This document shows positions 1-64,000 of a DNA stretch of 64,000 nt, piece after piece. The notes beneath the pieces were generated by a model that saw nothing but the letters and a program-made list of their open reading frames with translations, was not told the DNA's origin and made no database searches. Made by a program: the position numbers and the translations under genes. Positions within the stretch are counted from its first letter, which is position 1; each line of letters begins with the position of its first letter. The DNA comes from Epithemia pelagica (taxonomy: Eukaryota > Protista > Bacillariophyta): contig OX337242.1 in assembly GCA_946965045.2 (NCBI GenBank), positions 2,356,001 to 2,420,000 of the forward strand, in the 5' to 3' direction.

Positions 1-1737
1 GATCGCAAACCGTTGGGGAAGAACAATGGAAGCTGCCTCGTCAATCTCTTGGATCATACGAGCAAACAGTCCGCGAACAATTGACGTGCTTTCGCGACCA
101 ATGACACAGACTATGGGGAATACTGAGTTCCTGGATTGCTTGTAGGGATTGGAGGAGTCATTGAATTTCAATCCGCCCAAAGTATGCGACAGATGCTTTG
201 TCAACATGGCACCATCAATGCTTTGTGAGAGATTGACTGGACGAGAAGCAGCTTCACCATCCATCAATCCACCGGAATGTAGGATTACCCGCATCACGTC
301 AGCTGCGCGAAAGTAAAACCCTTCAGTCGAATCCCTCACATTCCTGATCATTCTAAAGGGACAAACAATCGAGCCGTAATGTTCCACCATAGCGGCACAA
401 TTCTGCAGAGAGGATGTGCTGGGTATGATGGTGCGCACATGCTTTTGTCCGTTAGTCTCAACACGACGGAGTAGCTCGATTCCTTCAAAATTCAACACTC
501 CTCCGTGTCGATCCATTTCAGAAAGAATACGGAATGGTGTGAAAACTGTTTGACGAAGGTGCTTGCCGACCACTTCAAGCAAGACATCCTTCATTCGTCC
601 CTGATGAATGTTGGAATTCAACAACATACCACACAACGCTTTTAAGAAACGCGTTGCTCGGTCACTATTCTTTCCATGGCGAAGAATGGCCTTGGAAATG
701 ATGACACGAATGTTAGCAATGATCTGGTCCCCACGTTCCTTGTCCGAGGCCCGTGTTGGAACGGACTGAGACACCGCTTTATCGGATTGTATCTCGATGA
801 TACGAGCTTCAAGCTTGGTGATCTGTTTAGATTTCTTCTTGCTGCTCCTACGGACCTTGTTCAGATTGAGTTTGAGAGACTGAATCTCACGGTCCTTGTT
901 TTTCAAGGATAGCTCTATGTCCTTTTGTTTCGAGGACAGAGCGTCGTTTGCTTTTTGTACTTGTGCAAGTAACTGGCTGGTTGTCATTCCGGAATAGGAT
1001 GTGGAGGAATTGGCCAGACTGCATGTGAGAACAGACATCCCTTCATTGCCATGGGGGGCAATAACTTCCTTGGCAACAGGTTCTTCTTCAGCTTCGGATT
1101 CTTCAGAATCCGCAAAAATATCATTGGAGGATGACGAACCACTGGAGACGTCAGAATCATCTTCGGAATCAGGATCTGAATCAGATTCCTCTTGTTTCGG
1201 AGGAGGTTTCTTGTCTTCTTCGGTTGTAACAACAGTAGATTGATTAACAGGGGTTACATGAATCCCTTTCGACCTTTTAGAACGGCGATTCTTGCGGAAG
1301 CGACGTTTTGCTTTGCGTTTCTTCGGCCGGTTCTTGATAGATTCAATCTTGACTGGGTCGGTTGGCATGACTATATTGTCATGGGAAGCTGTGCAAGTGA
1401 ATCGGCCATTCTCTGCTTTCCTGTTAATGGGGATGTTGGGGAAAGCGACTTCTTGTTCATCCGCGTCAAAGCAATTGCCGCAAAAGAAAAAACCTTCCCA
1501 TCGCTGATATCGGTCTCTACCAAATACAGAACATGGCTTCGTGTCTTCGTTGGCAAAGTCACGGCAGATGCGGGCAATCCTTTTCCTTTCTAAAGCACTT
1601 GAGTGGGGAGGACGCTTCGCCTCTCTACGACGAGCTCTCGTCTGTTGATTCGGGGAAACTGGGGCAGCCTCTGCTTCTTGCAACTCTTCTTCGGCTTGCT
1701 CCATGGCAAGCCGTTGGGCTTGACGGGTGGTTGGCAT
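1..1737 (-). CDS. RAG1/Transib-like DDE transposase, N-terminal 579 aa (continues beyond window start)
   Basis: Manual translation gives an uninterrupted frame from ATG 1737 (MPTTRQAQ...) to base 1; it is absent from the ORF track, probably because it has no stop in the window. Motifs: TPFRILSEMD...LNFEGIELLRRVE...RTIIPSTSSLQ (resembles RAG1 DDBD region), GFYFRAADVMRVIL (cf. RAG1 RFRYDSALVSAL), NLSQSIDGA with putative first catalytic Asp at nt 214-216 (cf. RAG1 KESCDG), QSRNSVFPIVCVIGRES (cf. RAG1 PNSELCCKPLCLMLADES). Confidence 0.7.
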   Translation of the reverse strand, partial: MPTTRQAQRLAMEQAEEELQEAEAAPVSPNQQTRARRREAKRPPHSSALERKRIARICRDFANEDTKPCSVFGRDRYQRWEGFFFCGNCFDADEQEVAFPNIPINRKAENGRFTCTASHDNIVMPTDPVKIESIKNRPKKRKAKRRFRKNRRSKRSKGIHVTPVNQSTVVTTEEDKKPPPKQEESDSDPDSEDDSDVSSGSSSSNDIFADSEESEAEEEPVAKEVIAPHGNEGMSVLTCSLANSSTSYSGMTTSQLLAQVQKANDALSSKQKDIELSLKNKDREIQSLKLNLNKVRRSSKKKSKQITKLEARIIEIQSDKAVSQSVPTRASDKERGDQIIANIRVIISKAILRHGKNSDRATRFLKALCGMLLNSNIHQGRMKDVLLEVVGKHLRQTVFTPFRILSEMDRHGGVLNFEGIELLRRVETNGQKHVRTIIPSTSSLQNCAAMVEHYGSIVCPFRMIRNVRDSTEGFYFRAADVMRVILHSGGLMDGEAASRPVNLSQSIDGAMLTKHLSHTLGGLKFNDSSNPYKQSRNSVFPIVCVIGRESTSIVRGLFARMIQEIDEAASIVLPQRFAI

Positions 1738-2228
1738 CGTTGGGTCTTCAATCGAAAGGAGAGGTGCCTGTTTGATTGATATGTTGATTCAGGAAGAGAG
1801 ACATGATGGAACTTTATTCAGAGTTCCTTGTCAACATCATCTTTTCATCGGCTTCGGGTTCTGCGATTGAGTTTAGAACGGATGAATGAAATGCGACTAA
1901 GGGGTAATGTAATATTCATGAACATATAAATTTTATGCAAAAAATCGTCGGGCGAGTTCTCCAAATCCATTCTCATACGTTTGGACTTAGTGAAATTTGG
2001 GAAAATGGGGTTCTGAAGAGGACGTGTGACAGGGGGTACTTCCACGATGATATGGCTCTTATGTAACGATGGCCTCACCTTGCCTTATGTATCAGAAAAG
2101 GTTTGGCATAGTTACATAAGAGCCAAGTCTCCGTTGTTGTGCCAATTCATTGGCTTTTTGGTACTGGCAGTCTTGGATGTTCATTCACGGTAGAGTCTCG
2201 GATTATATTTAATGAATGTCCTATTCGG

Positions 2229-2255
2229 GGTTTTTCCATTGATTAGAGCACAGTG
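2229..2255 (-). repeat. RSS-like terminal inverted repeat, candidate end of the Transib/RAG-like element
   Basis: Minus strand from 2255 reads CACTGTG-CTCTAATCAAT-GGAAAAACC: 6/7 match to heptamer CACAGTG, 11-nt spacer, 7/9 match to nonamer ACAAAAACC. It faces into the transposase gene ~520 nt away. Confidence 0.55.
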
Positions 2256-4014
2256 GGTGTGACATGTTTCTAAAGCGGTATTGGGTGGGGGAGGGTTGAC
2301 ATGCGCGCTAAAATGAACCGGAAATGCTGCTATTGTTTTAAAAAAAACCCTCCGATTGCGGGGGTACCTCCCGTCTGCTGTCCATACGGTTATTCCCATA
2401 TTTTCCTAAAAAATGTAAAACTTATTTCTTTCAAATTTCTTTTGATTTAGCACATTATTATAACGTCCAAGCCAACTGTAATAACTGGCTTCGCCCTATT
2501 GTGTAGCCGCTTGCGCTCATGAATGGGAAACAGGAACCGGCGTGAGCCGTGAGACTTGACGAGACATGCACAGAGAAATCTACAAGCCCATTTTGTACTC
2601 TAAAGTCTATACTGTTTCAGAAGCGAGTACTCTTTACGTAGTAGTGGATCAAGCTTCACGGAATCATCACACACACACACACACACCAAACCCTGAAAAT
2701 ACACACACATGATGCAATGCACCTCTAGGAGTATCAACACAAGCTCCTGGCACTTTGTCTATGGCAAAGATAAAAGCATAGTCCACTACTAGTTTAGGCT
2801 TCCTGCTTCCTGGGCTTACATACCCCATGATGACGCTGTCAAACCTTCGCTTCATCATTGCAGTGGTTGATTGTTCAGTGCAGTGGTTGATTGTCATGTT
2901 TCATGTTGTCATCCTTCCTTTGATGCATTATGCCTTCACTTGTGATCTAGGTGGATGCATTCTGCCTTCACTTGTGATCTAGGTGGATGGTTTTGACCAT
3001 AAAGTTGTCACTGTGGTCGTTCGTCCGGCTGGATGGTTTTCTTTTGGTTTTTGGTGTGCTCATGGTCGTCTTTTGTGGTGTTGCTCGAAAAGTGAGACGA
3101 TATACAAGGCGTGACCGGCGCGTCGATTTCGAACGATCGAAGAGAGGCTGGCGATATCACCCGGCTGGCGCTTTGGGAAAAAATACGAGACAATTTTTTT
3201 CCTTTCGGATGACGGACGAACAAAGGTACCCCCCCAATCGCACCCTTTTAAATCAATACAAATACACTACAGACGCTGAGAAGTCTTCCGGAAAGATACC
3301 TAAAAAAGATACCCTCACTTTTGTTCCACCGGCTTTGGCAAGCAAAGATCTGTCATTTGAACCCTTTCATGAAAAAAAACAAATACAGTCCTTTCAAACA
3401 GACACTCAATGATGCATGTGGACCCCCTATGTCAAGAGAATGCGGGTTGATGCCCCTTAGAATGCCGCTCTCAGAGTTGAGATTCCCTCTCAATGAGCCG
3501 ATTTTCCGGCCTTTGCCGCACAATGGGCTCGCCGTGTTCGGGTAAAACCAGTCAATGCTTCATCCTATCTTTCCCTGGTCCGAAATGTTTCTGCGGAAGA
3601 TTACGGTAGGCAACTTCCAGTGGGAGCACAATGGATTTTTCCAGCCGATTTGGTCATTGTTGTAAGCGTGCAAGATTCATTCTTCGATGCAGATACGGGC
3701 CAGCTTGATCCAGTATCTGTCAGCAGCAGCAACGTTCGAGCTGGTTTCATTCGAACGACCTGCCGTTGGAGGCATAGGCCAATATCATCCCCAGCACTTT
3801 TTGCTTCCCATCAATTTCATTCCACACATACAAATCGGTCCGAAAAATACTTTCACGCGAAGAAAAATGACTACAAGACTCAATGTTGTGAAATCAAGAA
3901 TCCTCTATTTTGCTTTTTCATTTTGATATGCATACGGCAATAGCCTCTACTACAGTACATACCCTTGTCATTCGTTTCCCGTTTCTCTTGAGCCACACTT
4001 CTACCCGCAAGAAG

Positions 4015-5217
4015 TCACTCACTTTTGCCGCTTGTTCGGAAACGACGTCGTTCAGAGAGTTTGGTATTCAGCCAGAACTTTTCGATTTGGTCCACGGACC
4101 TTCTTGGCAAAAATGTGGATATAAGATTCCAGCGGTTTCCAAATCTTTGTCGTTTCTCCAAAATAATCAGCTTCTCCTGAATGGTGAGAGGCGTTTTGAG
4201 GAGATTGGGGTCAATCACGTTCTCAAAGTGATCTCGAATCTCGATACAAGTTCGACCTGGAAGTTGGGCTTGTATGACAGAGTACTTGATGTTCTTTTTG
4301 CGGTACTCACGAATAATTTCTTCTTCCTCTACCGTCCATGGCAATTGATGGTGCTGAAGCTTTTTGTCGAGGGTACCGAGGAATGTACTCTTGATACCCA
4401 TGTCACTCGGAGTGACGTTATCTTTAGCATTGCCGACAATGGACGAATCATGGACGAAAGTGGGTGTCTCCCATCGAGCAGACGCGTCATGATCACGCTT
4501 GAGGGTGCCTTCTTGAGACAGTTCTTCCCAGGTATCAGGGTGGGGTTCCCGGGATTCTGGTTGTGGAAGTCTCTTGCCCTTTAGAGTTGTGGCCATCCGG
4601 GACTGAAATAGAAGGCGCTTGCCCTTGATGGGTGTAACGCATCGAATATGTTTCGGATGAATGGGCTTCTTGGTTTTTCGGGAAGTCTCGGGCGTTGGAA
4701 AGCAATATAAGCGATCGTCCTTGTATGTCTCATTCATGGTTTGTGATTCCCCAGCGTCGTCGAAATTCTGAGCACTCAAATCGGCGTCTGATTCCCACGA
4801 TTTATCGAGATCAGCAGCATTCGAATCCTCTTCTGATTCCCAAGAGTCGTCGAAATCTTGACTAATCGAGTCATCTTCTTGAACAGATGAATCATTGTCG
4901 TTATTGGCTGCTGTGGGAAACGGTGACTTTTTGATTGGAAAGGACACAAAGTTTTTGGGCAGATGTCGGGGATTCGGGGGAAACCGCATGTCATTATCGG
5001 TGAAATCGAACATGTCCACCAATTCGTTGGTCTTGAGCTCAGCATCGGATTGCTCAGAGACTATTTGTTGTGCAGCCAGGAGAATGCTCTCGTCATCCCA
5101 CGAGGAAACTTTGTGCGTCTTGAGGGGATTTCCTTCATTTTCAGCCGATGCTGATGAGCCCACAAAGCGAGGCTTGGTCGGTGTAATGGTGGGAAGTGGA
5201 ACAGTGCGTGAAGTCAT
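4015..5217 (-). CDS. R2R3-type Myb DNA-binding protein (copy 1)
   Basis: Two C-terminal Myb repeats: LPWTVEEEEII...LPGRTCIEIRDHFENVIDPNL and PLTIQEKLII...FGNRWNLISTFLPRRSVDQIEKFW, after a long disordered N-terminus. Confidence 0.85.
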   Translation of the reverse strand: MTSRTVPLPTITPTKPRFVGSSASAENEGNPLKTHKVSSWDDESILLAAQQIVSEQSDAELKTNELVDMFDFTDNDMRFPPNPRHLPKNFVSFPIKKSPFPTAANNDNDSSVQEDDSISQDFDDSWESEEDSNAADLDKSWESDADLSAQNFDDAGESQTMNETYKDDRLYCFPTPETSRKTKKPIHPKHIRCVTPIKGKRLLFQSRMATTLKGKRLPQPESREPHPDTWEELSQEGTLKRDHDASARWETPTFVHDSSIVGNAKDNVTPSDMGIKSTFLGTLDKKLQHHQLPWTVEEEEIIREYRKKNIKYSVIQAQLPGRTCIEIRDHFENVIDPNLLKTPLTIQEKLIILEKRQRFGNRWNLISTFLPRRSVDQIEKFWLNTKLSERRRFRTSGKSE

Positions 5218-6123
5218 TGCGATTTAATTGATTGGCAGGAGTTTGGATGCACACGATTGCCTGGTCAAAGTGATGTTTGATTTGGGAAGGAGCAAATTTT
5301 ATGAGAACAAGATGAATGTTTGTGCCAAGATGGACAAGGCAAAAGAGATTTGCAAACCGCAACGCAACGAAGGTTTACGATTGACTCCGAAGAGACTGGT
5401 TTTGCATCTTGTGCGGCGACAAGTGTACGTGGAACTGTAGGTATATGTTCTACGGGAATGCTTGTGTCGCGCGCTGCTCGATCCCCAGTATGAGTTCCGC
5501 GATATTCGGACGAGATCGGAGATTGGTTTTGCATGGATGAAACGGCGGATGGGTGGTTCGAGAAACGGTCCATCATCTCTCTTGGAGGCAGTCGTCCCCA
5601 AAAGCATGCATGGATCATTCCTTCCACTCCAAATCGCACTGGGAGCGGCCTTGGAATCGGCACAACGCGAAATCAGGATCACATGGAAGGAATGGATGGC
5701 CGCATAAGAGTTGTTCATGCACAGTCCATGAACATGAACAAGATCATATCCGTAGACTAGGTCCTTTTGCCACATGAGATTCCTGCCTTCAAACTGTGAC
5801 CGAATGAATCGTGAATCGTGACTGTGTGGAATTCATTATTATTTAAGCCTCTATAAATTAACTATCCGTACTCCGTACTCGTAAAACTAACCCTTCGAAC
5901 TTCGAATACCTCGAAGTTCTTCTGCCCAAGTGGCACACAATGACACCCAAAGACAACACACTGCCGCCGCTGGATAGGGAGACGAGGCATGAAGTCAGAA
6001 CAACCATGACGTTACAATGTGGAATCAGGTCACGATTCCGCACAACTTGAGCCCCGGCATCGTGAGAAGGCAACTACAAGTCTCAGTCAGGGCCTCCTGT
6101 AGCTACCTTCACAGGTCTCAGTC

Positions 6124-7944
6124 TTACGAACGTCGCAATGCTTTGGTGACTCGCTCCGGATCGTCAAAGAATCTGACCGGGTTGTCGATGCATCCCAGTT
6201 CCTCATGATCAAAGAAATCTTTGACCGTTTCGACCGAACTACAATCCACAGCTACAGTCAATCCTTCATAACCCTCTTCGTCAACCTCTTCCGGCCGTCG
6301 GAATGACAAATGAACATCATCCGGGACAACAAAGGCGATCTTGACCGACACACAATCTGATTGGAGCTTAAACGTCTGTAACAGAGGTCGGAGGAACTTG
6401 GTCCTAAACGTTCGAGGGTTGAAGGTGTGCTCAGCGGAAATAGTATACTGAAAGCACCAAACTGTTACGTTGTCATTGGGATCCTTGGTAAGAAGGGCTG
6501 CATCGATGTTTGCGAAATTGGGTACACTTGGAATCCAGTAAACCAGAAAGTCGGAGAGTTGATTAACTCCCTCTACACCGGTCCCCTTGCTCTGGAGAAT
6601 GCCAGATATAGGGCTTGGACGTTTGTAGAAAAGCTGATGGAGAAGCTCCTCAAAGTGGCATCCCGCTGCACTTGCCAGCCCTTTCTCTTTGGATTCCATA
6701 TAGGCATTGTAGTAATTTTCCAGGCCGACCCGGTCCCGCAAGAGACGTGCGACAAACTGTGAGTCCACAACCTGATAAGCAGATCCAAAGTAGGTCCAGC
6801 TGGATGTCACAACAGGGATTCGGAACATGGTTCGAACACGATCGGGGCTTTTTTTGTCTCCACTTCCTTTTGTGTCAACAATACTTAGCATTGCCTGATT
6901 CTTGGATATCGCATTCACCGTCGCCGTCGTATCGGCCTTCCATATGTCTGGGTTCTGAGCGTACTTTAACGCCTCCCGGATCCGGCCACCAGTATGATAG
7001 AAAATATCCTCAAAAACTTCATCGGGAGAATAGCTAGAAGCAGATTTGTCGCCGTCATCGCCATCTGCATCGGCTTCTTCAAGACCTTCCATTTCATCAT
7101 CACATTTCGTTGTTGCTGCTGCTGGGGCCGATGACGCCACTCTTGCAACCCCATCGACTGCTGGCGCCGCTGCTGCAACGTCGTCGATGCCAGATGGTTT
7201 ATGGTTGTCTAGAATATCCGAAGTCAATTCGAGCGCTTTTTGCAGGTCCGTCTTTTCCCAGCCACTTAGAACGACGAGAGCTGAAAATGTCGCACTTTCT
7301 CCTTGAGGTACGTCATGTCCACCGCTTGTCGCTAGGTAATGGTGTGGTAGGTACAGATCTTGGTCGCCTTCGTGTAGACCATCAATGAACAAGAGAACAT
7401 TGTTAGACATAACGTGAACCTGGGCATCCGAACGGTTGATCGCCATATGCTTCTGTAGAACGTCCGCCAGCACATCGTCGACTCCCAAGTTTCCTTGCAA
7501 TATTCGACTGTAGCGAATCGTAATCTCCTTATTCTCTTTGTCGCTTTTATCCTTCTTCCTCATAAAAAACACGCTCGTGAACTCTCCAACAGCCCTCGTC
7601 TTGCGAATGAAGCAGACAGGCTTCTCCTCGTACAGGGCACGGTACAGTGCCACCAAGAATATTAATACGCTTTTTCCAACACCAGGTGAACCGATTAAAA
7701 CCTGTCTTAGTTTTCGATCCATCTTGGTGAGTTCCTGGAACACTTCACACATTTCTTTTCGAATGTAGATCGAATTTTTGGGGAAGAATTGCTCCTTCAT
7801 CTTAGTAGGAGGGGCGAGGGGTGAAAAAAAAGTTTCGGTCTCGATACACTCCCCCTCCACTAGGCCTGCTGCACCCAAGTCAATGTCTGCGCAATTAAGC
7901 GTTGCTGTTTCATACTGGATTGACGACGACGACGACGACGACAT
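6124..7944 (-). CDS. Crinkler/RHS-type protein: P-loop NTPase plus C-terminal PD-(D/E)XK-like REase domain (copy 1)
   Basis: Walker A GSPGVGKS after YIRKEM; Walker B-like LLFIDG; C-terminal WIPSVPNFANIDAALL...FQYTISAEH, typical of CR-REase domains. Confidence 0.75.
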   Translation of the reverse strand: MSSSSSSSIQYETATLNCADIDLGAAGLVEGECIETETFFSPLAPPTKMKEQFFPKNSIYIRKEMCEVFQELTKMDRKLRQVLIGSPGVGKSVLIFLVALYRALYEEKPVCFIRKTRAVGEFTSVFFMRKKDKSDKENKEITIRYSRILQGNLGVDDVLADVLQKHMAINRSDAQVHVMSNNVLLFIDGLHEGDQDLYLPHHYLATSGGHDVPQGESATFSALVVLSGWEKTDLQKALELTSDILDNHKPSGIDDVAAAAPAVDGVARVASSAPAAATTKCDDEMEGLEEADADGDDGDKSASSYSPDEVFEDIFYHTGGRIREALKYAQNPDIWKADTTATVNAISKNQAMLSIVDTKGSGDKKSPDRVRTMFRIPVVTSSWTYFGSAYQVVDSQFVARLLRDRVGLENYYNAYMESKEKGLASAAGCHFEELLHQLFYKRPSPISGILQSKGTGVEGVNQLSDFLVYWIPSVPNFANIDAALLTKDPNDNVTVWCFQYTISAEHTFNPRTFRTKFLRPLLQTFKLQSDCVSVKIAFVVPDDVHLSFRRPEEVDEEGYEGLTVAVDCSSVETVKDFFDHEELGCIDNPVRFFDDPERVTKALRRS

Positions 7945-8473
7945 GCTGGTAAAATCGTGAGACCTCGTTCAAGATTGCCTCTTTGTCTTCTGTCGATGCC
8001 TTCGTTTGTTGTTGTTTGTGTTTAGCGGAATGGTGAGTCCTGGTTGATCGTGATTCACAGGGGCGATTGGCCCACTAGTCTCTAGAGTAGTCTCTGAGTC
8101 CCCTTTACCACTCTAGCTAGGTACTCGCCGGCCTGCTGTAGTCTAAACTCCCTCCACTCGCACCTGGTCGCTCGTATCTAACTCATCAGTAGTCAAGGGG
8201 TCGGTCGGGGTTAGTTCCTCTAGGTCGTTTTCGCCATAGACCACCACTGGAGGCGTGTCCTTTGGTGTGCTGAAGCCGAACCTAGCGCGGAGTCCTTCGA
8301 TCCGTCGTTCTTGGTAGGTCATGGGGGGCACAGTATCTAGGATACTGCTGCTCCTCCCATCCAATCCTTGATCAAAGTCATCATTTGAGGTTGAAAGTCG
8401 AGCGGTAGGCGACTGGGAGGAGGTCCACGAGAAAAACGAGGTGTTTGACTGGGACGACGAGGTAGACACTGGG

Positions 8474-8518
8474 CGGCAGACTAAGGCTCTTTCGTCGTTC
8501 GTCGACTCATCAGTGCTG
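8474..8518 (-). ncRNA. Hammerhead-ribozyme-like motif, inverted copy
   Basis: Reverse complement reads CAGCA-CTGATGA-GTCG-ACGAA-CGAC-GAAA-GAGCCTTA-GTC-TGCCG. Confidence 0.45.
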
Positions 8519-9006
8519 GGGGCGTTGTTGTTGGGTGGGAACCGGTGAAACCGCGGTTTGTGGCGGCATGCTCCGTAGATTTCGTTGCATTTGTTGATTG
8601 CTAGGTTGGGGTGTTTGCTCGTGAATTTGAGGATTTCCTATGACCGGTTCACCAACATCCGGGAGCATTTTCAAGGAGATCTCAACTCCAAGTTAAATGA
8701 CGGACTACGATCCTTGGATTTTGAAGATCTGGACTGTAACTGCAGGAACCGTGAAGCCTGTCCCTACGGAGGTTTCTGCAGACGTTCCATCGTGGTCTAT
8801 AAAGCCACCTGCCTCAAAACCGGCAAGCAGTACATTGGCAACACTCAACAACACGTAAAGAAAAGGATCCAACAACATGTCCAAGACGTGAAGCAACTGG
8901 TTCTCAAGAACAAGAGCTCTGATTCGTTTGCTAGCCACTTCGCCTGCTTCATTCCCAGAGAAACCGAGAAGAAGGAAATCAAGAACCACGTCCGACTCAA
9001 AGTGGA

Positions 9007-9206
9007 NNNNNNNNNNNNNNNNNNNNNNNNNNNNNNNNNNNNNNNNNNNNNNNNNNNNNNNNNNNNNNNNNNNNNNNNNNNNNNNNNNNNNNNNNNNNNN
9101 NNNNNNNNNNNNNNNNNNNNNNNNNNNNNNNNNNNNNNNNNNNNNNNNNNNNNNNNNNNNNNNNNNNNNNNNNNNNNNNNNNNNNNNNNNNNNNNNNNNN
9201 NNNNNN
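9007..9206. other. Scaffold gap (200 N)
   Basis: Run of N; 8702-9006 is repeated at 9207-9511 on the other side. Confidence 0.99.
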
Positions 9207-9712
9207 GGACTACGATCCTTGGATTTTGAAGATCTGGACTGTAACTGCAGGAACCGTGAAGCCTGTCCCTACGGAGGTTTCTGCAGACGTTCCATCGTGG
9301 TCTATAAAGCCACCTGCCTCAAAACCGGCAAGCAGTACATTGGCAACACTCAACAACACGTAAAGAAAAGGATCCAACAACATGTCCAAGACGTGAAGCA
9401 ACTGGTTCTCAAGAACAAGAGCTCTGATTCGTTTGCTAGCCACTTCGCCTGCTTCATTCCCAGAGAAACCGAGAAGAAGGAAATCAAGAACCACGTCCGA
9501 CTCAAAGTGGACATACTTTGGCAAGGCAAACCGCTTTCCACTGTAAAAACCTTTGGGACAAAGTCCTGCAAACTCTGCGCACGAGAACACTTGGAAATCC
9601 TCAAATTCACGAGCAAACACCCCAACCTAGCAATCAACAAATGCAACGAAATCTACGGAGCATGCCGCCACAAACCGCGGTTTCACCGGTTCCCACCCAA
9701 CAACAACGCCCC

Positions 9713-9757
9713 CAGCACTGATGAGTCGACGAACGACGAAAGAGTCTTAGTCTGCCG
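9713..9757 (+). ncRNA. Type I hammerhead-ribozyme-like motif inside the Penelope ORF
   Basis: CTGATGA core, stem II GTCG/CGAC, GAAA core, GTC triplet followed by TGC that pairs with the GCA before the core (stem I). Stem III is non-canonical (GAAAG rather than GAAAC). Confidence 0.5.
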
Positions 9758-10820
9758 TCCAGTGTCTACCTCGTCGTCCCAGTCAAACACCTCGTTTTTC
9801 TCGTGGACCTCCTCCCAGTCGCCTACCGCTCGACTTTCAACCTCAAATGATGACTTTGATCAAGGATTGGATGGGAGGAGCAGCAGTATCCTAGATACTG
9901 TGCCCCCCATGACCTACCAAGAACGACGGATCGAAGGACTCCGCGCTAGGTTCGGCTTCAGCACACCAAAGGACACGCCTCCAGTGGTGGTCTATGGCGA
10001 AAACGACCTAGAGGAACTAACCCCGACCGACCCCTTGACTACTGATGAGTTTGATACGAGCGACCAGGTGCGAGTGGAGGGAGTTTAGACTACACCAGGC
10101 CGGCGCGTTAGCGAACGAAAGTAGAATACTTCCGAAAACCTAGGTTGATAGATGGAAACTAAACTAACCTTCACACTCTTTGCTGTTTCGGTTTTCTGAT
10201 TTTGGTATATAATTTATATGTTCGATCTCGTATTCCTGACGACCTGTGATAAAAAAGGGACGAATTGGAAGCACCTACTTTCATCCCGTACCGGTTGATC
10301 CTTATATGCCTCCTAGGAGAGCGCGAGGGCCAGGACGCTATATTGGAATGTCAAAGGGACCAGAGTTGCCGGCACAATGCTGTGGTCGGACCATTTTGAC
10401 CTCACCATGGTCAATCAGGGCACCTTTTTCTGAGGTGCTTTGACTTCCGTCGCCAAATATTTTGTACTTTTCGTATAGTAGTGTAGAGGCGCGCATGTCA
10501 TTCTATATGATCCCCCATATTATTCTAAGATTTTGATACTCCGAATGAGCCAGCCGTCCCCCTGTAGGTTTGTACTGGATTATACGTGAATTTTTAATGC
10601 GACTAAAATAACCAAAAACCAATTGGTGCAACAAAGGGTTTCCAGAGGGAGTACCTAGCTAGAGGGGACTCAGAGACTACTAGAGACTAGTGGGCCAATC
10701 GCCCCTGTGAATCACGATCAACCAGGACTCACCATTCCGCTAAACACAAACAACAACAAACGAAGGCATCGACAGAAGACAAAGAGGCAATCTTGAACGA
10801 GGTCTCACGATTTTACCAGC

Positions 10821-12641
10821 ATGTCGTCGTCGTCGTCGTCGTCAATCCAGTATGAAACAGCAACGCTTAATTGCGCAGACATTGACTTGGGTGCAGCAGG
10901 CCTAGTGGAGGGGGAGTGTATCGAGACCGAAACTTTTTTTTCACCCCTCGCCCCTCCTACTAAGATGAAGGAGCAATTCTTCCCCAAAAATTCGATCTAC
11001 ATTCGAAAAGAAATGTGTGAAGTGTTCCAGGAACTCACCAAGATGGATCGAAAACTAAGACAGGTTTTAATCGGTTCACCTGGTGTTGGAAAAAGCGTAT
11101 TAATATTCTTGGTGGCACTGTACCGTGCCCTGTACGAGGAGAAGCCTGTCTGCTTCATTCGCAAGACGAGGGATGTTGGAGAGTTCACGAGCGTGTTTTT
11201 TATGAGGAAGAAGGATAAAAGCGACAAAGAGAATAAGGAGATTACGATTCGCTACAGTCGAATATTGCAAGGAAACTTGGGAGTCGACGATGTGCTGGCG
11301 GACGTTCTACAGAAGCATATGGCGATCAACCGTTCGGATGCCCAGGTTCACGTTATGTCTAACAATGTTCTCTTGTTCATTGATGGTCTACACGAAGGCG
11401 ACCAAGATCTGTACCTACCACACCATTACCTAGCGACAAGCGGTGGACATGACGTACCTCAAGGAGAAAGTGCGACATCTTCAGCTCTCGTCGTTCTTAG
11501 TGGCTGGGAAAAGACGGACCTGCAAAAAGCGCTCGAATTGACTTCGGATATTCTAGACAACCATGAACCATCTGGCATCGACGACGTTGCAGCAGCGGCG
11601 CCAGCAGTCGATGGGGTTGCAAGAGCGGCGTCACCGGCCCCAGCAGCAGCAACAACGAAATGTGATGATGAAATGGAAGGTCTTGAAGAAGCCGATGCAG
11701 ATGGCGATGACGGCGACAAATCTGCTTCTAGCTATTCTCCCGATGAAGTTTTTGAGGATATTTTCTATCATACTGGTGGCCGGATCCGGGAGGCGTTAAA
11801 GTACGCTCAGAACCCAGACATATGGAAGGCCGATACGACGGCGACGGTGAATGCGATATCCAAGAATCAGGCAATGCTAAGTATTGTTGACACAAAAGGA
11901 AGTGGAGACAAAAAAAGCCCCGATCGTGTTCGAACCATGTTCCGAATCCCTGTTGTGACATCCAGCTGGACCTACTTTGGATCTGCTTATCAGGTTGTGG
12001 ACTCACAGTTTGTCGCACGTCTCTTGCGGGACCGGGTCGGCCTGGAAAATTACTACAATGCCTATATGGAATCCAAAGAGAAAGGGCTGGCAAGTGCAGC
12101 GGGATGCCACTTTGAGGAGCTTCTCCATCAGCTTTTCTACAAACGTCCAAGCCCTATATCTGGCATTCTCCAGAGCAAGGGGACCGGTGTAGAGGGAGTT
12201 AATCAACTCTCCGACTTTCTGGTTTACTGGATTCCAAGTGTACCCAATTTCGCAAACATCGATGCAGCCCTTCTTACCAAGGATCCCAATGACAACGTAA
12301 CAGTTTGGTGCTTTCAGTATACTATTTCCGCTGAGCACACCTTCAACCCTCGAACGTTTAGGACCAAGTTCCTCCGACCTCTGTTACAGACGTTTAAGCT
12401 CCAATCAGATTGTGTGTCGGTCAAGATCGCCTTTGTTGTCCCGGATGATGTTCATTTGTCATTCCGACGGCCGGAAGAGGTTGACGAAGAGGGTTATGAA
12501 GGATTGACTGTAGCTGTGGATTGTAGTTCGGTCGAAACGGTCAAAGATTTCTTTGATCATGAGGAACTGGGATGCATCGACAACCCGGTCAGATTCTTTG
12601 ACGATCCGGAGCGAGTCACCAAAGCATTGCGACGTTCGTAA
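10821..12641 (+). CDS. Crinkler/RHS-type NTPase+REase protein (copy 2)
   Basis: Same 606-aa protein as copy 1 with five amino-acid differences. Confidence 0.75.
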   Translation: MSSSSSSSIQYETATLNCADIDLGAAGLVEGECIETETFFSPLAPPTKMKEQFFPKNSIYIRKEMCEVFQELTKMDRKLRQVLIGSPGVGKSVLIFLVALYRALYEEKPVCFIRKTRDVGEFTSVFFMRKKDKSDKENKEITIRYSRILQGNLGVDDVLADVLQKHMAINRSDAQVHVMSNNVLLFIDGLHEGDQDLYLPHHYLATSGGHDVPQGESATSSALVVLSGWEKTDLQKALELTSDILDNHEPSGIDDVAAAAPAVDGVARAASPAPAAATTKCDDEMEGLEEADADGDDGDKSASSYSPDEVFEDIFYHTGGRIREALKYAQNPDIWKADTTATVNAISKNQAMLSIVDTKGSGDKKSPDRVRTMFRIPVVTSSWTYFGSAYQVVDSQFVARLLRDRVGLENYYNAYMESKEKGLASAAGCHFEELLHQLFYKRPSPISGILQSKGTGVEGVNQLSDFLVYWIPSVPNFANIDAALLTKDPNDNVTVWCFQYTISAEHTFNPRTFRTKFLRPLLQTFKLQSDCVSVKIAFVVPDDVHLSFRRPEEVDEEGYEGLTVAVDCSSVETVKDFFDHEELGCIDNPVRFFDDPERVTKALRRS

Positions 12642-13547
12642 GACTGAGACCTGTGAAGGTAGCTACAGGAGGCCCTGACTGAGACTTGTAGTTGCCTTCT
12701 CACGATGCCGGGGCTCAAGTTGTGCGGAATCGTGACCTGATTCCACATTGTAACGTCATGGTTGTTCTGACTTCATGCCTCGTCTCCCTATCCAGCGGCG
12801 GCAGTGTGTTGTCTTTGGGTGTCATTGTGTGCCACTTGGGCAGAAGAACTTCGAGGTATTCGAAGTTCGAAGGGTTAGTTTTACGAGTACGGAGTACGGA
12901 TAGTTAATTTATAGAGGCTTAAATAATAATGAATTCCACACAGTCACGATTCACGATTCATTCGGTCACAGTTTGAAGGCAGGAATCTCATGTGGCAAAA
13001 GGACCTAGTCTACGGATATGATCTTGTTCATGTTCATGGACTGTGCATGAACAACTCTTATGCGGCCATCCATTCCTTCCATGTGATCCTGATTTCGCGT
13101 TGTGCCGATTCCAAGGCCGCTCCCAGTGCGATTTGGAGTGGAAGGAATGATCCATGCATGCTTTTGGGGACGACTGCCTCCAAGAGAGATGATGGACCGT
13201 TTCTCGAACCACCCATCCGCCGTTTCATCCATGCAAAACCAATCTCCGATCTCGTCCGAATATCGCGGAACTCATACTGGGGATCGAGCAGCGCGCGACA
13301 CAAGCATTCCCGTAGAACATATACCTACAGTTCCACGTACACTTGTCGCCGCACAAGATGCAAAACCAGTCTCTTCGGAGTCAATCGTAAACCTTCGTTG
13401 CGTTGCGGTTTGCAAATCTCTTTTGCCTTGTCCATCTTGGCACAAACATTCATCTTGTTCTCATAAAATTTGCTCCTTCCCAAATCAAACATCACTTTGA
13501 CCAGGCAATCGTGTGCATCCAAACTCCTGCCAATCAATTAAATCGCA

Positions 13548-14750
13548 ATGACTTCACGCACTGTTCCACTTCCCACCATTACACCGACCAAGCCTCGCTT
13601 TGTGGGCTCATCAGCATCGGCTGAAAATGAAGGAAATCCCCTCAAGACGCACAAAGTTTCCTCGTGGGATGACGAGAGCATTCTCCTGGCTGCACAACAA
13701 ATAGTCTCTGAGCAATCCGATGCTGAGCTCAAGACCAACGAATTGGTGGACATGTTCGATTTCACCGATAATGACATGCGGTTTCCCCCGAATCCCCGAC
13801 ATCTGCCCAAAAACTTTGTGTCCTTTCCAATCAAAAAGTCACCGTTTCCCACAGCAGCCAATAACGACAATGATTCATCTGTTCAAGAAGATGACTCGAT
13901 TAGTCAAGATTTCGACGACTCTTGGGAATCAGAAGAGGATTCGAATGCTGCTGATCTCGATAAATCGTGGGAATCAGACGCCGATTTGAGTGCTCAGAAT
14001 TTCGACGACGCTGGGGAATCACAAACCATGAATGAGACATACAAGGACGATCGCTTATATTGCTTTCCAACGCCCGAGACTTCCCGAAAAACCAAGAAGC
14101 CCATTCATCCGAAACATATTCGATGCGTTACACCCATCAAGGGCAAGCGCCTTCTATTTCAGTCCCGGATGGCCACAACTCTAAAGGGCAAGAGACTTCC
14201 ACAACCAGAATCCCGGGAACCCCACCCTGATACCTGGGAAGAACTGTCTCAAGAAGGCACCCTCAAGCGTGATCATGACGCGTCTGCTCGATGGGAGACA
14301 CCCACTTTCGTCCATGATTCGTCCATTGTCGGCAATGCTAAAGATAACGTCACTCCGAGTGACATGGGTATCAAGAGTACATTCCTCGGTACCCTCGACA
14401 AAAAGCTTCAGCACCATCAATTGCCATGGACGGTAGAGGAAGAAGAAATTATTCGTGAGTACCGCAAAAAGAACATCAAGTACTCTGTCATACAAGCCCA
14501 ACTTCCAGGTCGAACTTGTATCGAGATTCGAGATCACTTTGAGAACGTGATTGACCCCAATCTCCTCAAAACGCCTCTCACCATTCAGGAGAAGCTGATT
14601 ATTTTGGAGAAACGACAAAGATTTGGAAACCGCTGGAATCTTATATCCACATTTTTGCCAAGAAGGTCCGTGGACCAAATCGAAAAGTTCTGGCTGAATA
14701 CCAAACTCTCTGAACGACGTCGTTTCCGAACAAGCGGCAAAAGTGAGTGA
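13548..14750 (+). CDS. R2R3-type Myb protein (copy 2)
   Basis: Translation reads identical to 4015..5217. Confidence 0.85.
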   Translation: MTSRTVPLPTITPTKPRFVGSSASAENEGNPLKTHKVSSWDDESILLAAQQIVSEQSDAELKTNELVDMFDFTDNDMRFPPNPRHLPKNFVSFPIKKSPFPTAANNDNDSSVQEDDSISQDFDDSWESEEDSNAADLDKSWESDADLSAQNFDDAGESQTMNETYKDDRLYCFPTPETSRKTKKPIHPKHIRCVTPIKGKRLLFQSRMATTLKGKRLPQPESREPHPDTWEELSQEGTLKRDHDASARWETPTFVHDSSIVGNAKDNVTPSDMGIKSTFLGTLDKKLQHHQLPWTVEEEEIIREYRKKNIKYSVIQAQLPGRTCIEIRDHFENVIDPNLLKTPLTIQEKLIILEKRQRFGNRWNLISTFLPRRSVDQIEKFWLNTKLSERRRFRTSGKSE

Positions 14751-16410
14751 CTTCTTGCGGGTAGAAGTGTGGCTCAAGAGAAACGGGAAACGAATGACAA
14801 GGGTATGTACTGTAGTAGAGGCTATTGCCGTATGCATATCAAAATGAAAAAGCAAAATAGAGGATTCTTGATTTCACAACATTGAGTCTTGTAGTCATTT
14901 TTCTTCGCGTGAAAGTATTTTTCGGACCGATTTGTATGTGTGGAATGAAATTGATGGGAAGCAAAAAGTGCTGGGGATGATATTGGCCTATGCCTCCAAC
15001 GGCAGGTCGTTCGAATGAAACCAGCTCGAACGTTGCTGCTGCTGACAGATACTGGATCAAGCTGGCCCGTATCTGCATCGAAGAATGAATCTTGCACGCT
15101 TACAACAATGACCAAATCGGCTGGAAAAATCCATTGTGCTCCCACTGGAAGTTGCCTACCGTAATCTTCCGCAGAAACATTTCGGACCAGGGAAAGATAG
15201 GATGAAGCATTGACTGGTTTTACCCGAACACGGCGAGCCCATTGTGCGGCAAAGGCCGGAAAATCGGCTCATTGAGAGGGAATCTCAACTCTGAGAGCGG
15301 CATTCTAAGGGGCATCAACCCGCATTCTCTTGACATAGGGGGTCCACATGCATCATTGAGTGTCTGTTTGAAAGGACTGTATTTGTTTTTTTTCATGAAA
15401 GGGTTCAAATGACAGATCTTTGCTTGCCAAAGCCGGTGGAACAAAAGTGAGGGTATCTTTTTTAGGTATCTTTCCGGAAGACTTCTCAGCGTCTGTAGTG
15501 TATTTGTATTGATTTAAAAGGGTGCGATTGGGGGGGTACCTTTGTTCGTCCGTCATCCGAAAGGAAAAAAATTGTCTCGTATTTTTTCCCAAAGCGCCAG
15601 CCGGGTGATATCGCCAGCCTCTCTTCGATCGTTCGAAATCGACGCGCCGGTCACGCCTTGTATATCGTCTCACTTTTCGAGCAACACCACAAAAGACGAC
15701 CATGAGCACACCAAAAACCAAAAGAAAACCATCCAGCCGGACGAACGACCACAGTGACAACTTTATGGTCAAAACCATCCACCTAGATCACAAGTGAAGG
15801 CAGAATGCATCAACCTAGATCACAAGTGAAGGCATAATGCATCAAAGGAAGGATGACAACATGAAACATGACAATCAACCACTGCAATGAACAATCAACC
15901 ACTGCAATGATGAAGCGAAGGTTTGACAGCGTCATCATGGGGTATGTAAGCCCAGGAAGCAGGAAGCCTAAACTAGTAGTGGACTATGCTTTTACCTTTC
16001 CCATAGACAAAGTGCCAGGAGCTTGTGTTGATACTCCTCGAGGTGCATTGCACCATGTGTGTGTATTTCATGGTTTGGTGTGTGTGTGTGATGATTCCGT
16101 GAAGATTGATCCACTACTGCGTAAAGAGTACTCGCTTCTGAAACAGTATAGACTATAGAGTACAAAATGGGCTTGTAGATTTCTTTGTGCATGTCTCGTC
16201 AAGTCTCACGGCTCACGCCGGTTCCTGTTTCCCATTCATGAGCGCAAGCGGCTACACAATAGGGCGAAGCCAGTTATTACAGTTGGCTTGGACGTTATAA
16301 TAATGTGCTAAATCAAAAGAAATTTGAAAGAAATAAGTTTTCCATTTTTTAGGAATATTTGGGAATAACCGTATGGACAGCAGACGGGAGGTACCCCCGC
16401 AATCGGAGGG

Positions 16411-16468
16411 AAAAATCGTGTTTTTTTTAACCCCCCCCAAATAGGGGGGTAAAAAAAACACGATTTTT
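16411..16468. repeat. Hairpin at the outer edge of the right arm
   Basis: AAAAATCGTGTTTTTTTT / AAAAAAAACACGATTTTT is an 18-bp perfect stem, extended by C6/G6 around a short loop. Confidence 0.9.
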
Positions 16469-16808
16469 TTTCAAAATTTTTGGGAAAAAAATTCCATGGC
16501 TCGAAAATGGGCTCTCACAGTCTTGTTTTTTCAAGTATCGCAGTGTCTCTTGTGTCTTCTTCTCCTGGAAAGGAACGTGGCCATTGGCCATTGCCTTCTC
16601 TCCCGAAAATACCAAAAAATCTGACTCTACTCCCTCCGAACCAAGTTGGATGCTCCGAGGCACATGGACCCCACAATCTCAAATGTCAGTGACAGCTGCG
16701 TCTGCTCTGGTGTTCCTCCACAACAACACTATAGGTAAGATAAAGGTTCAGCGTCTACTACTAGCATTCTGTACATCCAATTTACAGGGGCCTACGCATT
16801 CCCTTTTT

Positions 16809-17840
16809 TTACAGTATCTGCGGTGCGCGGTCATCGTGGAGGATTTCCGATTCCGGCTCCTCTGCGGCTTCCCTGGTGGTTGTGGTGCTTGTTTTGGTGT
16901 GTCGAATTCTTCGTCTTGTTGCTGCCATGAAAATAAGGATCCAAGGAACGGTACATAGAATGACGCACAAGGCCACGACCACCACCAGGTAGGCGGGATC
17001 GTCATCGTCATTGTCATTGTCTTGGGAGGAACGATTCAAGGAATCAAACTCCAAGACGGTCGTTCCATTCACACTCAGCGACACTTGTTCCGTGGCAAAT
17101 CCAGCCTCGTTCAATTCTTGCATCAACAAGTCCATGCTCTGTGGATTGTCCAAGGTAGATTTGACAACAGTTTCGGTGGGTGTTGTTGCCGTGGGTGGTG
17201 CCGGTCCAGTCCAGGTTCCACCCACTGTGAGGTAGACTTCGCGGCTTGGGACAAAGACCTCGGTCGAGGACGTCCAGTTGAAATTTCCAGTGGCAAAAGT
17301 CAACGAGGACAGTTGGTCGTCCACAAACGACAGGACGACTTGGCGAAGTTGCGTGTAGTCGCTCCTCTCGGTCGTGGCCGAATTCGGCAAGACAAACCAA
17401 AACTCGACGGCCGGCAATTCCAGTACCACGACCGGAGAGGTCGGCCTTGTGCTGGGCGAAATGGTCGGACCGGTTTCGAACGAGGATGTGTCGATCGAGA
17501 CTGGCGATGCCGTGGGTGGTTCCGGTGACGGTGTGGTGGCCGTAGGACTCCTGGAAGGCGAACGACTGGGCAGTTCGGAAGGACCTGTGGTGGGCAACCG
17601 AGACGGAAGTTGCGAGGGTTGGTAGGATGGGAGCAATGACGGCATCCTGGATGGAACCACCGAGGGAGAATTTGTGGCATCTTTGTTCTTGTTGTCGTTT
17701 TTGGTGTCATCCTTTTCTTTTTCTTCCTTGCCGTCCACAACAGGCACAAAGAATGCCACCCAAACCCAAAGAACTAGAACCAGAAAGATCCTTTCCAACC
17801 TGGGCTTGCGGCCACTTTTGAATAGCACTACTGTCTTCAT
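16809..17840 (-). CDS. Type I membrane protein with Pro/Ser/Thr-rich mucin-like stalk
   Basis: Likely start MKTVVLF; hydrophobic signal segment IFLVLVLWVWVAFFVPVVDG; PSxxPS repeats; globular segment; TM helix AYLVVVVALCVILCTVPWILIF followed by basic RRRIR. Confidence 0.75.
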   Translation of the reverse strand: MKTVVLFKSGRKPRLERIFLVLVLWVWVAFFVPVVDGKEEKEKDDTKNDNKNKDATNSPSVVPSRMPSLLPSYQPSQLPSRLPTTGPSELPSRSPSRSPTATTPSPEPPTASPVSIDTSSFETGPTISPSTRPTSPVVVLELPAVEFWFVLPNSATTERSDYTQLRQVVLSFVDDQLSSLTFATGNFNWTSSTEVFVPSREVYLTVGGTWTGPAPPTATTPTETVVKSTLDNPQSMDLLMQELNEAGFATEQVSLSVNGTTVLEFDSLNRSSQDNDNDDDDPAYLVVVVALCVILCTVPWILIFMAATRRRIRHTKTSTTTTREAAEEPESEILHDDRAPQIL

Positions 17841-18446
17841 GATGATGATGATGATGATGATGACATGGGAGTCGTTTGGTGTTGCTCCGGTGAGATGTTT
17901 GAGACGCTTCGTCGGGTGTCGCTGGGTGGCACTCGCAAAATTGTCGGGTTGCGGCAATTTTTTTGTGAGAGAAGAGGGCTTCCCACTCCCCACAGGATTC
18001 ATGACGTTTGACATAAGTATTGACGTGTTCCGGATGCCGACCGCCTCTCACAACAAACACTCCACGGATTCCAACGGATCTCGACAAGACCAAAATTTAC
18101 TCCTAAGTAATTTATAGCCTGGACGCGCGCGGCGAGTCTGGCGTTGCAGCTTTTGGTCGCGGAACGGGTGGGGCCGCCCTTGGCACGACCGCCTCATCAT
18201 GGATGGGATGGCATGAATGGAATGGGAACGACAAGAGCCCAATCCAAAAAACTCAGCGTGCCAGATTGGAACGAATGGGTTTCGCCCCACAACAAAACCT
18301 ATACACTCCCTTCACGTTAGCACAATTCTTCCCTTCTCACCACCAACCCCACCTGCTCTGCGGTACAGCCGCTTATTAGCAACACCAAAAGTATTACCAA
18401 TAAATTAAAAAAACAAGGATGTCACGACTTGTCCCTCCTCATTCTC

Positions 18447-19052
18447 ATGAGCATGACGAACAAAATCGACATGCTTCGTAAAGTGACTGCTGCCGTTTTG
18501 CTGTCTTGGATCTGCTTGCAATTCTACTCGAGTGCTGCCATCAGCGACAACAACGACAAGAACAACACCATGGGCTTTTTCTCCCGACTGATTCCCCAAT
18601 CGGACATTCCCACCAGTGCCACACAGCCTGTTCCCAAGGGATCCAGGAATTCGATTCGAACCACCTGGACAGCTCCGTCCTCGGTCACTACGGCCCAACA
18701 GGCGGCGGCCGACGTCCACGCCGCCTTTTCGGCCTATCCGCAAGAGGGGCAGGCCGGTGTTGACAAGGGCGGATGGAAGCTGGTGGATGGCTCGTTCGAG
18801 ACGGGAACCGTTCGAGTGGAATTCACATCGGCGGGCAACGGCTGGTTGGCCCGACTCTTGAATGGAGGCAAGGGATTTGTGGATGATGTCTTGGTCGAAC
18901 TTGTGGCGGACAATCCTGGGTGGCGTGCCGAAGTACGATCGAGCAGCCGCATGGGCAAGTCCGACCTGGGCGTCAATCAAAAACGGCTCGTCTTTTTGGC
19001 CAACCAAATGAGTCAACAGGGATGGGAGGCCCCCAAACCAGAGTATCCGTAG
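18447..19052 (+). CDS. DUF1499-family protein with N-terminal targeting signal
   Basis: GFVDDV...EVRSSSRMGKSDLGVNQKR matches the DUF1499 signature (FVDD...RSxSRxGxSDxGVNxxR). Confidence 0.8.
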   Translation: MSMTNKIDMLRKVTAAVLLSWICLQFYSSAAISDNNDKNNTMGFFSRLIPQSDIPTSATQPVPKGSRNSIRTTWTAPSSVTTAQQAAADVHAAFSAYPQEGQAGVDKGGWKLVDGSFETGTVRVEFTSAGNGWLARLLNGGKGFVDDVLVELVADNPGWRAEVRSSSRMGKSDLGVNQKRLVFLANQMSQQGWEAPKPEYP

Positions 19053-19481
19053 TGAGGCAGACCTATTATGTGCCCTTTGGACCACAGACAATGGAATGCC
19101 AACAGACGAACCAGTTTGGAAGTTTGGTGGGAATACTTTTAGTATAGTGCTCTAGAGTGTTTCCGAATTGGACTACCTAGAAAAAAGAGTAACAAGAGTG
19201 TTCTTCTTCTTCGTCTTGTCCTGCATCGTAGCAACCCCAAATTGGCAGCAGGAACCAGAGACGAAGAAACTACAGGTAGAAACTACAGTCATGATGCGCA
19301 CCAAATGTGTGCCAGCCAAACACAGTTTGTTCGGTTCGAGCCATGTCGTCCTAGAGCCAAACATGTCTGGATGATGATGATGATGATGATGAAAATCCTC
19401 GCCGGTCGGGGCAAAACAGTTCGTTCCTAACGTTCCAGGAGTGTGTGTGGTCTTGTGTGTGTGATTGGTTCTTCACTACTC

Positions 19482-21356
19482 TCAAAAGTCGTCGTCGTCT
19501 TCCAAAGAGGCATGGTCATCGATCAACTGGGCCTTGGTTTCGGCACTTTTAATGACTCGAATCAGTCGTTTGGGATTGTACAGCATTCGAGAGAAGGGTT
19601 TCATACAGCTTTGACGTTTCGTGTCGTCCGTATCGCCCGTATCCAACACATCCAAGAGACCACTGGCGCCCGAGGACAGGGACGAAAAGGAATGGTTGGA
19701 GGTCAAGGGTGGTCGTCCCCCATCTCCACCCAAGCCGCCGCCTCGGGCGGCAGCCGCAGGGCCCATGTGGTATCCCATGGGATAAGAGGGAGCCGCCGCT
19801 TCGGACAGGGTCGATTCCTCGTCCAAGGGGATTGGTATAGCATCCTGTGTTTGGGTGATATGGGCGGTGGTGGTATTGGAGGTTTGCGGTGTGTGTGGCA
19901 AGGTGGGAATTTCGTGATCCCCTTCTTCCAAGGGTTCCAATGCCGTCGTCGTCGTCGTCGTCATGGCGGTGGTTGTGGCACTTTGTCGAATGGTCGGTGA
20001 GGTGGAAACTTCCGAGTCGGTCGCCACGGCGGCTTGGGAGGAAGCCAGGGTATCCGAGGCCAATGGCAACATGGAGGATTCTTCGTCTCCTCCTCGAATC
20101 GAGGAGGGAGCTTTGCAGTGTGCCAGGGCAATCACATCCCTACTCGATTCTTCCACCAATTCTCCATAGCCCGAATATTTTTTGGTGCGTCGGCCGCTGG
20201 TTGGTGGTTGGACGGCGGCAGCAGCGGCATGCTCTTGTTCGTCGTCGTCGTGCATGGGTTTGTGGACGGCCGCCGCGGCCAGTCGCCGCCGAGCGGCAAC
20301 CGCCGCCAGGGCGACGGCAGGAATCAACACCACCAGGACGGCCACCAAGACGAGAATCATCCACAACTCGACCGATTCCGTCTCGCCATCCTCCTCTTGT
20401 TCCGTCAGAGAGGAGGCCGGACCTCCCCCCTTGCTGGCCACACTGACAATTTCCACCTCCACCAGAGAAATGTCCGTCATGCCAGCCTCGGTCCAGGCTT
20501 GTTCGAGACGGGTTCGGCCGGACGCATCAAAGACTTGGGTGGTGAGCATGGATTCCGTGGGAGGGACATTCTGCGACGAGCCTTTCCAGGTTCCATCCAC
20601 TGTCACGGTTCCCACGCCCGTTTCCGACGAGTACACCGTGGCCACGCCCAACACGAGGGCATCCTCATTGTTGTTATTATTGTTGGTAGTGGTGCCCAAC
20701 AGTTGGTCCTGAAAAAAGTCCGTCACGACGGTTTCCAGTGTGGCCTGATCCAATGTCGTTCCCGGTGGGAGGGCAAAGGTGAGGACTGTGGCGGGAAGAG
20801 TGGCCACGGCTGCGGATGGACCCGACGGTGCGTCGGTGGTGGAGGTTTGGTCGGCGGGCACGGCCGGTTGCCGGGTGGTGGGTGGGGAGGAGGACGGAGA
20901 TGAGGATGGAACTCGTGTGGTGATTGTGGTTGTGGGTGCCATTGTGGAAACGACTGAAACGGGTGCGGGTGTGGGAGCTGGGAGTGGTGATTGGGTGGGT
21001 CCTGGCGTCGTCGGAGCAGGGGGGACGGGTGGTGACCAACTGGGTTGCGTGGTGGTGGGCAAGTAGGTGGGTGTCCGTGTGGTGGGTCGATGCGTGGGCC
21101 GAGAGGACGATGGTCGGGCCGATGGTTGATACGAGGGAGCCGCGGATGGCACCATGGACGGTCTGTAGCTGGGTGGACTGCTTGCATCGTCATTCTTCTT
21201 GTCGTCCTTGTTCTTGTTGCCCTTGGCATCTTCTTCTTCTGGATCGTCATTGGCCCGCACCAGGAGAATACTACTACTACTGTACCAGGGATCCAACCAT
21301 AGGACTACCAACAGGATCCAGACCACAAACTGTCGTGGTTGTCGTACTACCGCCAT
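19482..21356 (-). CDS. Type I membrane mucin-like protein, paralogue of 16809..17840
   Basis: Likely start MAVVRQPRQ; signal segment, KDDKKND charged linker, PSYxPS repeats, TM helix LWMILVLVAVLVVLIPAVALAAV then RRRL; longer cytoplasmic tail. Confidence 0.75.
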   Translation of the reverse strand: MAVVRQPRQFVVWILLVVLWLDPWYSSSSILLVRANDDPEEEDAKGNKNKDDKKNDDASSPPSYRPSMVPSAAPSYQPSARPSSSRPTHRPTTRTPTYLPTTTQPSWSPPVPPAPTTPGPTQSPLPAPTPAPVSVVSTMAPTTTITTRVPSSSPSSSPPTTRQPAVPADQTSTTDAPSGPSAAVATLPATVLTFALPPGTTLDQATLETVVTDFFQDQLLGTTTNNNNNNEDALVLGVATVYSSETGVGTVTVDGTWKGSSQNVPPTESMLTTQVFDASGRTRLEQAWTEAGMTDISLVEVEIVSVASKGGGPASSLTEQEEDGETESVELWMILVLVAVLVVLIPAVALAAVAARRRLAAAAVHKPMHDDDEQEHAAAAAVQPPTSGRRTKKYSGYGELVEESSRDVIALAHCKAPSSIRGGDEESSMLPLASDTLASSQAAVATDSEVSTSPTIRQSATTTAMTTTTTTALEPLEEGDHEIPTLPHTPQTSNTTTAHITQTQDAIPIPLDEESTLSEAAAPSYPMGYHMGPAAAARGGGLGGDGGRPPLTSNHSFSSLSSGASGLLDVLDTGDTDDTKRQSCMKPFSRMLYNPKRLIRVIKSAETKAQLIDDHASLEDDDDF

Positions 21357-22405
21357 TGTGTAGAATCCTTTTACGTCTGCTGCTGCTGATGATGATGAGG
21401 AATGTGTCCTTGGTCGAGATCCACAACTCACAAAGAATGGGACTTGGTTGGTTGGTTGGTAGAGAGTAGAAAGAGAGCGAGAGAGAGAGAGAGAGACCTC
21501 CCGAATGGATCTCACGAGACGACGGCGGAGGAATTTTCAGCCACAGCCAAACTTTGTGGAACCAAAGAATGAAATTGGTTCGTCCCGGTTTGCTTTGATC
21601 TTCTTTGGTTTGAACCGACCGACCGTTGATGCTAGTAGTTCAAACTGAGATCTATGCACGCAGTGAGACCGACGCGCATCAACCGAACCAGAGCACTTGC
21701 AATTCTTATAGGGCAATATAAGAAATCATAGGGTTTCTTAGACGAATGTCGGACTCCCCGCAAGACCAAATCCCAACTGTAGGCACGACCGCGCGAAGGG
21801 GAGTGTACACTACAATTGATAGAGAGAGGCATAACGGAAGTGCAAGGTCCGACGGTTCGCTCTCAAGACTGAGAACGCCGGACGAACAAACGTTGTCCGA
21901 AAGAGTCGAACCTCGCCACGGGAACGAACACAACAGTGTGTGTTGGGAACACGACCCACCACGAACCACAACGGGACATGTTGCACTCCCTGCAGACAGT
22001 GTCTTGGAATATGTCTACTGGGTTTCGTAGTAGTAGTCACATGTAGTATTCCGAAAGCATCCAGCATACAATATGGAGAGGATCTTACAGCCCACCCCAA
22101 CCACAGTCGTTCCCCGAAATTCAATACAGGAGAGAAGTGACAGGACAAACACACAAGCACCTAGGTAGTATCGAACAATCATGTATAGTGCCAGATCATG
22201 CTCCGAATGCACTACAAGGACCGAGAATGAAACACACTCTGGTCATGCGTAATGACACACAACAACAACAAAAGCAACAACAACAGGAAAAATATGGGGA
22301 CTGAGAGTTTCAACAATATACTGACATGGGATTTAACAATCATACGCATCTTTGAGATGGAATCGATACATGGTTGACAGTACATGTGAACATAATATGA
22401 AGCAC

Positions 22406-24142
22406 TCATGGCGTTGATTCCTTTTCCAAGAGGAGCCTTTGTACGCCATTCCAAAATTTGGCCGGAGCCTGTACCGTGGGCGTCGGAACCCATTTCCAAT
22501 TGTCACGTTGATACATGTGCGCAAAGTGCGGATTTCGAGTATTTCCCTCCAATTCATAGGGTTGCTTGGAAAACATGAGACGGACAAAGGTGCGGGGAAT
22601 CGCCGTCAAGGATCGGTGCGTCGCCACGGCATGGGGACAGTAGCCATCCATCATGGCAATGTCAAAGGGTTGGACCACACTGGCCTTGGGTTTGTGTGTG
22701 GTTCGTGTGGCCATGGCCACCCAAAAATCATGATGCTCCCGGTCCAACTCGTGCACCAGGCCCCCAAAGTCATCTTGCACGTAAAAGACGGGTGGCACCG
22801 CACTGCAGGCCAGATAAATAATTTCATTGGTTTCGCTTCCACGACGCCCTTGTACCAACGGAGAATGTTTGTGGGAAAAGAATCCATCGGCATGAAGCCC
22901 GGGGCGACGTTGGGTTCCCCAGGGCGGTACCATGCCCACATTGACAGTCAAGTAGGCAAAGTACTCGTGGAACGCTTGAGAGTGCATCGAAAAGTGAGTC
23001 ACCGACTTGACCAGAAATTCGTGCACGGTGAGGGTCAGCTCTTGAGGTACCAAAACATTTTGTCCTGGAGCCTTGATCATCATATCTTGGCACTGAAAGG
23101 CTACCGCAGTTGTTCCTTCGTTTACGGCTGCTTCTTCTTCTTTGTCATGACCGGAACAAAAGGCATCCCGGTCCACAATTTGGTCCACAATCACGGGATC
23201 GCTCTTGGGAGGTTCAAAACGCCCCAGATCAAATTCGCCATCAATTGAGTCTAAATTTGAATTGATCGTTGGATGGGAAGAAGATGCATAGGACCTTTGG
23301 TATCGATCCTGCAAGTCCGAATCGATCGACACGAGACACGCCGATTGGTGTTTGTCAAAGGGGTCTACATTTCCCCGCCGAATACATTTGGAACTATACT
23401 TGGGAACGTATTTGGGGACCCACGTCATGCGACGGGTATCCAGTTTGTCGTAAGTGGCCTTCTCCAGAACAAGGGCCATTTCGTCAGCAATCTGAGACGT
23501 GCTGGTTGTGGATCCATGAGAAAACTCGTGACGGCAAATCAAATCGTCGTGGTCTCGCAGAAATCGCTCCACACGTGGGTTGTGTAGAGTGTTTGCGAGA
23601 TGGAAAAAGTGTGTCGGTAACACCTTGTCCTTTGCTTCCCAGTGTTCTTCAAGGTTCAAGTACGATTCTGGAACGAGCATGACAGTCAGTGGACCCTGGG
23701 AGATTCGCCCCTCATTCATTTGTTCCGTCACGATTTTCGTATATGTATTTGTCTCCTCGACTGTTTCGCCTTCCGGTGGAATGACAATCTTGAAACGACT
23801 GGGCATGTTCTGAAGCTTCCGTACACTGTCTTGCAGAGAAGTGTGACTTTGGAGTCCCCATAGGATCACATAACGGACATGCGGTGGAGCCAAACGAAAC
23901 TGTTCGTCCCGTGGAGGAAGAGAAGATGGATCTAATTGTAACGGAGGCAAGAGGCCTGTAGATTCCAGTAGTTGACGAGGCTCTTTGGAGCCGTACCCGC
24001 CTCTGCCAAGAACACCGTCTGGTGGTACGAGACTGGAACGCATTGGCAGATTACTCAACTTGCGCAAAAACTTTGATACAATCCTGGAGTTGAAAAGAAT
24101 TTTCTCCCAGAGATCTGACCTGGCAAATTTCAGAGACCTCAT
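22406..24142 (-). CDS. Protein with C-terminal 2OG-Fe(II) dioxygenase-like (double-stranded beta-helix) domain
   Basis: QRRPGLHADG (HxD), distal His in GYCPHAV, and RTFVRLMFS (2-oxoglutarate-binding Arg strand). Confidence 0.6.
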   Translation of the reverse strand: MRSLKFARSDLWEKILFNSRIVSKFLRKLSNLPMRSSLVPPDGVLGRGGYGSKEPRQLLESTGLLPPLQLDPSSLPPRDEQFRLAPPHVRYVILWGLQSHTSLQDSVRKLQNMPSRFKIVIPPEGETVEETNTYTKIVTEQMNEGRISQGPLTVMLVPESYLNLEEHWEAKDKVLPTHFFHLANTLHNPRVERFLRDHDDLICRHEFSHGSTTSTSQIADEMALVLEKATYDKLDTRRMTWVPKYVPKYSSKCIRRGNVDPFDKHQSACLVSIDSDLQDRYQRSYASSSHPTINSNLDSIDGEFDLGRFEPPKSDPVIVDQIVDRDAFCSGHDKEEEAAVNEGTTAVAFQCQDMMIKAPGQNVLVPQELTLTVHEFLVKSVTHFSMHSQAFHEYFAYLTVNVGMVPPWGTQRRPGLHADGFFSHKHSPLVQGRRGSETNEIIYLACSAVPPVFYVQDDFGGLVHELDREHHDFWVAMATRTTHKPKASVVQPFDIAMMDGYCPHAVATHRSLTAIPRTFVRLMFSKQPYELEGNTRNPHFAHMYQRDNWKWVPTPTVQAPAKFWNGVQRLLLEKESTP

Positions 24143-24151
24143 CTTTATCCA

Positions 24152-25906
24152 GTGTTGCGATTGGTAGTCACATGTACCACTTCACTTGGAACGTCGTTGT
24201 TTCCTTCTTCCATGTCTTTGTATGTAAGCAGTAGACGGATTTTCATTGTAGCTTTGAAGATACCTGACATGCCATCTTCAACCACCGAAGACCCATTTTT
24301 ATGGGCTGGTTCGATTGGGGCAGGACGGGATGCGACAGCACCAGGTAGATGCCATTCTCAACCAAGTTCATGGTTTTCATCTTCGGATTTGATTGGCGGC
24401 GAGAGTTTGGTGGGTAGCATAGATAGCATCGTAACCCATCCAGAGCCCCATCGCGGAGCCATACATGAAGATGTGAGTCATCGTCGACCGTCGTCGCATC
24501 CATCAAAAATTGTGATGACAACACCACACATCGTCATGAGCCCAACAAACAGGACACGGCTCCTCTTGAAAGAAGTAAGATGGGATCCGAGGGTAGAGCA
24601 GATCTGTCGTTCTGCATTCCTGATCTTTGCTGGCGGCAGTGCTGTCGTAGCTACTTTGGATACGATTTATCATCATCAACAAGAATCGGAGAATCTACTG
24701 AACGAGAGAAAGCGAGAGACGAGCCAAGGGAGAAACTTCACTGGTCTGGAAATTCCTTACTCTGCTCTCCGCTTTTCTTTGTCTCCCTATGAGAGATCCT
24801 TCTTCTCGTTATCGGTTCATCCTCATGTCCTACACCTCTCATGCACGTCTTGTGCGCGGGCCGTCGAAAGAGATTGCCCTCCAAGCGAAGAATTATCAGG
24901 GACAAGAAATGACGACATTGTAGTCGACCCATCATGGTTCCGACGCACTTTGAATTGGTTTCGTGTTTGGGATCTACCCTTTCCTCGGATTGTCCGACCC
25001 GGTGATCCGTCGTTGAAAGTACCAGCTCGACTTTTGAAACAGCGTGAACGTGACGAGCATAAACTTCGTGAATTGCAAAGAGAGCTTGAGCAGTTGTTGG
25101 AGCGATCGAAGTCATCACGACAAGGCAAAGCAACCAATAGTGTTTCGAAAAGTGATCAGCAGTTGCTGGGATCGCTAGCCACTCAGCAATATCAAATATT
25201 GTATGGCCCCAATGTCACACCTCAAGATCGCATGGACTTTTTGGCTCAGTATGGATGCACTGCTTGGACGTCTCCCTGTTTACAACGATTGGTACAATTG
25301 GGGGAGGGAAGGGGATTTGTCGAGGTTGGTGCAGGACATGGACAATGGGCTAGGGCCATTGAAGAGGAGCGCCGAACTCGCCTACAGTTACAACGGTTGG
25401 AGAAAGCAGTTCCAAATGCCGTCATTGGCAACCATGATCCTCGTGATTTTGTGCTGGCATATGACGATTGGAGTCGATTGCCATTGGACCCAACTGTTTA
25501 TCATCCCAAGACGAGACCTCATGCAGCTTATTTTGGAAAGGTACATCGGCTTAATCGTGAAAAGTCGATATCTCCAGCAGAATCGTTGTCGGTTCTGTTG
25601 AGTCAATGGAAGCATCGGGGGCGCATATTGTTGCTAGTATATCCAACGCCATCCTTGGCGATCCAATCGCTGGAAGCCTATTCGGCAATGGGACCTGAAA
25701 ATGACACAGTCGTCTACGTAGGCGAAGGTCGTGGAGGGGCTAATGCAAGTGACGATTTTTTTGACTTTTTGGAGACAAGTGGAGACGATCGAGATGGCAA
25801 AATTCGCTGGGTGTTGCTCGATGTTTTGCAGGTTCGACCGTTTGGAACCAAAGGCTTTGAACAGTTGTACATATTCCAAAAGATGAAAGAGAATGATCAA
25901 AGGTAA
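24152..25906 (+). CDS. Class I SAM-dependent methyltransferase-like protein (start codon uncertain)
   Basis: Motif I FVEVGAGHGQWA, acidic motif II VLAYDD, LLLVYP, VVYVGEGRGGANA. Confidence 0.7.
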   Translation: MLRLVVTCTTSLGTSLFPSSMSLYVSSRRIFIVALKIPDMPSSTTEDPFLWAGSIGAGRDATAPGRCHSQPSSWFSSSDLIGGESLVGSIDSIVTHPEPHRGAIHEDVSHRRPSSHPSKIVMTTPHIVMSPTNRTRLLLKEVRWDPRVEQICRSAFLIFAGGSAVVATLDTIYHHQQESENLLNERKRETSQGRNFTGLEIPYSALRFSLSPYERSFFSLSVHPHVLHLSCTSCARAVERDCPPSEELSGTRNDDIVVDPSWFRRTLNWFRVWDLPFPRIVRPGDPSLKVPARLLKQRERDEHKLRELQRELEQLLERSKSSRQGKATNSVSKSDQQLLGSLATQQYQILYGPNVTPQDRMDFLAQYGCTAWTSPCLQRLVQLGEGRGFVEVGAGHGQWARAIEEERRTRLQLQRLEKAVPNAVIGNHDPRDFVLAYDDWSRLPLDPTVYHPKTRPHAAYFGKVHRLNREKSISPAESLSVLLSQWKHRGRILLLVYPTPSLAIQSLEAYSAMGPENDTVVYVGEGRGGANASDDFFDFLETSGDDRDGKIRWVLLDVLQVRPFGTKGFEQLYIFQKMKENDQR

Positions 25907-26807
25907 GTCACTACGAGGAGTTCCGGTAGGGCTGATCTTGTGAAATAGCGTGGCTGTGTTTCGTCGAGCAAGAGCGTTTATGCGGTCCCCACACCCAGGC
26001 GAGTTCTTTACCACGCGAAAGAAAGCAAAAGATGTAGCGATGTCGGGAATGAGAAGCATTTACTTGGTGCTTTCAATCACTGTTCTCAACCGTATTGTTG
26101 CATTCATTCATTGTTCATGTAGGTAGACTTTCCGCTGCATCGGCTTAAGAAAGGAAAAAAGCCATAGTATTCCACAAGATGAATTTGTCGATGGAGAACT
26201 ACATCAGTTTCTGTGTATCCTACTTTCTTGTGTTGATCTATTTTTAACAACATCGTTCAAAACGCTGTTAACACCGGCGAACGGCGAAGGGCACGCGAGT
26301 ACTCCTAGGAAATAACGCTCACATTTACCATGTACGACTCCTACCTGAAACGAGAAATCTATAAAAGGATTAGAATATCTATATATCTTATCATCATGGG
26401 TGTAGGGTGGCAAACACCGACAAAAGAAAGCATTGATGAAACTTCCATTATGGCTATGTTCCAACAAAATGAGTGCCTCTAGGCTCGGTAGCTCTACTTC
26501 CAGGAGTATAGGTTCAGGGAATACTCCCTATCGCCGTCAGATTTTCGATCAGAATGAGAATGAATCGTTGATCAACACATTAACTTCCTCTAGAGCGAAG
26601 CTACCATATTACATCGCTAGAGCGTACTATGCACCTGGCACCCTGCGATTCTTGACAAGAGAAATACGTGTCCCTCTGTGTCAACTTTCAGATTTCAGAT
26701 TCTTCATTGTGGCCTCGGTGTTTGGTGTTGGCAAAGAGACGACGGTTAGTTTGCGGACCTCACGGCAGCATCTGTTCGTTTCCTTAGGTGTACCACAACA
26801 TATCAAC

Positions 26808-27851
26808 ATGAGCAGATCCCTTCGTCGGTCGAGACGAGCTCCCAAGAAAGTCTCTTCCGAGTATCAGGTTGGCGATTTTGTGGAGGTGAGTGCGGCGAGC
26901 GCATGATAGGGAACGATGGGGATGCACAACACGTGTCGGTCCTTGGCTCTCTTACGGAAATACTTGTGATATTTCATGGTCTACAATATATAGGTAATCC
27001 GTGCGTCGGGTCAACCTGCCCGAGGCACACTGGTGCAGCTATTGACGTCCGTGGGCACAACGAGGAATCCTCGATGGTTGGTGGAATTTGACACCCCTCC
27101 CTTCAAGGAAGAAGTTTACGAACACATGTTCAGTAAAAGTGGCGATGAGCTGGCTGAGTTTGGGCCTGCGCCAGGAGGGAATGCTCCTTCTCCAGGCTCC
27201 ACAACAGGTACCGACCGGGTGTCCAAGAGAGTTGCGGCAGGGTCCAAAAAGGCCAAGGCCGGTAGTGGTGAAAGTGGAAGTGGGGAAGACAGCAAATCAG
27301 CCGGGATGAAGCCAGAAGACAGTGATGCAGGGAAATCGAACAGTCCCAGTAGCAGCGCGAATAATGGCTCACAAAAGAGGAAAGCTGTCTCGTTCCTCAA
27401 TAACTCTCCTTCGGCCGCGGGTGTTTCGGACGGATCCTCGTCACAACAGCCTTTGCGTTCCAGTCGACCAAGCCGGACAAGCAACAATCAGGGAACTGCT
27501 GCATCTTCTAGTGGCGGAAAATCCGCTTCCAGTAAGAAGATGACTGCACGCGAAGCGAGAAGTCGTCGACGACAGGCTCTCATGTCGGACCCGTCCCTTC
27601 CACCCAGAGCTGCCCCGACAGCTACGACGACGACAGCAACTGGTACGAAGCGCAAGATTTCCGGAGCGGCTGCCATGGCCATGCGAAACAAACGAAAACG
27701 AGTTGCAGCGGCTGCAGCTGCAGCTGCTTCGGGTTCTCGAAATTCGGGGGCTGATGCCGATGGCCCTGTGACCAAGGTCAAGTTCTTGACAGGGACTTTG
27801 TATATCTACAAGGGACGACGTCGCCGAGTAAAGTTTATTCGGCGAGTTTAG
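26808..27851 (+). CDS. Two-exon basic protein with N-terminal Tudor/SH3-like barrel (exons 26808-26885 and 26994-27851)
   Basis: GT-AG intron 26886-26993 (GTGAGT...TATAG) joins in frame to give YQVGDFVEVIRASGQPARGTLVQLL...RWLVEFD; low-complexity middle; C-terminal VKFLTGTLYIYKGRRRRVKFIRRV. Confidence 0.7.
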
Positions 27852-28064
27852 GAAGGACTCGACTGGTATCCCGTCGATATCATGCACAGTCATTACACCA
27901 TCATGATCATGTAACTAAAGGGTTAAATTAGTGTCTGCATGTCCTTAAAACCCCTTTCCGTGTCTTGAGATAGATTCGATCTGCGGAAAGTGAAAAAGGG
28001 CACATCTCGAGAAGCACCAACATCCATATGCATACATTTATTCATAGATCACTGTCAAATCATG

Positions 28065-29780
28065 TTACAAGAGGTGTGAAAGCATAATCACACCATGCAA
28101 GGCGGCCTTTCGGAGTTCCACATCGCCATCTTGCGAGACACCATAAGCAGCAAGTGTCGCCACGCAATTCTTATACTTGGCAATGCGCTCTCGTGACGGT
28201 TCTTGGCTAGCCAATGTTAAGATACCTTGCACAGAGAGACGCGCTGCCACTGTGGGAGGTGTACTGGTCTTGGACATGGGGGACGGACGTTTGCTGCTGG
28301 TGCAGCGAATACGTGCATTGAGCAAGAGAGCTTCCAACAGCTGGCAATTATATCCCAGCAATTTGGCATTCATTCGTTGCGAAGCCAATTGCGAGATAAC
28401 CAATGTCGCTTTCTCACGTACGCGTCCCACGGGGTCTTTTACCAGCATCACAATTGATCGGAGCATGGCCGGTGTCCGCGCGAGGAAGAATTGGTTGAGT
28501 TTGTCAATGGCCTGACCTTGAAAGGCCTTGGCCGCCCAATACCGAACAGCGGCAGAAGACGAAAGTGACATGGAGGTCAGAGCATCCATTAGATTTGAGT
28601 GACACGGTTCATTCACTGAAGTGGATCGGCAGAGAGATTCCACGAGTCGGGCCGTTTGAACTTCTGTAATGCTCCGAGATCCATCCATGTCTTTGTTGGA
28701 TCCACCGGGCCTCATCAGAGAGTCATTGGAAAGAAGCACAAGCATTTTGCTCTTGTGCTTTGGAGCTTTTCTCCGGACAATTCGGTGCAATGAAGGGAGC
28801 GCCAAACTTTGGAGTTCTGGTACCTTGGCAGCTTTCAACAGTGCTTTCAACGCAGTATCATTCGCGGTTGTGGTGAGCACCTGTACACTCGCAGCGTCAA
28901 ATGAGAGCATCCACAAGGTTCCCAGTGCTTCCTTGCGAATTTCAATGCTGGGATGGACAGAACACGTCAACAAAAGCTTTACGAATCCCTTTGTTTTGGT
29001 AAGACGTAACTTGTTGCGTGTGTCCCAAGAAAGCTTTCTGCAGAATCGCATCACCAGAAAATTCAAGGTTGCACAGCATTGCTTCCTTCCTTTTGCACAA
29101 ACGGTGGACGCCTTTACAACATCCCGTGATAGATCAGGAATATCCATGAGTCTCTTCTTGTTTTCTTCATGGCGGGCTAGTCCATCGAGTAACCGCATTG
29201 CTTCTCGAGAAAGAAGAAATTGATTCGCATTTGGTTCAGAAAGTTGGTTTCTTTCGTGCTCATCACAAAGAATTCTTTGCAAGACCATGATCAACCTCTC
29301 CCCTTTGTCAATCCGATCCAACTTGAGACTAAGCTTTGAAATTCTATAGACGACAGATTTGGCCCAATTGTTCTTTCGTCGCTTGTGCTTGGTCACAAGG
29401 CCTTGTACTGATTCAGCCCGATGGTGGTCGACCACTATCCAGAGCAAGGTGGGAACAAGGGCATGTGCCACAGTCTCGAGAGCATTCATAGCATACGAGT
29501 CACTGCATTGCAAAAATAGCAGTAACAGCAAACAGAACTTTTGGACTTGATCCAAAGGCAAAACGACCGATTTGTTGACCCAAGGCTGGTAAGCTTTGAC
29601 AAGATATCGAGAAAGCAATTGCACAACACCGAGCTTTGCCACTTCATTGTGAGCAGGTACATCTTGTTTCTCGGCCATAGAAATTGCCAGTTCCAGATCT
29701 TTCTCCAAACCCAATTTCTCGCGCTTCTTACGAACAAGCGCTTCCAAGAGGACTGGCAGTTTCTCTTTGTAAGACGCCAT
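28065..29780 (-). CDS. Armadillo/HEAT-repeat protein
   Basis: Repeated amphipathic helices such as IRKEALGTLWMLS, VREKATLVISQLA and LRKAALHGVIMLS. Confidence 0.75.
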   Translation of the reverse strand: MASYKEKLPVLLEALVRKKREKLGLEKDLELAISMAEKQDVPAHNEVAKLGVVQLLSRYLVKAYQPWVNKSVVLPLDQVQKFCLLLLLFLQCSDSYAMNALETVAHALVPTLLWIVVDHHRAESVQGLVTKHKRRKNNWAKSVVYRISKLSLKLDRIDKGERLIMVLQRILCDEHERNQLSEPNANQFLLSREAMRLLDGLARHEENKKRLMDIPDLSRDVVKASTVCAKGRKQCCATLNFLVMRFCRKLSWDTRNKLRLTKTKGFVKLLLTCSVHPSIEIRKEALGTLWMLSFDAASVQVLTTTANDTALKALLKAAKVPELQSLALPSLHRIVRRKAPKHKSKMLVLLSNDSLMRPGGSNKDMDGSRSITEVQTARLVESLCRSTSVNEPCHSNLMDALTSMSLSSSAAVRYWAAKAFQGQAIDKLNQFFLARTPAMLRSIVMLVKDPVGRVREKATLVISQLASQRMNAKLLGYNCQLLEALLLNARIRCTSSKRPSPMSKTSTPPTVAARLSVQGILTLASQEPSRERIAKYKNCVATLAAYGVSQDGDVELRKAALHGVIMLSHLL

Positions 29781-30163
29781 TTAATCAAACCAAAGCTGAT
29801 ACAAAGATTTTCTCCGTACGTTCAGATGCTAATGATAAAAAGTGGCAGAAGACAATTTGGTATCGCTTTTGCTTTCGATTCGAAAAAACCTTGCCGTTGG
29901 TCACATAGCAGAATTGTATGTGCTAGGAAACGAGTGATTGACAGGAGGAATTCATCCACTTATTATAGAGTGTGAATTTCTCCAGCAACTCAAAAAGATA
30001 TCGAATGTGTTGGTTCCCCAAGTGCATGATCGAAAGTCGAACTTGCAACTGAAGACAGCGATACGCAACAACAGAAGGGCTCCCTCTCCCTCGCCATGGT
30101 GACGTTGACCTTACTGTCATAGTATTAATACTTCCCGGTGTCGAGTCCTTTCAAGGAGGGACC

Positions 30164-30264
30164 GCCCGGCGCGGAGGGTAGAATGACGAGGAGGGCAATG
30201 GTCGAGGAGGGCGCATGCCCAACAAGACAATTGCCCGTCGATTCATTCTCCCGACAAGCCGGGC
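30164..30264. repeat. Nested foldback with GA(C/T)CGAGGAG-type loops
   Basis: Stems GCCCGGC/GCCGGGC, AGAATGA/TCATTCT, GGGCAAT/ATTGCCC, GGGC/GCCC; loops GACGAGGAG and GTCGAGGAG. Confidence 0.75.
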
Positions 30265-30355
30265 GCGCCCGACGCGAGAGGACGGCCAGACACAGGGAAG
30301 TAGTAAACTTACTCCCTATCTGGCTGTGTTGGTAGTGAGAAATTTCTTGAAGCCA

Positions 30356-30398
30356 TGTCACAAAGTGTCACACACGTGTCACACAAGTGTCACACACG
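30356..30398. repeat. Tandem ~11-bp repeat (TGTCACACAxG) x4
   Basis: TGTCACAAAG TGTCACACACG TGTCACACAAG TGTCACACACG. Confidence 0.9.
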
Positions 30399-31927
30399 AA
30401 AGGGAAACCGCGCGACTCGCACGAAACTACTTCCCGGTCGTACAAAAAATTCCTACTGTAGTATAAAAATGTGAGACGAACTACCTACACAGTCTGGTAT
30501 GGAGTTAGTCTTTAACTCTAACCTTAATCTCATAAAAGGAAACATATCCCCTCGGGAAACGGCCAACCACATCTCGTTCTGCTTCGTTGTCGTCGTCCTT
30601 TCATCCACAACATACAGGGACTCCATCTTCCGAAACACCACCACACCCGCAGGATCATCATCATCATCATGAATTCTGGTTTGCATCTAGGAATTGCACA
30701 ACTGCACCCGAGTGCTGCCTCCTGGAGTACGACGACGCAACCAAGTGGTGGTAATTCAGGAGGAACAGGACCCTGTCATTCTCGTCTCACCTGTGTACAG
30801 CAACATCGGCAGTCCGACTGCCATCCAAGGAGGAGCTCATTGTAGTACTTCTGCCGCAATTGGTTTTGGTCATTGTCGTCGGGCGGTGGAACCATTTCCA
30901 GTTTGACCACTGAACTTTCCACGCCCACCTGTTGCTCTTGGTGGGGTTTGACTGTTGTGTTCATTCCTCGTCCAAACAGTTGATTGTTGCTTTGATTCGT
31001 TGGTTGATTGATCGGTCGGTTTGCTGTGCTGGTGCAGTTGATTGGTGCTTTGAGGCAAGTCTTAATTGCTGTCATTGTCTCGTTTGGTGGTGCGTGTTGC
31101 GTATGCTGCCGTTGTTGCTGCAAACAGTTCATTTGGATTTATCGATGCGTTTGTTTTCGCTGTAAGGCTGTATTGACAGCGGCCGTTGCCGTGGCGGCTT
31201 ATGTTGCGATTCTCCCTCCAAAGTATATAGTATTGTTCTCTTGCGTCAAAGCGAAGCATGGTAAGGCTCAGGAATGAGGTATCGAAAAGATTATGTGTAT
31301 TGTTTCTTCTCCGTCTCACAAGTCCATTTTTTAGAGACATGTTCTCACAGTCCGTTGATCATGCGATACGTAAACCTCAGACGATGATCACATGGCAGTA
31401 ACACGTGGATCGTTCATCAAAGTCCAATCGAAGCACACTGGATACTATCACTCATCGGAAGAGAAACAACTGGGTGGTGGATGCGGTCAGCAAATTGTCA
31501 CCTTTCAAAAGAACCGCTCCGTACCCCACAGGTCAAGAAGGGACCGACGGACGAACGAAGAAGAAGAATGACGTGGCTCCCTACGAGACTTCTCGGGACA
31601 CGTCAGGAAGTTTGGTTGGGTGAAGTTAGAAGATACTTCCCAACCAATATCGAACGAACGATGATTTCATAAGTTGACGAAAAGAAGCAACCTCAACGCA
31701 AGCACGGATCTGATCACCCAGTGTTTCTTTGTGGTTCTCTTTTTTGTTTTCTTTTTTGCTCCCTGTCGATCGTGCCAACCACTCTTACGTTCTGTGTTCT
31801 CTCTTGACACGATGAAGTTTGATTGGGTCGGGACTTCGGAATCCTCGCCCTCTGTGGGGTCGTCAGGTGAGTCTGTTAGTGTTGTACGATTCACGGAAGA
31901 GTAAAGTCAAGGCAGACCGGCGACCCC

Positions 31928-34915
31928 GTGCTCCTTAACCGGAAGATGGACTGGAAAGAGGACAGGCGCAAAGAACACATTCTCCCTAGTGTATTTTCCC
32001 CCACCGGTTTAGTCTCTCGTCGTCTTGGTACGCGGGAGCTCGCGTTGGCGATGGATTTTCCCGCCGAACTGAGCAAGAAAGCGACGGAAGATGAGTTGTC
32101 ATGTTGGATTGACCGTATTGGACCACCGTTCAAGTCTCGAATACAAGTTGCCCATTTGTTGCGTAAATTCCGAGAGGAAGAAGGAAAAACAGAAATGGAT
32201 GTGAAGCAGCCGCCGAGCTTGAAGTTCGAAGTTCCACCAAGTAACGGTGGATTGACGACAGGGCATGGAATGACGGAGGAAGATGGAGAAATTCATTCCC
32301 CTGACGACATGGACCCCTCGTTGATCATCGAATCCAATTTGGAGGAGAGACGAGAAGACCGGAATCTGAAGGCGACCAAAGCAGACGATGCTGCCATACC
32401 GTATCATCTATGGAACGATCGCATTTTGATGCGGTACGATTTCGGCACCGCACTCGAACTCAAGAGGGCAATCGACGCTCTCGATAAGATCCGATGTGGC
32501 GCCCTGCGCTACTGGAAGCGAACTGTCGCCCATGATTTTTGGAGATGGTGGTTGCATCACAAAAGGACCATGGATACAAAATCTCAAGCGGCCTCCATCG
32601 AAGCCGGTCTGTGTGCCCTGCGACACTCGTCCCTCGCTTCATGGTGGGATTGGGATCAGGGATCGTCACCGTTTTTCTGGCGCATGCCGGAGCACAACTG
32701 GATGGTAGAAATGCGTGACGGCGTGAAGCCAATGTGGACGGGTCCTCCACCACGTTACAGAATTCCACAACGACCCAACCCTGACCCAGTGAGTCTCAGT
32801 TTAGAGAAGAAGAAAATTGGGAAAGTCAGAAAACGAGGATATATCGCGCCAAGGCCGGGTATTCTCTCACTCACAAGCTTCTTCTCCGTCCCAAAGGGTG
32901 AGAGCGACATCCGTATGGTTTACGACGGAACCAAGAGTGGACTGAACGGTGTTCTACACGCCCCTTGGTTCGGTCTAGCCACCGTGGAAACAATGCTCCG
33001 GTCAGTTGAGGCCTGTACCTGGTCGGCTGACAACGACTTCGGAGAAATGTTCTTAAATTTCTGGCTTCATCCGGAAATTCGCAAATATACGGGTGTAGAT
33101 CTCACCTCGCTTTTCCCTGAGGAACTCGAAGACGGAAGAAAGACCAAGAAATGGGAAACCTGGGTACGGTGCGCGATGGGAGTTACAGTGTCGCCGTACC
33201 AAACCACCCAATGTTCCCAAAGAGTGAAGAGAATCGTATTCGGTTGTCGGTTTGATGATTCAAACATTTTTCAGTGGGCAGAGGTCCGTCTGAATCTACC
33301 AGGCAATGAAAATTATGATCCATCAAAGCCCTGGATTTCAAAAGTCAGAAAGGACGGAAGAATCGCCGTAGACGTTCACACTTATGTGGACGACCTGCGG
33401 GAGACCGCGCCAACAAAAGAAGAAGCATGGCTTGCTGCAAGTGCCATGGCGAAAGGGTCTGCCTATTTTGGACTCCAGGATGCCGCGAGAAAGAGACGAC
33501 CTCCCAGCAAGACACCAGGCGCTTGGGCAGGCGCAGTTGTTGAAACATGCGAAAATGCCGTTTACAAAACGGTTTCCCAGGAACGATGGGACAAGACAAG
33601 AAAGCACGTTCGCACACTTCAAGGGTGGGCGAACTCTGACGACAAGATCGATCGAAAGGAGTTAGAACGTATTCGTGGATTCTTGGTATACGTCTCTCTT
33701 ACCTTTCATTGCTTGGTTCCATACTTGAAGGGAATCCACTTGACTCTAGAGTCTTGGAGACCCGACCGCGACTCCGAAGGATGGAAACTAAGGGCACGAG
33801 ACCGGGAGGAGGTCCTCCAAGACGAAGAAAAGAAAAGGGTTCTTGAAGGGGGGGCACCTGTCCAGGTTGAAAAGGCTCGAAGATTCAACGATGATATCAA
33901 GGCCATCTCTGCTCTGACAGCATCAGAAAAACCACCCAAGATTTTGGCTCGCCCCAAGCAGGGAGCACAAGCAGTCATTATATTCGGTGATGCATCCGGT
34001 GAAGGGTTCGGATCTTCAATGTGGGTATATGGATCGAACAACATCCATACCGAACACGGACTGTGGACTCGGGAATATGGAGCACGCTCTTCAAATTTTC
34101 GCGAACTCTATAACTTGATTCTGCGGCTCGAGTCGCTCGTGGCATGCGGAAAGATAGAACATGGAACGGAAATTTTTATGTTCACCGATAACTCAACGGC
34201 AGAGTCCGCCTTTTACAGAGGGACGTCGTCTTCGCTGCTGTTGTTCGAGCTCGTTCTGCGTGCAAGAAAACTGGAAATGAGAGGAAGTATATTTATGCGA
34301 GTTGTCTGGGTAGCCGGTACCAGGATGATAGACCAAGGCACCGACGGACTCTCGCGTGGGGATTTAATGACTGGAGTCATGGCCGGAAACTCGATGCTGT
34401 TTTACGTACCGCTAAACAAAACATGCGAAGAGAGACAACCAGGCATTTTAGCTTGGCTTACAACAACATGCGTCGCGAAGGAATGGAAGATTCTTCAGGC
34501 TAGCGATTGGTTTGATAAAGGATTCGAGCGAGGAAACTTTGTTTGGGCACCGCCTCCAGCCGTCGCCGATGTCGTCGTGGACCTGATCTGTGACTCGAAT
34601 CATATTCGCCCCGACAATGCTCACATCTTCGTTTGTCCTGCGCTGATGAGTAATCGCTGGCGAAAAAAGCTCGGCAAGGTGGCCGACTTCGTTTTCACCA
34701 TACCGGTTGATTGTTCATTGTGGAGCAAAGACAAGCATGAACCTCTAATTGCTGCATTTGTTTGCCCTCATCTTTCTTCCAGGCCTTGGCAGGTGTCGCG
34801 AGCGAAACAGTTATTGGATGAAACAAGAGTTGAACTGTCAAAAATGTGGACATCCAATTCCACGCCTGACGGGGGTTGTTTGCGCAAATTATGGCGCTAC
34901 ATGGGAAACAAGTAA
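31928..34915 (+). CDS. RT-RNase H polyprotein of YR element 1 (N-terminally truncated)
   Basis: ADNDFGEMFLNF, MGVTVSPY, YVDDL (RT); FGDASGEGFG, SSNFREL, FTDNST, DGLSRG (RNase H); C-terminal WAPPPA...IFVCP resembles the DIRS methyltransferase-like domain. Confidence 0.9.
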   Translation: MLLNRKMDWKEDRRKEHILPSVFSPTGLVSRRLGTRELALAMDFPAELSKKATEDELSCWIDRIGPPFKSRIQVAHLLRKFREEEGKTEMDVKQPPSLKFEVPPSNGGLTTGHGMTEEDGEIHSPDDMDPSLIIESNLEERREDRNLKATKADDAAIPYHLWNDRILMRYDFGTALELKRAIDALDKIRCGALRYWKRTVAHDFWRWWLHHKRTMDTKSQAASIEAGLCALRHSSLASWWDWDQGSSPFFWRMPEHNWMVEMRDGVKPMWTGPPPRYRIPQRPNPDPVSLSLEKKKIGKVRKRGYIAPRPGILSLTSFFSVPKGESDIRMVYDGTKSGLNGVLHAPWFGLATVETMLRSVEACTWSADNDFGEMFLNFWLHPEIRKYTGVDLTSLFPEELEDGRKTKKWETWVRCAMGVTVSPYQTTQCSQRVKRIVFGCRFDDSNIFQWAEVRLNLPGNENYDPSKPWISKVRKDGRIAVDVHTYVDDLRETAPTKEEAWLAASAMAKGSAYFGLQDAARKRRPPSKTPGAWAGAVVETCENAVYKTVSQERWDKTRKHVRTLQGWANSDDKIDRKELERIRGFLVYVSLTFHCLVPYLKGIHLTLESWRPDRDSEGWKLRARDREEVLQDEEKKRVLEGGAPVQVEKARRFNDDIKAISALTASEKPPKILARPKQGAQAVIIFGDASGEGFGSSMWVYGSNNIHTEHGLWTREYGARSSNFRELYNLILRLESLVACGKIEHGTEIFMFTDNSTAESAFYRGTSSSLLLFELVLRARKLEMRGSIFMRVVWVAGTRMIDQGTDGLSRGDLMTGVMAGNSMLFYVPLNKTCEERQPGILAWLTTTCVAKEWKILQASDWFDKGFERGNFVWAPPPAVADVVVDLICDSNHIRPDNAHIFVCPALMSNRWRKKLGKVADFVFTIPVDCSLWSKDKHEPLIAAFVCPHLSSRPWQVSRAKQLLDETRVELSKMWTSNSTPDGGCLRKLWRYMGNK

Positions 34916-36326
34916 AATGTGTAACGGTGCATGGCATGCAGCTTGTTATCGCCAACACGAGGAGGATCGCTTCCCGGTACTGGAAGCAGGAGACTTGGAC
35001 GACGCGTTGATGGATGGAGACGGACATGGCGAATTAGAGGACGATAAGGAGCGATTCACCGAAGCGAGAGATGGCGACCACTTCATGTGCCCGTTTCAAT
35101 GCGACTCGTGCACCTTTTACAACTTAAAAGGAAGATACAACCGAGTAAACGTTGAACAGGATGATCTTCTGCTTGTCTGCATCCGACGAGCGATTCTTGA
35201 CTCTTTTGGGGCGAGGGAGCGATCAACTGTCGAAAAGAACTGTCGTGAGCTAAGGAATTTGAGCGAAACGGCGAACACTCTGGGTCTGGACGAACCTCTG
35301 CCATCGAGAGGACCTTATCCTTTGGGCGATTCGCAAGGGATCGGAATCGCTTGTCTTATGCTAATGAAAACCTTAAATGCTGGGCGGAACGCAAAGCACA
35401 TACAATTTGAGACAGCGAGAAAGGTTCGATCAGTGGTGTCAAATTTCGTACACATCTTACCAGGTTTCACGGGTTGGTCGACGATGGGAGCGAGTGACAA
35501 ATCATCCTTAACGTTTTCAGCAAGCCCCACAAACAGTCTGTGGTTCAAAAGATACATGTCAGGATGCCACAAACGGATGGGGGACGTCTGGATCCCCGAC
35601 CGAGCGGTCACCTTGGAAGAAGTTCATTGTGGATTGGAAATTCTGGAAGGGGAATGGAGCAGGTTTCCCCAAGGTCAACGCCGTCTCGAGCTGGCTCTAA
35701 CAGGGGCAATGGTTGTCATTGGATTTTGCGCCGCGTTGCGAGGAGAGGAGATTCCGTTGGTGGATGTCGGGCTTGTTCGAAAGTATTGGTTTGAGGGAAT
35801 CCATTATACCAAGGCGCCGCACGTTCCTCTTGCCCTGGCTGGGCGCTTTAAGCAGACTGATGGAACGTTCCGGCTGTATATGCAACCCCTGACTGTGAGA
35901 ACGGACTCCGGCATCGAAGTGCAGAAATGGATTGAGAGATCCATTCGAGAATTGGACGTGAGGAAGATTTCAACAGGCCCGCTATTTCGTCGAACAAGCA
36001 AGAATGGAAAGATCCAAAGAGCCTTGGTAGGAGACCTGGATCATCTGTTCCATAGCTTGTGGAAACGAATCCAACACAAGCGTCCAGACATTATCCCCGA
36101 GAGTATAAAAGTCGAAGAAGAATTCAGCACTCGACGATCTCTTCGAAGAGGGGCGACGACCGTGGCCCAAAATCGTAAGATTGACACAGCTGTCATCGAG
36201 ATGAACAACCGATGGAGAAAGCACATCAAGAGCAGAGGTGTGCTTCCGGGGATGAGTATGCTTGAGCGGTACTCCGACGCCAAAGCTTCCGTGGAAGCGT
36301 TAGTGCAGTTCTCATCGGGTTTGTAA
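34749..36326 (+). CDS. Tyrosine recombinase of YR element 1 (overlaps pol in +1 frame)
   Basis: AALRGEE (catalytic Arg), RRSLRRG (HxxR position), MLERYSD (Tyr); Cys/His-rich N-terminus CQKCGHP...CNGAWHAAC. Confidence 0.85.
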   Translation: MLHLFALIFLPGLGRCRERNSYWMKQELNCQKCGHPIPRLTGVVCANYGATWETSKMCNGAWHAACYRQHEEDRFPVLEAGDLDDALMDGDGHGELEDDKERFTEARDGDHFMCPFQCDSCTFYNLKGRYNRVNVEQDDLLLVCIRRAILDSFGARERSTVEKNCRELRNLSETANTLGLDEPLPSRGPYPLGDSQGIGIACLMLMKTLNAGRNAKHIQFETARKVRSVVSNFVHILPGFTGWSTMGASDKSSLTFSASPTNSLWFKRYMSGCHKRMGDVWIPDRAVTLEEVHCGLEILEGEWSRFPQGQRRLELALTGAMVVIGFCAALRGEEIPLVDVGLVRKYWFEGIHYTKAPHVPLALAGRFKQTDGTFRLYMQPLTVRTDSGIEVQKWIERSIRELDVRKISTGPLFRRTSKNGKIQRALVGDLDHLFHSLWKRIQHKRPDIIPESIKVEEEFSTRRSLRRGATTVAQNRKIDTAVIEMNNRWRKHIKSRGVLPGMSMLERYSDAKASVEALVQFSSGL

Positions 36327-37199
36327 CAAATGAGAGATTACACACCGACGACAACAAAAGATGAGCGACAACAACACGGCGAAGCAGAAGGGATACAAGA
36401 AGGAATACTTGGACTACCGATATGGGGGAATTGGCTCGACAGAACTCTGAGGAGTTAGGTCCAGCTCGTTTGCTGTTGCCAGCTTGCCTGTCGTACTACC
36501 CAGCTGATTATCTCTCAAACGTTGACCTAGGCTTGGCAGCCCATGGAATATACGGCAAAGCACTTGTGATGATATTTCGAGGTGTCTTTGGCCCCTTACT
36601 GGGGTTTGAACATGGGATGGATGCTCGGTGGGAGGCACACTCGCACGTAACAGACAGATGCTTTCACGGGGTCCGAGTCCCGCGACATCTGGAACGAATC
36701 ACGATTCCCACCCACCCTGGGGAAGGGGGGTGGAGGGCCTAGCCCCCCCAGAGTATTGGTATGTCTAAATAGTGTACATGTTTATGCAATAGTGAGTGAG
36801 GAAGAACAGGATGGAAAAAGGATGGTTGGGAAAACGTCCATTGTGATGAAGAGTGAGGAACTAGTACCGTGGCACTCAGGCTACCTTTACCACTCATCGT
36901 CCTACCCTTCCCCACTCACTGAGCACTCACTGAGGAGTAAGTCACTCCCCACGCTCCCACTACCTAAGCCCCAAAAATTACTGTACTTAGATGTTTTATT
37001 CTAGTGTAGTGTAGGAGTTCCCATTGTGTTGGTGCATGCTGCTGTGTTCTGTGTTGTCTTGTGTCGTTCGTGGTCGGGTCGCGAGAGGAGAAGGGGATGG
37101 AAGATCTAAGTATTCTATCACACTATTTATGCGCCTCGGAGTTTGATTGGCATGCAATAATTGTGAGAAAAATGATACTCAGACATAAAGCGTTTTAAA

Positions 37200-37305
37200 T
37201 CATCCGATATAATCGGATGAGGTCACTTAAGTGACGCGGTTATTTTGAAACAATTAAGATTTACTACTGCCATATCGAAAGTAGGGCATGCTTAATTGTT
37301 TAAAA
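37200..37305. repeat. Cluster of short palindromes/hairpins
   Basis: TCATCCGAT-ATA-ATCGGATGA; GTCACTTAAGTGAC; TTTTGAAACAATTAAG ... CTTAATTGTTTAAAA. Confidence 0.9.
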
Positions 37306-37416
37306 CTAATTAGGCTCACGACTACCAAGTATCCATTCAGAGAACCGATCACTTAGGAAGACCGAAAATTACCTAGGGTGCGCTGGCACGACTCCTCGTG
37401 ACAAAGGAGGCAAACA

Positions 37417-37628
37417 TACTTTAATAGCCCCGGAGGACTCCTCGTCGCAGGGCGCTCCTCGTGGCTTAACTCCTCGTCGGGCAATAGCTTCTCGTCGTGG
37501 ACTGCCCCCTCGATCCGCTTAAGCGGATCTCACAGGGGCAGTCCACTCCTCGTCGCTATTGCCCTTCTCGGAGTTTAGCCACTCCTCACACCCTAGCTCC
37601 TCCTCGTCCACCCTCAGCTATTAAAGTA
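37417..37628. repeat. 212-nt rod-like foldback with repeated CTCCTCGT internal loops
   Basis: Nested stems 37417-28/37617-28, 37479-88/37555-64, 37499-508/37535-44, plus central 18-bp palindrome 37512-29; CTCCTCGT or variants lie between the stems on both arms. Confidence 0.9.
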
Positions 37629-38090
37629 GACTTACCACCATGTGGGTAGTAAGAGCAGCGAATCATAGCAATGAAACATGAAAACCCGTAGAAACCTGCA
37701 CATCCATGGGGTCAAGAGTCTATGCCGAAGCAGCAAGAGGTTTCAGGCGACGGGCAAGGTGATGACCGTGATTGGATTGTGCGCTGCATTGCACCCAATG
37801 CCAAGTATTGGAAGCAGGATGAGTCATTCCATTTGTTTCACTGGGACACGTCCAAATTCTGGGGTACAGCGAAGACTCTCGAATTTACCCAACACGGTGA
37901 CTCAGGGGGTGCGTCGTAAACGTTATTGCCTATTTCAGACCAACAAGATGATTGTCTACCTACTCGCTTCATGGGGCGCGAGGGAAGTATCCTAGTTCTC
38001 ATGCGATGGATGTAGGTTTTATTGATTATTCAGGCAACAAACTAATTCTGCTTTTCTGTTTTGAACCTCAACTTGTATAGTCCCTCTTCC

Positions 38091-38898
38091 TTACGTTGTT
38101 ATGAAATCAGAACCTCTAAATAAACATCTGTTGACCATCGTAAAGGTAAAAACTCGCTGCGCAAAGACAGTCGACAAGGATGGGTCCATGGGCGCCAGCG
38201 GAACTATGCCTTCCACTTGGAAGTGCAGAATCGCAAAGTCCCGGCACCCTATGTCGAAGCGCCTACAAGCCGGGTCGCCATAGAATCGGGTAATGTGCTC
38301 CTCCAGCTCCGTAATGTCAGTTTTTGTGTGGCCCTTTGTACGAACACACTCAACGTAGGAATCCACCGTTGAGTTCAAGTACAAATCCGGGCGGCGACCA
38401 GCGGTCCGTGCAGCAATTAGTTTTGGATTGAAGAGCTTGGTTGTTAGCTGACTTACTCGATGGAGTAGCAACAACAGTTCGAAAGTCAGTGCGTCTTCTA
38501 CGGCGCCACCGTGGTCGTCATAGTGTTCCCAGTGTAACTTTGGAAGAGCAAAGCAAAGCACCTGCCGCACACCCTCGACACCATGAGCGAGTTTTTCTCC
38601 GTAACGGGGGCCTGTAGCGGCCATCGATTCCGTGAACAAGTCGAAGAGCAAATGCGACACAATTCTTCCCTCAGCGTCGCAGAAGCCTTTCTTCAATAGA
38701 AACTCCATCAACATAGGTTCTTATGAGCGTACAACAGGGGGCGTAAATCTGTGGGAGGGGGCGGTGATATACGGTTCTTCATATCCATAAAATCGAGCGA
38801 TTGTCGAAATGGGCCCGAATGTAACGATGCAAATGCCTCCTTTGCCGTCTTGTTTTGCTCTTTGACGAGCGGCACCAGGAGCTCAGACAGCCGCATCA
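38091..38898 (-). pseudogene. Crinkler-like REase gene, 3' part (frameshift near 38710; interrupted by Copia)
   Basis: GRRPDLYLN...SYVECVRTK resembles a PD-(D/E)XK motif. Removing the Copia and one TSD copy restores the frame GGHIYPVMRLSELL. Confidence 0.6.
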
Positions 38899-39010
38899 AA
38901 TTACGATCGTGCGTCTAAGTGAAAAACTGAAATAGTGAGCTCTAAGCTACGCGTCCCTCATGGGTTAGCTACTCGCCCAAAATTCGCTTAATATCAGTCG
39001 CCTTTCTTGG
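38899..39010 (-). repeat. 3' LTR
   Basis: Identical to 45071-45182; preceded on the minus strand by the purine tract GAGGGGA (PPT). Confidence 0.95.
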
Positions 39011-39213
39011 TCCCCTCAAAATTGCTATGACGGACCCTCTTGATATAGTCACATTTTGCCATCTTCATACTCTATAACACATGGAATTCATCAACATTCA
39101 TCTTCTTCATTTCCTCCACACCTGCTTTAGAGCGCCCCACCTTTTATGGCGTGCAGGACGTACCCAGTCCCCTCAGTCGGGCGGGAAACGTACTCATTGT
39201 CCAATGGCTTTCC

Positions 39214-42200
39214 TCAGAATAAAATCATCTGTGCCAGTCTTGTCCGCTCCGGACCAGTTTGAATCTTCGTAAGCAGGTCCGCTAAATTTGTCTTAGACGG
39301 TTCAAAAGCAATCTTGCATGTACCGTTTGCCACGTTTTCGCGTACAAAATGATACGCAACTGAATTCGATTTCTTGCGTAGTGTCGATTCCGGTAAGGAA
39401 CTGTTGTAGACCACAGACATATTGTCTACACGCACATGTGCATGTCCGTCCAATGGAATTCCCATCATCCTCATCTTGTATCGTAAGCCTTTCAGCATCT
39501 CCACCCCCACCTTGAGGGCCATAAATTCAGACCCAAACGTAGAAGTCTCAACGCTCGTTTGTTTCTTGCTATACCACGAGATGGGGGCTCGATTCAAGTA
39601 AATGAGCACACCTGTTCTGGAGCGTCGCGTCAAGAGATCTCCAGCATGGTCTGAATCGACGAAGACTGTCATTTGGACCGCTTTGCCTAATGGTTCGGGT
39701 GCATCTGGAGGAATTTCTTCAATGGCTCCAGGATAGAAACCTGTCCAGTCACTCGTTGGTTCATCACCAAGCTCAATATATGATGGATCCATGATGAGCC
39801 GTGAACGATCGTGTAGGTTGAGATAAGCAAACAGATGAAGCATTGCCTCCACATGCCCCTCTCTGGGCCCTGCCAAAAATCCAGCCAACATTGATACTTC
39901 TGCAGCGATGTCAATTCTTCCCAATTCGACAAGCCAGCGAAGCACACCCATTTGCTGTTGATAAAAGTTCATTAGCTGTGGATCACAATATGGTGTTGTG
40001 TCCAATTCAGGACGATACCCACTGGGCAACACACTTGGTGCTCTGGTTTTGAGTTTGCGGTCTTGATTTTCAAGCCATGAGACTACGTTCCGTATGGCTG
40101 CCTTTGCATATTTCTCTGAACTCAACGCCCAGCATCGTTGAGACACGTCATTATTGATATCGAACGTTTGTACTTGTGATCCCAGATAATATTTTGGAAT
40201 ACCAATCGAATCTGGTTTAAGTAGGTAGTGGTGGTCAAGCATTGTCAAAGATTCCATCGGCTTGTGCGAGATGACCAATATGTCGTCTGTATAGACGAAC
40301 AGCATTTCGTAGTAGCGTTCTCCATTTCCCTTTGTAGCTTGACGTAAATAACAGTCTGGATCTGCTCGACATGGGAAATAGCCCAAGTCCTCTTGCAGGG
40401 TAGTGGACAGGAGATCGCGCCAGGCATAAGCACTGGTCTTTAACCCATACAGGGCTTTTGTGATGATCGCAATCCGGCCTTGGTACTCGGTGCCAAATTC
40501 TAAACCGCATCTTGTACAGACCTTTTCAAGGCATGGAGCGTTCAGATAAGCTCCGGCAATATCAGCTGCTTGAATCTCTAATCCATTGAGAGCGGCCAGC
40601 ATGAATCCAATTCGGACACTCTCACGACTGACGACACTTGCGTATGTTGGTGCTTCGGGCTCTTCCGTCCTATGGCCTCCAGCCACATATCTGGCTTTTC
40701 GGGTGAAATCCATCTTGACATCAAAAACGATGTGACAAGGGATTACCTGATAGCCCACTGGTTCTTTGACACCGTCGTCCAGGATTTTGACGGCTGGAAA
40801 AATCTTGGACATCTCCAGTTTCAGGGCTTTACGCCAATAATCCGTACCAGTTTCACGATCAATCTGGAGAGCTCGTTCCACTGTTTTGGGCACCTCAATG
40901 CCGTATTTTTGAGATTGCCGCATGTACCTTGTAGTCTTTGCTGCTTTGATCAGCCTCGTTCTTCTTCGTAGAGTGAATGGGACCCACCATGCAAACGCGG
41001 GTTCTTTCTCTAGTTTGTTCGCAACAGCATACTCAGCGACTTCGATAGGATAGGATTCTTTGAGGTCCTTTAGGGCCTCCCAACTTGAGGAACCGTCCTT
41101 CCATTTAATACATAAGAACCAGCCTCTCGTCGTTTTCTTCTTGTGTTTTCGTCCATTCAATTCGAATTCGCCATCCGATATGGGCACAGCTGTCTTGTCA
41201 GCTTTGTGATCGGTGATTTCCTCCACCATACGATACAAATTGCCCTCATCATCGAGTTGCTCGTAAATATTTTCGGCAATAAGATTTGCCGCATATGACT
41301 GTACATGCCCATCGTCGAATTCAACTTCATAGAGGGTCGTATCCAGATAGGGATTCGTTGAGGCATGTCCGACGACCCGACCCTCTGCGTCTCGTTTCCT
41401 TCTTCTAACCGTCCCCTTTCGTTGATCGTCGCCAAGAGGCAGCATAACTTTAGCAGAAATGAGTTTATCGTATGCATCGGGTGCATAGGCATCGGCTTCT
41501 GGCATCCGAACATCTGGTTGTTCGTCATCTTCGTAGGCCTCAAAAGTAGGCGTGTCAGCCTCATTATCATCTTCATCAGCAATGGGGATACCGGCCATTC
41601 TATTCCCAAGGGCAGCTTTCAGGTTTTCCATATATAAAGCCTGCTGAGCTTTGTGTGCGTCATCCATTTGTGATTCTCGGTGGATTGGCCATACGGAGGT
41701 TCGATGAACTATCTTTCCTTTGTCAGTTAAGACTTTGGCGCACATTGCCTGACCGACGGTATGACTTGGTCCCAGCCAGCGGCCCAATTTGCGACCCTCA
41801 AAGCCAGGGTTACTATACCAAACAAAATCGAACCATCGATGTTCAACGAGGTGGGAAATATCTGGCGTATCGCCAGTGAGTTGTTGAATGGGCGGCCCAT
41901 TCACATTGCTTCCAAAACTCGTGTGGGAGCGTCGTTCCGCCATTAGCATGAGACAATGGTCCCACAATACAGCTGGTGCGTTACTACGCCTCATTTCTCG
42001 TCGGTAGAGGCGCTTCAATTCTCTGATATTGGCCTCAGCCAGGTTTTGGTTTGGAGTCCAGGCTTCCACAGGTTTAATGCGGCATCCGTATTTGTGAGCT
42101 ACCTTCCGAAATTCTTGCGAGGTTAATTCTGGCGCGTTGTCAGGGATGATATGATTGAAAATGCCGTAACTGTCGAAGACAGATGGTAACGTTGTCGGAG

Positions 42201-43194
42201 CGTCGCTTTTCTTTCGCATAGGGACGAAATGGACCCAGCCAAAGTCGGTGGCAAAAATCTGCCCGCATGTATGTTGATCCAGTGATTTCGTCTCAGAAAA
42301 CAGTGTATCGGTGTACACATCTGCTCTCAGTCGGCGATGCCGCAGTTGGTATGCCGTGTGTTTCAAACGGCGACTCCCTCCTTGATCAGTAAACTCTCGG
42401 ACACCCAACTGTGTCGTCTGCTGGAATGTCCGCTCAGCGCTAGGAAGTCCAATACTCCATCGTTGTGCCAATTCATCTGGACGTATTGTCCCCTTTCGCC
42501 TATGTCCAATATCTGATACGTGGACATGAATGGCGCGATTATTCACTCGTAGTGTCTTTGTCATTGCAAGGTTGATCGTCCGCTCACGCTTTTCTTCTGA
42601 GGCGTTCACTTGTACTGAATCCCGGAGTGCCCTTTCATCAACGTCAGGTGTTGAGTCATTCGGCTGCCATTCGGGTCTTTCATTTGTCATGTCGATTCGG
42701 CAAGAAGGATCTATTGTTTCAATCTCTTCTTTCGTGGGCTTGCGCGTACAGAATTGGCTTAGAACGCCAACAAGATCGAGTGGAATGCGCAATTCGCCCA
42801 GTTCGTTGTCCCTTGCAATGATACTGTGGGATCGTTGGGTTCGGTCCCCTGCTTTCAAGTATTTCAACGGCACATCGTTGACTTCAATACCGGCCTCCCT
42901 CATTTGATTCGGATTAAGGAGGCATTTGTCTTTTAATTGTGGTAGATGTAGAGCTTGATGAAAATAAAGAAGGAACGTTTGGCCTGTTTCCTGGTCGTCA
43001 TATGCCAATACACCAGTAATTACACCGGCCTCTTTAATCTTGCCAAGACTCTCAACAAAACCACTGACATCAGCCGTATCTGTTTGATACAGAACATAGC
43101 ATTCAGATCCCAGACAGCATGTATCCGCATGACTGTCGAGCTCACACCTGATTAGGGGAACTGAGATCTCACGAGAAGTTGTCGCAGACATCAC
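39214..43194 (-). CDS. Copia pol (protease, integrase, RT, RNase H)
   Basis: ELDSHADT (protease); TDTLF...PDNAPE...AEANIRELK (integrase DDE); HIVFDVK...RKARYVAGGH, ADIAGAYLNA, KALYGLK, VYTDD (RT); VDSDHAGD, SEFMALK, VDNMSV (RNase H). Confidence 0.95.
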   Translation of the reverse strand: MMSATTSREISVPLIRCELDSHADTCCLGSECYVLYQTDTADVSGFVESLGKIKEAGVITGVLAYDDQETGQTFLLYFHQALHLPQLKDKCLLNPNQMREAGIEVNDVPLKYLKAGDRTQRSHSIIARDNELGELRIPLDLVGVLSQFCTRKPTKEEIETIDPSCRIDMTNERPEWQPNDSTPDVDERALRDSVQVNASEEKRERTINLAMTKTLRVNNRAIHVHVSDIGHRRKGTIRPDELAQRWSIGLPSAERTFQQTTQLGVREFTDQGGSRRLKHTAYQLRHRRLRADVYTDTLFSETKSLDQHTCGQIFATDFGWVHFVPMRKKSDAPTTLPSVFDSYGIFNHIIPDNAPELTSQEFRKVAHKYGCRIKPVEAWTPNQNLAEANIRELKRLYRREMRRSNAPAVLWDHCLMLMAERRSHTSFGSNVNGPPIQQLTGDTPDISHLVEHRWFDFVWYSNPGFEGRKLGRWLGPSHTVGQAMCAKVLTDKGKIVHRTSVWPIHRESQMDDAHKAQQALYMENLKAALGNRMAGIPIADEDDNEADTPTFEAYEDDEQPDVRMPEADAYAPDAYDKLISAKVMLPLGDDQRKGTVRRRKRDAEGRVVGHASTNPYLDTTLYEVEFDDGHVQSYAANLIAENIYEQLDDEGNLYRMVEEITDHKADKTAVPISDGEFELNGRKHKKKTTRGWFLCIKWKDGSSSWEALKDLKESYPIEVAEYAVANKLEKEPAFAWWVPFTLRRRTRLIKAAKTTRYMRQSQKYGIEVPKTVERALQIDRETGTDYWRKALKLEMSKIFPAVKILDDGVKEPVGYQVIPCHIVFDVKMDFTRKARYVAGGHRTEEPEAPTYASVVSRESVRIGFMLAALNGLEIQAADIAGAYLNAPCLEKVCTRCGLEFGTEYQGRIAIITKALYGLKTSAYAWRDLLSTTLQEDLGYFPCRADPDCYLRQATKGNGERYYEMLFVYTDDILVISHKPMESLTMLDHHYLLKPDSIGIPKYYLGSQVQTFDINNDVSQRCWALSSEKYAKAAIRNVVSWLENQDRKLKTRAPSVLPSGYRPELDTTPYCDPQLMNFYQQQMGVLRWLVELGRIDIAAEVSMLAGFLAGPREGHVEAMLHLFAYLNLHDRSRLIMDPSYIELGDEPTSDWTGFYPGAIEEIPPDAPEPLGKAVQMTVFVDSDHAGDLLTRRSRTGVLIYLNRAPISWYSKKQTSVETSTFGSEFMALKVGVEMLKGLRYKMRMMGIPLDGHAHVRVDNMSVVYNSSLPESTLRKKSNSVAYHFVRENVANGTCKIAFEPSKTNLADLLTKIQTGPERTRLAQMILF

Positions 43195-43200
43195 ACTGTG

Positions 43201-44628
43201 TCAAACGCTTCTCCTTTTACGTTGGCTCATGATAGCGCCGACACCCTTTGTGTCGTTATCGTGGCTCTCAGACGATTCATCCGTAATGTCGGGTGTTTCG
43301 TCTCCATCATTTTGACGAGGCTTCTTGTTGGGCTTGCTGGAAATAGCCCCAACTCCTCTTCGTTTATCACGCTTTTCTCTGGCGTCGCGTACTCGTTGAC
43401 GTTCCTCGCCACTGAGCTTAGCCCATTCGTTGGGTTTATAATAGCGGTCTGTTATTTCTTTCTCTTTCTTGTTTTCATTTTTCTTATTATTCTTTCCACC
43501 ACCTTTGTTGGGCGTGGAAGTAGATACACCAGAGATTCTTGCTTGTTTCCGACTTGCTGCGCTATAGGAAACCTTGCTATCAAGGACTTCCGCAAGGAAA
43601 TTTGACGCATTCTCAAAGGTAGAGCGCAGAAATGGTGTTGCCAGGATTTGATTCTTGGCACTCTCAAGGCGAGAGTCAGAAGTTCCTGTCATCAGGATTC
43701 TCACCTTTCGCTCTTCGCTTACGGTCTCTCCTGTTGATTCGAGATCCGTAAATGCTCGTTGGAGAGTTTCGATGTAACGCTCGTACGTGTAGTTACGCTT
43801 GGACCCGTCATAATAGGTGCTCTCAAGGATTTGATCAGCCTTAGCCCGAAGACGTGACTGAAAGGCATCACCGAGATAGTGGGATTTGAGAGCTAAATAA
43901 GCGGCTCGTCCATTGCGGGTGCGTGCAAAAGACATCACCCAACCCCAGCCAGGGCCATCATGTGTAACATGGCGGATCGTCTCCCATACAGCAACCATGT
44001 CCGTTGTAGCTGTTGGGCCTTCATGTGAAGCTCGACGAATCATCTCGGAGAGAATAGTTGGTGTTCCAAAGCCATTCGGATCAGTTGCTTCTGGTTCGAC
44101 AACAGGATTTGCTCGTACATATGCGGCAAGTGGAATGCCACTCACTCCACGTTTGCGTTCGAAGTAATTGTCCAAATCCTCTAGGACAACTCGAATATTG
44201 TCTACACTGGTGAGTTTCCCAGGTAGTTCGACATCATTATCGTATTCGTCTTCAGCTTCCTTGAATCGATAGAGTAGAGTCAGGTCATTCATCGTTGGCG
44301 GAACCGCAGCGAAGGTGCGGTTTATTTTCCCGATATGCACGATATAATAACGAAGCATCTTCAGTTTCTTCTCGACCAGGTGTCCAATGAGCACTCCTGG
44401 ATTAGCAATCATTGCTGGCACACCAGCTGGATCTGGGTTCGGGATGAGGCCACCTGGTTTACGGGCATTGGTACAAATTTCAGCGACATCTGCTTCGCTA
44501 AGAGCCTCAAAATCATAGGCGGAGGTTAGACCTTGCCCGTTGATTGCAGTACGAACTGCTGGATCAGTAATCCCCAATACAACGTCCATGTAGACGTTGA
44601 GCAGTTGCATAGGATTGGCGGCTGCCAT
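43201..44628 (-). CDS. Copia gag
   Basis: 475-aa ORF directly upstream of pol in the same frame; helical capsid-like core and basic C-terminus. Confidence 0.8.
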   Translation of the reverse strand: MAAANPMQLLNVYMDVVLGITDPAVRTAINGQGLTSAYDFEALSEADVAEICTNARKPGGLIPNPDPAGVPAMIANPGVLIGHLVEKKLKMLRYYIVHIGKINRTFAAVPPTMNDLTLLYRFKEAEDEYDNDVELPGKLTSVDNIRVVLEDLDNYFERKRGVSGIPLAAYVRANPVVEPEATDPNGFGTPTILSEMIRRASHEGPTATTDMVAVWETIRHVTHDGPGWGWVMSFARTRNGRAAYLALKSHYLGDAFQSRLRAKADQILESTYYDGSKRNYTYERYIETLQRAFTDLESTGETVSEERKVRILMTGTSDSRLESAKNQILATPFLRSTFENASNFLAEVLDSKVSYSAASRKQARISGVSTSTPNKGGGKNNKKNENKKEKEITDRYYKPNEWAKLSGEERQRVRDAREKRDKRRGVGAISSKPNKKPRQNDGDETPDITDESSESHDNDTKGVGAIMSQRKRRSV

Positions 44629-45053
44629 GGTTGCGAGGATTCTTTGTCTTTTTCGGACTCGTTCAGACTTTCCAGCGAAGTGAGGTTTTCTTCTTCTTTG
44701 GGGAATTTACACGTCATGGTCTCAGTTCTACTTGCGAGCGTGCGGTAGAATCGGAGTTGGAGAGCTTGCATGGTGTGCTAGGACGGCGCACGTCATTTAA
44801 GTAATGAACATGTCCGTATAGCTTCATCCCCAACGGCAGGATGTTCGGCGCGTCCGCCATTGCCCGGTGTGTGCGCATACGCGGACCACACACCACATTC
44901 ATCCATCTCGAGCCCCGTTGCAGGCGAGATATTAGTGAGATGAACGGGAGTACAGGTGTCCAACCTTGGGCAGTCATTCTTCCAAGCGAATGATCTAGAT
45001 ATTTCGCGACCTTCCCAGGCCATGGTGGGTATAGCATCTCATTAGTTATTGCA

Positions 45054-45070
45054 TTGGGTCTGATAAACCA
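45054..45070 (-). promoter_or_regulatory. Putative primer-binding site
   Basis: TGGTTTATCAGACCCAA begins immediately after the 5' LTR; the TGG start fits a tRNA CCA end. Confidence 0.65.
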
Positions 45071-45182
45071 AATTACGATCGTGCGTCTAAGTGAAAAACT
45101 GAAATAGTGAGCTCTAAGCTACGCGTCCCTCATGGGTTAGCTACTCGCCCAAAATTCGCTTAATATCAGTCGCCTTTCTTGG
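45071..45182 (-). repeat. 5' LTR
   Basis: Identical to 38899-39010. Confidence 0.95.
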
Positions 45183-45367
45183 CATCACTGGATAAATATG
45201 TCCACCCGCATATTCATTGATGATCTTGATGAGCTCCGTGATTTGAGCTGTCTTGCCGGCATCAGCGTCGCAGCAGAAGTGCGCAAAGCAGCCTTTCGTC
45301 GACAAATCATCCTCGGAGAGGAACAACCGGAATGTTGAGAACGTGTAGCTAAAACGGTTGGAGACAC
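45183..45367 (-). pseudogene. Crinkler-like gene, segment upstream of the Copia insertion
   Basis: ...ITELIKIINEYAGGHIYPVM joins in frame to RLSELL at 38893 and below. Confidence 0.55.
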
Positions 45368-45372
45368 TGTCT

Positions 45373-46499
45373 ACGCTGCGAGTGTACAGGTGCTCACCAC
45401 AACCGCGAATGATACTGCTTTGAAAGCACTGTTGAATGCTGCCAAGGTACCAGAACTCCAAAGTTTGGCGCTCCCTTCATTGCACCGAATTGTCCGGAGA
45501 AAAGCTCCAAAGCACAAGAGCAAAATGCTTGTGCTTCTTTCCAATGACTCTCTGATGAGGCCCGGTGGATCCGACAGAGACATGGATGGATCTCGCAGCA
45601 TTACAGAAGTTCAAACGGCCCGACTCGTGGAATCTCTCTGCCGATCCACTTCAGTGAATGAACCGTGTCACTCAAATCTAATGGATGCTCTGACCTCCAT
45701 GTCACTTTCGTCTTCTGCCGCTGTTCGGTATTGGGCGGCCAAGGCCTTTCAAGGTCAGGCCATTGACAAACTCAACTAATTCTTCCTCGCGCGGACACCG
45801 GCCATGCTCCGATCAATTGTGATGCTGGTAAAAGACCCTGTGGGACGCGTACGTGAGAAAGCGACATTGGTTGTCTCGCAATTGGCTTCGCAACGAATGA
45901 ATGCCAAATTGCTGAGATATAATTACCAGCTCTTGGAAGCTCTCTTGCTCAATGCACGTATTCGCTGCACCAGCAGCAAACGTCCGTCCCCCATGTCCAA
46001 GACCAGTACACCTCCCACAGTGGCAGCGCGTCTCTCTGTGCAAGGTATCTTAACATTGGCTAGCCAAGAACCGTCACGAGAGCGCATTGCCAAGTATAAG
46101 AATTGCGTGGCGACACTTGCTGCTTATGGTGTCTCGCAAGATGGCGATGTGGAGCTCCGAAAGGCCGCCTTGCATGGTGTGATTATGCTTGCACACCTCT
46201 TGTAACATGATTTGACAGTGATCTAAGAATAAATGTATGCATATGGATGTTGGTGCTTCTCGAGATGTGCCCTTGTTCTCTTTCCGGAGATCGAATCTAT
46301 CTCATGACACGGAAAGGGGTTTTAGGCACATGCAGACACTAATTTGACCCTTTAGTTACATGATCATGATGGTATAACGTCTGTGCATGATATCGAAGGG
46401 ATACCAGTAGTGTCGTTCCAAAACTCGCCGGATAACTTTACTCGGCGACGTCGTCCCTTGTAGATATACAAAGTCCCTGTCAAAAACTTTACCTTGGTC
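45373..46499 (+). pseudogene. Inverted partial duplicate of 27770-28897 (3' half of the ARM gene, intergenic DNA, 3' end of the Tudor-like gene)
   Basis: Near-identical translation; CAA to TAA nonsense change at 45777-45779; no 5' half. Confidence 0.9.
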
Positions 46500-46676
46500 C
46501 TATTTCATACCAACAAGATGATTTCCACCGGTCTACCTACTCGCTTAACGGGCGCAGAGGAAGTATTCTAGTTCTCGTGCAATGGATGTAGGTTTTATTG
46601 ATTATTGTGGCCTGTTTTACCGTGTTCTCGATTTGATGGTATGTTTTCTTCGTGATGTATTTTATCCGCTGGTCCT

Positions 46677-47849
46677 TTATGACTTCAACTGTGCTCCTTC
46701 TAAAGTGCTGGCATTGTATTCCACAGCTATCTGAAATCCACTCTCGCCATTCCTTGTCTGAGACTCAAGAAAATATCTCACCCATTCCCATGGAAGACCC
46801 CCGTAGTATCTCATGACCCACAACGTGTTTCCGAATTCCAAATAGGAAACGTTGAACTTGTTGTCACCACTGCCACCATTCATATGAATCATGGCTGCTT
46901 TCGGCGCATTTTCAACAAGCTTTGTTCCATCCCCGTGCCAGCGCCAAAAATTGTCGGCTCGGTGCAAATTCCACTGTTGGGGAAGGTACACAAAGAGGTC
47001 TGGGCGAACATCGGAAAGTCTCCGCAGTACAAACTGATCATCAATCTCATCGTCACTAGCAGAAATATTCGAATAGGCCTTGTTAACCAATTTCCAAAAG
47101 TTTTGCCGTCTCATTTGTTCCAAGTTGAATACTCCAAACCCTGAGCAATTGGCATCTCCCCACTGCAATATACTCGTGGTATTCCGATGTCGCCATAGGT
47201 CTGCCAAATTAGACAATACCGCAGTATCGGTATCCATATAGACCACATGCTTCACGGTTGGTGGCAAAACGTCAAAGGCAAATAGGCGAAACATGGCACC
47301 AATGGTATGATACGTCCTCAGTTGTTTGTTGGTGGTCTGTTCGAAAATAGTTTGCCACTTTGCCTTGTGAGACTCCACATCGTAGCTCTTGATATGAATC
47401 GGATTTCTCGTCACAAAGTCACGTAATCCCATTGCATCGAATCTTGAATGAATCGCTTTGTAGGCTGGGTCGTCCGTCATGATATGAATGGTCATCCCAC
47501 AATCCAATGGCGCATTCTGCAAGGTTGATTTCAAGGAAGCAGAAAACTCATCCAGAGAGTCTTGATTGTCTCCACTAATTGTGTATAGAACCTGAACCTC
47601 ATCGTCGAGGGGACATGTCAAGGTTTTGCTTTCCAATGTCGCAAGAGTCCTCTCGATATCGTGATTGAAAGCTCCAAGATACAGATTGACCGTCGTGACC
47701 AGACCAAACCCAATCAACAACACAAAAAATATTCCGACAACAGAAGACATGGAATTGCGACGACTTGGCTTCATTTTCATATTCCAGTTCTTGAACACTC
47801 TGCTTGGGTATCTTTGGTTCGAGGTTGTTGGATTCATTTTATGGCCCAT
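46677..47849 (-). CDS. Glycosyltransferase, GT-A fold, family 8-like (type II membrane)
   Basis: N-terminal TM anchor VVGIFFVLLIGFGLV; RLFAFDVLP...VVYMDTD (DxD); DDQFVL; LPQQWN; IHMNG. Confidence 0.8.
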   Translation of the reverse strand: MGHKMNPTTSNQRYPSRVFKNWNMKMKPSRRNSMSSVVGIFFVLLIGFGLVTTVNLYLGAFNHDIERTLATLESKTLTCPLDDEVQVLYTISGDNQDSLDEFSASLKSTLQNAPLDCGMTIHIMTDDPAYKAIHSRFDAMGLRDFVTRNPIHIKSYDVESHKAKWQTIFEQTTNKQLRTYHTIGAMFRLFAFDVLPPTVKHVVYMDTDTAVLSNLADLWRHRNTTSILQWGDANCSGFGVFNLEQMRRQNFWKLVNKAYSNISASDDEIDDQFVLRRLSDVRPDLFVYLPQQWNLHRADNFWRWHGDGTKLVENAPKAAMIHMNGGSGDNKFNVSYLEFGNTLWVMRYYGGLPWEWVRYFLESQTRNGESGFQIAVEYNASTLEGAQLKS

Positions 47850-48137
47850 GCATGTAAGTTGGGGAAATCATCTGGCGCCAAATTGATCTGTCCTGTATGG
47901 GCGGTGGTGCTTCAGCTGTTGGTTGCTGTAGTCGTGTGTGTGTGTGCGCGCCATGGTTCATGGTTGGTGGGCATGGAGTGAACAGCCGAGTTCGGCTACG
48001 GGGGGTCCGCGCTTTTCGCCAATTCCACGCACTGACAGCGTCCGTGGGGTAAGAATCACATTGGCAGAATGTCCGTTCATGGCCCAATTTACTGTAGCAA
48101 ACAGTCTACATTCCACATGTGTACACATAAACCAATC

Positions 48138-48351
48138 CCGCATCGTACCGCTCCGGTCAAGAAGGGACCGACGGACGAACGCAGAGAAGACATCGATCCC
48201 AACGAGTACTCAGGTCGAGAGAGTTCGTTGGGACAGTCATTTGAATGACTGTCCCAACAAAAGTTCAGCAATCATAAATTGTTGGAAAGAAGAAGGTGCG
48301 CAGTCATCAAGGATTTGATCACCCATTGATTCTGTGTATTCTGCTTCTTTC
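48138..48351 (+). repeat. Split direct repeat A1
   Basis: Matches 56561-56774. Confidence 0.95.
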
Positions 48352-48418
48352 TCTTCGGTTTTCTTGTTTTCCTCCCTGTTCGGCCGTGCCATCCACCTCA
48401 TTCGTGTCATCGTTTCTC

Positions 48419-50801
48419 ATGAAGTTTGAGTGGGGAAGTACTCCGGATTCTTCTCCTTCTGTGGGGTCGTCAGGTGAGTCTGTGACCGGGGGGGGGGACC
48501 CTTCGTTCGGGTTCTCTCTACGGAATTGTTCGTTTCGAACAACCTAGTTTTGAGTTGTTATGCCGCGGCATCATTGGTGCGGGGCAGCGAGTGTGTGTTC
48601 GTTCCGATTGTTCCGTGGCTTCGCATTCGGCTCGCAAGCAAGACTGGGCTTCTTTGGTGGGGGATGACTCTGCTGGGATATTTATTCGGGGTGGAAGCGT
48701 CTCTTCCAATTCCGACGCGGCAGACACGGTTTTCTGTCAACCTGTTCTTCCGGCTTCGTGTGTTCGGGATGTGGACTGGAGTGAACTCGAGTTGAGTCCG
48801 CGATCTCTCGAGAGTTGGCAAGCAACGTTCGCATCTCTACAAGACGTTGCCCGCGAGGCGGGCGATACTGTGAGTCCTACAATTGCAGCTAAGGTGATGG
48901 CGAACACGAAGGCAGAAGTTAAGTTTGCTGCTATGACACCCAAGCCTGCTAAGCGGGTGAAGGTTGGAACTGTGTCGGGGAGTGATAGTGACGAGGAGGA
49001 AGTGGAACTTGATGAGATGGGTGAAGTGGGACTGAAGACTCCAGTCGGCCGTTCCTCCCTCCCTTGGAAAGAAGTGCCAACGGACATTGGTTCTCAGCAG
49101 CCAACTCCCTCCGTCAAGATCTTGCAGAGTGGTGCATGGAGTAATTTGGTTGAAAACGTCAATCTTTTGCGTGATGATTGTCAGCGTTCGTCCCACAAGC
49201 GCAAGATGGTAGAAGAGGATCAAGAGGAAGCCATTGAACAGCTCAATGTCAAGTTATCGGTCCTCCATTCATTGTTGGGTCGGCGTCCAGAAGAGTTCGG
49301 TACTGATTCGGCTTTCACAGTATTGCAGCATTGTACCGCAACCATGCGCTCCATTCAAGATCTAGTCGAAAAGCGTTTGGGTTCTCAGGCGGTTGCTCCC
49401 GAGTTGTCTGCACGATTGGAGTCTCTCGAAAGAAAGGCAGATTTGTTGAAAGCCGTGGTAAAGGCCGAAGTAAAGGCCGAGCTGGAGACGTTCTTCTCGG
49501 AGCAGGGTGATTTTCGGAAACAATTCGTGAACCCGACGTTGGCGCTATTGTCCAAATCCTCAAAGGACAAGTCTAATCCGGGAGGAAAGTGGGACGATCT
49601 TTTGCAGGAGTTAAAAGGAAGAATGGAAAATTTGGAACGTTCGCAGCAGTTTGCTGGTAGCCAAGCAAATGGCGCCGGTGGATTGTCGTCTGGGAGTGGA
49701 GGCATGTTCGGTTGGACGATTGGTGGGGGTTCCGTGGGAGCAGCGCTGGGAGGGAGTGTTGGACCGGCAGCATCGACGGGTGCTCCAGTTTCGACGAGTC
49801 CCACAGGCATGTCGTCTGTCACGACGGTTTTGAAAGAGGAGCTTCAACGGATGAAGGAAGAGATGACGGTGCTTCGAACGGAATTCAAGGATCTACAGGA
49901 ACAAATAGACAACGAGGCCATCACGGTTGGCTCGATTGTGTTCCCTTCCAGGATGTTTTGCCTCTCTTGGCTTACCTTGCATGATGCTCTGGGTGATCCC
50001 CATGTTTTTGTGGATGCAGTGTCGCTGTTGTCGTTGGCTACTTCCGATACAAGCTTGGATGAAGAACGTGCGGCAAATCTTCGTGCCACCACAGCCAAGG
50101 TAAGGGATAAAACTCCCTACCATACGGCTTACATCGCGTCTTTCAATTTGGAGGTCCCTCCGTTGTTGGGCAAGGGATCAGACCAGAGCATGACGACGAA
50201 TTCGCGCGCTCTTGGCGGAGTTCCGAAGTTTGAGGATTTCCATCCTCCGTCAGGCCGCGAAGGTATTCATCAGCGCATTCTGGATTATGTTCGCGATGGT
50301 CGACAAACGCTGGAGCAAGCCATAGGTGAATTGTTTGCGTTTGGGACAGAGCCGTCAAGCGTGGCGAAGGAAATGCTCCACCTCAGCAAGGCCTTCTGGG
50401 ATGACCTCTGCCACTGGATGGTGAGGTACCATCGCCAGGTTCAGGCCGAGAGCGAGGCAAGCGAGCAGGAGGTGTGGATTCTGATCTCGCATTGCGTGCG
50501 GGCAGTTTTCAAAAGTCTGCGGGAGGCCCGAGCACCGGGAAGAGCTTCGAATACCCCGGCGGGCATGTTGTGGGGAACGTTGAGAGCCCATGAGGTGATG
50601 CAGGAGTATCGAGCGGCGGAGTTTAGTGGCCACCCCAAGATAGCGCTCATCCTTCATGAGCATCTCATTCGTTTCGCCACTCCTCGGTCAAAATTCGATG
50701 GCTTGAAGTCTAGTGTGGAGGATCGTCTTGACAAGTTGCAGAGGTCAGTGAACTCGGCTGTAGCAGCTTCAAACAAGAACGGAAAGAAGGACAAGGCTTG
50801 A
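48419..50801 (+). CDS. gag-like ORF of YR element 2 (one extra G in the G10 run at 48488-48497)
   Basis: MKFEWGS... start is homologous to element 1 MKFDWVG...; after the G run the frame continues LCRGIIG...CVRSDCSVASH (Cys/His knuckle), then coiled coils. Confidence 0.7.
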
Positions 50802-50822
50802 CCGTCACGGGTTTATTGTGAG

Positions 50823-51638
50823 ATGGAAAAGGAAGGGAAGATGGAACATGTCAGGAAAAGGGCGAAGAGAAATGGCGAGGAAAAGTTGATTGGTGAGCAA
50901 CGAATTAGCGATATGAATATGAATGTTGAAAGGCTTGTAGACAATCGGCGAGTGGCAAAACGTAAAGTAGATCTCGACATGAGCGAACATTCGCAAATGG
51001 GGGTTGCAGAGAGAAAGATTGCAAGTTTGGGTGTAGGAAAAGGAAAGTGGCGGATTGGTTTGGCAAGTGTGGGGACCCCCTTTTGGTTCTGGGCAGTCTC
51101 GGCACTTGGGTCAATAGAGTGGATTGATGTGGCAAAAATGGAGGAGATAGAGGATGAAACAGGGACGGAAGAATGGAAGAAGTTGGCAATACCGCAGGAC
51201 TCAAAGTTGACCAAGAACCGAGGATGCAAGAAGCAACGCATATTGTTTGTCGAACCAAGAGATTGGTTGAAGCGTTCGCAAGTAGATGTGGTATTCTTCG
51301 AAGGGGGCCTGTGTCCAAGTCCAAACCATCCAGTTTGGTCAATGGATGGAGTTCGTTTAGTGTTTTGGATAGGTGGTCGCAAGGGTTCTGGTCCGTCGGC
51401 TGATGGACAATACCCTTATGGCGAATGGCGAAAATCATGCATGAGGATCAGTCACTCGGAGTTGGGAGGAGTGACCAATTTGATATCATGGATTCATGTT
51501 GCCGAAAGAGAAACGGAGGGTGAAGCCACCACAAGTTTCGTTGATTGTTGGGCCGATTTCTTAGACGGGGGCCTGAGCAAAACAACCGTTCGAGGAGTAG
51601 TGGATCCCACAGTGCATGGACGAGAGGTTAAACTGTGA
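50823..51638 (+). CDS. N-terminal part of the pol frame, degenerate C5-methyltransferase-like region
   Basis: Same frame as 51642..54680, separated by one TGA; ISHSELGGVT and downstream RRLTARELAVSMDFP resemble late C5-MTase motifs. Confidence 0.45.
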   Translation: MEKEGKMEHVRKRAKRNGEEKLIGEQRISDMNMNVERLVDNRRVAKRKVDLDMSEHSQMGVAERKIASLGVGKGKWRIGLASVGTPFWFWAVSALGSIEWIDVAKMEEIEDETGTEEWKKLAIPQDSKLTKNRGCKKQRILFVEPRDWLKRSQVDVVFFEGGLCPSPNHPVWSMDGVRLVFWIGGRKGSGPSADGQYPYGEWRKSCMRISHSELGGVTNLISWIHVAERETEGEATTSFVDCWADFLDGGLSKTTVRGVVDPTVHGREVKL

Positions 51639-51641
51639 CAG

Positions 51642-54600
51642 TTGGACAAGACACGGAGAAAGGGAGCCAGGGATCCAGCCTCTGTGCTGAATCGCAAATT
51701 GTGCTGGAAACGGGATCGTTATGCAGAGCACAACCTTCCAAGTGTGTTTGCCTCGTCTGGAGTGGTCAAGAGACGGTTGACGGCGCGTGAATTGGCTGTG
51801 TCTATGGATTTTCCAGCCATGATGCATAAGAAAGGAACAGAGGGTGAATTGGAGGAGTGGTTGGATAATATCGTGGTTCCTTTTAAATGCAGGGTTCAGG
51901 TGGCGAGATCGTTGCGGGAATGGAAGGAAGAGCAAGAGTTAGAAGGGTCGAGAGGAAGGAAGCAAGAGGTGGAGACGGATGTGGGAACTCACGTCGAACG
52001 AAAGGTGCATGAGACGTCCGCCCAGGACGCACGAATGACGGAAGAGGATACTCCTTTGTATGCAATTCCTGACAGTGAGGAGGGCGGTGGCTCATTGAAC
52101 ACGGAAGAACGGCGTGAGGACAGGAACTTGAAGGCAACGAAATCCGACGACGCTAAGATCCCGACTTACCTTTGGGACGATCGTGTCTGTCGGCTTTTGA
52201 GTGTTGGAAGAAATGACGATCGAGATCGGATCGTGAGCGCTTTGAATTCCATCAGAAAGGGCGCGTTGCGATACTGGAAAAGATCAGTGAGTGTGGATTT
52301 CTGGGGCTGGTGGAGCTCTCAGAGTTTTGCTGACGATGAGGAAGACTTACGAGAAAGAACCATCCAGGCCGGGCTTAGTGCAATGGCACATGCGTCCATG
52401 GCATCATGGTGGGACTGGGATGGCGGGTCATCTCCTTTCTTTTGGAGAATGCCTGTTCTCGAATGGCAAGCCGAAATGCGCGATGGAGTGGCTCCAATGT
52501 GGATAGGTCCTCGACCGGCGTATCGGCGCAGACAAAGGGCAAATCCTGATGTAAAAAGCAGAGCAAAGGAAAAGAAGAAGTTGTCGAAAGTGAGACAACG
52601 AGGTTACATCGCTCCGACCAATGGAATTAAGTCGTTGACCAGTTTCTTTTCGGTCCCGAAAGGGGAAGACGATATACGAATGGTCTATGATGGGACCAAG
52701 AGTGGCTTGAATGCTGCGTTGTTTGCTCCGTGGTTCGGTCTCGGCAACGTGAACGCCATGCTTCGCTCGATGGAGGGAAAGACTTGGTCGGCGGACAACG
52801 ATTTCGGGGAAATGTTCTTAAATTTTTGGGTGCATCCCGATCTTAGGTGTTACACGGGAATCGATATCACCGACCTGTTTCCGGAGGAGCTCCAAGACAA
52901 GTTCGGGAAGACTCGTTTGTGGGAGGCTTGGACGCGGTGTGCGATGGGCCTAACGACGTCCCCGTATCAGACCACCCAATGCGCTCAAAGAGTTAAAAGA
53001 ATTATATTCGGAGATAAGAGCGATCCTGACAACATATTTGGATGGGTGGATGTGCGCTTAAACTTACCTGGAGACGCCGAGTACGATCCGTCTTTGCCCT
53101 GGATCAGTAAGATTCGGGCCAACGGGGATATTGCAGCAGATGTGCATCCATATGTGGACGACTTGAGGGAAACAGCTCCTTCGGAAGATGAAGCGTGGAA
53201 AGCCGCTAGCAAAATGGCAAAGGGCGCATCGTACTTTGGGCTGCAGGATGCAGCAAGGAAACGTCGAGATCCAAGTAAAACACCGGGTGCCTGGGCTGGA
53301 GCGATCGTAGAAACTACTGCGGATGGGCAGGTGTTTAAGACTGTGGCACAAGAGCGGTGGAACAAGACGCGTGGGCATATTGATAGATTGGTGGAATGGG
53401 CGAGGTCAGAGGAATCAATCGATCGCAAGGAACTTGAGCGAATTAGGGGATTTTTGGTGTATGTTTCTTTAACATACGACATCATGGTCCCATACTTAAA
53501 AGGAATCCACTTGACATTGGAATCTTGGCGATCGGATCGAGATGATGAAGGCTGGCGACTGCCCGAAAAGGACCGACGGAAGAGGATCAGCGAATTGACT
53601 TTGCGAGATTCAGCCCCTCCAGCGAAGGTGAAGAAGGTGCCACGGTTTGAAAGTGATGTGGAAGCGTTAGCGACACTCGCCGAGGATCCGGTTCCGCCTA
53701 AAGTTCTGGCGAGACCCAGGAAAGGATCGAAGGTGGCGATCGTTTTTGGGGACGCCTCAGGAGAGGGTTTTGGTTCATCGTTATGGATCTACGGATCCCA
53801 TAAAGTTGAAACAGAGCACGGTCTGTGGACCAGGGATTATGGTTCCCGCTCATCGAATTTCCGCGAATTGTATAACTTGGTCTTGCGCCTGGAAGCTCTT
53901 GTGGAGAATGGGACGATACCCTTTGGGACGGAAGTTTTTATGTTTACCGACAACTCGACAGCGGAGTCGGCCTTCTTTCGCGGGACGTCCACATCGCCAT
54001 TGTTGTATGAGCTGGCATTGCGTACCAAACGTTTGGAGATGCGAGGAAGTATATTCTTGCGGGTTATCTGGGTTGCGGGTACTAGGATGATAGCACAAGG
54101 GACGGATGGCTTGTCAAGGGGTGACTTGATGACGGGTGTGATGGCGGGGAGTGATATGCTTCTGTATGTCCCCCTGAACAAGACAGTGGTCCAAAGACAA
54201 GAGGGCGTGGTTGATTGGTTGATGTCGTGTGCTCACAATGTTGTAGGTTGGAGGACGTTGAAGGCAAGGGACTGGTTCGACGAAGCTTTCGAACAGGGAA
54301 ATTTCGTCTGGGTCCCACCCCCCGCCATTGCTGATGTCGCGGTCGATCAACTCTGCGAAGCCCGTCACATACGAACACACACTGCGCATATTTTCGTTTG
54401 TCCAGCTTTGATGTCAAATCGTTGGCGAAAAAAGCTGGGCAAGGTTGCGGATTTTGTGTTTTCCATACCAGTAGGGAGTGTATTGTGGAACAAGTCTCAA
54501 CATGAACCGTTGATTGTTGCTTTTCTCTGTCCTTTTTTAACTAGAAGTCCGTGGCAGGTCAAAAGAGCAAAATGCTTATTGGACTCAGTGGACGGGGAAC

Positions 54601-54680
54601 TGTCAGAAATGTGGGCATCCGGTACAGGCTCTGTCAGGGATTTGCTGCGCAAATTATGGAGCTTCACGGGGCACGAGTAA
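51642..54680 (+). CDS. RT-RNase H polyprotein of YR element 2
   Basis: ADNDFGEMFLNF, MGLTTSPY, YVDDL; FGDASGEGFG, FTDNST, DGLSRG; WVPPPA methyltransferase-like tail. Confidence 0.9.
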   Translation: MDKTRRKGARDPASVLNRKLCWKRDRYAEHNLPSVFASSGVVKRRLTARELAVSMDFPAMMHKKGTEGELEEWLDNIVVPFKCRVQVARSLREWKEEQELEGSRGRKQEVETDVGTHVERKVHETSAQDARMTEEDTPLYAIPDSEEGGGSLNTEERREDRNLKATKSDDAKIPTYLWDDRVCRLLSVGRNDDRDRIVSALNSIRKGALRYWKRSVSVDFWGWWSSQSFADDEEDLRERTIQAGLSAMAHASMASWWDWDGGSSPFFWRMPVLEWQAEMRDGVAPMWIGPRPAYRRRQRANPDVKSRAKEKKKLSKVRQRGYIAPTNGIKSLTSFFSVPKGEDDIRMVYDGTKSGLNAALFAPWFGLGNVNAMLRSMEGKTWSADNDFGEMFLNFWVHPDLRCYTGIDITDLFPEELQDKFGKTRLWEAWTRCAMGLTTSPYQTTQCAQRVKRIIFGDKSDPDNIFGWVDVRLNLPGDAEYDPSLPWISKIRANGDIAADVHPYVDDLRETAPSEDEAWKAASKMAKGASYFGLQDAARKRRDPSKTPGAWAGAIVETTADGQVFKTVAQERWNKTRGHIDRLVEWARSEESIDRKELERIRGFLVYVSLTYDIMVPYLKGIHLTLESWRSDRDDEGWRLPEKDRRKRISELTLRDSAPPAKVKKVPRFESDVEALATLAEDPVPPKVLARPRKGSKVAIVFGDASGEGFGSSLWIYGSHKVETEHGLWTRDYGSRSSNFRELYNLVLRLEALVENGTIPFGTEVFMFTDNSTAESAFFRGTSTSPLLYELALRTKRLEMRGSIFLRVIWVAGTRMIAQGTDGLSRGDLMTGVMAGSDMLLYVPLNKTVVQRQEGVVDWLMSCAHNVVGWRTLKARDWFDEAFEQGNFVWVPPPAIADVAVDQLCEARHIRTHTAHIFVCPALMSNRWRKKLGKVADFVFSIPVGSVLWNKSQHEPLIVAFLCPFLTRSPWQVKRAKCLLDSVDGELSEMWASGTGSVRDLLRKLWSFTGHE

Positions 54681-56088
54681 AGTATGTCAGGGAATCTGGC
54701 ATGCGGCGTGTTACTGCAAATTGGATCATGATCGCTTTCCAGTCTTTGAGGCAGGCGATTTGGATGATGCATTGTTGGATGCGGAGCTTCATGGGGAAAT
54801 AGAGGACGATGAAAAGAGATTTCAAGAGGCACGGGTCGGTGACGATCTCATGTGTCCGTTTCAGTGTGATGAGTGTTCCTTTTATAACATGAATGGACGA
54901 TACCCGAGTGACCGCGAACAGGACCGACTGTTGATGTTGTGTATTCGACGCGCGAACTTAGATGCCTTTTGGTCTCGAGAGAGAACAACGGTAGACAAAA
55001 ATTGGAGAGAGATGCGGGGTTTGTTGGATATTGCAGACTCAGTTGGATTGTCACATCCACTGCCGAATCGAGGTCCAGTGCCAATAGGGGACTCACAGGG
55101 TTTGAATGTTGCTTGTTTGCTTTTGATGAAGACTCTCCGAGAAGGAAAGAATTCAAAAAGGATTCAGTTTGAAACAGCCCGGAAGATTCGGTCAGTTGTG
55201 TCCAACTTTTGTCATACTCTTCCTGGAGGAAGTGGATTATCCACAGTGGCTCATGGAGACAGAGGAGGACTATTTTTCAGCGCGAGCACGACGAATTCGT
55301 ATTGGTTCCGTCGATTTATGGCAGGATGTCATCGCCGAATGGGCGATGTTTGGATGCCAGACCAAGCTGTTACTGTGGAAGAAGTGTTAGCGGGTCTCCA
55401 AATTCTGGAAGAAGAATGGCAAAGTGGAGTCAAGGGTCTGCGGAAACAGGAAGTGGCATTGACGGGGGCACTCGTAGTGGTGGGCTTCACGGCGGCACTG
55501 AGAGGTGAAGAAATTTCACAAATCGATGTCGGCTTAATGAGGAAATACTGGGAAGAAGGTTTGAATTATCAGCGAAAGCCGCACGTACCTTTGGCGCTGG
55601 CTGGTCGTTTTAAGCAAACGAACGGAACGTTTAGAATTTACATTCATCCGCTGGCCGACAAAACAGGCTCGGGAGTGGAAGTACGGCTCTGGTTGGAACG
55701 TGCCATTCGTTGTTTGCATGAGGCCAAGATTACAACAGGACCAATGTTTCGGATTGTCAAGAAGAAAGGACAAATCAAGCGAGCGTCGGTGGGTGATCTG
55801 GATGTATTGTTTCACGCCTTGTGGAAAAGAGTCCAGCACCGATTTCCCCAGTTGATTGTGGAGTCAACAAAGATTGAGGAGGAATACAGTGTGCGACGAT
55901 CGTTGAGACGTGGTGCCACTACAGAGGCTCAGAACCGCGCGATCCCCAGAGATGTCATCGAGATGAACAACCGCTGGAAAAAGCATTTGAGGGGGCGAGG
56001 TGTGTTGCCCTCGATGACGATGGTTGAGAGGTACTCCGATGCAAGGGCTTCGGTCGAGGCTTTAGTCAAGTTTTCGGAGTTGTTGTAA
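54541..56088 (+). CDS. Tyrosine recombinase of YR element 2 (open frame starts inside pol)
   Basis: Frame is open from 54541: NCQKCGHP...CQGIWHAAC; AALRGEE, RRSLRRG, MVERYSD. Confidence 0.85.
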   Translation, partial: LEVRGRSKEQNAYWTQWTGNCQKCGHPVQALSGICCANYGASRGTSKVCQGIWHAACYCKLDHDRFPVFEAGDLDDALLDAELHGEIEDDEKRFQEARVGDDLMCPFQCDECSFYNMNGRYPSDREQDRLLMLCIRRANLDAFWSRERTTVDKNWREMRGLLDIADSVGLSHPLPNRGPVPIGDSQGLNVACLLLMKTLREGKNSKRIQFETARKIRSVVSNFCHTLPGGSGLSTVAHGDRGGLFFSASTTNSYWFRRFMAGCHRRMGDVWMPDQAVTVEEVLAGLQILEEEWQSGVKGLRKQEVALTGALVVVGFTAALRGEEISQIDVGLMRKYWEEGLNYQRKPHVPLALAGRFKQTNGTFRIYIHPLADKTGSGVEVRLWLERAIRCLHEAKITTGPMFRIVKKKGQIKRASVGDLDVLFHALWKRVQHRFPQLIVESTKIEEEYSVRRSLRRGATTEAQNRAIPRDVIEMNNRWKKHLRGRGVLPSMTMVERYSDARASVEALVKFSELL

Positions 56089-56143
56089 CAAGAGAAGGAT
56101 GGATGAGATGAATGACACAATGGATAAGAGAACGACCAAACGG

Positions 56144-57209
56144 GGAGAAGACTCGACTGGACTACTCACTACGGTGGTTCAGTCTAGGTCGCTTGTTGCA
56201 CGTCAGCTGGCCTGTCTTTGGAGTCAGGGAGTTTCTCTCCAATGTTGGTTGCTTGGGTATGGCAACCCATGGCAGCTGACATCTGCATCTCTGCGAAGAT
56301 ATTTCGAGGATGTGGGCTCACTTTGTGAGTACAAGGAGATGGGCTCTCTGCTCGGAGGCACACTCGCCCACGGCAAACGCAGTATCACATATTCTGGAGA
56401 TATGCGACTGCGGAGCGATTCCGGATCCCGCCCGAGGATATGGGTGGGGGGGCCGTTACCCCCCCAGAGTTGGTCAAGTATTTTAATCATAGTGTTATTA
56501 AGTGAGTGTATGTGTGAGGACGAGGAGGAGTCGATGTCTTGGATAAGTGAGGAACAAGTACCGCATCGTACCGCTCCGGTCAAGAAGGGACCGACGGACG
56601 AACGCAGAGAAGACATCGATCCCAACGAGTACTCAGGTCGAGAGAGTTCGTTGGGACAGTCATTTGAATGACTGTCCCAACAAAAGTTCAGCAATCATAA
56701 ATTGTTGGAAAGAAGAAGGTGCGCAGTCATCAAGGATTTGATCACCCATTGATTCTGTGTATTCTGCTTCTTTCGCCCGCCCGCCCGCCCGGAGAAGACT
56801 CGACTGGACTACTCACTACGGTGGTTCAGTCTAGGTCGCTTGTTGCACGTCAGCTGGCCTGTCTTTGGAGTCAGGGAGTTTCTCTCCAATGTTGGTTGCT
56901 TGGGTATGGCAACCCATGGCAGCTGACATCTGCATCTCTGCGAAGATATTTCGAGGATGTGGGCTCACTTTGTGAGTACAAGGAGATGGGCTCTCTGCTC
57001 GGAGGCACACTCGCCCACGGCAAACGCAGTATCACATATTCTGGAGATATGCGACTGCGGAGCGATTCCGGATCCCGCCCGAGGATATGGGTGGGGGGGC
57101 CGTTACCCCCCCAGAGTTGGTCAAGTATTTTAATCATAGTGTTATTAAGTGAGTGTATGTGTGAGGACGAGGAGGAGTCGATGTCTTGGATAAGTGAGGA
57201 ACAAGTACC
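56144..57209 (+). repeat. B1-A2-(GCCC)4-B2 terminal repeat block
   Basis: B1 56144-56562, A2 56561-56774, linker 56775-56790, B2 56791-57209. Confidence 0.95.
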
Positions 57210-57874
57210 CGATCCCCGCCCAATTCCCGGACAGCTGTGCATGCGTATCCGTTCTCCGTTCGCTCAGTCTACAGTCTACAACACAAGACACAAGATTCCC
57301 ACAAGATGCTGGCTCCATACGACATACAATACAAGCTGAGTTCAAGCGGAATGTCAACGACGTAGCGCTTGGTAGAAAATCTACGTAAAAGCGCCTGCCA
57401 TCCTCTTAATATAGCCCTTCTAATTATGCCTCTACCGTTATACCAAAAATCGGCCATGGTGAACGGTCCTTTTGTGCCACATAGGAGACGGCTCCGTAAT
57501 CCCATGCGTCGAATCTCTTCTTCATACATGGGTTGAGCATGGGGAACGTTGGTTGCCTCGTATTCATGTTGTAGGTGTTGTTTTATCTAGTTGAAGGTTG
57601 TCGGCGCGTGATTTACCACGGCAAATTACGGCAAAACTTCGGCGCAACCAATGCACTCTATCGTAGAATCGAATCATAGAAGATAGAACAAAGACTATGA
57701 ATAGTTGTAGTGTTGTTCACCTCAAAAAAGGCACTCTTTGCATAATATAGATGGAACTAAGACTAGAAGTTGCGTCGTTCACAGCGAAGAGCGATGTTCT
57801 TTTCGTTGTTGTGACTCACACAGCCGTACCACCAGTAAACGCAACTTATCACAGCTATAGAATTAGGAAAGATC

Positions 57875-58504
57875 CTACTTGTACATACTCGAATGATTGT
57901 CGTGTGGATTGAAGAAGAGGTTTTGATGAGGGTACTTGACCATGATCGAACCAAGCGAAATGTTGAAACGATCCATGTCATTGCAACCCATGTATATTGT
58001 GACAACCTGGGGCTCCATGCACGCTTTAGGGGTGATGGAGCAGCGCGTGTAGAGGCGGATGCGTCCCGTGACTTCTTCGTTCTTGCTCGTCTTTCCGAAG
58101 ACCTGGTCCAAATTCGACAGAGCGATGAACCCAACTGGAATAACCAACGCTGGTTCCTCATGCTCATTCGTTGCATCCCAGTGGAAGATTGCAATCCAAA
58201 GGTAGTCAGTCGAGAGCTCCCGCTGGACAAGCAGATGGCCACGGTCAACGATGTTGGTTCCAGTGTCCGCGCTTCTCGACATGGGTCCAAGGAGCGCACA
58301 AACGTTTCTTGCGTAGAACGAACACTTGAAAGGAAGACCGAAACCACCCTCACGGTCGTCCTCTTCATTGAACTCGAACTTCTTCTTCCCTGCGATGGCC
58401 ATCTTCACGTCTTGTCTCTTCTTCCTTGCCTCTTCCTGTCGTCTCTGTTTGATTGTTCTAGATGATGATGATGATGACGGCGGGTGATTCGGAAGCTGCT
58501 TCAT
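57875..58504 (-). CDS. Hypothetical protein
   Basis: 209-aa ORF with a basic N-terminus and beta-rich remainder; no family recognised. Confidence 0.35.
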   Translation of the reverse strand: MKQLPNHPPSSSSSSRTIKQRRQEEARKKRQDVKMAIAGKKKFEFNEEDDREGGFGLPFKCSFYARNVCALLGPMSRSADTGTNIVDRGHLLVQRELSTDYLWIAIFHWDATNEHEEPALVIPVGFIALSNLDQVFGKTSKNEEVTGRIRLYTRCSITPKACMEPQVVTIYMGCNDMDRFNISLGSIMVKYPHQNLFFNPHDNHSSMYK

Positions 58505-58649
58505 GCTGCAACTTTATTGGCGCGCGCCGATATTGTTCACGAATGAGCGCCGGGGGGATCACAAGATGACACAAGAATGGAGACTGAACCCAACGATTCA
58601 AACGAACACAACAATCAAACCAACCAATCCTCACTTTTATTTTCTAACG

Positions 58650-58973
58650 ATGCGCCAGACTCGTAGTGCTACCAAACGAGCCGAATCTGCGAAGGAGCAG
58701 GATTCCGCCGCAGCTCCTTCCAGCAAAACCGCATTTCCCTCCGACAAGGGAAACGGCAAGAAAATGCCTTCAAAGAAGGCTGTGGAGGGCAAAACGGCGA
58801 AAAAGAAGAAGACGATGACGACGAAGTCTCCCGCTTCGACCAAGAAGCAAGTCACCATCAACCTTGAGGATGCTTCGTCGTGGAAAGAGTGCGCCAAACA
58901 GAGGCAGCTCATTGTCGGGGATCATCTAAGGAAGGAACGGTACGCCAGTTTATGGCGGTTTAATTATCGATAA
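58650..58973 (+). CDS. Short Lys-rich hypothetical protein or gene fragment
   Basis: MRQTRSATKR... low-complexity basic ORF. Confidence 0.3.
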   Translation: MRQTRSATKRAESAKEQDSAAAPSSKTAFPSDKGNGKKMPSKKAVEGKTAKKKKTMTTKSPASTKKQVTINLEDASSWKECAKQRQLIVGDHLRKERYASLWRFNYR

Positions 58974-59430
58974 GAAAGCACCCCTAAGCGCATCCTACTA
59001 GAATCATCCGCGCGCAGGACACGCGCACACCTACAAGAACACGCGCACACCTACAAGAACATGCGCATGGCCCTTCCTCACGTTATTACTAAAAATGTGC
59101 TTTCCAGAACCAGCAAGCGCATGACCCACATTTCACCAACTTCAACACCATGCACAGTCAAGAACCAATAGTCATCACATCCCTCCACCTTCATGCACAG
59201 TCAAGAACCAACAGTCATCACATACCCTCCAATGTATGCACTCATCCTTGATTGTGTCACATCACCATCATGCGCATTACTCCAGCATCAAGTGCAAGCA
59301 AGTTGAACACAGTGCATTTAACTAACACCATGCACACACTCCCACTAACAACCAGCGAATGAATGGAACACAATACATGTAGCTATATAGGAGTAGTATA
59401 TGAAATGAAACCAATTGTCACTCTGATCAA

Positions 59431-61423
59431 TCACTGCCACGACCGTTTTCGTGGCCTTTTAGAAGGCCTTGTCACAGCATCATCATCTGCATACCCCATT
59501 CGAGAGCGATATTGCCCATTGAGAAACATCATGAACCAGATACCGCGGTCGCCTGCTCTGTCTTCACGGGCGATTTTCTCTTCCATATCCTCAAAATAGT
59601 CCATACCATCCTCATTCATACATCGACTTGAGTTCCAACTGCCTGAATATTTGAAGCGAGGATACCTTGCTGAGGATGTATCAATCATTTGATCAACACC
59701 ATTTTCATTGTACCACCTTGGATTTAATTCAAATAGTTTCGCCTTGAAAGTGGTCTTGCCCATGTGAGTCCACACATCCCAGCAATCCACAAGGATGGTC
59801 AATATGAATGCCTCGTCACTTGAAGTGAATAACTTCAAGGCCTTTTCGCAATGTTCCTTTCCCTGCTGCTCAGTGTGGTCACCAAAATTGAAATCAATCA
59901 CGGTTTTATGCATATTCTCACCATAGACACATGGACCAAATAATTGCAAGAGATATGAATAGGCATAGTTGTCACACTTCTCTCCTCTCAATAACAGAAA
60001 TTCTTCCAGGGTAGGCATTGGCCCAAAGTCTTCACAGTCGTTCAAAAGGCATGGATACCTCCGCTGGAAATTACTGTCACGCCATAGATCAAGACCCACA
60101 TGTTCTAGATTCAGCAACAAATTATCTCACATCTCTTTATGAGAAGACGACGTGATGAACCAACACATTCACTCTTCGATTGAAACTTACTTATAAATGC
60201 TTTTCGCATGGAAGCCAGAACATTTGATCGTTTGCTTCGGAACTTGTCAAGCATATAAGGTGAATGTTCAATCCACCACTCCTCTTGTTGTTTTGCATCC
60301 GTAATACCTTTGCCTTTGAAATAGTGCTCAGTAAAATATGTTTTGCCATACTTCCCCCAAAGACCATTCGGATCTGCCTTAGTATCTTCGGACATGGAGA
60401 AATACTTGACATAACGCCATGCCACCTTCCGAACAAATGTATCAAAGAACTTCTCCGATACCACCTCAGGCTTTTTCTTCGGCTTTTGCTTCTTATTCTT
60501 GTCCTTTTCAACAGAACCTTTGTGTGTAGTGGATGTTACAATCGTACTTGTCGGGCAAGATGATTGATTATGGTGTACTGTTGTTGTCTGTGTTTCCTGT
60601 GCCAACTGATTTTGAATATCGTCTTGTAGAAGAGTTTCCATCGCCTGATCAGGCCCTGTTGTTAGCAAAGTAGATGACGAAGATGACGACATATCCGAAA
60701 GGGAAGAAACGTCGTTAGCAAAGGTATCACCTGATGCATTCAACCCACAAACACCCCCATCATTAGAGCCGTCTCACCGACAAATTGTCCCCCTCCATTT
60801 TGTGCATCTAACAACTTACTGACAAGTCCTCCAGCAGGAAAATGTCTCTCATTAGGATCAAAATCATCTCCATCATACTCACTGGGTCCATTGTTCATAT
60901 TCTGCAATGCTCGTTGCATTTCAGGTCCAGTGAGAATATTTACACCGACGTCGTCTTCCTCCATGTTATTAACTGCCATGTTTGTTGGTTGCGCAAAACC
61001 AGATGATGGTTGTGTTCTCAGCCCACCCTGTTCATTATTGCTATCATCTGCTGAAGTCACATCGGCTCCATCTCTTTCTGAATTTGTTGCCTGCTCCAAA
61101 AGATTACCACTCCCTTCCACAGTTGTGCCTTCTTGTGCTTGTGCTTGATCGTTGTTCATCGAGATCTGTTCCTCTTCTTCCTCGTCATCAGAACTATCTT
61201 CTTGGAGTACTGAACCTCCATTGGCTGCTGCAATAAGAGCATCTTTGTTTGTAATTGTCCCGTCCTTGTTAGGAAGATTCTCTTTATTTCTTGTTGCCAC
61301 TGCTGCCAAGATGCTTCTTCGTTGTCGTTCAACCTCTTTCTGATTACTTCCATAGTTTGCATTTCGGACTGCTAAGGGTCGACGCCTCGTTGGAGCTGCA
61401 TTTCTGGTGGTGACTCCTGCCAT
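59431..61423 (-). CDS. Spliced hypothetical protein resembling accessory ORFs of Plavaka/CACTA-like elements
   Basis: Three adjacent ORFs. A GTAAGT...CTAG intron near 60190-60103 joins AFI-K-HVGLDL in frame; the first junction near 60800 is unresolved. Contains TSSDEAFILTILVDCWDVW...KYSGSW...EDGMDYF. Confidence 0.5.
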
Positions 61424-61987
61424 CGTTTATCTTGGATGCTCCGTCTGATTTATGACAAGGATGTGAACAAGAGCAGGGTAACAACAAGTCCTCTGATGGA
61501 CAACAATTCAAATTCAAATGCTGGAATGCTCCATGTTTGAATCATAAACTCCGTGTTTGAACGATGGTCCTTTGGAGAACGTATGAAGATGAGCATAGGT
61601 GGTTTCAAGTACATCGTACTTGAAACATGGAACATTAGTGCATGGGTTTGAATGATTGTCATTTCCTTACTAATGTCGACAGTGTCGGTATCCTCGGCAT
61701 TGACACAGTGTTTGAATTCCAATCGCTGCTATCACCGTTGGTATCTAACCCGGCAGGCTGGATTGGATTAAGTAAATACACACGACCGTTTGAAAATATT
61801 ATGATCCGTTCATGTACATAAGCGATTTTCAGTCGCTTTTATGCACCAACGTCGGCCGATCCACCCAATGCGGAGAAATTCTGATATATACCACAAGATT
61901 GACCACCGATGTCTCAATTTGCAGAAATCGATTACAGAGCATTTTTCATTCCAAACCAAAATCTAAAACCACCAGCATCGTACCATC

Positions 61988-62600
61988 ATGGGCCAGCGTC
62001 GTAAAGTAAAAAAGAAGTCACGAAAGAGATGCTCAAATACAAGCCAACAAGAGGAGTCCTTCATATCCTTTCAAGTGTGTCGTTTCTGTCAATCACGTTT
62101 CGATGCAAGAGGAATCAGCCGTCACGAAACAGTTTGTGAATTGAAAATGAACACACAAAGGAAATGGCCAAATGTTGGCGATGACAACAATGATTGTGCC
62201 AGTAACATGAATGCTGATCCAATGAATATTGATATCATGGACGACGAAACCACTATTCCGCATGCTGACCCACCAAAAGCATACTATGTACCTGGTGATA
62301 CAGATAATATTATTCTGCGCAACAGCAAGGAGTGCCCGGTTGATTTTCCTGCGTTCCTTGATAGAGATGGGAAGCAATTGAAACTTCATAAACACGATGC
62401 AGCCTTGGTCTCACTTATGATGTTACTTCGGAAAGCTGGTTGCCCCAAATATTTGTACAATTCGATCCTGGCATGGTCGAGTGACACATACTCAAGATGC
62501 GGTCCTGGGTTCTTCCTGGACAACCATTCAAAGAGGAAAACGTTCATCGAAAAGTTTTCTACCAAAGGTTTCAATTATCCCAAGGCAAAATTTTTCCTTG
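61988..62600 (+). pseudogene. N-terminal fragment of a Plavaka/CACTA-like transposase (tentative)
   Basis: C2HC zinc-finger-like CRFCQSRFDARGISRHETVC, then SLMMLLRKAGCPKYLYNSILAW...RKTFIEK; no catalytic domain follows. Confidence 0.45.
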
Positions 62601-64000
62601 TACCGTATTTGATTACTCGAAAAACAATTGGATATCGTCATACTCTTGTCTATCTGACCTTCTTTCCGACCCGGGTTTGGTCGACTACTCATTATGTTTC
62701 CAAGCATTCTGATCACAATAGCTTGTGGCATTGGCTTTGGAGTATCCTTTTTAGGTTCTGGCATTTTCACAATGCGATATCGCCACTTGTTACATTCCTT
62801 GTTTGTATCATGTGTTGTTTCATCTTCTTCCACTAATGATGGGTCATAACATAGACTGACAGGCGGGGCACCTTTTGACGTATTGACCAGGTCCCATTTT
62901 CGTAGTACATGACGCGTCGTTCCTTCCCAGTATTGGTCTGATCGATTATTTATTGGTTCGTAGATATGAAGTATCTTTTTGTCGATTTCGAAAGCCAATA
63001 AAGCTGGGTCGCTGACATCAGTTGCTGTTGTCAAGGCAATGATCGCCAATATCAGTGTCTTTGGATCCTGTTGTCTCCATGATGACATAGGAATTTTCTT
63101 AGGAAATGGGTTCCTGTTTGCTTCATCAAATGTTACCTTGTCAACATATACTAGGTTCTGATGGTTGTGATGGACCATCAACTTCAAACAAGTATAGAAA
63201 GACTCAATCGGCATGCCCGTCCTTGAAGTGTTGTAGCAAAGATCTCTCCGACGATGTCTATGTGGGATATGCAAAACACGCGTTGTAGGGTCCTGGTCAT
63301 TCATCAACCCACTGTAAGACATGCATAGTGTGCACCTAAATAATGTCTTGATTTCGACATGCGTGTTGTCTTTCCCCATACTCTTAGCATACTGGGTTGC
63401 TAGCTTCATGGCCGACTTGATGTTCTCGTTGTTTCTGTTAGCTTGTTTTTCCGCGAACTTGTCTAAGTAACCGTCACCAATGTTGTCGATGGATTCATTC
63501 GAGTCCCATGAGTCTTTTCTTCTCTTCTGGTTTACTATAGGATCAGGAAGGTGTGGAATTTCAATGAAAGGCGGTGGTACCACACCATCACCTGTCTCCT
63601 CATTTCCCTTGTTTATGGAAGCACAACGTCTCTAAGACAAAGAGATCAATCATTTTTGAGATTGTCTAATCCTTCTCGGTTCTTGGCAAGTCGCTCGAAC
63701 ATCTTACCTCGTTGTCTGCGGTTTTTTCATTGTCGTCGCTTATAATCTTCCTGACCTCTTCTACATGGTCTGATTTGAGGGCGACTTGGTTCAACGTTGT
63801 AATGGAAGTTGGTAGTACTTGTTCCTTTCTCTCGTCAGTAGGATCATTACCAGCGACGATCTTCTGTCTCTTTTTTGCTGGCGAGTCTGTACTCCGACGT
63901 TGCACGGCAATTTCTTTCGATTTCCTGGCAGACAGTACCTCTTGTTTTTCTATATAATGCAGTAGATCGTAGAACATACCGCCATCGTCTCCGTTTCTTC
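62528..64000 (-). CDS. Spliced protein with possible degenerate Ulp1/C48 peptidase-like domain (5' end outside window)
   Basis: A GTAAGA...TTAG intron near 63712-63632 joins ORF 63666..63977 to ORF 62528..63583 in frame. LILAIIA...DPALLAFEIDKKILHIYEP resembles the Ulp1 core strands but lacks the catalytic His-Trp. Confidence 0.4.

Follow-up and report, generated by a model that had tools for sequence, protein, structure and literature searches.

RAG1/Transib is the textbook example of a transposase domesticated for immunity, and because of this the distribution of the RAG1 fold, and of the partners that accompany it, bears on the origin of the two-subunit RAG recombinase. For the larger CACTA-Mirage-Chapaev-Transib (CMCT) clade, C(2)C and H(3–4)H motifs, 5′-CA..TG-3′ termini and HHpred similarity to RAG1 have been described as clade-wide features (Kojima 2025, PMC12730594). 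Here we analysed a stretch of 64,000 nucleotides (the window), in which nucleotides 1–2335 are, in our best reading, the end of a roughly 6.1-kb cut-and-paste transposon that encodes a transposase of RAG1/Transib fold and represents a separate CMCT lineage; we put the probability of this reading at about 0.85. In the literature on Transib or CACTA elements in diatoms we found no description of the family.

Ends, copies and insertion sites of the element

A minus-strand frame spans nucleotides 1–1737 of the window, with its ATG at 1737–1735 and 579 codons without a stop, in agreement with an earlier sequence-only reading, which had described an unlisted stop-free frame of at least 579 residues; the list of open reading frames omits it because it runs off the window edge. 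Together with the non-coding DNA upstream of it, this frame makes up the transposase-side end of an element with two convergent genes, and the features of this end are as follows.

1..1737, minus strand: N-terminal 579 codons of the transposase (from translation and nucleotide identity to sister copies)
1..705, minus strand: predicted start of the RAG1-fold catalytic core, residues about 345–579 (from the model, Foldseek/VIA matches and residue mapping)
214..216, minus strand: codon of D508 (SIDGA), the first catalytic Asp (column invariant in 39 family members)
778..990, minus strand: predicted coiled-coil or low-complexity linker, residues about 250–320 (from weak coiled-coil Pfam matches)
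1363..1662, minus strand: N-terminal module, residues 26–125 (conserved in an alignment of 10 diverged lineages)
1738..2335, minus strand: 5′ non-coding part of the element, 598 nt (subterminal region; presumed promoter and 5′ UTR)
2229..2255, minus strand: RSS-like string CACTGTG-11-GGAAAAACC, internal, at element positions 81–107
2313..2335, minus strand: true terminal inverted repeat (TIR) of the transposase side, CAATAGCAGCATTTCCGGTTCAT (copy homology stops at 2335)
2336..2336, minus strand: flanking base, A, the predicted 1-bp target-site duplication (TSD), by analogy with 10 of 10 insertions

The outer boundary of the element is set by its copies. Within the one assembly, at least four copies of 98–99.8% identity occupy unrelated loci, with unrelated flanks and the same TIRs, and over the transposase the window is 99.8%, 98.7% and 98.1% identical at the nucleotide level to loci L007, L011 and L012, the last of which is frameshifted; more distant are an internally deleted derivative of 87% identity (L001) and a relative of 71% (L008). 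Homology with L001, L007, L011 and L012 is lost exactly at window position 2335, the outermost base of the 23-nt TIR, which has no second occurrence in the window. The repeat is imperfect (5′-CAATAGCAGCA...TGCTGCTATTG-3′), and its inverted partner is found at the far end of every complete copy, giving TIR pairs in 10 elements. The presence of at least four such near-identical copies at unrelated loci, together with the internally deleted derivative, indicates that the family moved recently, and the copies and TIR pairs agree with the sequence-only reading in that the window holds one end of a transposon, bounded by TIRs, in a diatom-type genome outside animals. The window copy continues beyond the window edge, so its far TIR and 1-bp repeat are read from the sister copies, by analogy with which an inverted ...GCTGCTATTG is predicted about 3.74 kb to the left of base 1 (transposase-sense). 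Three candidates for this far end (P0152, P0157 and P0182) proved to belong to other copies (L007, L011 and L012).

At least 10 diverged lineages with the same structure occur inside the one assembly. Their termini start with CAATAG in the window family, L004, L006 and L008, with CACTAC (CACTACGAG...) in L002 and with CACTTC(C)/CACAAC(G) in L003 and L009; the first bases are CA and the last bases TG in 10 of 10 elements. A weak GC-rich block, degenerate in sequence, lies at about 29–31 on the transposase side and 39–50 on the partner side, and the offset of these degenerate blocks between the two ends is 10–11, 14 or 19–20 depending on the lineage. The 598-nt 5′ non-coding part is 90–95% identical to that of the L001 derivative, though synonymous sites are near saturation. 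In sequencing reads, the element region has roughly single-copy depth. The element is absent from run X4 (an RNA or DNA run), an absence that shows neither polymorphism nor silence. Loose read ends at 2342–2348, considered as an empty site, belong to an adjoining high-copy repeat and not to the insertion, and arm B of the adjoining palindrome, considered as a paralogous empty site, was not clean.

At all 10 complete insertions the element is flanked by a 1-bp direct repeat. Among the five flanking bases only 0–2 match in each of the 10 complete elements, so that a 5-bp duplication is absent; GGTGT (2256–2260) had been proposed as such a duplication, with a matching TIR followed by GGTGT expected at the other end, where the complete sister copies have instead the partner of the CAATAGCAGC TIR and the 1-bp repeat. 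Duplications of other lengths fared no better. A 3-bp match (TTT/TTT, within a T run) is confined to L003, one element of 10, and a 2-bp repeat is fully matched in one of the eight elements tabulated, again L003 with its T run; L011 and L012 have none. An 8-bp duplication, for which L009 shows a 7/8 match, was rejected as well: insertion into a TTGCCAA tandem accounts for the match, and removal of the element together with one T restores a perfect 7-mer tandem. The 1-bp repeat could in principle reflect a target preference with no duplication at all, against which the L009 tandem alone speaks. We know of no described eukaryotic cut-and-paste superfamily with a 1-bp duplication. For the window copy, the partner of base 2336 is predicted, from the other insertions, about 3.7 kb to the left of the window start.

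The transposase and its partner

In sister copies L007 and L011 the transposase is 1115 residues long; the window edge truncates it 10 codons ahead of the second catalytic Asp, and dN/dS between copies is 0.15–0.22. Its N-terminal module, for which a Pfam search gave no match, contains C69, C86, C89, C115 and H119, all invariant across the 10 diverged lineages aligned and preceded by SPNxQTR, and from this pattern we infer a putative zinc-binding DNA-binding domain. The linker that follows is weakly conserved in alignment A5.

To place the remainder of the protein we used an AlphaFold model of a full-length relative that is 44–52% identical to the window protein (P0002:170–900, pLDDT 89). When mapped onto this model, the part of the core that lies in the window would comprise a helical DNA-binding/dimerisation-like region, a pre-RNase-H region and RNase-H strands 1–3. 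The motif strings on which the sequence-only reading had drawn are all present: FYFRAADVMRVIL at residue 474 maps to the pre-RNase-H strand and helix, SIDGA at residue 506 to the strand bearing the first catalytic Asp, and QSRNSVFPIVCVIGRES at residue 534 to the third strand of the RNase-H fold. The family has 1403 representatives at E ≤ 1e-3, and in 39 members D, D, E, CxxC and Hx5H are invariant. In particular, model residues D182, D264, C285, C288, H633, H639 and E659 correspond to D508, D589, C610, C613, H957, H963 and E983, which places C610/C613 after the second Asp (D589) and H957/H963 before the Glu (E983); the second Asp, the Glu and the putative zinc ligands that had been suggested as a check are thus found, each invariant in the 39 members.

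In a Foldseek search of the P0002 model against the PDB, the best 49 matches were all RAG1, BbRAGL or HzTransib (E 1e-10), and VIA comparisons with RAG1 459–1005 and HzTransib 21–478 gave Z scores of 21–22 over 416–470 aligned residues. HzTransib was the best solved structure (Z 21.9), far above the P element (11.7) and Hermes (7.6). The structural match that had been expected is therefore found among solved structures, yet plant CACTA (Transposase_21) clusters fit the model equally well (TM 0.54–0.55, as against 0.56 and 0.50 for RAG1). Among named ESM-Atlas clusters, those closest in language-model features are annotated RAG1_RNase_H (arthropod Transib-like and RAG1), which we take as a lead only, and the 100 closest by this measure include no Transposase_21 cluster. 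Sequence comparison, for its part, gave no match between Pfam RAG1-family models (E ≤ 10) and the window protein, P0001–3, P0180 or any of the 39 members, nor any Pfam match of these 39 to Transposase_21/DUF4218 (PF02992, PF13960, PF13963). RAG1 and Transib chains were likewise not found when phmmer and a 39-sequence profile were run against PDB sequences, and the window protein, P0002, P0180 and the 39-member profile returned coiled-coil noise only from Pfam, NCBIfam and PDB sequences. The model-based comparisons thus support the view that frame 1–1737 encodes part of a DDE transposase whose core has the fold of RAG1/Transib. The name RAG1/Transib-like transposase is valid at the level of fold, because of the whole-core match and the invariant D, D, E, CxxC and Hx5H residues.

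The second, convergent gene encodes a protein of about 550–580 residues and is conserved in 11 of 11 loci examined. Its model (pLDDT 71, from 16 sequences) has an N-terminal BAH-like fold at residues 13–165 (Z 8–10.3, a moderate match), and the protein has no Pfam match. The sequence-only reading had suggested looking for a Kelch/PHD RAG2-like frame; the partner model, which is without a propeller, points to a BAH-like protein and not to Kelch/PHD. Across the two genes dN/dS is 0.09–0.22.

These features suggest how the element might move. To bind both ends the transposase would use the helical region of its core together with the N-terminal Cys/His module, and excision would proceed by DDE chemistry, probably via hairpins like those of RAG1 and Transib. 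If the strand transfers of reinsertion were staggered by one nucleotide, the 1-bp duplication of all 10 insertions would follow, and the BAH-like partner may anchor the transposase to chromatin or regulate it there.

Placement of the family

Our best reading places the family, by its features, as a probable separate lineage of the CMCT assemblage. That this lineage ranks as a superfamily of its own, found in diatoms and perhaps in other protists, with its own ends, a 1-nt stagger and an independently recruited BAH subunit, is a more tentative proposition to which we give somewhat less than even odds. If true, it would parallel RAG1–RAG2(PHD), and the pairing of "nuclease plus chromatin reader" would then be a solution at which the RAG1 fold has arrived more than once.

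Of the alternatives, the one that survives best, though we consider it unlikely, is that the family belongs to the Transib superfamily proper, phylogenetically nested within it, with non-canonical ends and a shorter TSD. Consistent with such nesting are the rank of HzTransib among solved structures, the RAG1_RNase_H annotation of the nearest named clusters with no Transposase_21 in the top 100, the CxxC after the second Asp and the 3-bp and TA duplications that have been reported within Transib (a 2026 preprint; some dipteran relatives). Termini of the CAATAG.../CACTACG... type and a 1-bp duplication nevertheless differ from those of described Transib, and neither a RAG1 Pfam model nor a RAG1 or Transib chain is matched by sequence or by the 39-sequence profile. 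In addition, 394 residues separate the second Asp from the Glu, as against 254 in RAG1. Transib membership, which the sequence-only reading had implied, is not shown, because by structure the protein fits CACTA transposases just as well and the Pfam RAG1 models do not match it; what stands of that proposal is the core fold and the D/D/E residues.

The structural similarity to Transposase_21 clusters raises the converse possibility that this is a divergent CACTA/EnSpm (CMC) element in which the transposase and second frame mirror TnpD and TnpA and the ends are of CACTA type. The CACTACGAG... ends of L002 and the CACTTCC/CACAACG ends of L003 and L009, the two-gene architecture and the long insertion between the second Asp and the Glu all fit this idea, but with 0 of 39 members matching Transposase_21/DUF4218 in Pfam, a 3/3 duplication match in 1 of 10 elements that itself lies within a T run, and no Transposase_21 cluster among the nearest 100, we regard it as distinctly improbable. 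The BAH-like fold of the partner is also, to our knowledge, not known for TnpA.

Purifying selection on both genes is strong and the read depth roughly single-copy, as might be seen for a transposase-derived host gene, domesticated and no longer mobile; the 98–99.8% copies at four unrelated loci with the same TIRs and unrelated flanks, the deletion derivative and the frameshifted copy, and the 10 or more diverged lineages sharing this structure in one assembly make that account very hard to maintain.

It remains to consider the RSS-like string. CACTGTG-11 nt-GGAAAAACC does lie where it had been described, in the orientation given and about 520 nt upstream (read at 2255–2229, 518 nt from the ATG). 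It is altered to CACTCTG...AGAAAAATT in the 87% copy (L001) and to CACTATG...GTAAAACTA in the 71% relative (L008), and a counterpart sought at the other end of the element was not found. Among 300 simulated 64-kb sequences of matched composition, 18% contain one or more instances of a comparably loose pattern (CAC[AT]GTG, a spacer of 11–13 or 22–24, and a nonamer with 7/9 or more positions matching), with a mean of 0.22, and the window contains 22 CAC[AT]GTG heptamers, counting both strands. The notion that the element ends at CACTGTG (2255) as a Transib/RAG-type transposon with an RSS-like heptamer, the GGAAAAACC nonamer and GGTGT as a 5-bp TSD can draw on the orientation of the string and on the fold of the transposase, and is scarcely credible given that four near-identical copies and the 87% copy are homologous for 80 nt beyond it, to 2335, that the string is neither conserved nor repeated at the other end, that simulation yields its like by chance and that none of 10 elements has a 5-bp duplication. 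The string is an internal chance occurrence, no more frequent than chance expectation, and the headline of heptamer- and nonamer-like signals outside animals is wrong and should not be carried forward.

What the separate CMCT lineage does offer is a family that looks live: one genome carries intact copies at different loci, with identities of up to 99.8%. With its RAG1 fold, its unusual ends, what looks like a 1-bp duplication and a BAH-like partner that is obligatory, the family would be an experimentally tractable system outside animals.

Comparison with known systems

CACTA/EnSpm elements of the CMC group (Yuan & Wessler 2011) share with the family CACTA ends, in some sister lineages, and the possession of more than one open reading frame. 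Their transposases match the fold equally well, yet there is no Transposase_21 match in sequence, the CACTA TSD is of 3 bp (2–4 bp) whereas that of the family is of 1 bp, and the second gene of the family is BAH-like and its host a diatom-type genome. ESTA, Plavaka and Lanisha, compared here by description, are likewise divergent CMCT transposases, recognised chiefly by their resemblance to RAG1 in HHpred or in structure; their duplications are non-canonical (TA in ESTA), and additional genes travel with them as cargo (TET/JBP in fungi). Their hosts (fungi and moss), duplications and cargo are unlike those of the family. With CMCT elements in general the family shares the C(2)C after the second Asp, here an invariant PCxxC, the paired His before the Glu and the 5′-CA...TG-3′ termini, whereas its H-x5-H spacing is one residue beyond the H(3–4)H described for the clade and its duplication is of 1 bp in 10 of 10 elements as against 2–5 bp.

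Among solved structures the closest likeness is to Transib and RAG1 (HzTransib, 6PQX; mouse RAG1, 5ZDZ/4WWX; amphioxus BbRAGL, 6B40), which have the same whole-core fold (Z 20–22), the match extending from the dimerisation/DNA-binding region as far as the C-terminal domain, and the same order D...D-CxxC...HxnH-E; the elements are alike TIR-bounded and cut-and-paste. Unlike in that system, however, the family has no detectable sequence similarity to it (Pfam, PDB profile), its termini are CAATAGCAGC or CACTACGAGC in place of a CACAGTG-type heptamer and nonamer, its TSD is of 1 bp and not 5 bp, it has some 140 more residues in the insertion that separates the second Asp from the Glu, and its N-terminal Cys/His module is different. 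A convergent second gene is common to the family and to ProtoRAG; the partner in the family is BAH-like, whereas that of ProtoRAG is a RAG2-like protein with a Kelch propeller, with or without PHD.

The transposase reading frame and its family

The stop-free minus-strand frame reported by the sequence-only reading is present in the window, running from an ATG at 1737 for 579 codons and remaining open at the window edge; it is missing from the mechanical ORF list because that list omits ORFs that run off an end. The peptide strings picked out in that reading occur at residues 474, 506 and 534 of the frame, and map to the pre-RNase-H region and to strands 1 and 3 of the RNase-H fold.

1737-1, minus strand: N-terminal ORF of the transposase, 579 codons from ATG, stop-free, cut by the window edge
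216-214, minus strand: codon of D508, the first catalytic Asp and the lone invariant residue of D508/D589/C610/C613/H957/H963/E983 that lies inside the window

The window edge cuts the frame 10 codons short of D589; the full-length protein of the window family, intact in the sister copies L007 and L011, is 1115 aa. Aligning 39 full-length members shows the following to be invariant: the Asp in SxDGA, the Asp in NCDMS, PCxxC ~20 residues on, two more Cys, one His, and after these NYxHxxxxxH and GxExxN. The window-family equivalents (D508, D589, C610, C613, H957, H963 and E983) include the second Asp (D589), the Glu (E983) and the predicted zinc ligands (C610/C613 and H957/H963) that were to be looked for in the full-length protein. 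An N-terminal Cys/His module (C69, C86, C89, C115 and H119), kept in all 10 lineages compared, is the putative end-binding domain.

With the relative P0002 (44–52% identical to the window protein) as query, we found a large family of 1403 cluster representatives at E<=1e-3; those checked all lacked a protein name, and one was from a Bacillariaceae MAG. Pfam searches with the window protein and full-length relatives returned nothing above coiled-coil noise, and the same was true of NCBIfam searches with P0180 and the partner protein P0157 and of PDB sequence searches with the window protein, P0002 or a 39-sequence profile. Many members (P0016–P0149) come from metagenome contigs of only 3–8 kb. 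Most of these measure 5–7 kb, roughly the length of a single element, which is what assemblies interrupted by a repeated element should yield.

Element termini and target sites

Further copies are present in the assembly to which the window belongs (ENA ERZ21939226).

L007, 9370-15442: 6073 bp, 99.8% identical to the window copy over window 1-2335
L011, 7647-13739: 6093 bp, 98.7% identical to the window copy
L012, 9647-15727: 6081 bp, 98.1% identical to the window copy, N-terminal frameshifts
L001, 9369-13870: 4502 bp, protein 87% identical to that of the window copy

Window position 2335 is the limit of homology in every comparison with these copies, and the sequences on the far side of it bear no relation to one another; the 12 nt by which the BLAST alignment with L011 runs over are an A/T run. 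It is also the first base of CAATAGCAGCATTTCCGGTTCAT, whose inverted partner closes each complete copy with 20–22 of 23 bases matching. Across 10 elements of seven diverged lineages, the ends read CAATAGCAGC, CAATAGGAGC, or CACTACGAGC and variants. These findings demonstrate that the element is bounded by terminal inverted repeats (TIRs), is multi-copy and has recently moved. L012, the fourth copy, in which the transposase is out of frame over its first ~45 codons, is a recently damaged one.

Beyond the TIR, the first 60 nt of the two ends differ in L001–L012: the transposase-side end carries a CGC[AC][AT]GC-like block at ~29–31 and the partner-side end a CAAAA[AT]..GCC[AT]GCC block at ~39–50. 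The GC-rich block is offset between the ends by 10–11 nt in the window's family and by 19–20 nt in CAC-ended lineages.

The sequence-only reading had placed the terminus at an RSS-like string, CACTGTG-11 nt-GGAAAAACC, which does lie at 2255-2229, 518 nt upstream of the frame and in the orientation described, and occurs exactly once in the window. When a pattern with the looseness accepted in that reading (perfect CAC[AT]GTG, spacer of 11–13 or 22–24, nonamer of at least 7/9) was sought in 300 composition-matched simulations, 18% contained one or more instances, with a mean of 0.22. The string by itself is evidence of nothing. It occupies element positions 81–107, reads CACTCTG...AGAAAAATT in L001 and CACTATG...GTAAAACTA in L008, a 71% relative, and no counterpart was found at the element's other end. 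Because the string is internal, not conserved and unpaired, with homology running on to 2335, both the RSS-like terminus and the target-site duplication predicted from it, GGTGT, are refuted; the most striking part of the original observation is a chance internal string.

Among the 10 elements with both ends defined (L001–L004, L006–L009, L011 and L012), none has a 5-bp duplication. A 3-bp match occurs in one alone, as TTT within a T run. The base preceding the left end equals the base following the right end in all 10 (C, T, T, T, T, G, A, T, T, T), an agreement with a chance of ~0.27^10 = 2e-6. In L009, the element (5370-11527) is inserted in a tandem of the 7-mer TTGCCAA, and if it is taken out together with one T the repeat is back in perfect 7-nt register; a true 1-bp duplication is therefore favoured over mere target preference. 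We know of no described eukaryotic cut-and-paste superfamily that makes 1-bp duplications. According to a 2026 preprint, duplication length varies even within Transib.

The partner gene and genomic surroundings

A convergent gene of 480–590 aa lies directly downstream of the transposase at every locus, its proteins being 37–99% identical between lineages. A Pfam search with the partner protein gave no match. In its model (pLDDT 71) the N-terminal part adopts a BAH fold, and the best 50 structural matches (VIA) were all BAH domains (Z 8–10.3, ~120–130 residues at ~3 Å); the model contains neither the Kelch propeller nor the PHD finger of the RAG2-like ORF that had been suggested as something to look for. 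This BAH-like partner is obligatory. Both genes are under purifying selection, with dN/dS of 0.15–0.22 among young copies and 0.07–0.09 against L001. L001 lacks 1585 bp spanning the 3' ends of both genes and is therefore a non-autonomous derivative. Over the first 1.4 kb (5' non-coding and N-terminal coding), L001:9369-13870 and L007:9370-15442 are 90–95% identical, and in the catalytic core only 73–79% (dS ~0.96), a mosaic that points either to lineages having recombined or to a 5' region under strong constraint.

In contigs from sequencing runs X1 and X2 of the same organism, element depth is about that of the single-copy flanks, and a second variant at ~9% divergence is consistent with L001. 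Run X4, also of this organism and from either an RNA or a DNA library, gave no contig on the element (1-2338) but covered the flank (3253-5000); this could reflect an insertion absent from that sample or an untranscribed element, and indicates neither by itself. Window 2339-3340 has 10–50x the X1/X2 contig depth of neighbouring sequence, so this ~1-kb stretch beside the transposon is a high-copy repeat, its boundary marked by loose ends at 2342-2348. The transposon end (2335) is only 12 nt outside the outer edge of a near-perfect large palindrome (2348-16410).

2348-8107: palindrome arm, inverted copy of 10660-16410 (99.5%, 5760 nt)
8126-8638: inverted copy of 9593-10105

Elsewhere, a MULE/ZSWIM-type transposase (L008:1-361) and a DDE_Tnp_4 (Harbinger-type) gene (L009:3589-4749) adjoin the elements of those two loci, and Copia RVT_2 genes are present in L001–L003.

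Fold, mechanism and placement

A confident AlphaFold2 model of the relative's core (P0002:170-900; pLDDT 89, pTM 0.84) was compared with known structures. The best 49 Foldseek matches in the PDB were all RAG1, BbRAGL or HzTransib (E down to 1.5e-10), the 50th being the P element transposase (E 0.01). VIA-align gave Z 21.9 for HzTransib (416/480 residues) and 20–21.7 for RAG1 (spanning residues 459–1005), against 11.7 for the P element, 9.1 for ISCth4 and 7.6 for Hermes. The transposase has an intact DDE/C2H2 set and, as modelled, a RAG1 fold. The ends would be recognised by the zinc module at the N-terminus together with the core's helical region, DDE cleavage would probably leave hairpins on the flanks, as it does in RAG1 and Transib, and strand transfer would be staggered by 1 nt; the partner may provide a tether to chromatin or a means of regulation.

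The proposal of a RAG1/Transib-like transposase holds for fold and catalytic layout, as seen in the relative's model, but not for membership of Transib. In shape searches of the ESM Atlas, plant CACTA transposases (Pfam Transposase_21; TM by query 0.54–0.55), RAG1 (0.56) and arthropod Transib-like proteins (0.50) matched about equally, and a RAG1-like fold therefore does not make the element a Transib. Among AlphaFold DB clusters, a wide range of eukaryotic proteins without names scored on a par with RAG1. Language-model feature neighbours tend towards RAG1/Transib, and the nearest 100 include no Transposase_21 cluster, which we treat as a lead and not a test.

What stands of the sequence-only reading is one end of a RAG1-fold transposon outside animals; what falls is an RSS-bearing Transib. 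The element is best placed in the CACTA (EnSpm)-Mirage-Chapaev-Transib assemblage, as a new lineage or variant. The ESM Atlas and AlphaFold DB results agree with the picture of shared clade features drawn by Kojima (2025, PMC12730594), in which the stretch from the second Asp to the Glu carries C(2)C and H(3-4)H in EnSpm/CACTA, Mirage, Chapaev, Transib, Plavaka, ESTA, Lanisha and RAG1 alike, the families have mostly 5'-CA..TG-3' ends and make 2–5-bp duplications, and ESTA was itself recognised through HHpred similarity to RAG1.

What the first reader, a model, noticed from the sequence alone, without database searches (positions are those of the whole stretch)
37392..37628. 212-nt rod in which variable complementary stems alternate with one constant loop motif
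Seen: six exact CTCCTCGT copies (37392, 37438, 37455, 37470, 37546, 37600) and three variants (37488, 37564, 37582), all on the same strand. The spacers between them are unique, yet each spacer in the second half is the reverse complement of its mirror spacer in the first half (TACTTTAATAGC, GCAGGG, GGCTTAACT, GGGCAATAGC, GGACTGCCCC), around the palindrome GATCCGCTTAAGCGGATC. Simple inversion would have flipped the motif and simple tandem duplication would not give complementary spacers, so the pattern implies selection on a single-stranded fold. Inference: an ssDNA or RNA scaffold presenting a ladder of near-identical internal loops (GACGAGGAGU on the minus strand) as multivalent protein-binding sites, for example a packaging, replication or transposition signal of an undescribed element or ncRNA.
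Basis: partly seen in the sequence, partly recalled or inferred. Interest (0 to 1): 0.8.

Follow-up and report, generated by a model that had tools for sequence, protein, structure and literature searches.

The report
Purine-zippered rod ending a mobile insertion
The 212-nt hairpin rod is real and forms one end of a 755-bp insertion without genes that a second copy of the same diatom locus lacks; on one strand its "constant loops" pair with each other through G·A pairs and the fold brings the insertion's two ends together, which is unusual but so far rests on a single copy.

Summary
In detail: the motif copies, the mirror-complementary spacers and the central palindrome are all at the stated positions, and the fold is far beyond chance (z -9.7 and -11.7).

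The window is eukaryotic, probably from a diatom. A second copy of the locus in the same assembly (L125) is an empty site. It shows that the rod is not part of the neighbouring DIRS/PAT-like tyrosine-recombinase retroelement X (31517-36869). The rod is the last 212 nt of a separate 755-bp insertion without ORFs, Y (36881-37635), 11 bp from X.

On the minus strand the "loops" are symmetric purine blocks that face each other as G·A pairs. This explains why the motif sits on the same strand in both arms. That strand folds 29 kcal/mol better as RNA and has 7 G·U pairs against 0.

In a unit-length minus-strand RNA, Y's first and last bases pair with adjacent bases of a 17-nt segment beside the rod's base (0 of 351 random controls). 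This resembles the internal complementary region of DIRS elements. Y also begins with a splice-donor-like hexamer and ends in AG.

No relative of Y was found, so covariation, expression and protein binding remain untested. Verdict: a new variant of a terminal cis-acting fold of a mobile element; interest 0.6.

The parts
36881..37635 (-). Y: a 755-bp insertion without ORFs that carries the rod. It is absent from the second copy of the locus (L125), which has a single base at this place.
   Evidence: BLAST and alignment of the window against L125. No Pfam hit or word-search hit for its stop-free frames. No copy elsewhere in the window or in about 150 kb more of the same assembly.
37417..37628 (-). 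The rod: Watson-Crick stems of 6-12 bp alternating with symmetric purine blocks (minus strand), or with pyrimidine mismatches (plus strand).
37512..37529 (.). Perfect 18-nt palindrome at the tip of the rod (7-bp stem, 4-nt loop).
   Evidence: (I4).
37398..37414 (-). Internal 17-nt segment (the splint) complementary to both ends of Y. In the unit-length minus-strand RNA fold, 37410 pairs with Y's first base and 37409 with its last base.
   Evidence: random controls 0 of 351.
37631..37635 (-). The 5' end of Y on the minus strand. It pairs with the splint (5 bp, 2 of them G·U) and is part of a splice-donor-like hexamer at 37630-37635.
   Evidence: pair probabilities 0.84-0.96; sequence.
36881..36893 (-). 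The 3' end of Y on the minus strand. It pairs with the splint (12 bp with one bulge) and ends in AG.
   Evidence: pair probabilities 0.55-0.92; sequence.
37387..37400 (-). Small hairpin that holds the seventh full motif copy: a 5-bp stem with a 4-nt purine loop on the minus strand. It overlaps the splint by 3 nt, so the two are alternative pairings.
37200..37309 (-). Three further hairpins inside Y (37200-37220, 37222-37235, 37240-37309).
   Evidence: (I3, I5).
36870..36880 (.). 11 bp of host DNA separating X from Y. It is identical to L125 9903-9913.
31517..36869 (+). X: a DIRS-order (PAT/Ngaro-like) tyrosine-recombinase retroelement, absent from L125, in the form A-internal-B without the second A-B repeat. 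It is a neighbour of the rod and does not carry it.
   Evidence: Empty site; family ends; ORFs below.
31928..34915 (+). X ORF of 995 aa, putative reverse transcriptase/RNase H.
   Evidence: Weak RVT_1 match (E 0.018, residues 356-437). YVDD and DAS motifs read by eye. No PDB sequence hit.
34749..36326 (+). X ORF of 525 aa (gene as called in the database: 469 aa), a tyrosine recombinase.
   Evidence: AlphaFold model (pLDDT 73). Foldseek top hits are all tyrosine recombinases: Cre E 3.8e-4 with probability 1.0, then XerH, phage integrases, lambda Int and Flp. 276 relatives, the named ones from a diatom.
38898..45182 (-). Ty1/copia retrotransposon, also absent from L125. A neighbour only.
   Evidence: RVT_2 hit; 114-nt ends 100% identical; 5-bp overlap at the empty site.

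Best explanation
The rod is the terminal cis-acting fold of Y, a small mobile insertion without genes (36881-37635). It works in single-stranded form on the purine-rich (minus) strand, most probably as RNA.

On that strand, Watson-Crick stems alternate with blocks in which the constant motif faces a second copy of itself and pairs through tandem G·A pairs, with some G·G. Both arms must therefore carry the purine motif on the same strand. The result is a nearly continuous helix of about 105 steps. It is stable on one strand only, and at the DNA level the longest matching stretch of the two arms (48 nt) is only 77% complementary.

Directly beside the rod's base lies a 17-nt segment complementary to both ends of Y. 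In a unit-length molecule the first and last bases lie side by side on this splint as a nick, stacked on the rod. I read the rod plus splint as a device that holds and presents the two ends of the element for joining or recognition (circle formation or a recombination junction). This is the logic of the internal complementary region of DIRS retroelements and of viroid-like rods. The repeated two-fold-symmetric purine blocks are probable protein-binding sites.

Shown: the fold, its strand asymmetry, its terminal position, the insertion polymorphism and the end-to-end geometry. Inferred: that the molecule is RNA, that the ends are joined, and that a protein binds.
For: 1. The rod is real and extreme.
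2. Strand asymmetry. As RNA the MFE is -150.2 (minus) against -120.9 (plus). The minus strand has 83 canonical pairs including 7 G·U; the plus strand has 73 with 0 G·U. On the minus strand 12 of 15 internal loops are symmetric. Of 28 facing positions 19 are G·A or A·G, 3 are G·G and 3 are A·A. A plain foldback in the same genome (L125 6984-7206) folds equally well on both strands, -144.1 and -143.4.
3. L125 is an empty site. X ends at 36869 with the conserved end of its family, 11 bp of host DNA follow, and then Y runs to 37635. The rod's basal pairing reaches Y's last base.
4. In the unit-length minus-strand RNA fold, base 1 pairs with 37410 and base 755 with 37409, with pair probabilities of 0.55-0.96. 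Y's borders were fixed beforehand from the empty site. All four mismatches between the splint and the reverse complement of the two ends are transitions that give G·U on the minus strand, read by eye from the sequence and consistent with the four G·U pairs listed. An exact nick appeared in 0 of 351 random 755-nt segments of the same genome.
5. Y has no ORF match, no terminal inverted repeat, no clear target duplication and no poly-A. This fits elements that insert by recombination rather than by cut-and-paste or target-primed routes.
6. Tyrosine-recombinase retroelements are numerous in this genome, and one sits 11 bp away. According to PMC7192593, DIRS-1 needs its internal complementary region and passes through single-stranded intermediates.
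Against: Only one copy of Y is known, so there is no covariation test, no family and no defined partner element.

The end-to-end pairing appears only with the RNA energy model and only for an isolated unit-length molecule. With DNA parameters it is not in the MFE. In a read-through transcript with flanks, both ends pair with flanking sequence instead (probability of the key pairs at most 0.007). The 5'-end helix has only 5 bp, 2 of them G·U.

The part of Y outside the rod has no significant similarity to the A or B regions of the neighbouring retroelement family. Their shared motif near the B end occurs in one family member only.

Nothing shows transcription or protein binding. A much shorter hairpin would suffice to hold the splint, so the ladder itself is still explained only by inference.
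Confidence: 0.4

Rival explanations
1. Y is an intron-generating transposable element (an introner) or a recent spliceosomal intron on the minus strand. The rod compacts the intron and the splint brings the two splice sites together.
For: On the minus strand Y starts with a perfect splice-donor-like hexamer (37630-37635) and ends in AG (36881-36882), read with borders taken from the empty site. This is the same strand the fold evidence favours as RNA. Y lies about 455 nt downstream of the stop of a minus-strand STAND-NTPase ORF, in the sense orientation, so it may be in that gene's 3' UTR. Introners occur in diatoms and other ochrophytes and come from many kinds of transposon, some with unknown mechanism (PMC12130899). 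Introns whose ends are joined by RNA structure are described in Amoebophrya (PMC7789003) and in euglenids (PMC3935182 and PMC4770533, abstracts).
Against: No ORF spans the insertion site on the minus strand. The last 60 nt are purine-rich with many internal AG dinucleotides, no pyrimidine tract, and only a distant branch-like site. The donor would be buried in a helix. With flanks included, the clamp is not predicted. At 755 nt it would be a very long intron for a diatom (own knowledge). Splicing does not explain the motif ladder. Only one copy is known.
Confidence: 0.25
2. One reading: an RNA or ssDNA scaffold that displays a ladder of identical open internal loops as multivalent protein-binding sites, for example a packaging signal.
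For: Nine motif copies on one strand and an extreme fold. Purine-rich internal loops are classic protein-binding sites in RNA (own knowledge).
Against: The loops are symmetric and their facing bases are almost all purine-purine in the tandem G·A arrangement, so they are probably closed rather than open. No protein partner and no relatives are known. This model does not use the terminal position or the splint.
Confidence: 0.12
3. A folded single-stranded DNA recombination site for a tyrosine recombinase, with the crossover at the base of the hairpin, as in integron attC sites or the attP hairpin of a filamentous phage. Y would be a non-autonomous passenger of the DIRS-like elements.
For: The hairpin sits exactly at one end of the insertion, with no target duplication and no terminal inverted repeats. 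A tyrosine-recombinase element lies 11 bp away. DIRS intermediates are single-stranded cDNA, and integration leaves the same short sequence at both junctions (PMC7192593). The ends of X show a shared ACCG at both junctions.
Against: With DNA parameters the strand asymmetry nearly vanishes (-66.8 against -62.8) and the ends do not pair with the splint. Y's junctions share no unambiguous trinucleotide. Y has no similarity to the neighbouring family. The likeness of the joined ends of Y to the circle junction of X was noticed after the fact.
Confidence: 0.1
4. A hairpin-RNA locus that yields small RNAs, or an ordinary foldback or MITE.
For: It is a long inverted repeat in a transposon-rich region. 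Plain foldbacks do exist in this genome (L125 6984-7206; L246 20800-21380).
Against: The longest uninterrupted Watson-Crick run is about 12-13 bp, too short for a Dicer-type duplex. The motif is not flipped between the arms. Y as a whole has no terminal inverted repeats or target duplication, and no second copy was found.
Confidence: 0.05
5. Double-stranded DNA function: iteron-like direct repeats of an 8-bp protein site, with the cruciform potential incidental. Alternatively, a neutral by-product with no function.
For: The motifs are direct repeats at 15-18-bp spacing (D1).
Against: Neither version explains four or five perfectly mirror-complementary spacers, the one-sided G·U pairs, or the symmetric purine blocks. 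An inverted duplication would have flipped the motif.
Confidence: 0.05

Closest known systems
Internal complementary region (ICR) of DIRS-1-type tyrosine-recombinase retroelements
   Same: An internal segment complementary to both ends of the element aligns the ends of a single-stranded unit-length intermediate so that a circle junction can form. Insertion leaves no target duplication of the usual kind (PMC7192593). Y has such a segment beside the rod, and a DIRS-order element lies 11 bp away.
   Different: Y has no ORFs, no inverted terminal repeats and no similarity to the neighbouring family. Its splint is only 17 nt. The pairing is predicted with RNA energies but not with DNA energies. No rod with repeated purine blocks is mentioned for DIRS elements in the paper I read (PMC7192593), and none is known to me.
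Viroid-like and retrozyme circular RNAs
   Same: Non-coding molecules of 600-1000 nt with rod-like self-complementary folds in which the two ends of the linear monomer lie in a helix (PMC5680766 and PMC4918200, abstracts; the position of the ends is own knowledge).
   Different: No hammerhead or other self-cleaving ribozyme was found in or around Y (Rfam). Y has no flanking direct repeats. There is no evidence of a circular RNA.
Introners and structured non-conventional introns (Amoebophrya, euglenids, ochrophyte introners)
   Same: Mobile insertions with splice-site-like borders whose RNA structure brings the two ends together. Y has a donor-like start and ends in AG on the strand that folds best.
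   Different: In those introns the two ends pair with each other, and many have terminal inverted repeats and target duplications. Y's ends pair with a third, internal segment. Y is not inside a recognisable exon.
Folded single-strand recombination sites of bacterial tyrosine recombinases (integron attC; the attP hairpin of a filamentous phage)
   Same: A strand-specific imperfect hairpin lies at one end of the inserted unit, with the crossover at its base. The integron integrase appears among the fold matches of X's recombinase (rank 43).
   Different: Those sites are bacterial, 60-150 nt long and recognised through a few flipped-out bases. They have no ladder of purine blocks. The comparison rests on recalled knowledge and geometry only.
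Tandem G·A mismatch motifs in structured RNA and purine-rich satellite DNA
   Same: The 5'-GA-3' over 3'-AG-5' arrangement closed by C-G pairs is a well-known stable non-canonical helix element and a frequent protein-binding site (own knowledge). The blocks here have exactly this arrangement.
   Different: To my knowledge no family has been described with about ten such symmetric blocks spaced regularly along one 212-nt hairpin. No Rfam family matches.

Membership tests
Any Rfam 15 RNA family | Match at or above the family's gathering score | tested here: not met
   0 matches in the whole window. In 36300-38800 at E up to 10 there were only two weak matches, both outside the rod.
DIRS-order retroelement (does the rod belong to X?) | The rod lies inside the element's borders | tested here: not met
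   X ends at 36869 with the conserved family end. 11 bp identical to the empty site follow before Y starts.
DIRS-order retroelement (identity of X itself) | Tyrosine recombinase gene | tested here: met
   Foldseek top hits are Cre, XerH, phage integrases and Flp, probability up to 1.0. Pfam and PDB sequence searches were blank.
DIRS-order retroelement (identity of X itself) | Reverse transcriptase/RNase H gene | tested here: inconclusive
   RVT_1 at E 0.018, below the cut-off, in 2 of 4 family members. The YVDD motif was read by eye.
DIRS-order retroelement (identity of X itself) | Split direct repeats A1-internal-B1-A2-B2 (PAT/Ngaro type) | tested here: met
   Present in the window's second family copy (element 2) and in L003 and L004; in L005 the second B end lies far downstream. 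X and the L002 copy have the A-internal-B form only.
Non-autonomous DIRS-type element (Y) | Internal region complementary to both ends | tested here: inconclusive
   Met with RNA energies for the unit-length molecule (0 of 351 controls). Not in the MFE with DNA energies or with flanks included.
Non-autonomous DIRS-type element (Y) | Sequence similarity of its ends to an autonomous partner | tested here: not met
   The highest of 22 pairwise z-scores is 3.3, and that score lies below the best shuffle.
MITE / foldback / TIR DNA transposon | Terminal inverted repeats at both ends plus a target-site duplication | tested here: not met
   The ends of Y read are not inverted copies of each other, and the junctions show no duplication.
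Helitron | 5'-TC and 3'-CTRR ends, insertion between A and T, hairpin close to the 3' end | tested here: not met
   Neither strand of Y has these ends, and the host junction is not A|T. Only the hairpin near one end resembles a Helitron.
Spliceosomal intron / introner | GT...AG borders | tested here: met
   Minus strand: donor-like hexamer at 37630-37635 and AG at 36881-36882.
Spliceosomal intron / introner | Lies within a transcribed gene and is removed from its RNA; many copies in genes | not testable with these tools
   No transcript data are available. The site is 455 nt 3' of an ORF stop, and no ORF spans it. The genome cannot be searched by DNA.
Retrozyme / viroid-like circular RNA | Self-cleaving ribozyme | tested here: not met
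   No ribozyme family at E up to 10.
Hairpin small-RNA precursor | Long, nearly perfect duplex | tested here: not met
   Watson-Crick runs of at most about 12-13 bp, interrupted by 15 internal loops.

The most novel reading that the evidence does not exclude
Y represents an undescribed class of small non-coding mobile element in diatoms. It would propagate through a unit-length single-stranded RNA, possibly released precisely by its own intron-like borders. Its ends would be aligned for closure by a strand-specific, G·A-zippered rod plus an internal splint, and its repeated symmetric purine blocks would recruit the proteins of a resident retroelement. That would link intron-generating elements, circular RNAs and tyrosine-recombinase retroelements in one mechanism.
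Probability: 0.12. Interest if true: 0.85.

Novelty: new variant of a known kind. Interest (0 to 1): 0.6.

Why it matters
Terminal structured signals are how non-autonomous mobile elements are recognised, yet this architecture matches no Rfam family and nothing in the papers I searched. Ordinary stems alternate regularly with self-pairing purine blocks, so the helix is stable on one strand only, and a splint beside it aligns the element's own ends.

If further copies confirm it, three things would follow:
- It would give a sequence-level handle on how ORF-less elements spread in diatom genomes.
- It would offer a natural example of strand discrimination by G·A pairing.
- It might bridge intron-like borders and circle-forming retroelements.

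It also gives a practical lesson. A "constant loop motif on the same strand in both arms" can be the signature of purine-purine pairing rather than of open loops.

Tried and rejected
Searches and tests that gave nothing:
1. Rfam on the window and, permissively, on the region: nothing.
2. tRNA scan of the window: none.
3. Pattern scan for three motif copies at variable spacing. After folding and screening, all were coding or simple tandem repeats with no rod. The tip palindrome had 0 hits in IMG/VR. I did not scan the prokaryote genome collection, because the same pattern would only return the same coding repeats.
4. Word searches with two stop-free translations of Y found no candidate. Pfam on seven frames found nothing. 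These are poor proxies for a DNA search, and the diatom assembly itself cannot be searched by DNA with these tools.
5. About 150 kb more of the same assembly, fetched through relatives of the recombinase: no copy of Y, no motif cluster, no similar rod.

Ideas rejected:
6. "The rod is the 3' part of the DIRS-like element": rejected by the empty site and the family ends.
7. "An inversion with breakpoints at 27770 and 37929": dropped, because L125 has the same gene order and the pattern is an old partial duplication.
8. [quoted passage not shown]: it occurs in one member only.
9. "The B region of X has a comparable structure": z is +0.59.
10. Helitron, MITE, solo LTR, SINE/LINE tail, organelle fragment and sequencing-adapter artefact: the ends, composition and imperfect arms do not fit.

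I did not use the large representative protein search. A translation of non-coding DNA would not have tested the absence of relatives.

Full report
OBSERVATION

CTCCTCGT occurs exactly at 37392, 37438, 37455, 37470, 37546 and 37600 on the + strand, with one-to-two-base variants at 37488, 37564 and 37582. The window holds 14 exact copies on both strands against 1.75 expected. The spacers of the second half are the reverse complements of their mirror partners, around the perfect 18-nt palindrome at 37512-37529.

Folding 37380-37650 gives z-scores of -9.7 (+ strand) and -11.7 (- strand) against dinucleotide shuffles. It is the strongest local inverted repeat in the window. Tandem Repeats Finder does not report it as a tandem repeat. 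The copy at 37392 lies outside the rod, in a small hairpin of its own.

WHAT THE "LOOPS" ARE

I laid the rod out as two strands. On the minus strand nearly every interruption is symmetric: 12 of 15 internal loops. The facing bases are almost all purines: of 28 positions, 19 are G·A or A·G, 3 are G·G and 3 are A·A. The arrangement is 5'-GA-3' over 3'-AG-5' closed by C-G pairs. From established knowledge, this is the classic stable tandem G·A motif.

A purine block can pair in this way only with another purine block. The rod is therefore a nearly continuous helix of about 105 steps, not a string of open loops.

The minus strand is the better candidate for the folded strand:
- RNA MFE is -150.2 against -120.9 kcal/mol.
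- It has 83 canonical pairs including 7 G·U, against 73 with 0 G·U on the plus strand.
- A plain foldback from the same genome, taken as a control, folds equally well on both strands, -144.1 and -143.4.
- With DNA parameters the asymmetry nearly disappears, -66.8 against -62.8. The evidence therefore leans towards RNA.

CONTEXT

The window is eukaryotic. It has a Ty1/copia element (RVT_2 hit) and no tRNA genes.

Upstream of the rod on the + strand lie a 995-aa ORF and a 525-aa ORF with no Pfam or PDB sequence match.
- The 525-aa protein has 276 relatives in public data. The only named ones are from the diatom Epithemia clementina.
- An AlphaFold model built on 22 relatives (pLDDT 73) matches only tyrosine recombinases in the PDB. 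Cre is the top hit (E 3.8e-4, probability 1.0), followed by XerH, phage integrases, lambda Int and Flp.
- The 995-aa protein has a weak RVT_1 match (E 0.018) and a YVDD motif read by eye.

Paralogues in the window (element 2) and in other contigs of the same assembly carry split direct repeats A1-internal-B1-A2-B2. This is a DIRS-order, PAT/Ngaro-like retroelement family. I call the copy next to the rod X.

State of these elements:
- X has one large internal deletion compared with full-length relatives: the first ORF and the start of the second are missing. It also lacks the second A-B repeat. Its remaining two reading frames are open.
- In element 2 the second ORF is in two pieces (one break, type not determined).
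- The copia element's two long ORFs are open.

THE DECISIVE COMPARISON

A cluster look-up of two small ORFs flanking the rod led to a second copy of the locus in the same assembly: L125, contig ctg1301l, 93-99% identical to the window. This copy lacks X, lacks the rod region and lacks the copia element.

The junctions read as follows:
- X occupies 31517-36869. It ends with the conserved end of its family and has the same four bases at both junctions.
- 11 bp identical to the empty site follow (36870-36880).
- A separate 755-bp insertion, Y (36881-37635), replaces a single base of L125.

The rod is therefore not part of the recombinase element. It is the last 212 nt of Y, and on the minus strand its basal pairing reaches Y's very last base.

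Y has:
- no ORF with any match;
- no terminal inverted repeats, no clear target duplication and no poly-A;
- no significant similarity to the A or B regions of the neighbouring family;
- no second copy in the window or in about 150 kb more of the same genome.

THE ENDS MEET

I folded Y alone as minus-strand RNA. Its first base (37635) pairs with 37410 and its last base (36881) pairs with 37409. The two ends lie side by side as a nick on a 17-nt internal segment (37398-37414) directly beside the rod's base. The 5'-end helix has 5 bp and the 3'-end helix has 12 bp, with pair probabilities of 0.55-0.96.

Y's borders had been fixed beforehand from the empty site. The splint is an imperfect reverse-complement copy of the two ends. 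Reading the sequences by eye, all four mismatches are transitions that give G·U on the minus strand. Among 351 random 755-nt segments of the same genome, none showed an exact nick and only 16 had both ends paired.

There are limits. The pairing is not in the MFE with DNA parameters or on the plus strand. When flanks are included, both ends pair with flanking sequence instead. It is therefore a property of a free unit-length molecule and not of a read-through transcript.

INTERPRETATION

The best-supported reading is that the rod plus splint is a terminal cis-acting fold of a small non-autonomous mobile insertion. It acts on the purine strand, probably as RNA, and holds the element's ends together for closure or recognition. 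This is the logic of the internal complementary region of DIRS-1, which is essential for that element and acts on single-stranded intermediates (PMC7192593). It is also the logic of viroid-like rods. The repeated, two-fold-symmetric purine blocks are plausible protein-binding sites. That step is inference.

The strongest rival is an intron-like element.
- For it: on the minus strand Y starts with a perfect splice-donor-like hexamer and ends in AG. It lies in the sense orientation about 455 nt downstream of a STAND-NTPase ORF. Introners occur in diatoms and their relatives (PMC12130899). Introns whose ends are joined by structure are known (PMC7789003; euglenid abstracts).
- Against it: the 3' end is purine-rich with many competing AG dinucleotides. 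No ORF spans the site. The donor would be buried in a helix. With flanks included, the clamp is not predicted.

The two readings could be combined, as described under the novel case.

Small-RNA hairpin, double-stranded DNA iteron and neutral-origin models do not account for the un-flipped motif, the one-sided G·U pairs or the terminal geometry.

RELATIVES

None were found. Pattern scans of JGI metagenome contigs and of IMG/VR returned only coding or simple tandem repeats. The diatom assembly cannot be searched by DNA with the tools at hand.

STEPS LEFT OUT AND A SLIP

I did not build a sequence with Y's two ends joined, nor an allele with X cut out and the flanks closed. I could not tell whether these count as reconstituting or repairing a virus-like element. 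The linear folds and separate pieces were used instead.

VERDICT

This is a real and statistically extreme structure. It is best classed as a new variant of a known kind, the terminal structured signal of a mobile element, with two unusual features: regular G·A-zippered blocks that make the helix strand-specific, and an adjacent splint that aligns the element's ends. Interest is 0.6. Confidence in the mechanism is moderate to low because there is only one copy and no expression data.

Noticed in passing
window 2697-8085 and 10680-16068: A 5389-bp inverted duplication, 100% identical. Each arm carries ORFs of 400 aa (two Myb DNA-binding domains), 158 aa and 606 aa. The 2.6-kb centre has its own 516-nt inverted repeats (8123-8638 / 9593-10108, 99%), 300-nt direct repeats, and an ORF (8928-10088) with a weak GIY-YIG match.
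   Followed up: partly
window 38898-45182: A Ty1/copia retrotransposon on the minus strand with 100% identical 114-nt ends and a 5-bp overlap at the empty site. It is absent from L125, so it is a very recent insertion. It interrupts the region upstream of a STAND-NTPase-like ORF.
   Followed up: partly
window 31513-31516, 36866-36869 and L125 9890-9916: The target of X resembles X's own circle junction. Six of the seven bases before the crossover match, and a 7-mer about 15 nt inside the A repeat recurs in the host just after the crossover. The right flank of element 2 shows a similar likeness to its A start. This suggests att-like target choice by the recombinase.
   Followed up: partly
window 37631-37653: The host flank 9 nt beyond Y contains a near copy (one base missing) of the reverse complement of Y's joined ends. 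Since the insertion, a 9-bp hairpin spans the Y/host border. The same host sequence is present in the empty site.
   Followed up: partly
window 48147-57210: A second copy of the DIRS-like family (element 2, 65-70% identical to X). It has complete split direct repeats: A at 48130-48351 and 56553-56774 (99%), and B repeated at a spacing of 647 nt (100%).
   Followed up: partly
window 27770-28897 versus 45373-46499, and 37929-38030 versus 46499-46606: An old partial duplication of the 3' part of a HEAT-repeat gene, in inverted orientation (97%), joined to a copy of a segment downstream of Y (84%).
   Followed up: partly
L125 4812-8664: L125 carries its own 3.85-kb insertion that the window lacks. 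It holds a DDE_Tnp_4 (PIF/Harbinger-type) transposase fragment and a plain foldback with 109-nt arms at 6984-7206 (z -18.9) that folds equally well on both strands.
   Followed up: partly
L246 20800-21380: A cluster of four adjacent plain hairpins with arms of 33-70 nt, sharing a flipped 15-nt motif. Probably another foldback repeat family of this genome.
   Followed up: no
window 36913-36934: Two tandem copies of an 11-nt unit inside Y. On the minus strand each contains a splice-donor-like hexamer.
   Followed up: no
window 31812-31876 and 48419-48483: Both DIRS-like copies begin their coding region with an ATG-led 55-nt segment that ends in a canonical splice-donor sequence. These elements may contain an intron.
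   Followed up: no
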